Positions 1-64,000 of a stretch of 64,000 nucleotides of DNA are shown in pieces. The stretch is taken from contig NC_135767.1 of assembly GCF_052425735.1 (NCBI RefSeq), positions 20,150,001 through 20,214,000 on the forward strand, in the 5' to 3' direction. Each line of letters opens with the position of its first letter. Positions within the stretch are counted from its first letter, which is position 1. The DNA comes from Oculina patagonica (lineage: Eukaryota). The translations under genes and the position numbers were made by a program. The notes under the pieces were generated by a model that had not been told where the DNA came from, searched no databases, and worked only from the letters and a program-made list of their open reading frames with translations.

Positions 1-767
1 AAATTATAATTTGTCTTTTAAGTCAATTAACTATTCTTCACTGGTAACTCGGGATGAATATGATAGTTAATACAAAGTTTAGCGGACTTTATACGACTGG
101 TCGAGTAGGTGAAAGCAAAAGCAAGTGAAGCTTTGCTTTGCTTGATGTAAAACGCGGAAATTCTTATAAGTTCGAAGTGTTAATATCACTTCATTTCTAC
201 TGATGCCGAGAAAATATATAATCCTTTCTATCCAAATTTACCTTTCCACTTTCACATCAACTGATTTACCTCAGTTTCACCATGTCGTATAGGCTGCTAT
301 TATAGTTGATTTTGTTTGGTTTGCGTTCATTTAAGTTTTTCGGTTTGTGTACTCGACTGAAAACATTCAGGAAAGCCACTGTCATATCACAAATGGAAAA
401 AACAGTGAAAGAAGGCTAAAAGAAAAAAAAATATTGCAGGATGATCATTTTACTGAGGGCTTACAGACTTAAGATTAAGGGCAAGCAGACTGGGGGCTAA
501 TCGACTTGGGGGCTAAACAACCTGCATCCGTCTTAAACATTAATACTAGCAGGATATTAACTGCCGCATCAGACGTGTAATAGCAGGTTTTACTAGTGTC
601 AATGTCTGCTGTTATCAGTTAGGCCTAGCATTAATGTTTTTGTAAGCAAATTTAAGTTGATAATTTCCTAACAAAAATGTGCTTAAAATAAATCAAGAGA
701 AAATCCGTTGGAAAACAGATCAATTTTATTAAATTTTGTAAGTTACTCAGAACTCTCTGTACATGTA

Positions 768-942
768 CAGTTGAATCCCGATAACTCGAACCTTCAAGGG
801 AAATCGAAAAAGGTTCGAGATATCGGGAGTTCGAGTTATCGAGGGTAAAATTAGTAAGAAAATGGCCTGAAGGGGAATTGAAAAAGGTTCGAGTTAGCGG
901 GAGTTCGAGTTACTGAGGGTTCGAATTATCGGGATTCAACTG
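768..942. mobile_element. Tc1/mariner-pogo-type MITE
   Basis: TIR CAGTTGAATCCCGATAA; TA flanks. Confidence 0.85.
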
Positions 943-1310
943 TACATCGTTTAGTCCAGCTGTGCATGGTGTATTTTGGCATTTAAAGCATCCCTCCACA
1001 AATAACACATTTAATGAAATTCCGGATATCCATAAGTTTTGAGATCAGTCTGTTGTTTATGAACCATTTTACAATCAATGTCTTGGATCATGGGACAGTT
1101 ACATATATAACCTGAAATAAAAATTATTTCTGGCCTTTTTGACCTTGAATTCACCACTTCGCGAGTTGCACATTCAGGTGAATCCCTTAACAGAAGCCAC
1201 AATTCAGTGAGCTGTATATTACAGATCACAGGGCTAAATAAAAAGCCTGCCCAGTTATCTAGGACTGGTAGATTTCTCCTTTTGGACAAGTAACTTTTCA
1301 TGTTAACTTA

Positions 1311-1849
1311 GGGCCTGTTTACATGATTCCGGAATGACTTTCATTCCGGAACGAAACTCGTTCCGGAATGAAGTTCGTTCTGCATTTACATGACAGAGTC
1401 GATCGGTTCAACCAAAGGCATTTTCACGTGCGTGGTTTTCGCGCGAGGTCAAAACAAGATGGCGCATGTTTCGCGCAAACATGTTTTTGTGCCCATTAAT
1501 GGCCGTATCTGCAATTTTAACGAGTAATTTGACCATAGAGCTGCTTCTTTGGGCTAAACAGTAAATGCTATTACGTTTTTCGCTCTGAATTCAAACTGTG
1601 GAGTCCGTATGCGGTTTCGCGAGTTGCGGCTTCATCTCGGAACGAAATTCGTTCTGTGTTTACATGATACCAGAATGAAATGTCATTCCAGAACGAAACT
1701 TTCATTCCGGAATGAAAACCGGAATGAACTCATTCCGGAATGACTTGACTTTCGTCTCGGTATCATGTAAACAGATACAGAGAAATGTATGGGGATGGAA
1801 TGAACTCGTTCCGGAATGAAAGTCATTCCGGAATCATGTAAACAGGCCC
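1311..1849. mobile_element. PIF/Harbinger-type MITE
   Basis: TIR GGGCCTGTTTACATGATTCCGGAATGAC; TTA TSD; internal TTCCGGAATGA repeats. Confidence 0.85.
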
Positions 1850-1963
1850 TTACCTGATGGTCAAAAGCCCAGGCGTTTCATTTGCTGGTAAAGGTCTTAA
1901 CTCTGTGATGGAACTTCTACAGTGAAACATTTATTTTAATTGTTTGTTATGTTGTTTATCTAG

Positions 1964-2098
1964 TGTGAGCTTCAACATTGGGTGGATGTTATGGACAAAT
2001 TTGATGAAATCTTGGCAAGTGTTGCGAAGCCTGTGAATGGAAGCTGTTGGATTCTCACCTATGACAAGCTAGATGAACTTGAAGGACCTGACATAGCA
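1964..2098 (+). CDS. HUWE1: HUWE1 exon 1 (numbering within window)
   Basis: [17 protein letters not shown]...; AG/GT bounded. Confidence 0.92.
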
Positions 2099-5000
2099 GT
2101 AAGTACAGTCAATCATGTCTAGGAGTATTTCTACTCCAGGGAAGTAGCTAAGAAAACACTAAGCCAGCTCATCAACAAGCCCAGATGGCTTTTCTGGCTT
2201 TGGTAGCTCTAAAAGTTAACCTAAGTCGTTTTCATATGAAATTTCAGCCGGTTTAATTAGCCCGCAGCCGGCTCTTAGGGACATCCCTGCTTCTCCTTGG
2301 ATGTGGCGCCACTGGTCCATTGCAGGGTTACCTCCTGCATTAAATTAGCTGGTACCTATTTATACACCTGGGTGGAGAGAGAGACTACCGTAAAATTCCG
2401 GTTATAAGCCCCCCCGCTTATAAGCCCTCCCGGTTATAGGCCCATCTACCTGGAAACAAAAAAATACATCCGATTATAAGCCCCCCCCCCCCCCTCCCCC
2501 CCTCTACCAGATGGCAGTACTGAACAGGGCTAAATGTTGCTTTATTATGCGTTTTTAACATAAACAGTATTTTGATCAACACTCCTTTGGCTCATTTCGA
2601 AACGTTTATTTTATTCCACTTGTAAGCCCTCCCGGATATATAAGCCCCTCCGCTTATAAGCCCACCCAAAACCCCTTACGAAGTTGTATACGCCCAGGGC
2701 TTATAACCAGAATTCTACGGTATAAGAGTAAATTGTGTTACCCAAAAACACAATGCAGTGCCCCAGCCAGGTCTAGAACCTGGACTGCTCAATCCAGAGT
2801 CCAGCACACTAACCATAAGGCCACCGCACCTCCCAGCAGAGGTCCCTTGAGCAAAAAAGATTTGAGGGTGGGTAGAGACATCCATTATCAAAGGGGTCAT
2901 ACATGATTTGCCTAATGGATATGCTATTCACATAATTACATTATTTAGGAGTCTTAAAAGTCAGGTAAATGATAAATCTATTTTTTGCACACAGAGTGAA
3001 AAACGGTGTCTGGTTAACCATGTGTTGAGATTCACTGCTCTGGTGTTGGAACACTCATATACAAGACATCTGTACAGCTCCTCAGAGGTGGGTAAATTTT
3101 AAACAATTTCTTTCCCTTAGTCACCCCACTTCTAGGTGTACATGTACTCTCTGCCCTCTCACCCTTTCACTTCCCTTGATTTAACTTTCACTTCCCAGTT
3201 TTATACTTAATAAAATTGATAGGGTTTTTAAAACAAGTTGGCGACTGCCAGAGTTGTGCTAGCTACTTGATTCTATGTCACCAGTTACTCTGGTCATAGC
3301 AATCAGCTCGCTACAAACACGCTAGCCTTGTCACAGCCACCTTCTTTTCCAACGTTCTGACGCCTACTTCAAACCATTTTAAAACCCCTGAACTGGTACC
3401 TATAATTTGATTTGATAATGCTTTAATAAGTTGTTTTTGTATGGAGAACAAAGACACTGATAACTTTAGAACTTTTGGTCTCCACTCCTTTACTTATCTG
3501 GCAACAAAAGAATGGAACTCTCTACCTAACTTTATAAGGCTATGTAACTTATCTGACTTTAAAAGGCACATCTGCAAAGCCAATTCAATTAGTTAATATA
3601 AGTCAATTTTAAATATGTAAATAGTAATTTTTATTTTTATTTGTTGTTATCTATTTCGTTCTCGGAAATATTAGCTTGTTAAGCTACTCTAAATTCGAGT
3701 TTAAATAAAGTTTTATTATTATTATTATTTTATTGCAAGACTGGGTAAAATCTGAAGCAAAATGTTCCAACTCTGCCTGTCATCATGGATCTGACAGTAT
3801 TAGAGGAAAGGCTTGAGCTTATATTTTTAGTGATTGTTGATATATGATTACTAGTAATTATCAGTATTCACTTATTCTCTTGGTTTGTTTGCTTGTAGCA
3901 TCTGGTTTCACTGTTGGTAGCAAGTGACATGGAAGTTGTTCTGTCTGTTCTTGGAGTGCTCTATGTATTTAGGTATGTAAATAAGACTCAAAGGTAAAAG
4001 CATGAATGTGGCTTAACTTGAGTGAGAGTTACTTTTACACATTGAAGAAAATATATGTAATTTATTTTGTCCATTTCTCAGTACTAATTTAGAGGGAGAT
4101 TTTTATGGGAACTTGCCCTTCATTTTAAACCAAATGAATTTGTGGGAAAAGTGGCTAGTACCAAAGATTGGTTCCCATGAATAGTTTTTGTCAAAAATAG
4201 GTAATTCACATGAAGGGACTTGCTCCAGGAACTACATGTATTTGAAGAGACCTGTCTCTGTGTGTGCTGGTCTTTATAGATTTGATGTTACACTTAGCTT
4301 TCAAGTGTCTTTGTGCACTAAGTTAAGATGTAAAAAAGTCAATAATTATGATTGTTGTATGCAATCATATTATGTCATCAATCTTATTATAATGTTATCT
4401 ACAGCAAGAGATCAAGTTTTATACCACGGTTACCAGCTGAAAAGAGAAAAGCAATCCAGCAGCGTCTTCAGTGCTTAGGAGAGGCAAGTAGCACGTTGGA
4501 TAATATGGACATAGGGATGTGTTTAGAATTACTGCCAATTTTAAGATTCTTAACTATCTTGTAAACTGATTTAAATCTCATTAGACATGGGGAGGAAAGA
4601 ATGCAGGATTCAGTCTTGCTCACTGTTGCGAGGATTTACCTCTTAAGGTAAGTGAAACACATGGTGTACATTATAGCTTATACTTGGTAATGAAATACTA
4701 AATAACTAGTGGAAGCTCTTGAATCATTAAGGGGTGAATTGGATAAAATGAAGTGCCTACATCACAAGCGACATATGCTGTGACTACAACATGAATCGCA
4801 TTGTGTAAATCAACCTACCACATCCTTTTGACAGACATACGCACATGCAAATGGTCCTGTTGTAAGCTTGTTGCATGCAGAATAGACGTACCATGTAAAT
4901 TGGCCCTAACAGAGTTGGTGACATTTAGTCCTTGCATGTTTTCAAGGGGACTTGTTAAACATACTTTGTTTTTTCTCTCATTTAGGAGTTTCCAACCAGT

Positions 5001-8000
5001 TGTGCCGATGTTTACTTTGAGTACTACAATGAAAGTGCGAACACTACTTCACAGTCTGACACACAGGTAAGCAAATAGACTTTAATAGCAGTGCCTGATC
5101 CAGAGCTTAATATAAGCGGGGGGCCCGACCATCCAGACCCTGCAATAAGAGGGGGGCCCCCTCTAAAAATTAATTTTTCTCAGCCCTTTGGGCCTCTATT
5201 TGGCCTAAAAGTAGGGTGGGGGCCCGGACCCCTTCCCTTGATCTGCCAATGAATAGTAGTCCTCTATATAGTAAATAACTAGCTTACTGTAATTTTTATA
5301 CACATAAAGTGGTGACAATATTGCGTTATTTTAACTCTCTCAGCAGACACAGACACCAGGAAGCCAACTGTGTTCTGTACATGTCAAGCAACTTTACCAG
5401 GTACAGTGAACAGAAGACATGTCTCAGTTACTATTAGTTATCATGGTTATTGTTACAACTGATCAACAGCTATGTTCATGTTAACTGGTTGTCTTTTGTA
5501 TTTTTTTAAAATGTTCTGCCATAATTTCTTTCCTTTGCTAGTTTTCAGAGAATCCAGGAGAAGTTATGGAACAAGTGATGACCTGTTACAATGTGCCTAC
5601 CGATAAACAGGTAATAATGGTGATGATGATGATGATGGGAATTTACAGTGGCGTCATCCACATAGTGGCTCTATATTCCAGATTGTATTGGAATTTAGTA
5701 GTGTTGGTTTCTGTGTAGAGAGGAAAATTGGAGAACCCAGAGAAAAACCCTTGGAGTCAAGGACAAGAACCAACAACAAACTCAACCCACGTATGATGCC
5801 GGGTTGCTCTCACCACAGCACCATCCCTGCTCCCCTACATGACTTATGTACAAACTACTTAACAATTTAGTGACGTTATTGCTATACGAGCGCTGTAATT
5901 GTAATGCACTCTTGCTTGGATGGGTCACTGCACCCTCTTCAGGCTCCCAATACTTCTTAGCTCTCAGCATTTAAGTGCAAAGTAAACTGTGTTATTGCTT
6001 AAAGTGTTATTGTTGTTATTTTCAGGTGAATCTGTTCAGCAGAATACGATTGGCCAAGCACTTTCCTGTTTACGAGAAGAGATTACAGTGTATTCAGGCT
6101 CGACTGCAGGCTATCTCAGTATTGTGTAAGAAGTGTTTTGTGTACTGTATTTTCTCATTTAATTCCAAGTGTCAAGTAAATAAATTCAAATCTGTGGAAG
6201 GTATGATTGTTGGCTGGGGCCATTGCATTGTGTTCTTGGACAAGATGAGTTATCCCATCCAAGGTGACTGGGGTAGTGGGAATAATACTCAGGACCATGT
6301 ACTAAAAACAGAGATAAGCATTAGTCAGATTGCCTACTAAACTAGGCTTCAGTTGATGATTTTCTTTAATCCCATCACCTCTTAGCTGCTTGGATAGGTA
6401 TTGACAATGCAAGGATAAATTAGGTTTTGTTCACTTGTGAGAATTTATTTTAATTTAAAGTTTAAGCTTATTTTCAGAGTACTTAATGCAAGTTAATGTA
6501 TCTGCTTTGTGTTATTTCTTGTCACAGTATATTCAAACAGCACACAGGATGTTGTGAATCCACTGTTGTATCAGGGATTTATCGAGGAGACAGTAGAGTT
6601 GCTTGAACTCGATCAACCACAGTTCAGTGTAAGTTCACTCATACAACTACTATATACATATTACATGTATAATTTATTCTACTATGTACAATTTAAGCAA
6701 TTGGGGAAAAGAAGCCTGAAAAAAAAATCATCGCTAAATATTTTTAGGCTTCTTTACTCTAGCTTGCAAATACAGCCGCCTCTCATTCGCTCCTGCTACT
6801 ATGTGCAAAATGCGAAGTGAGACGTCTGCAATTTATAGCCATAAACTCTATACTGATGACATAAATCTGTCCAGAATCTGGACAGGAGCGCTGATTGGTC
6901 AGCTAGTTAATGTATGCGGCCTAAAAGTTGACCGGGGGAAGAATCGTGAAACTACACTGAAGCTGTACCTTAGAATTTCTATAATTTCTATAATTCATAT
7001 GTAATTGGGAAACAAAAAGAAACTGCTTTATAACCAGATGAACGACCTCAAAGATGTACAGAAAGGATGCGCCACTGTGGCCGTTAAGAATAGATCAATT
7101 TTGACACCTAACTTTTATTGTTGACATAAAGGCAGCTGGCAGAACGAACAAGCAACAAAAGTGTGAAATACAGATAACCTGAACCATCCTCAACCAAAGA
7201 ATGTGCTACAGAAAAACAGAATTTGACAAACAGCATGGAAAGAATTCGGAAGAATTGCTATGATCGTTGCAGTATACGTATTTATGGCCCAATTCCTCCG
7301 AGAGTTGCAAAACAATATCATCTAGTGATTTCACAGCTTATTTTTCCAAATCTTACTAATGTGCAACCCGTGTAGAATTCCTATTTTTCGCAATGAAGTT
7401 GTCTGGTGTAAATGACCCATAAACGTGTCCTTGACTGCCTTGAAAGTGTTTGTGATCAAGCAAGTAATGAGCAGCTGAAAACAAAAAATATAATTATGCA
7501 AGACCAACTGCGTGTGGTGTGGGAAAATCTTATTAGTGGTTAACGTCATCAGTATGGAATTTCTGGCCACGATCACAGACGTCTCTCTTCGCGTTTCGCA
7601 CGTAGTAGCAGGAGCGAATGAGAGGCAGCTGTATTGGCAGGCTATCTCTTCTCCAGTTGCTTAAATTACAGGGCTCACAGCAAGGACCATGTCTTTGCTT
7701 GTTTCTCACTGCTGTGCAAAATAATTTCATTTATTCTGTTATTACTTTTACAGGATATTAGAACAGCAGCCATTCGGACACTTACTGCTCTTGTGCACAT
7801 GGAGTGCAGTCCAAGGTACTTTGATCAAAGCAATCTTCAGTATTAGCAGAATAAGAGAGTCAGAAAGCACGCCAATATAAAGAAATCAAAAAAGCATCTA
7901 CAGTATCTTTCCCAAAAAATCATTGATTTTTGAATAAGTAAAAAACCATCACTTTGTGGTGTTGAAATATTACTCTCAGGTCACCTAACAAAATTGTGGC

Positions 8001-11000
8001 ATCCTACATGTATCTACCCCTGTATATTCATGTAATAATACTTACTCCTGAACTGGTTAATTCTACTGCATTGCCACTTGTTGTTGTTGTTGTTGTTGGC
8101 TTGTGAGGACGACGCAAGACTGCAAGTACAGTGTGAGACATTGATGGATTTTTGCTTTTGCCTGATTTTAGGGTGAACACTGTCATTGACTGTACAGGGT
8201 TAGCGTCTTATCATGGATTCCTTCCAACACTCACGAGAAATTGTATTCAAGCTCTCACAGGTGGAGCATAGTACTCTACAACCGCATATTTCTGACAAGC
8301 TTTTTTGTTTATGTTCGTATTGTAAATACATGTAGATGTTTGTAAGCAAGTCTGACTTTCCTTGGTTTTTGAGGCTCAAAGAACAATAATTTATGTTCTA
8401 ACTTTTTTTTCATTGAATTTTAGATCCATTGGCAGATTCCCTTCCACTGCCTTTTGCAACTGGCCTGTTTTCATTTCTCTACCACTTGGCTTATTATGAA
8501 ATTGGTAGGTACATGTACAATGAAAATATTGTACTACATTAGATACATCAGGTACTGGACTTTTTAAGGTCAGACAACTGTGCTATATTTCTATGTCATA
8601 CCTAAGGTCGGCAAACACAAGCGGACAAGTCCTTGTGACTATTTCCTGCGATTAGCCCCTTGAAGAGTTAACTCCTGTGTACTAGCTGCTGGAACTTGTC
8701 TTTTAATGCATTCTGACCTTAATTTTGAGGACAAGCGCTGGGAGTCCTATCAATTCAAACCAGTTTAAATTCGTCTGACAAGTTGCAGGGATCAATGTAC
8801 TGTTTTTTCCTGGGACTGAATTTTTTGTCGAAAATAGGTGGTTCACGTGAAGGGACTTGATGCAGGGACTAGCTAGGACTTGTCCCCTTGTGTGCTGACC
8901 TAAGAAGACTTGATAGTGAACTGTACAGTATTTGAACAATATGATCTTGTTTTTAAGCTGTAGTTTCTTGTTTGGTTTTTCCTAACCAGGTGCTGAAGCA
9001 CTTGTGTCTTGTGGTTTATTGGAAGCTCTTCTGAGAGTTGTTGAACATCAGGGAGGAGACAGTCATCTGACGGTAAGAAAATGCTGTTTGGTTTTAATTT
9101 TGATCTTATCTTCTGTGTTTCAGTGACAGCATTTTTTCCTTAGTTTATCTGAATGTTGACACATCAGATTCTGCTATTAATAATAGTTGTATTTTGCAAG
9201 TTGTCTTGTAATTCTTCTTGATGTGGTGTCTGTGTTTTGATCACCAGTTTGTGACAAGGGCCATTCGTATCATGGAGTGGATTGCGAACATGGATCTGTC
9301 TGGATATCAGAATCAGACTGGATTGACTGCTATTATCAACAGACTTGAGGTACATTGTACACAGTTTGCAATGCAAAATAATCTTTCATGTGAATTATCA
9401 CTTGCTAGTAAACTTGTTATGAAGACAAAGGCCAGAATGAAGCATGTAACGGATAAACTGAGGTTTTCAGTGATATGTGAACTGTGAAATTCAATCCTCA
9501 ACCAACAGTTTAAGCTTTTTGCTGTCGTCAATCATCTTAGCAGACCTTTTGGGAAACAGAAGTTCACTACTGGGTGAAAAGGTCACATTCGTCAGTTGTG
9601 ATTGGTAGATTTTGATCCATTTTGTTTGTTTCTGTTTTTCATGGTTTGTTGGCTGTTGCCATAATTATGATTGGCAGCATTGAAAAATGCAGTCATATAA
9701 GATAAATTTTGAACTGGATTTTGGAAGAGTTTCGCATATCACTGAAAACCAAAAAAAATCACAGTCACCTAGTGAATTGCATTATTCTTGCAGCAGATTA
9801 TTATGAAACATACCTAGCATTAAGCCAAGTGTGTGGCTTGTCCTGTGTGATATCATCAGGACTAATGTGGAGATAATTATATTCAGATAGTGCCAGTGCA
9901 CCTTACTTCATTTGTCATTATCTTTTGTTTGAATTTTCAGCAAGAAATTAAGAAATGCCAACCTCATCATGGAGCCATATTATCCCCAGACCTCCCCTCT
10001 GCTCCTTCCAACCAGCAAGATGGTGTTGCCATGGAAACAAGTGACAACCAGGGAGCCCAGCCTGATGCTCCTTCCCAGTCGAACCAGTCAGAAGAGGTTC
10101 CCATGGAAACTGAGCAACCTTATGTCAACAGCACAGGTGCCGAGGATAACAAAATGGAAGTGGACGAGCATGAAACAGGAAAAGAAAAGCCGCAGGTTGA
10201 GATGACAGTCGCTGGGCCAAGCTCCTCAGTGAGTCCTGTGAGCAAGAACCGGTGCTTGCCTCAACGAGCGGCTCTGATCAAAGCTGTTCTTAGCTTTTTA
10301 AAGAAGTCCATTCCAGATCCTTCCTTCTCAGAGAGCATAAGAAATGGTAAAGTTAGCTACTGTTATTTTGAGTGTGTTTTAAATGACAGGAGAAATGAAA
10401 AAATACTAATAAAAACTGAACTGTGTTTGTTTCAGTTATGGATAGCTCACTTCCAACCTCACTGAAGTACATAATCAGCAATGTTGAGTACTACGGTCCA
10501 GTCCTTTTCATGGCAGGTAAGTCTTAACGTTTCCAACAAACTTATGTGTATAATCTTGTGACTGGTGGGAGGTGCAGTGGCCTAAAGGTTAGTGCACTGA
10601 CCTCCAGATTGAGTTGTCCAGGTTCAAGCCCTAACCATGTCATTCTGTTGTTTTCTGGGGCAAAACACTGCACTCACCGTGCCTCTCTCTCCACCCAGGT
10701 GTATAAATGGGTACCAATGGATTTAATGTTGGGAGGGGCAACCCTGGGATGGACTAGCATCTCATCCAGGAGGGAGTTGAAATACTCCTACATGTAGTCC
10801 CTTCATGCTACAGAAACCGGACTACATGTTACCTCCGGGCTGATGGATCACTAGGCTCAGATGCAGACAACCTAATCTTGTGACTGTTAAATGATAATCA
10901 GTTTTTGAGATTTCTGACCTTCAGTCTTGGTTCCTTTCTCCATACAGCCATTGACGTGGTGACTGTGTATGTCTTTCATGAGCCATCTCTTCTCTCGTCA

Positions 11001-14000
11001 CTGCAAGACAACGGTTTGACTGCAGTTATGCTCAAAGCTTTGGTCGTCAAAGAGGTCAGTTCTGCACTACTTTTCGTGAAGCATATTTTTAAAGACTGAT
11101 TTGGCAGGAAGTATCAGCATATTAGGCTGCCAAAGGCGCCTGATATGCTAATGTCCGATCTTGTGCCGTATCTCTAACTGTGAAGCACATTGAGCTCTGT
11201 AAATGCGCAAAATAAGAACCATTATGATAATCATAATCATCAGGGTTTTCAAAACAAGCTGGCACCGGCCACCAAAGTTCCACCGGGCTACTTGATTTTA
11301 TGTAACTGGTTACTTTGGCCATAGCAATAAGGTTGTGAGAAACAAGCTCAGCTTGTCACAGTGGTCTACTCTTCCAGTTGCTGACGCCTACTTCAAAACA
11401 TTTTGAAATCCCTGCATTATTGATGTTTCATATACATGTATATTATGTTCTTTTTCTAGGTTCCAGCTACACGTGAAGTTCTCTCATCACTGCCCAGTGT
11501 GCTCAGTGCGTTGTGTTTGAATACTCGTGGACTCCAAGCGTTCATGAGTTGCAAGCCCTTTGACAAGCTGTTCAGAGTGCTGTTATCTCCAGATTACCTA
11601 CCAGCAATGAGGCGTAGAAGAACTTCAGAAAGCCTTGGTAGGATTACTAATAACATTTTCAATTTATTGTACATACTACATAGTGAGGTCTTCATGTACA
11701 CATTTTTTTGTGTCAACCACAAAGGGAATTCTCACAAGCTGATTTATTTGTTATTGAAAAGAGGTTGCATTGTCGGTATCTGCAGCTTCATATCTTATTG
11801 TGGGGTTGTTCGTAAAACCAATGCTATATTTACCAACCAGTAGTTTTGCATCGTTGGATCACTTGTTGTAAATTACAGGTGCATCCTGGACTAAGCTGGT
11901 ACATTTAGATTTTTCATTAAATATTGTACATTGTCATTATTTTAATCCTATACAGTCATGGATTGAAAAACACTTTTCAATCTGGGGATATTGTTCTGAC
12001 ATACACTGTACCTATACATGGGTAAACAGACAACTTTCCCTGTTTTCTTATGTCAAAGCCATATGTACAGAAGTCTGCATAGAGTATCTGATTTGTTGGA
12101 ATAAAGAAAGTTGAAGCATGACAACCAATCAGCAGCACTACACAAATCCTTATAGGAAATCCTTATAGGATTATAGTCCTGACCTGTCTTCTCAGAATTA
12201 ACATTAAGAAAATGCAGTGTTTAAGTAGAAATAAGTAAGAAGAATAGATTTCTTGAGTGTAGGACTGAAATAATTGATTTTTTTGTTGTAGGTGAAACTG
12301 CTTCCAACCTTGGCACTGCAATGGATGAGCTGATGAGACACCAACCCACTCTAAAGACAGATGCTATGACTGCTATAATTAAGGTAAATTTGTTACACAA
12401 CTTGGGTATCCATTTGTTCTAGTAACTTAGTATGATTTTGNNNNNNNNNNNNNNNNNNNNNNNNNNNNNNNNNNNNNNNNNNNNNNNNNNNNNNNNNNNN
12501 NNNNNNNNNNNNNNNNNNNNNNNNNNNNNNNNNNNNNNNNNNNNNNNNNNNNNNNNNNNNNNNNNNNNNNNNNNNNNNNNNNNNNNNNNNNNNNNNNNNN
12601 NNNNNNNNNNNNCCCTCTCCCATCCTCTCTTCTCCCCTCTCCTTTCGCCTCCCCTCCCCTCTCTTATCCACTCCTCCCCTTTTCTCTCCACTCCTAATTA
12701 CATGTTACAATAATTGTGATGGGCGACTCTTTCTTTCAGCTCTTGCAAGAGGTCTGTGCACTAGGCCGGGACCCCAAATACATTGGTTTCAAGATGGGTG
12801 CTAAACCTGACAGCAGTGAAGTAGACAGCGGCAGTGGATTGGGTCAGGGAACTGGGCGTGTGGCTCCAGTGTCTGAGGAACCAATGTCAGATGAGGAAGA
12901 GGACGATGAAGATAGATTCAGCTTTACCAGTACTACTAGCACTGCTAAGGTCGTCGCTGACAATGACAAGAACAAAGATAGCTCAAAGTATGATAGCTGC
13001 ACTTAAGAGCTTTTACCATGCTTTGTTGTTTAACATCATTAATTTTTATCAAGGGCAGAAGTGTAAGAAACACTGGAGAAATTTAGGATACTCTTGTTCA
13101 CTCTTATAGTAAAGCAAAAAAAAACACCTTTTGTAAACCTGTATGTTTTCTTAATAACCTTTAAAAGAGATTATTGATGTCTATTTATGCAATTCTTTTA
13201 TTTTAAAGGAATGCCGAAGAGGAGAAACGGACCTTCATTCCGCTCATGGATTATATCCTGAATGTGGTATGTGCAACATACCGGTAATCTGTTGACTATA
13301 CGTCTAACTGCACCACGCAACCACCATAAAACATTTATTTTGATAATCATTTTGTTTCATGGCTGTCAATAAGTTTTTAAGTAATGTTTAACAAACTCAC
13401 AGTTCATGCTTTATCAAGTCTAAAACACGAGGCTGCGCCTCGTATTTTAGACTTAATTAAGCACAAACTGCGAGTTTATTGAACAGCTTCAAAAACCTCT
13501 GATGAAGATCTTTTCATTCTTGCACTGATATTTAGATTTTGAGTAATTTTGGCCAAAAAAAATTGGACATAAAAATTTAGCCACGGGTGTCTTTATCAGA
13601 TATACAGATACAGTGCTTCAAGCTCAAGTTTTTCAGAAGTCGCACTTTGGCGACTTTCTTTTGTAAAATGGTCGCCACTAGAAAAATTTTGGTCGCCAAA
13701 AGCAAAAACATTTTAGAAGAAGACACTTCATGTCGCTTTACATAGAGTAATACTGCTGACCATGATGAGCCGAATAGAAATCGTTCGGAGAACGTTTCGA
13801 CGAGGTTATTTTCGCTTGCATTCCAAAGTTTTTTGGTTGATCTGTTCTAATTATCGTGCAGAATAGTAAATAAATGATAAGAGAAACAGGTAAGGAAGAT
13901 AAACATGCAAAACAAGTTTATTCTCGTGCAGTACAGTAAAATAATAGAAACATAAATGTGGTGTTCAAATTAATGGCGGCTCCACGATCAAAGACATCAA

Positions 14001-17000
14001 ACCCAAACAGCAGTCCAAGCCAAACGGATAAGCAAGATGCACGACTGAAATAGTTGTAATGGAAAATTTTGTGGTGAAATTGCTTAGTAATTATACTGCA
14101 AAAAACAAATGATGCCTAGCCAGCCCTTTACACTGCACTGGTCGCCAAATTGGGGACCTGTTTGGAAAATTTAGTCGCCAAATTTTCTTTTCACTCGCCA
14201 TGGCGACCAAAATGGTCGCAGCTTGAAGCGCTGAGATACTCATTTAACATTAATTTCCTTTGTATTTTCTTAATGAATTATTCATGAGTTTTTAAAGCAG
14301 CTGTTACATTGAAGATAACACCCATAGCATTTCGCTCGATCTCTACCCAAGAGTAACATAACACCGATCGACATCTTCACCTGTTATATTGAGTGAACTC
14401 AGCCATAACAGGTGTTACGGTTTATGGCCCTTCATGACAACCTTGTGGTTGGTTAATGTTTTGCCAATATTAAAGGCTTAATTTGTTGATGGTTAATTTT
14501 ATTGCAGGTTCGGTTTGTGGACTCGATTCTCAGCAACAATTCAACTGATGACCACTGCAGAGAGTTTGTTCGTCTTGGAGGATTAGAACCTTTGATCAAT
14601 ATCCTTGGTTTGCCTAACCTGCCACTGGACTTTGTGACCTCTCCTGCTTGTCAATCTGTCTCGGGTGTATGCAAATCTATCCTGGTGAGCATTTTTGTCT
14701 TAGTTTGACCAGTTTGAGCCGCAGTGACCTTATGGTTTGTGTGTCAGACTCTGGATCAAGCAGTTCGGGTTTGAGCCCTGTTGTGTTCTTAGGCAAGACA
14801 CTTTACTCTCAAAGTGCCTCTCCCCAACCAGGTGTATAAACGGGTACTGGCAGATTTACTGCTAGGGTAACTGTGTGATGGACTAGCATCTCATCCATGG
14901 GGAAGTAGAAATACTTCTAGTCCCTTATTGCTATGGAAACTGGGATAAGCTCGAGCCTGATAAGCCTCTAGGCCTGAATGCTGGCTTTACCTTGCCTTTA
15001 CCTTTTTATCACAAATTCAAGTGGGCAAGTTAAGAGATTGATGCAGATGTTTATCAGTGCTCAGCAGCTTATTAGGAATGCTACCCTTATAACCAAATCT
15101 TACAAGTCCCTACATTGTTTGTAATGAGAACGCTTGTGCACAGATGTTCTTGATTCATTGATGACAACGGAACTCAAAAATAATTATTAATGTTCTTTTC
15201 CTTGGTGCAAACAAACTGTATTATTGATTTTTTTCTAACAAAAACATAAAGTTGTAAATCCTGCGGTAACAGCTTTTCAAATCATTCGTGAGAGTGAAGA
15301 TGCACTGAAAACAAGAACATGAATTTCTCATTACCATCTGTGGTTCAAAAACGCCTGTGCTAAAGCATGACAAAGTGTTTGATAAAGTGGCAGTGTTTGA
15401 CCAGTTGCAGAATGATACAATGCTCCAAATCATGAATATTTTATTTTCATTTTTTAGATGTTATCCCATGAATCCCAAGTGTTAAAACAAGGCCTTACTC
15501 TGCTCAGTGAAGTCCTTACTTCCCTGGAACCTCTGATTTCAAGATCAGAAGGGTCTCCATTGTCTATCCTATTACATGAGGTGGTGTCGTCAGGCAGGCC
15601 TCAACAGGCCATGGCATCAGTGCAGCTGACTCCACTTTTGCATGGAATTGTAGCATGTCATGCATACATTAGCAAGTTCCTTCATGTGTGTAAAGTGGGG
15701 CAGGTAAGAGCATGCTTTGTGATGGTATCCATGGTAACAGTTATAGCAATAGCAAACAATCCTTGAGGATTTTTAGGTGTTAAGTTTCCATTCTGCAGCA
15801 GAATTTTTGACAAATTTTCTAATGTTTTGACAGTTTGACATCCGTACCTTGTGTGTGAATCACTGGGGTTCTGATCAAGGCATCAATGTACTAAAGCAAC
15901 TCGGTCAACTCTACATGTTCCTCATTTGGGAGACTATTGTGTTGGAAACCATTAGCAAATCAGAAACATCACCTGATGAAACGAAGGTTGTTGACAAAGA
16001 TCTAGAGATGCTGAGAGCATCAACATCAGCAAATCAGGAAGAACCATCAGGTAAGAATAAAAATTGTCCTGTAAAAATAAAATTATAATGTTCCACTCTA
16101 ACCCACTGCAGTGCTGTGATTTTAGGAGTTCCTTTGCATAAAAGGCTTGATGATTTCTGGTTCATTTAAATAGGAGACAGACCCAAAACGTTTTTGTGTT
16201 AATGGAAATGTAAGGTCTGTTGAGCTGGCGACACACTAGGCAATTTGATCGCCTGCAGCGATCAGCTAATAAAATCACAGATATCTGGCATGCCAGATAT
16301 CGGCAATTTTATACGCTGGTTGCAGCAATCAGCGAAAATCCCAATCGCTGCACTGGGCACACTTGGCGATTTTCACTGATCGGAGCGATTGGCGATAAAA
16401 TCGCCAAGTGTGTCGCCAAGGGAATGAGATGAGCAATGGCTCATCAGTGTTGACACTCAACTTCAGCTTCCATCACATAAAATGACTTCAAGTCCATCAT
16501 AGGTTACATGTTCCTCCCAGCATTTGGTTGGTTGCGCCTTACTCTGGATGGCAAGAGGCACTGTGAGAGTAAACAATCCGGCCCAAGAACGCAGCAGAAT
16601 ATATCCAGCTGAGGCTCAAACCTGGGTCTCTCATGATTGAAAGTCCAGTGCACTAGCCATTGCACTAAACATTAAGCCACAGTAGTGACTCCCATGCAAA
16701 TAACCTATAAAATTGAAAAGAATTAATGGTCAGTGAAAGAAGTATTAAAGGGAATTGAGCTACAACTGAGTTGTGAGCAAGAGCAGCATCATAATTAATT
16801 TGATATTATTTTTGTTTCAGTTTCAGGGCAAACACCTGAAGGCAGTCCAGCAATAACAGTGACAAATGACAAGGAAGGAAGCAGTGAAACTACAAATGCA
16901 AAGTCCAGTCTTCTTCCTGAACAGCAAAGAATTATAAAACAACTTCTGCAGACATCAACTGCTCTTGGCAGAGCCTTGTCAGACCTGTTTGTCCTTCTTG

Positions 17001-18319
17001 TAAAGTTAAGCGTTGGATCAGCTCAGCGACAGCGGCGAGCACCACACACTGCAGCCACGCCTGGTCTTCCGACCCTCCCAGCACGTCATGTTGCTTTACA
17101 GCTAAGCAAACTGCTGAAGGATGCACTGATTTGGCAGGGTCTCCCCAGTAATACTTCAGTGCCCAAACTAAGGTACAAGTACTGCAAGAAAATTAACCAT
17201 TATTTATATATTCAGAGTTTGTATAAGTCATAGAAAACCTGGGAAGTCATGGCATTTTAGAATTTCATTTTCCAGTCCTGGAAAGTTGTGGAATTTAAGA
17301 GTGGGTCATGGAAAGTCATGGAAAATGGTATTGATTGTACAAAAAATTAGGCAGGTTATTATTTTTGAAAATTTCCAAGAAAAATGGTCAAATTTAGGTC
17401 ATGGAAAACTTTGAAAGGCATTGAAAAGGTTATAGAAAGTCATGGAGTTTTACAAGCTCAAAAGAGTATGAATCCTGATATTGCTTTAGCTGATTCCAAC
17501 TTGTCATAAAGGCAGAAGGTTTTAATATGGGCCTCTCTTTTTCTTGTGTGTGCGTGTGTTTATGTATAACTAAGCATAAAAAATACCAACTTTGTAATTT
17601 CGTTTTGAAAGATGAAATAAAAGGTGTAAAAAAGTAGACCAAAACAATTAACTTATTCTATAAGCTGCCCTCTTCGTGCAGAGCACAATCTGAACCTTCA
17701 CGTCTGATCAATTTTATGCTCATTTATTGTAGGTTTCACTTCCATATGTGTATTGTTGGCTTTGCTTCACGCCTGCTGTTTGATGATAAGAAGAACCCTT
17801 ATCATTTGATGCTGCAACAACTTGTCATGTCTGGGGCACACAACAGCCTTTTCTCGTAAGTCAGATTCAAACCTGAGTTTTTTTTTCCTCTTGAAATTAC
17901 TTCCTCATGTACTATTATGCTTCTTCTCTATCCTTCTATTGATCTTCTCCTCCCCCAACTCCCCTGTTTGTCTGTCTGCCTGTCTGGCTGTCTGTCTTTA
18001 TGTACAGTGTATAGGTGCCATTGGGCAAGTTGATAAAATTTCAATGGTGTAGACCCAGGGGGGGTACTCCGGCTTGTAAATGACGGGGTTGATCGAAGGA
18101 TTTTTTTGGGTTTGAAATTTTCGAGTCCGGGATTTTTTTGGGTTGGAAAATTTGGCAAGTATTTTTTGGGGGGTGACTTGATTTAAATAGGGGAAAGTGC
18201 CTTGGCGGGGCCTTGGCGAATTTATGGTATGATAAATAAACAAACACGAGCGTTCAATTTTTTATCATTTTCTTTGTGTTATATTTTTGCCCCTCCTGGC
18301 AATTAAGGGGTAATTTGAC

Positions 18320-18353
<34 letters not shown>

Positions 18354-21300
18354 GGGGGGGGGGGGGCTATTTTTTGGTCCAGGGATTTTTTTGGGTAATG
18401 TCGGAAGACTTAGGGATTTTTTGGGGTCCTGAGTTTTGCCTCCATTCGATCATCCCCGTCATTTACAAGCCGGAGTACCCCCCTGGGGGTGTAGACTGCT
18501 GTCAGTTATAGACTGTTTAGCGTTGCTGCCTGATGATTCACCAAGCTAAGACAAATGATTTGCATTTTCTTCTTGATCAACATTTTCTTTGTTTGTATGG
18601 CTGCTTCAGGTTGTTAAAGGTCATATTGAGTGAGGACAGCAAAGCACCCATGAATGAAAGCTTAAGTCAGTCATGTTTTCAAGGTAAGGATTAGTGTAGG
18701 GATATCCATTATATTACTATGTAACTTGTAGCAGGTTTTCGAGGAATTAGAATTATTATTAGGGTCAGTCGCAATGGCCAGTTTCCTCTATCAGACGCGT
18801 CTGCACAGAATCGTGGTAGTTGTATTCAGTAAAACATGCACAAGACTTGAATGAATACAACTTGAATACAACTACCCGGGGGGGGGGGTACTCCATATAA
18901 CGGCCTATACGGGGGAGGCTCCGCCCGAAAGGGGTACCTTTTTCAGGCTTCAGGTATATAAAAGGGTAGGTATTTCACGAGTTTAAGTATATGAAAGGGT
19001 ATGGAAATCTGTCATTTGGCTATTTAAAAGGGCATTAAATTAAAATATTTCGAACAGACGCAATTTATGGCTGTATTATTTTAATTTATTAAGCGTTACA
19101 TAAAAATGACAAGAAAACGTGCTATTTTAAGTCCACGCCATGTCTCTTAGGTATATGAAAGGGGTACCTTTTTTCAGTTAAAGGTATACGAAAGGGGTAC
19201 AATTTCTGTCAAAAATGGTATAATTATAAAAGGGTAAGGGGTTAGAACTTGGGGCGGAGCCTCCCCGTATAAAACTTTTTGGAGTACCCCCCCGGGCAAC
19301 TACCATGATTTCCTGCAGGCGTGTCTCATAGACCAGGGTACATTAAGTGTACACACCACTCTGAAGATATGCCAAGTTTTTTTTATAGGTCTACACCAAG
19401 GTCCTTTATTATTCATAACTACCGTATTTATTCGATTAAGCGCCCAACCTCGAATAAGTGCCCACCTCGAATAAGCACCCACCCTGTATGTAGGAAAAGT
19501 TTATAAGCGCCCACCCCCACCCCGCTTAAAAGAGGGCACAAGAGGAATTTTGATTATTATTAAAGTTGAGAGTGAAATTGACTGCGTACTGCTAATAGAA
19601 GACCCCAAAGGCCAAGTTTTTTGTACTTTTTTAACAAAACTTTCAATGAACAGTTAAAATTTAGCTTTGGTGCATCTTCACGTTTAGTTATTATACATTT
19701 TTTTCTTGCAAAATAAATGTACTAGCTAAAATGGTGAGAATTTAATTAGCGCCCACCTCGAATAAGTGCCCACTCTCAAAGTCCAAAAATTTAATAAGCA
19801 CCTAGGGCGCTTAATCGAATAAATACGGTAAAATAAGTCGTCTGCTTGCCAGATAAAAGGTGCCGCCTACAATCGTACGCCAGTACACCACGCAATTTGG
19901 AAATCCACGCCGAAGATCTTTGGCGTAACCTATGTAGAATGCAGCCTGTTTCATAGAGGAAATTGGGCATTTTTCCTTTGGGCAAAGACAAAGCTATTAG
20001 GACTTCAAAGCACATTAACAAACATATAAGGACTTCAAAGCATATTAGGACTTCATCTCGGGGAATAGTCACCACGATTCACTTCACCTTTGGTGAATAA
20101 TTGTTAAATGTACCAACAAATTCCCGAGACTAACATTTATTGAACTAATATTTTTGGACTTGTAACTGAAATGGTGAACTGGTAAGTGTCAAGAACTAAA
20201 CTTCTTTCTTTTTGTCTTTAGCTGGCTCACAGGAATTGTTGGACTCGTGGTTAACACTGATCAGTAGACTGGCAAATTCGGAAACCCTGATGGACTCTCC
20301 ACACAGCCTTCCTCCAACATCTACTGCACCCAGCTTTGTGCCATTTAACCCTGTCCTTTTCCTTGTTGCAACACAAAAGGTAGGTTGAACTCAAAGGATT
20401 ATTTTTATCTTTGTCTTGGTGAAAGATGTAGTTAGGGCTTGCACCTTGCCATTCTCTATGTGCCATGTTCTTCGCAAAGTAGTGGGGGCTTAATAATTAG
20501 AGTAAATGACTCTGCATTGTCGGTATCTACTTCTCACATGTTTTGTTGTGGGTTTTGTTCGTTTAACCAATGCAACATAAATTTAAACCAGTTAGTTGCA
20601 TCGTTGGATTGCCTGGGTTTTTTTTATTCAGATATATCCTGGACTAAACTGGTACATATTAACTTGTACATGCACTTTCGTGCTCACTCTCTCCCTCCTC
20701 CCTCCTTCATTCACTCCTTCACCTGCTCACTCACTCACACAGTTCTTTTGCTCACTGGGTCACTCCTGACTCACACTCACTCAGTTACTTTCTCCCTTGC
20801 TCCTGCTTCATCCCTCCTTTCTCCCCTTCTCTTTCCTTCCTCCCTCTCTCCCTCCCTGACTGCCTTCCTGCTTCCCCTCCAAATCCCTCTGTCCATCCTT
20901 ACTTGTTTTCTTCTTTTTATGTGCTATATTATACATTTCTTTATGTGCACTGTCAGTTGTATATCATCATCATCACCATCACCATCATTTATTAGCCACT
21001 TTAAAATTGAAAACTAGCAAAAACTATGTTAGGTAAGGCGTGGAAACCTCCAAGAAACAACCAGGCTTATAAGGGAGGCCACCTCAGTTACCAATGTGTT
21101 AGAAATTTAGTTGTGGATTTCACAAGTTCGCTCTTGCCTTCATTTCCTCTTTTACAGAAAGCATTCTCGGCAGTCCAACAACTCTGGGGACAAAAACTTC
21201 CCAAAGAGTATGGTCCACACATGGCTGAGTCAATGCTGGCCATCCTGTACCACATCATAAAGGGCGAGGCTGTTATCAAAGAGAAGCTGGGACCTGCACC

Positions 21301-24300
21301 AGAGAGCGCGTCATCTACCAGCAGCTCCTCTACTGCGGCAGCAGCAGTGGCAAGACCACCTGATGAGCCTGCACACGCCCAACCTGAGATTAACATGCGG
21401 CATTTACAACAGGTACAGCTGCATTCATTTATTCTCTAGCTCCTGTATTCAAGCTTTATACATGCAGTACATTTTACAGTGTAACTTTTGAGCCTGCAGA
21501 TCAGGTCCATGCGTGACCATCCGGCATTTAGATGAAAGCTTCTGGGCCACATCTTGTACTGTTTATTATGTTATGAAATTGAATGTTTGACCATTCAAAT
21601 GAAAGATATTTAGCTTCCTTTCTGTGGTGCTGTTTATTATGATTTACAAGTTGGTTTTAAGTCTGAGAATGAAACCCAAGTGTGCGGCCATTCACATGAA
21701 ACCTGTTGGCAATACCCACAGTGTTATTCTTGAAAGTTACATTTGACATAAATTATATAATGGCTTTCTCAACAATCAGCCAACTGTTTGTTTAGTTTAT
21801 AGACATGGGTTTCACTCATGAACATGCCAGACTGGCCCTGTTGAGCACAGGGAGCCTTGAGGAGGCAACTGATTACATCTTGACTCACCCTCCACCACCG
21901 CCTGCTAGGGTAGGTATCATGTTGTTCATAAACCAGTCATTTTGGCATTATGCCTAAAATTAATTGTTTGTTTTTGCCTTCCCTGGGGATTTTTTCCAGG
22001 TTCTTTACTAGCTCAAGGTGCAGGCTAAGGTTTGGGGCTGTTTATGCGAGTGACAAACCTCTCACTCATAAGGCCCCATAGTGCTTACAGGCTAGTTCCA
22101 CAGTTTCATGTCCACACTGAAGCGAGATCTTCTAAAGTTGCCTCACAGGCAATTCTATAAGGGCTACTGAAATAAAGCTCTGAAAATTAAATATCTAAGC
22201 TACATTTCGCTCTAAATATCTCAATAAAGTTTAATGAAACGTTTATTGACTCATGTGTTGTATTTCTTCGCCTGCGCGGGCCGTTTTAAGATAGTTATAA
22301 AGGCGCTTAAAATGCCCCGCGCAGGCGAAGAAATACAACACGAGTCAATAAACATTTCATTAAACTTTATTGAGATATTTAGAACATAATGTAGTTAGAT
22401 ATTTAATTTCTAGAGCTTTATTTCAGTAGCCCTTATAGATTTCAAAATTTCTTTTGTTCGTCCCATGTCACCAACAATAATTAACCACGAACACATAGGG
22501 TGGTCTGCCTGTGGTTGCCTTATGCCACTTTGATTCAGCTGATCTAACACTGCAAGGGAATACTGGTTGCTTCATGTTCCAGCCAAGCAAATTCTTTCTC
22601 CTCTAACCAAACCCTTACCCTTAGTACTTGTGTGTACCAGCCCTTAGTGGGAGGCGCAGTGGCCATATGATTAGCGCTTAAGACTCTGGATTGAACAGTC
22701 CAGGTTCGAACCCTGGCCCGGGTCACTGCATTGTGTTCTTGGGCAAGACACTTTACTCTCATAGTGCCTCTCTCCACCCAGGTGTATAAATGGGTACTGG
22801 TGGAATAAAGCTGCTGGGTATCCTGCAGTGGGCTAACATCCCATCAATGGCCCGTTTCTCGAAAGTCCAGGAAACTTTTCGAGCCCGTAAAGCAATTTTT
22901 AATTATCTGTATCTCAAAAACAGAGAAGCGTATACGAGTGAAACTTTGTATGTAGGGAACCTCTGGTCATATTTTAAATATGCGAATAAAAGTCAGCTCT
23001 GAAATCACAAGGTTTAAGAATTTGCTATGGCTTTCCGGGTGCAAAAACTTTTCGGGACCTTCGAGAAACGGGCCTCAGGGGAGAGTAGAAATATTCCTAG
23101 CTGCTTAATGCTACAGAAACTGTGATAAGCTCCGGCATTATGGGCCACTTGGCTCAAGACTTACCTATTTACCAGCCCTAAGGAATTCATTACTTAAGAT
23201 TTGATGCTGCTTGTGCTGTCTTGAATCACTACTATCTTTGGTTGACTGTTATCCAGTTCTTTACCTCCAAATTCAAACCCAAGTCCTGGTGTTGAACTAC
23301 ATCGTCTGATTTTTCTTATTAGGAGCTTGGTTTGGATTATGACATGTTAGAAGAAGATCAAATGATGCGGGCCATAGCTATGTCCCTTGGACAAGACATA
23401 ACAAGTGCCCCTGCTGATGATCAGGTATAATAATCAAGTTCTTTTATGACCAAAAATTAAAATGTCTCCCTATGCTTACATTAGGTTTGGAAAAGCTGTG
23501 AGCTTTGTTATTAAGAAATTCGAAATTGAGATTTGGTGATTCATCCAGTTTTATTTTTAGAAGCAGACATTGTCAGATTTGAAGAATTTCATAGGACAGT
23601 CAACTCTCTCTAAAAGGGACACCTTCGGGACCGGCTCCAACTGTCCGTCTTAGAGAGGTGTCTGTCTTATAGGGAGTTTAGTTACAGTAGAATTACTGAA
23701 AAACAGCAGGGACAGGACCAACACCAGGTGTCCGTCTTATGGCGGTGTCCATCTTATAGAGGTGCCCGTTAATTATAAAAGAGAGTTGACTGCATATTAT
23801 GGGGCCAAGTTTTCTGTGTGCAACAGAAGAAGCATTGTCGGTATCTGCAGCTCCATATCTTATTGTGGGGTTGTTCGTAAAACCAATGCAATATTAACAC
23901 ACCAGCATTTCTGCATCGTTGGATTGCTTGTCATACATTGCAGGTATATCCTGGACTAAGCTGGCACATAAAAAAATGTATTCTCCTTATTGGTTGACTT
24001 ATTTTAGGTTGAGTAGCTCAGGGCTCATATGAATGGCTTGCTACTCTGCGAACAAGACGAACAATGCTCCTAGCCCCCTAAAACAATAGCAACTGCTACA
24101 CTAGAGAATCAGCAGAATTACCAGCTTACAAAAACTGCTACAGTACTGCTTATATTCTGTATTTTTCATAGCAAGGTAGACATGTACAATTCAGATGTGA
24201 CTTAATACTTTAAGACCCTGACACTCTACTAACTTGTGTTTAGCCTGCTGCTGCTGCTACCGATGCTCCCTCTGGTGCTACTGGTGATGCCACCACTTCT

Positions 24301-27300
24301 ACTCCTGCTGCGACAACTACCCCAAAAACACAGAAGAAGGAAGAAGAGCCTATGGAGGATAAATCAAAAGAAGAAAAAGACAGAGATGATTCAATTCCAC
24401 TGGAGAAGACTGTGCTAGATCAGTTTACTGCCGACATGCTGCAGGGCTGTCTTGAAGTGTTGACTGGAATGCCTGCAACGGTGTTTAAAGCCTGTGATGT
24501 TCTCTCTGTGGTGGCTCAACGTAATGGAGAGGGGTGGAAGGAGAATACAATGATGCACATTCTAAAACAGGTGCTGTGCTTTTTCCTTGCATTAATTTTT
24601 TTAACCTTGAAAAACGGGTTTAAAGCCTGTCGTTGATTGATTTCAGGTTAATGAATTGTTGAATTCACCAGTAAAAATAATTTGATTTTTCTTACCAGTA
24701 AAAAAAAAAGGATTTTTTGTTACCAGTGAAAATGCTTTGATTCTGATTTTTCTTTTCTTTGTTTTTTTTACTGTTGTATTCTTGGTTTTTGATGGTGGTA
24801 CTCTTACTTTTCTTCAGGTTACAACAGACATTGGAACCGTTTTGAAATCCTGTACTAATCAAACTGCCGACACCAAGCAACTTGAGGAAAGTATGTCACA
24901 GATGAATGGCATGGCTGAAGCGGCACGTTTGTCGTCACTTTTACATCTCACGTGCTTGTTATTTGAGGTACGTAGTTTACCAGTATATGATAACTACATG
25001 CAGTTGTTGAATAATTATTGTGATTAAAAATTAAACACATCTCCTTTTCCCAATGCTTTTGTTTAACAGGAGAAGAAATTTCAATGTGAAGCCATCATTG
25101 AGAAGTTTGGCATCCTAAACTCGTTGCTAGAGCTGCTTGAACTGTGCCAGGCAAATCTTGTACAGATCAAGTTGATGGGAAGCAAAGCTACTACACCAGT
25201 GTATGTATTCATCTCTTTCAAAAACAATGTTTATTGCAGAAAAAATTGTTCGGCAGGTTATTTTTGATGTGTGAAGCTCTGCTGGCACTAGGCATCCTGA
25301 AGTGTTGATTCTCATTGTGTACTTAAAAAGAAGTTGATTAGTAATTTCCTACATTTCTGTTTCTCATGCAGATGGTTGTCTCCACTTATACTTTTTTTGG
25401 ACACCCACGAGAAAATGGCAGTCACTACTAAGAGAAAACAACTTCATGACAAGGTAGAGGAACATTAACAAGTTAACATCAGTCTTCATGCATAGAGCTG
25501 CCATCCCCTCCTGACGGTTATTAATTTTACATGTCATACTCAACTCATAATCCTCTTCGCACCTAAGAGGCACATAAGGCCGAGACTAGGGTTTACACGT
25601 AGTATGGCCTTTATTGTGGTCAACCAGTCTCTAGACAGAGTACCAATCCCATGTTTGCCCAAAATTCTTGCAGGAGTCGTGAACCTCCACAAAGGGCCAA
25701 CAGACACATGACACACTGAAATTAATGGTTCCAGGTAGTAGGGTGGGAGATCCTTTTGATTCAAGCAAATAAGATTGGCACTATGTGTCCAAAGGCAGTT
25801 ACTCCCACATACACTTATACAGTTCTGTATAATCCTGATTCATCGACCCCCAGTTTCTTAAAACTCCCGAACCAATTTTTGTTCCCCTTGGACAGTTCCC
25901 TCTCTACTGGCCCTTCTGTATGTCCAGATAGTAATCCAGTCTGTACTTGAGCCAACAAGCTGTTGATACACACTGAAAGCTATAAAATTAATGCTCATGC
26001 GTAGCTATTTGTTGATGAACATATTTTTAAACGGCATTAACTGCATAATGTTCTCAGTGTATTTTTTTTTTATGTTTTAACATGCTGATAAATTGCCACT
26101 GTTTTTTTTTTAATATAGTGCACTACTCATGCCTGGAAATGGTTTGATGACCGGAGTGGTCGCTGGTACAACTACAATGTCAACAACAATACAACCATTG
26201 ACACAGCATACAGAAATGGAGATTCACGAGTCAGGTAATTTGTAATGTTCAGTGCAGTCACCTCTCTTTAAATGAGCAACCTTATAAAAGGGCATCTTTC
26301 ACAAAGAATCACAATAATTTGAAAATATCTCATGTCAGTTGGAGGCGCGGTGGCCTAATGGTTAATGGTTAGCCTTGGCGGAGTCACTTTGTTGTGTTCT
26401 TGGGCAAGACACTTTACTCTCATGGTGCCTCTCTCAGAAGTATAAATGGGTACCGGCGACATAAATGCGGGGGGTGGGATCCTGCAATGGACTTGCATCA
26501 GATACAGGGAGGAGTAGAAAAATTCCTAGCCGCTTAATGCTATGGAAACTGGGATAAGCTATGGCAGTGTGGGCCACATGGCTTGTGGCCTACCCCTTCA
26601 TGTATGTAGTTAGGCTAACTGTAACTTACTTCATTTCTCAAGGTTTATGGCAGGAAGACGACGTTATTTGGTTAACTTTTCCACCATGGTTCAGGTAAGT
26701 TTTTTTCTTGGTTATTGGTTCATAACCCTTCTTAGAGTGGCACTTGATGTTCCTATTCCTTAAACTATGTTGCACTGTGCTGTGTTGCAGGTAAATGAAG
26801 ACTCAGGCAATAGACGTCCTATAATGCTGGAGGCAGTCGACAACTCCAGTAATGGTGCTTCAACAGGCAGAAGAGATGGCGCAGAGAGCTCATCAAGCCG
26901 CACTTCTGTTACTGGTGGTAAAGGAAGTGGGGATGATTCTCAGAGCTCCTCCCAGGGGAAGCCTAGCAAGAAAGCAAAGAAAGATAAACAAGACAAAGAT
27001 AGCCCAGGTAACAATTTTTTGTGTTGATTTGTAATCGTAAAAGTTCCACGACACAAACAGCTCATTTGCAATCCGTGTTAATCTTTGTTTATCTTAACCA
27101 GCCTTGTTTTTTTTTTTTGGTTTATTTTTACTCCTTTGGTGTTTCTCTACCTTAGTAAACTCAGTGTTCGTATGGGTCCTGGAAAACCTGGAAAGTCCTG
27201 AAATTTTATTGTGGCACTTTCCAGGACTGGAAAGTCTTGGAAAAAGACAACTGGCCCTGGAGAGCTTTCAAAACTAACATTATAAGAAATGTATGGCAGA

Positions 27301-30300
27301 CAGTAGGGAGAAATCAATCAATCAAACTTTATTTATAGAGGGTTACACGTAATAGTTTTACAACTAATAAATTTGTGACCCTCTCTAAATAATATTGAGA
27401 TCTTGGGAGTGAATGGGTTAATGTGAATTTTGGAGTCCTGGAAAAATCAATCTGAATCCTTGAAAAGTCCTGGAAAATTGTTTGTGAATTAGGGTATGAA
27501 CACTGTCACTGTAACCTGTTATTTAAGGCGCATTTACATGACAGAAAAATTTGGGTACGGACCCATCAGAAAATTGGTCCGGATCTGACGACTTTTGTAG
27601 AGAAACAGTCAAATCAAAATGGGGCCATCAGGGACCGCGGAGGGGGAGCGGCTGGTAGGGCTATAGCCCTACCACTTTTTTGGCTGGGTTAATTTTTAAG
27701 GGCTCATGAAAAGGATAATGTAATATATAGCAATAGGTAAGCCTCAAAGCGAAGCTCCACATTTATTTAAATAATCAAAGGCGCTTTGTTAGGCCACTCG
27801 TAAATGAGAATACTAAGTGTATTGGTGTAGAGCTGTGAAATGATTCTGTCTTTTTGTGAGCGGCATGTTAGTATAAAAGTTGTTTGAAGGGAGATATGAT
27901 CACGTTGGTTCCTTGTGTTTACAGTGGACGCTAACGCGTTGTGTAGTGGTAATGCGTTGACTCTCCAGTCCAGCGGCCCGGGTTCGATTCTCAGCGGGGA
28001 CGATTAATTTTTTTTTTTTACGACAATCTATTTTACAATTTTATACGACGTCTTTTTTTTCTTTCTCCTTTTTTATGAATCTATAAGAGATGCAAATCAA
28101 GTACTATACAGTATATTATTAAAAGGCAACAAAATTCGTCAGTTTGGCGAGCTTTTTTACGATAAATTATTTACGTATCATGACTATCGATTATCATACA
28201 ATACGCTGGAACTATAAAACATTCAGAGACTGCTAAAATTGGACTTTATTCATACAATTGTCCTGAAATTAGCCTTTTAATACCCAACACAGTCGCAGTC
28301 CACAGTTCGTGCCTGGAAAATCTAAAAATTCGATCAAAACACGGAATATCAGTTCAGTGCTTCGAAGATTTTCATATTTTCTCTAAGATTATTTCTTCTA
28401 TTTGTCATGTGAAATTTTTAAGAGCTATAAATCGAGCCATTCAAAGAAGCTTTTATACATACAAGCCATTAAACTTTGAACCTACAGTATCGGTCAGTGT
28501 GCTAACAACAACACAAAGAAATCTATATGCTAATTTTCAGCCCAAATGATCAGTACGCCAAAGTTGTCAAGCGGTTAGAGGTTTGGTCTTCAAAACCATA
28601 GTTGATGTTAGGAGTCGCCGGTTCAAACCTCAGAAGTGTGAAACAAAAAGTAAAAAAAAAGCAAGGAAAATTAATTTATAATTTAATGCATAAATTATTA
28701 TTCATAAATTAAAGTTAACAGCCCATAATTTAATGCATAAACTATTATTCATAAATTAAAGTTAACAGCCCATCGACCGACCGACCGACCGACTGACCGA
28801 GTGAAAATTTGCATATCACTTCCCTTAACCATACTCGTTTCATTACATTCACGAGTAAAAATGACCTATAAAATGGATAAAAACTAAACCTTGCCCACGC
28901 GGAATCTATCAAAACTGCGTTCAGAAAGTAAAAACATCATGAAATTTCCTGTCTTAAAATCAGGCTCAGCAATTCAGTAGGAGGTTGTTAGCTTGCATCA
29001 GGGTCCTGTCTCTTTTTTCAGCGGACTTGATCTATTTAGTGCTTAACTTATTCTTGATGATGGCAGCCGCAGATTCTACAGCAAACAACAGAAACAAGCA
29101 AACTGGACTTGCACAGGGAATATCATTCGCAATTATTTCGGTCTCCTCATAAACAATTTTCGTTTTCCACAATTCCACGGACTAATATAGATGACCTTTG
29201 AGGACATCTTGAGAGAAAGAATGTTCTCTGTAACTCTTTTTACTCTCGGTTTCATTCAGCCTACACAGCAAACACCGTGCAACAAATTTTCCCGCGTTTT
29301 CATATCATAACTTCGTTTAGATCAAACTGAAACGTCTACATCCCCCAGTCGATCGAAAATAACGTCAATTGCTCGTTGTACGGCTATGAAAAATGCGACC
29401 AGAGACCAATAAAATTAAAATTTAACCGTGTAGCGATTGAACGAGAGCACAATTTTTTTGCGTAAAGGCGCATCGAGGTTTCGATGCACTCATACTTGAA
29501 AAGAAGACAAACAAAATAGAGCAGTTGGAAAAAAACCTCTCAGATCTTTTACTGTGTAGTGTCGCTGAGTAATTTTATCCGTTGTCTACATTTTGTCTTG
29601 CCCTGCGAGCTTTATTTGCTGTTTGTAATTTCCTTTCTTTTCTTTAGCCACGGGCGGAAAACCTCGTCGTCCCTAGGCCTAATCCGTGCGTACGTACGGC
29701 GGTACGGGGTGGCGGTGACCCCCAAAATTTCTCGGCTCGATGGATAACCATTTGCTTATGGATGCTCCGATCGCGCGCGCCATCGGCGCGCGTTGGAACT
29801 CCGCTATAAATTTTCACATGATAAACAGCGGAAAAGTGACCCCTAATGCTTGCTTGTCTTAGCCAGCTTTTTAGCCCTACCACTTCAAAATGACCTCCGC
29901 GGTCCCTGGCCATAGGTGCCTATGGCCCCATTTTGATTTGACTGTTTCTCTTCAAAAGTAGTCAGGTCCGGACCAATTTTTGACAGGTCCGTACTCAATA
30001 TTCTCTGTCGTGTAAACGCGCCTTTAGACACTACCTTTAATTGGTAATTTTTTTCTTTTTTGCAAAAATGAGTTAATATTTTGTGAGACGTCTCTTTTAA
30101 AGACAACATATGCAAGGAAAATGAAGTTTGTACATGTACACCATGCAGGAAACTAAAGAGAGTTTCAGATTGCAATAATTAAAAGATAATTATTTTGAAA
30201 CCCTAGCAGAAATTTCATAACTGATATTTTGCAGATGTTTCAAAAACAGAGAAGACTGAAGGACCAGTTATTCACCACTTAAACGATGACCAGAAAGCTC

Positions 30301-33300
30301 TTGTTATCAAGTAAGAAAAACGTAGACTGAATCCATGTTTCCCCTGTTTACTTGTTAATATACACAACTTGTGTTAACATGAATCTGAGCTGAACTTGAA
30401 AATGAGAATGTGAGCTTAACATTTTGAAGTTTGTCATGGATATTGTTATTCATTCTGACTCATCCTTGCCATTGTTAGGCATCCTAATTTGTTCCTGTCA
30501 TTTGTCGAGTACTGCTCAGTTTATAAAATCAAACAGTTATGTTAAGTGTGCTATGACCAATGTGTGATTTTAATTTTGTATCTCTAAACTCTCTCATTGG
30601 GAGGCATGGTTAGTGCGCTGGGCCGGGTTGTTCAAAAGGCGATTAACGCTAACCCAGGATTAAAAGATGATCGAGGTTTTAATTTCTCTTGTTTTAAAGG
30701 GTTTTCCATAGCTAATGTTTTGTGAAGTTTGAGATTGGTCCACGTCAAAACTGGGTGACAAAAAATATTAACAGAAAACCTCAACGAAATGTTATAAAAT
30801 TGAAATCAAATTTCACGCTAATCCTGGATTAGCTTAATCATGCTTTGAACAACCGGGCCCTGGGCCCTAGATTGAATGGTCTGGGTTTGAGCCCTGGCCA
30901 GGGCACTGCATTGTCATCTTGGGCAAGACAATTTACTCTCACAGTGCCTCTCTCCAACCAGGTGTATAAATGGGTACCAGCTTATTTCCTACTGGGGTAA
31001 CCCTGCAGTGGACTTAGCATCTCATAAAGAGGGAAATAGAAATACTCCTAGTCGCTTCAAGCTAAGGAAACTGGGATAAGCTCCGGCCTGATGGTCCACT
31101 AGGCTTGAATGCAGACTTTACCTTACCAACCTACCAAACTCTCTCATTTTGTAATTTGTTTTTGTTTAGCTGTGCCTCTACCCATCTTATTGTCATTATC
31201 CCATTTGTAGGTGCTGTACAAGACTCATTAGTATTCCTGTATCACCAAACACTCTCCAAGCAGTCCTAAAGCTATGTCTAAGACTCACTCAAGAGCACAA
31301 GTATGCAGTGCAGTTTGTGGAACAGGGTGGAGCTCGTGCTCTTCTCTTACTCACACAAGATTCTGCAGTTGCTGGTTTTGCAACGCTGGCAACACTTCTT
31401 CTTAGGCATGTGTTGGAAGACGAAGAAAACTTAAAACACACTATGGAGAAAGTTGTTCGATCATCGGCCACAAGTAGTGTTACCAGTGCTGTTACTGGAG
31501 TGAACCAAAGCTCACCTGGGGCTAAAGAGATTAATTATATTTTACGAGTTTTAGGACCTGCCGCTTGTCGCAATGCTGAACTTTTCAAGGAAGTAGCGAC
31601 AAGCTCGCTTCAGTTAGCTATAACACCTCAGCTAAAACGGACAATGATTGAAGGAGGAGAGACGAACTTGCCACCTAACTATGCTCAGATTGTTAAGCCG
31701 AGTGTGGCAAAGCATCCGAAACCTCCACCAGTGGCAAAACAGGTTCACGGTGTTGTGTGCGATCTGTTGAATGTATTATGTGCGTCTGATAGCACAGCAA
31801 GGACAATGGACAGAGGTATGCTCATGAGCCGCTCAGACAGTCAAATGCTTGGAGAGCTTGGCCGTGCTTTAGGTCAAGTTGGCGATCTGATTGCTGGTTT
31901 TAGCGGTCAGGGTGCTCAGCAGAATTTGGTGGCTCGTCAAGTACCTGCCTACACCAGACAGCTCACAGGAGAGGATGTTGAAGTCGAAGAAATGGCTCTT
32001 GGTAAGTTAATCTAACCACGATCACATGTCACAAAGATGTGACCTAATTCCCCATTCTCCCCAGCAAAACATGTTTATTTGAAAGATGTTAAATTAAAAA
32101 TCAACACACATAAAACTGAAAAATTAAAATTTTAAAAGGGCTCAATTAAGCTCTGACTTGTGCTTTCATTGTGCTAAATTTAAAGTAGACAAACGTCTGC
32201 AACTTCTATAAATAAAAAATATTTTAAATTGTGTGCAACAAACAAAATTGTGTTTCAGCTTTGGTGGGGTATAAGACTCTGTTAGACTGTATCAAATGTG
32301 ACATGATTGACCACCAAACTTTTCATGTTGGAAGGTATACAGCTATTTCAATAAACGTTGTCGGGTCAAAGCTTAAAGCTAAAAGGCAATACCGTATGGC
32401 GTTCTGGGTATTCACTACAATTTGCATATAAGCTTCATTAAATGCACAAATTTGTATTTCGCACGTTATTTCGTACGTGGAGAATTCACGAGTTTGTTTT
32501 TCTTCTCAGGAGGCCTTTCTGTAGCTTTACTTTCATTGTCGCTTAGCTTCGACTTTTGAAAATCCTTCTAAAATTCAGTGTGGCTAAAACCACCTAGTTT
32601 CACATGTCTGAAGAGAAAGAAAACGTGCAAATCCGCGTTGGTCGTGTCACTATATATTTTAGTATTCAGCACGCGCAGTTACTCTTTTCTTCTACCCATA
32701 CTGCCTTTCAGTCTTGTCTTTTAGCTTTGATCCGGACAACGTTAACTGAAATAGCTGTATAAGTCAGATGTATAATGTAAACTTTCAATGGGAGCTGGTT
32801 GTTACAGAAGTTTGAATGAAAATGTCCTTAACCTTGTCCAAAATAAATCGTTCTAGTGTTCCAACAAGTTGCACACATTGCAAAACTAGTCACCCTGTGA
32901 AGCAACCTTATCAACAGTTACATGCTATTGCATAAGATTGTCAAACACTCACTTTAACTCTGGAGGCTTGGTGGCCAGTCACGTTGTGTTTGATAGTAAC
33001 TTTTTGGCACTGTTTTACTCTTAGACGCAACTTATGGTGATAACAATTTTGTGAAGACTTGTGTCAGGCATTAGTCAGGCAAACTTTCAGATGTTTTGCA
33101 CTGTACAACCTCACAGTCAAGTTATTTGATTGTGATCTGATCATAAAAGCGAAACAGAAAAATTCTGTTTTCATGTAAGTACTCTTTGTTTGCAATTTAG
33201 ATTCTTCACAGAATAGCAGTCAAGGCAATTCTCAGTTATTGTTAAAAGCTGACGAAAAGAAGGACGATGTTAATGTTAAAGAAGAAAGCAAGGATTCAAC

Positions 33301-36300
33301 ACAAGAAGTTAAGACCCCTTCCAAGCCCCTGTTACCCAAGTCAGCCATTCTGAAGCTGTTAGCAGAGCTGGTTAAGTCCTATGCAGGAGTAGCACAGCTT
33401 ATTACAGACTACAGTCACACTGCCAAGATGTCTTCAGCATCAGAGGTAAGTCATGTTGTAACATAAAAACCTATGGATACTACTCCTGTAGCTAGTCCTG
33501 AATATAGTTCTCTTTTTGACATCACCCAGCTTTTGCATAGTACCTTCTGTAAATAGTCCCTCCCTTAAGACACTATGTAGATAGTATTCCTGGCAGCGAA
33601 ACAAACTGAAATAGTCCCCTTATCGATAATCTGCAAAGACCCCAATGTCTTTAGACCCATCCTTTTCACTTTAGAAAGTACTCCCTTTGAATAGTCTCAC
33701 ATTGTGCCTGTCTAGACAACCCCTCTGTGGTTGGTCATGATGCATTGTACTAGAAGAAGACAGCCCACAGGCCTTACAGACATTCCCCTTTATGTATAGT
33801 GCATCCAAATTACTGATAAAATCAAGAAGTCTTTTAAGACGTGTATACCACATGGAATAAAGAAGTATTTTGCTAACTGTGATAAATCGGTGTGTTTGCT
33901 TGTGTTCACTTCTTTTTTTTTATTAATTGCTCACACAAAAGTTGCTTAGTTTACTGTAAGTTTAGTTTTCTCTTGTATTGTAAGTTTATTTAATTCTGTA
34001 ATACCTATTTTTTTCTTTATAACGTCTGCGTTGCTACCGTTGTTTTCAGTTCACTGTAAGTTTTGTTCTCTCTTGTATTGTAAGTCTTGCAATTTTGTAG
34101 TAAATAATAAAGATGGTAAATTTTTTAAGCTCGGTAATAAATAATGAAGATGAAGTATTCAACATGACACGAGCATGGGACAAAGAAAAATTCTGAGTCC
34201 CCGACGGGAATCGAACCCATGGCCTCCCAGATACCGGTTGGGCGCTCTAACCAACTGAGCTACGAGAGACTCGTTGTGAGCTGGGCCATTTCACAAGGTT
34301 GATAAGTGACACACGTCCTGCATACTGCTAGGATCAGCAATGTCGAATTCATCAAGTTTGTAGTAAATAATAAAGATGGTAATTTTTTTTTGTAATTTTG
34401 TAACACCTACTATTTCTTCTTTTGTAACGTCCGCTCTGCTTGTGTTCACTTCACAGTATGAAGGACCAGTCCTAGCCTTCATTCTAGATCATCTTCTCCC
34501 ATCTGGAACACCAACTGACAATGAAGACACTCCTTCTTACGCACGCATCTTACTCGCAACAATTGCTACGTGTCACCAGGCACCTGAAGCACAGCAGACC
34601 CTCATTGCCGAGATGAAGGGCTCTCTAGGGCGAGCACTGATCCTACCAGAGTCAACTGCCAAGCACTCCAGGCTGCAAGCAATCTTCACTTTGGTGCAAA
34701 CCATGATCGAGTCTGGACCACAGTCCGCCCAGCATGCTGCAGCTGCAGCAGGAGCACAACCTAACAACGTCATGAAGCTACTGCTGAAGAAAGGACTCGT
34801 CAACGACATGGCTAGGGTCCCACACAGCTTGGACCTGGCCAGCCCCAATTTTGTGGCCACCATCAACTGTTTGTTAAAGCCTATGGAGAAGCTGTCTGGT
34901 GTAGTGAACCAACAGAGTTCCAGTGGTCTGCCCACTACAGCTGGTAAAGATCAAGCACCTGGTGGTGATCTGCAACCAACAAGTGGACAGGGTGCTGTAG
35001 CCGAGTCAGAATCTCAACAGACCTCATCAGCTGGTAAGTGATTATAGAGATTTACATTGTGCAGGGATGTAGCTAAGCCGGCTCATCAACAAGCCCAGTT
35101 GGCTTTTCTGGCCTTGGAAGCACTAAAAATTTACCTTTGTCTTTGTTTTCTTGTGAAATTTCAGCCGGATTTAAGTTCTCTTTCAGCCGGTGAAATAAGC
35201 CGGCAGCCGGCCCTTAGCGCCGACCCTGAATTGTGTAGAATTCTGAAATGCAGGTTTCCTAGTTGTAAATTAGAATGTATGTGACTGTTATTTTGGCAGG
35301 AAAAAATTGTAACCCATTATCGTTATAACTAATGGGGGAGGTTTTACCAAATGTTCTATTAGGGATAACAAGTTCTTAAAAGGTTTGTTAGTTCATACTT
35401 TTACAATCCCAAAATGGCCAAACTGTCCTCGAGTAATTAGCTAAGACTGTTTGCAGTTTCACAGCATGGTTTCGGCTATTGATCCCACTGTTTTAGTCCA
35501 CTGAAAAGTATGAATCTCCAAAATGTTTCAAACTGATGTTTTTTGCTCGAAAGGTGTTTATTTAAGATAAGTATTTTAACCAGAACAGTTACTTATTTCT
35601 CAAACTGATTCTGTTGTTGATGTGTTAGGTCAGACAACTGAAGGAACCAATGAACAACAGGCAGATGAGAGCCAGCAATCAACTGATGCAACACCTAGTC
35701 AAGGTACACACCATCACTACAAAGTGCATATCTTCCCTAATGCTTTTCTTATAATGCTTTGTAATTTTGGTAAGTTGTTCTACCATGGCTAAACTTAAAA
35801 CACACAGACCTTATTCTCAGGTACAAGGTATGCCTCATGAGGTGAACCTAACATTCAAGTTTGTGGATGAAACCACAGTGTGCAATTATATAAATGAACA
35901 ACATTGGGCAATACCCTTATGAAGTGTTATAGAATTTGGAGTGTTTTTTCACTCGGTAAATGCAAGCTTATCATTTGAATCAGTACTTGTATAGCTTTCA
36001 ATACTCTTTTGTGTAGCTGGGCTGCAAGTAATTTTTTTTTCAATTGAAAGGACATATGTCCTACTAAGACACCATCTTGGTCGGACAAAACAAAATTCTG
36101 GTCGGACAGGTTTTTATTCACTGTTGCCGTAAAATGATTTACGATCAAAAAATTGTCCGGCATCATGTCCGACCACACTTGGGATTTAGTCGGATATGAG
36201 CAAATTTTGGTCGGCCAGTGTCCAATGACCGACTGTTATTTTCAGCCCTGGTGTAGGGTTTTGTTTCACATATCAGCTCTCAGTGACCTGAAAGGGATCC

Positions 36301-39300
36301 ATAGAAGTGTTTTGAGAATACTGTGGTTCCTTGAATTCCCTGAATAATCATTTTGTCGTAATACTTTCAGTTGGCATGATTGAAGACTCGCTAGCGTCTG
36401 ATTCTCAGCCTGATAATGTAGCTGCTACTGGGGATTCTTGGGGCCTTCCAGAAATCTCCGGCAGAGGCATCATCCCAATGGCTTCAGAAGAAGAGCTTGA
36501 AGAACTACAGGACATGGTTGATGAGTTGTTGAACTCTGATGGCAATGATGGCCAACCTGGGCAAGGTATCATTTAAATAACAAAACAAGATGGAAAATTG
36601 ATTTGATTTGATTGTCAAAACTCTATTTCTTAGAAATACTGCATTACAATAAGCTTTATACCATAAAGCAGAAAATTTTTGCACGCACATTGGTTGAAAG
36701 TTATGGTTGATGATAGTTTAGACCATTAAAATGACATATAACACAATGCAAGGCAAATTTCAGAAAACGTGAGATGTCCACACAGGTTTTCTAAAAGACA
36801 TCATCAAGCGAGTTGTAAAAAGGCAGCTGAAACATTTAGGACAAAATTGTCTCACATTTATTGGCTTCAAGTAAAAGAGCGAACTTACGAGTATCACATG
36901 CGCTTGACTCACTGATTTTCCTTCTAATTCGCCAGTAAATTTTCTGTGTTGTGGTATAAAACAAATCGACCACATTTTCCCATGGTCTACTCTCTTACAG
37001 ACCATAGAAAATGACACCATAAAATGTCCAAAACTTTGCAGTGAAACCACTTGAGTTTTGAGCATTTGACATCATTGCTATGGTCTATAAGGGTGTAAAC
37101 CATGGAAAAATGTGGTCGATTTTGTTAAATGTCACAGACACTTTTGTACGTCGGAGAAATTACCTTAAAACTTCACGACAATAGTGCCTTTGATAGACTC
37201 TAAGATGTAACATGGTTCATAAATCAACACTCTCTTTTGACACTTAGATGTTGACAGCAACATCCTTTCAGAGCATGTGACGACTCGTCGCATGGCTGAC
37301 GGTCGCATGGTGGAGGAGACCACCTATGTCATTGACCCTCATTCCAGTGACAGCGACGACAGCTCTTCCAATGGTGACAGTGGTGGAGAGGATGTCGGTG
37401 AAAACTCTGACGATAATGATGATGATGGGAGAGGTGCGGACGACGAAACCATGGTTATCACTTTTGAAGATACAGGCGATCATGATGATCATGATGATCA
37501 CGATGATGATGATGATGACGACGACGATGATGATGACGATGATGACGATGAGGAAGAGGATGAAATAAGTACTGTGAACAGACCAGAAGGTATGCTGATT
37601 ATAACACAGTATCATTCTTTGGCTGCGCAGTAGTGGCTCTGAACCCTGCTTTCATTTTACATATCCTTGGCTATTTTTTAATCTCACCCAGAGAAAGGAG
37701 AACTGAAGGACTCAGGCCGTGTCTTAAATGCTGTCGAGTAGGGACCAGAAATGTAGAAAATTTGGGAATAGCAGCTTTGTTTTACAAGCTCAAATACAAG
37801 CTGTTACTTTAAAATTTGAGTGGTTTCAAAAAGCCCTTGCTTTCTTGTCATTAAACCTTGGTAGACCCTCTATCAATAAGTTACAACAAAAAGCTATATG
37901 CGAGCAAGTGAGAGAACTAGGTTCAAATTGAAAATGTGAAATTGTGTGGAAGTTCATAGGTTCGACTCTGCTAAATGTCAGAATTTTTTCCTAGTAGCTT
38001 GTGTCATTGACCAATAAACATCCCTCAGTTTTCTAGATTTTATGTTGCATCAGATGCAAGGGATAAAATTGAGTTATGTGATTACATCCTTCAGGTGGCA
38101 TCAGTGTAAGAGAGGCTGGAGTGATAGAAGAGTCCGGTGGAGTTGATGTGATGGAAGAAGAGGGAGATGATGACGAAGAAGATGATCATGATGAGGACGA
38201 TCATGATGATGATGATGACGAGGGCGGCAGTGACATGGATGAGGATGGCACTGACATGATAGGAGATGACTCCTTGAGGATTTTTGAGGAGGATGCCATC
38301 TATCTACCCTTCGATGAAGGTTCTGGTCAGTGCTCTGTCACTTTTTGTCATTGGCATAAATACTAGTAATGCAACGCTTTCGAGTGGTATACTATGGAAT
38401 ATCCCACGAGTCACTTGTATTTTCTCCGTATACACACGAGCCTTTAGGCGAGTGTGTATGCCAAGAAAATACAAGTGACAAGTGGAATATTCCATAGTAT
38501 ACCACGAGAAAGTGTTGTGTAACTATTTTATACCATGCCATAGAAAATACGCTTACTAAATTTCGTTGAGAATAAGATCGCAGGGCACGATGGGAAGGTT
38601 GGGTTGAATACCGTCGAATATACAACGGCTTTCCTGTATTCTGATTGGCTGTATTTTCTATGGCATGGTATAAAAGACACAATGACATCATGGTTAGTGC
38701 GCTGGAATCTGGATTGAGTGGTCCGGGTTCGAGCCCTAGCTGGGGTCATTGTGTTGTGTTGTTAGGCAAGACACTTTACTCTCACAGTGTCTCTCTTCTC
38801 TCAGGTGTATATATGGGTAATGGCAAATTTAATGTTGGAGGGGGGGGGGGGGGGGGGGGGTAACCCTGAGATGGATTCACATCCCATTCAGAAGAAGTAG
38901 ATACTCCCAGTCACTTATTGCTACCGAAACCGGGATAAGCTCCAGCACCACAGGCCTACGTTTACAAATCAGCCATCTTTGATCCTACATTTTACATCTC
39001 AAGACTTCTCAATAATGTCAGAAAGTCCCCAACATTGATTTTGAAAAAAAATATAAAAAAATATGGGAATGCAAAAACCACAGCCTTAACTAAAAAATGT
39101 CATATTTGAGTATCACAGCTTATCATAACATGGTTACTATGAAAACTAAGTCGTGTTCAAGCAAAAACTTAAGACGGATTCCGCTGAAGGTTCGAGCAAT
39201 GAGTGCGAAAATTAAGTACCAAAAATCTACTCATAGCACGGCAACATTTTGTATACTATTTAAAAGATCTTATCGAAATTCATTTGTCTTAGTGACCCTG

Positions 39301-64000: not shown

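Follow-up and report, generated by a model that had tools for sequence, protein, structure and literature searches.

Three paralogous copies of a probable box H/ACA snoRNA gene in introns of a coral HUWE1-like gene

What are the three related stretches of DNA that lie in separate introns of a HUWE1-like gene of the coral Oculina patagonica? They are contained in a window of 64,000 nucleotides (assembly GCF_052425735.1, contig NC_135767.1, positions 20,150,001 to 20,214,000), which is the whole stretch of DNA analysed here, and had been read in an earlier note as SNORA8-like H/ACA snoRNAs. It is highly probable (roughly 0.87 by our own estimate) that the three copies, designated c1, c2 and c3, encode one canonical box H/ACA snoRNA as paralogs, each in a different intron of this stony-coral HUWE1 gene and in the sense orientation.

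Intronic copies and their host gene

The three sense-strand paralogs placed in the window by the earlier note were recovered at the same coordinates, with lengths of 141, 147 and 141 nt and each in a separate HUWE1 intron. Their elements were as follows.

11766 to 11906, + strand: c1, putative H/ACA snoRNA copy, 141 nt; pocket 1 is CGGTATCT (11774-11781) with TCGT (11810-11813)
11826 to 11831, + strand: hinge box ATATTT of c1, an imperfect H box; the ACA of this copy is at 11901-11903
11848 to 11855, + strand: pocket 2 of c1, GCATCGTT, with TGG at 11887-11889
20513 to 20659, + strand: c2, putative H/ACA snoRNA copy, 147 nt; pocket 1 is CGGTATCT (20521-20528) with TCGT (20559-20562)
20575 to 20580, + strand: H box ACATAA of c2; ACA at 20654-20656
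20598 to 20605, + strand: pocket 2 of c2, GCATCGTT, with TGG at 20640-20642
23831 to 23971, + strand: c3, putative H/ACA snoRNA copy, 141 nt; pocket 1 is CGGTATCT (23839-23846) with TCGT (23875-23878)
23891 to 23896, + strand: H box ATATTA of c3; ACA at 23966-23968
23913 to 23920, + strand: pocket 2 of c3, GCATCGTT, with TGG at 23952-23954

Diagnostic 13- to 15-mers occurred exactly three times in the window, and a covariance model search of the window yielded no fourth copy. The layout claimed earlier, i.e. hairpin, H box, hairpin and ACA followed by 3 nt, was present in c1, c2 and c3, but the H box of c1 (ATATTT followed by A) is an imperfect ANANNA. Folding resulted in two hairpins with internal loops for each copy, with z-scores of -2.8 (c1), -1.9 (c2) and -3.0 (c3), and the 5′ upper stem of c2 contained three mismatched pairs. 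A compensatory stem change cited in the same note could be confirmed at pair 99/123, which is UA in two copies and CG in one.

The host was HUWE1-like, its + strand exons coding for DUF913, UBA, UBM and HECT. The introns carrying the copies had GT/AG borders at ~11638 and ~12291 (c1), ~20380 and ~21157 (c2) and ~23425 and ~24242 (c3). Their relative numbering as introns 19, 29 and 32 agreed with the exon count, c1 and c2 being separated by ten exon blocks, and c2 and c3 by three. The flanking exons and the one assembly gap nearby are listed below.

11460 to 11637, + strand: HUWE1 exon Eb, coding for part of DUF913; it precedes the c1 intron (donor GT at 11638)
12292 to 12383, + strand: HUWE1 exon Ec, ending in TAIIK, between the c1 intron and the intron holding the gap
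12441 to 12612, no strand: assembly gap of 172 N in the Ec/Ed intron, touching no snoRNA copy and no exon
from ~12740, + strand: HUWE1 exon Ed, downstream of the intron holding the gap
20200 to 20379, + strand: HUWE1 exon El; it precedes the c2 intron (donor GT at 20380)
21158 to 21418 (approximate), + strand: HUWE1 exon Em, downstream of the c2 intron
23320 (approximate) to 23424, + strand: HUWE1 exon Eo (UIM-like); it precedes the c3 intron (donor GT at 23425)
24243 to 24590 (approximate), + strand: HUWE1 exon Ep, downstream of the c3 intron

The assembly gap starts 535 nt downstream of c1, i.e. in the next intron, and is without effect on the snoRNA finding. Both exons flanking it, Ec and Ed, are intact with a junction in phase 0, and as they lie only about 100 nt apart in the related locus L001, there is no room for an exon lost in the gap.

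Guide pockets, H/ACA class and relation to SNORA8

Both pockets matched 18S rRNA at the sites named in the earlier note, as judged by complementarity with box spacing (Taoka 2018, PMC6182160); target identity rests on the eukaryote-wide conservation of 18S, the 18S strings not being from Oculina patagonica itself. A 40-nt pattern for the 18S locus had no match in viral_contigs, and the strings were therefore taken from papers, those flanking the sites being confirmed by an 18S primer and by 18S genes given in print. Pocket 1 formed 8+4 bp (8+6 in c2) bracketing the U of 18S GACGA-U-C-AGAUACCG, 16 nt from the box, and pocket 2 formed 8+3 bp bracketing the U of 18S CCA-U-A-AACGAUGC, 14 nt from the box; the two target uridines are 25 nt apart. 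All 21 distinct homologs showed 8-9 plus 4-6 bp to GAAGACGA-U-C-AGAUACCG with the H box 16 nt away, and likewise 8 plus 3-5 bp to AACCA-U-A-AACGAUGC with the ACA 14-15 nt away. The bipartite pairing of an H/ACA guide, which leaves U-N unpaired, was thus found in these 21 homologs, among which the only guide substitutions were C-to-U changes compatible with wobble pairing. Psi1056 of 18S lies within A-Psi-CAG and Psi1081 within ACCA-Psi-AAACG (Taoka 2018, PMC6182160). The first site corresponds, as had been stated, to yeast Psi999, guided by snR31, and to human Psi1056 (PMC2794176), and human ACA8 (SNORA8) is listed as the functional homolog of snR31 (PMC2780460).

The succession of hairpin, hinge, hairpin and tail, with an internal loop in each hairpin, was observed both in the folds and over the 21 distinct homologs. 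In alignments that were fitted to the model structure, 93.8% of cells were paired over these homologs, compared with 31-39% when the partners were slid, 18 of 33 stem pairs had compensatory changes on both sides, and none of 500 shuffles reached the observed pairing values. The upper-stem sequences of L012 and L022 differed and their basal stems were partly changed, with pairing and guides being kept. A perfect H box was present in c2 (ACATAA), in c3 (ATATTA) and in 13 of the 21 distinct homologs; c1 and seven others showed ANANN followed by T or G, mostly then by A. The ACA box was found in 20 of 21, the remaining one having AUA. Paralog similarity and ortholog conservation both stop about 3 nt past the ACA, the 3′ end of the RNA being read from sequence only. 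A search for transcript contigs, in which an ORF running through c3 was looked up among called proteins, gave no candidates.

Scanning of the window with Rfam at gathering scores detected only a tRNA. A cmscan comparison with Rfam SNORA8 (RF00393), proposed earlier as a check, failed to reach the threshold of 38 bits; the best score was 19.2 bits (c3, E 0.2), c1 gave no match at E up to 10, and the relatives L006 and L012 scored 16.4 and 13.1 bits. Other H/ACA models also scored below threshold, i.e. TtnuHACA23 with 22.3 and ceN38 with 21.5. The SNORA8 model nevertheless aligned end to end with c3, at exactly 23831-23971, and human SNORA8 is, like the coral element, an intronic box H/ACA guide, of about 139 nt, for the Psi1056-equivalent site (PMC2780460). 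The consensus 3′ pocket of SNORA8 (GCAUCaUUGG ... CCUGGU) appears to resemble coral pocket 2, whereas the 3′ strand of its 5′ pocket is UCAA as opposed to UCGU in the coral. Human ACA8 (SNORA8) resides in JOSD3 (TAF1D), as the earlier note had it, in contrast to the coral host HUWE1, and has also been assigned a 28S site (PMC2653536). Of the host switching proposed on this basis, the difference between the two hosts stands, but no direction follows from the data. Confirmation of SNORA8 as a guide for Psi1081 was not found in the literature.

The yeast snR31, Arabidopsis snoR5 and Neurospora Nc ACA5 RNAs address the same conserved uridine of 18S helix 24 as the coral RNA would. The yeast snR31 is longer and independently transcribed. 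The site is Psi999 in yeast, Psi1000 in Arabidopsis and Psi996 in Neurospora (PMC2780460, PMC2794176). Nc ACA5 is intergenic, has a length of 187 nt and serves the site by its 3′ (ACA) hairpin (PMC2780460), whereas the coral RNA would use its 5′ hairpin for helix 24 and serve a second 18S target in addition.

Distribution among relatives and alternative explanations

A total of 32 copies was found, three in the window and 29 on 21 related contigs, all of them HUWE1-intronic and on the sense strand. The pockets had been described as invariant; the guides were almost so in 27 copies, but the 5′ pocket was changed in the five copies of L027, the most distant locus with copies, where all five lie in a single intron. 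Scanning of JGI metagenomes with the guide sequences only revealed nine true copies on eight contigs, all in HUWE1, and no true copy outside this gene; four of 12 pattern matches were discarded as chance matches lacking an H/ACA fold. The covered introns of the more distant HUWE1 loci L025, L026 and L028 (44-49% identity tier) contained no copy. The evolutionary span covered extended down to about 50% amino-acid identity in HUWE1 exon Ei.

The c1 copy has a same-intron ortholog at L001:586-726, c2 has same-intron copies in L001, L003, L024 and L027, and c3 has same-intron orthologs in the loci of all 17 close relatives. Conservation took the form of a sharp island of 141 nt, with an identity of 0.70-0.90 compared with about 0.1-0.5 in the flanking intron. 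The earlier proposal of intragenic duplication from intron to intron is strongly supported by three observations: across lineages the element is seen in six different introns of HUWE1, c1 falls within the c3 clade, and decayed relics of the copy in the c2 intron (El/Em), in which precisely the guides and the basal stem are gone, occur in L004 and L009. Guides are under purifying selection, stems are under compensatory evolution, and residence is strictly HUWE1-intronic across many relatives.

A short mobile element, or a snoRNA-derived retroposon family scattered genome-wide and merely resembling an H/ACA RNA, might likewise present a duplicated unit near the size of the mature RNA between unrelated paralog flanks. 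All 32 copies, however, occupy syntenic positions on the sense strand of HUWE1 introns, the metagenome guide-pattern scan revealed none elsewhere, and a true dispersed repeat found in these introns has many copies, none of them syntenic. The earlier note had reported an absence of target-site duplications and tails, and indeed such duplications did not exceed the chance level and the copies had no poly(A) tail in common; given also the single orientation in HUWE1 loci and metagenomes, a TE, SINE-like or retroposon origin was rejected and is considered extremely improbable. Strict association with HUWE1 over a considerable evolutionary distance could also point to a conserved intronic RNA structure acting in cis on the splicing or expression of HUWE1, rather than to a trans-acting guide. 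This explanation deserves hardly any credence, as the position varies among six introns, which is difficult to reconcile with a local splicing role, and as it is precisely the two bipartite pockets complementary to 18S, lying at the canonical spacing to the H and ACA boxes, whose nucleotides do not vary. The coupling to HUWE1 splicing suggested earlier holds as a generic property of any intronic snoRNA, but is no special finding. H/ACA pockets can serve multiple substrates, and one or both pockets of a real H/ACA RNA might act on another RNA (28S, snRNA or mRNA), the 18S matches being incidental; this is very unlikely, since both pockets fit known human 18S pseudouridines, which lie 25 nt from each other, by 11-14 bp at the correct spacing, and since these matches are invariant across the 21 distinct homologs.

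A further question is whether all three copies of the window are functional. It is possible, if rather doubtful, that only one of them, most likely c3, yields a working snoRNA, c1 and/or c2 being redundant and on the way to becoming pseudogenes. The imperfect H box of c1, the mismatched 5′ upper stem of c2 together with its weakest folding z-score, and the decay of redundant El/Em copies in other lineages are in line with this, and only the position of c3, out of the three, is filled in all close relatives. Guides, basal stems and the ACA box are, on the other hand, intact in c1, c2 and c3, c2-type copies with intact guides are conserved in the window, L001, L003 and L024, and c1 is conserved in L001. 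The ATATTT box is probably tolerated, as it also occurs in the c3 ortholog of L001.

Proposed biogenesis, history and significance

If c1, c2 and c3 are paralogous H/ACA snoRNA genes, each copy would be processed from the HUWE1 intron after splicing, cut back to a length of about 141 nt and bound by the dyskerin (Cbf5) complex. The 5′ hairpin would guide pseudouridine formation at the U equivalent to human Psi1056 and yeast Psi999 in helix 24, in the E-site region, and the 3′ hairpin at the U equivalent to human Psi1081. The El/Em copy (c2) is probably the oldest, the Eo/Ep copy (c3) would have been derived from c2 and the Eb/Ec copy (c1) would be a recent copy of c3, with redundant copies presumably decaying in some lineages.

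That a host gene can carry snoRNA paralogs in several of its introns is already established. In chicken, GGgACA4 paralogs are found in PABPC4 introns 6, 7 and 10, and the vertebrate TAF1D cluster has undergone lineage-specific intragenic translocation (PMC2653536). As in the coral, guide isoforms in these genes occupy several introns of one host, in an order and position that vary with lineage; the coral family differs in its host HUWE1, in the use of six introns across lineages and in the five copies within one L027 intron. HUWE1 as a snoRNA host was not found among the searchable papers. An intron of vertebrate HUWE1 hosts let-7f-2/miR-98, which is also a small non-coding RNA gene, but is of the miRNA class, differs in its biogenesis and is unrelated in sequence to the coral element.

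The coral element is very probably a real pseudouridine guide gene of an ordinary kind, and the sole trait beyond routine annotation is that it keeps strictly to HUWE1 while the intron changes. The family has shifted between six introns or more, has expanded to five copies in a single intron and has disappeared from others, with none found outside the gene. That the guide RNA is actually locked to HUWE1 seems unlikely. If such a lock were true, a snoRNA-sized unit may be put back by some copying mechanism into the very gene that transcribes it, or selection may tie modification of 18S at the decoding centre to HUWE1 expression. The orthologs of HUWE1 in yeast (Tom1) and human (HUWE1) break down ribosomal proteins made in excess.

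With this analysis, coral genomes gain a well-supported family of snoRNA genes that is probably still unannotated and that annotation pipelines based on Rfam would miss. For a non-bilaterian animal it predicts two 18S pseudouridines, of which the one close to the ribosomal E site is conserved between yeast and human, and it offers a clean natural example of snoRNA turnover by duplication between introns of the same host, redundancy and decay of the older copy.

Three H/ACA snoRNA copies and their predicted 18S rRNA targets

An earlier note had proposed three intronic paralogs on the sense strand, and alignment of the copies showed that they are real, as follows:

11766-11906, plus strand: c1, snoRNA copy of 141 nt, paralog of c2 and c3
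20513-20659, plus strand: c2, snoRNA copy of 147 nt, paralog of c1 and c3
23831-23971, plus strand: c3, snoRNA copy of 141 nt, paralog of c1 and c2

Mean column identity of the three was 81%, and the likeness ended a few bases from either end. Within the 64-kb window, diagnostic 13-15-mers had three occurrences and no more, and covariance models built from the family revealed no fourth copy. Each copy folds as two hairpins (z-scores -2.8, -1.9 and -3.0 for c1, c2 and c3, respectively). In the guide conformation, the 5′ half consists of a 6-bp basal stem (GCAUUG/CAAUGC), a guide loop (pocket 1), an upper stem and a hinge with the H box; the 3′ half starts with a second basal stem of 6 bp, continues with pocket 2 and another upper stem, and closes with ACA followed by 3 nt. 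The supposed layout of hairpin, H box, hairpin and ACA plus 3 nt fits all three copies, whose likeness ends about 3 nt past ACA. A perfect ANANNA H box is seen in c2 and c3 only, that of c1 being AUAUUU followed by A.

Both pockets were also complementary to 18S rRNA around the two named uridines, the equivalents of human Psi1056 and Psi1081, and at the proper spacing. Pocket 1 (CGGUAUCU + UCGU) brackets the U of GACGA-U-C-AGAUACCG with 8+4 bp (8+6 in c2) and lies 16 nt from the H box; pocket 2 (GCAUCGUU + UGG) brackets the U of CCA-U-A-AACGAUGC with 8+3 bp and lies 14 nt from ACA. Both distances fall within the 14-16 nt of the H/ACA spacing rule. The 18S strings were compared with mammalian, algal and human sequences, namely a mammalian 18S primer as printed (PMC11311268), algal 18S genes as printed (PMC8125830) and two fragments of human 18S produced by RNase T1, A-Psi-CAG (1055-1059) and ACCA-Psi-AAACG (1077-1086), which are 93-94% modified (Taoka 2018, PMC6182160). 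Human Psi1056 corresponds to yeast Psi999 (guided by snR31; helix 24, E-site region) and to Arabidopsis Psi1000 (PMC2794176).

Host gene and neighbouring elements

ORF fragments on the plus strand, from between the copies and from either side of them, matched DUF913 and UBA, and fragments further downstream matched UBM and HECT, which identifies the host as a HUWE1 ortholog. The copies occupy separate GT-AG introns. Copy c1 starts 128 nt past the donor of exon Eb (GT at 11638), and 385 nt separate its end from the acceptor of exon Ec; c2 starts 133 nt past the El donor (GT at 20380) and c3 about 406 nt past the Eo donor (GT at 23425). The relative intron numbering of the note agreed with the exon map, in which ten exon blocks lie between c1 and c2 and three between c2 and c3. 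One gap falls close to c1:

12441-12612: assembly gap, in the intron after that of c1, between exons Ec and Ed

Exons Ec (ending ...TAIIK) and Ed are both complete and in phase, and their distance in the related contig L001 is about 100 nt, too little space for a lost exon. The snoRNA finding is unaffected by the gap.

Other elements were observed in the same region. A tRNA-like gene at 34195-34270 on the minus strand, antisense within a HUWE1 intron (Rfam tRNA, 41.4 bits; tRNA-Thr (GGT) by ARAGORN), may represent either a genuine tRNA gene or a repeat of tRNA origin. A short conserved block at 25615-25707 between exons Es and Et, syntenic in L005 and L009, may be either a small exon or a further conserved element of the intron. 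Downstream of the HECT exon (54439-54798), a plus-strand ORF with an OTU cysteine-protease domain (60799-61767) is probably a neighbouring gene.

Structural conservation and relation to known families

Stem pairing was counted in an alignment of 26 copies (21 distinct sequences), with the loci L024 and L027 left out. In this alignment, which was fitted to the model, 93.8% of stem cells were paired, against 31-39% with partners slid, and 18 of 33 stem pairs showed changes on both sides; the observed pairing values were attained in none of 500 shuffles. The upper stems of L012 and L022 are visibly different in sequence and retain pairing. Guide nucleotides were invariant among the aligned sequences save for C-to-U changes, with which a G-U wobble with 18S is retained. 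At the c3 position, identity among 11 orthologs was 0.70-0.90 within the 141 nt versus about 0.1-0.5 outside. Decayed c2-type relics were found in the El-Em intron (between exons El and Em), at 9520-9606 in L004 and within that intron of L009 (about 1800-2270). The middle part of the RNA can still be aligned in them, whereas mutations have altered both the guides and the basal stem. These relics serve as an internal control for the outcome of lost constraint and show that a redundant copy was lost after c3 had arisen.

As to a mobile origin, the flanks of the paralogs were unrelated past about 15 nt upstream. Target-site duplications were no commoner than expected by chance, and the copies had no A-tail in common, just as the note had claimed. 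The same HUWE1 introns also hold a dispersed, TE-like repeat family with a unit of about 200 nt, which is non-syntenic, in contrast to the snoRNA copies. It was seen at 10568-10820, 14779-14993, 22705-22845, 23076-23171 and 26390-26586, and further at about 38652-38810 and 44784-44987, all copies matching one stretch of L009 (2770-2972) and L015 (4607-4901). A CT-rich low-complexity tract (CTCCCTCC-type) directly follows c2 (20680-20900), and similar tracts follow the c2 ortholog of L001 and the relic of L009.

The note had also called the copies SNORA8-like. Rfam reported no snoRNA family for them at gathering thresholds. In a permissive scan, SNORA8 matched c3 end to end (exactly 23831-23971) with 19.2 bits (E 0.2) versus a gathering score of 38, matched L006 with 16.4 and L012 with 13.1 bits, and did not match c1. 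Since these scores are sub-threshold and unrelated H/ACA families reach similar ones, membership in SNORA8 was not upheld. By inspection, the Rfam SNORA8 consensus GCAUCaUUGG...CCUGGU resembles coral pocket 2. ACA8 (SNORA8), snR31, Arabidopsis snoR5 and Neurospora ACA5 are listed together as guides of the Psi1056-equivalent site (PMC2780460); ACA8, hosted by JOSD3 (TAF1D), has also been assigned a 28S site (PMC2653536), and no confirmation of SNORA8 as a Psi1081 guide was found in the literature searched. By its sequence and structure, this is a real, canonical H/ACA snoRNA family, predicted to be expressed and to guide the two 18S modifications.

Distribution and turnover among HUWE1 introns

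HUWE1 contigs of relatives were reached via ORF fragments homologous to exons Em and Ei; they come from ENA assemblies, Tara coral metagenome scaffolds among them. JGI metagenomes were scanned by the guides alone (GGTATCT, gap, TCGT, gap, GCATCGTTGGAT), yielding 12 loci, eight of which carry nine true copies as judged by the covariance model. The other four were chance matches without an H/ACA fold. In total, 32 copies were obtained, of which the window holds three and 21 related contigs the other 29. All 32 lie in HUWE1 introns on the sense strand according to tblastx exon maps, and no copy turned up in another gene on the ENA contigs or in the JGI guide scan. HUWE1 loci in the tier of 44-49% identity had no copy in the introns covered.

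Introns occupied by snoRNA copies
Eo-Ep (c3): window and the loci of all 17 close relatives
El-Em (c2): window, L001, L003, L024 (about 60% exon identity) and L027 (five copies, about 54% identity)
Eb-Ec (c1): window and L001 only
Ei-Ej: L012
Ed-Ee and Ef-Eg: L022

The five copies of the distant relative L027 (122-134 nt each, at 12503-14388) lie 296-724 nt apart in a single intron, unlike all other occupied introns, which hold one copy each. Their 3′ pocket is intact and their 5′ pocket altered, with GTGTATCA in place of CGGTATCT. Another HUWE1 intron of L027 holds a weak H/ACA-like element (2544-2672; 18.4 bits) with the same basal stem (GCATTG/CAATGC), an ACATTA box, differing pockets and no clean ACA; it is possibly a paralog that has diverged or is dead.

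A tree built with FastTree from the 141-nt alignment, with arbitrary root and support not assessed, placed c1 within the Eo-Ep clade as sister to the c3 copies of the window and L001, the El-Em copies as the sister clade, and L024 outside both. This topology suggests an El-Em site that came first, a c3 copy that arose later and took its place, and a c1 copy derived recently from c3.

Paralogs in several introns of one host are already known from chicken GGgACA4 (PABPC4 introns 6, 7 and 10), as is intragenic translocation from the TAF1D cluster (PMC2653536), and turnover of snoRNA hosts is common in vertebrates (PMC13736004, PMC2817437). Text search found no paper on HUWE1 as a snoRNA host, and the H/ACA snoRNA family in coral HUWE1 is probably unannotated. 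Its mildly unusual trait is fidelity to the HUWE1 host together with turnover among introns.
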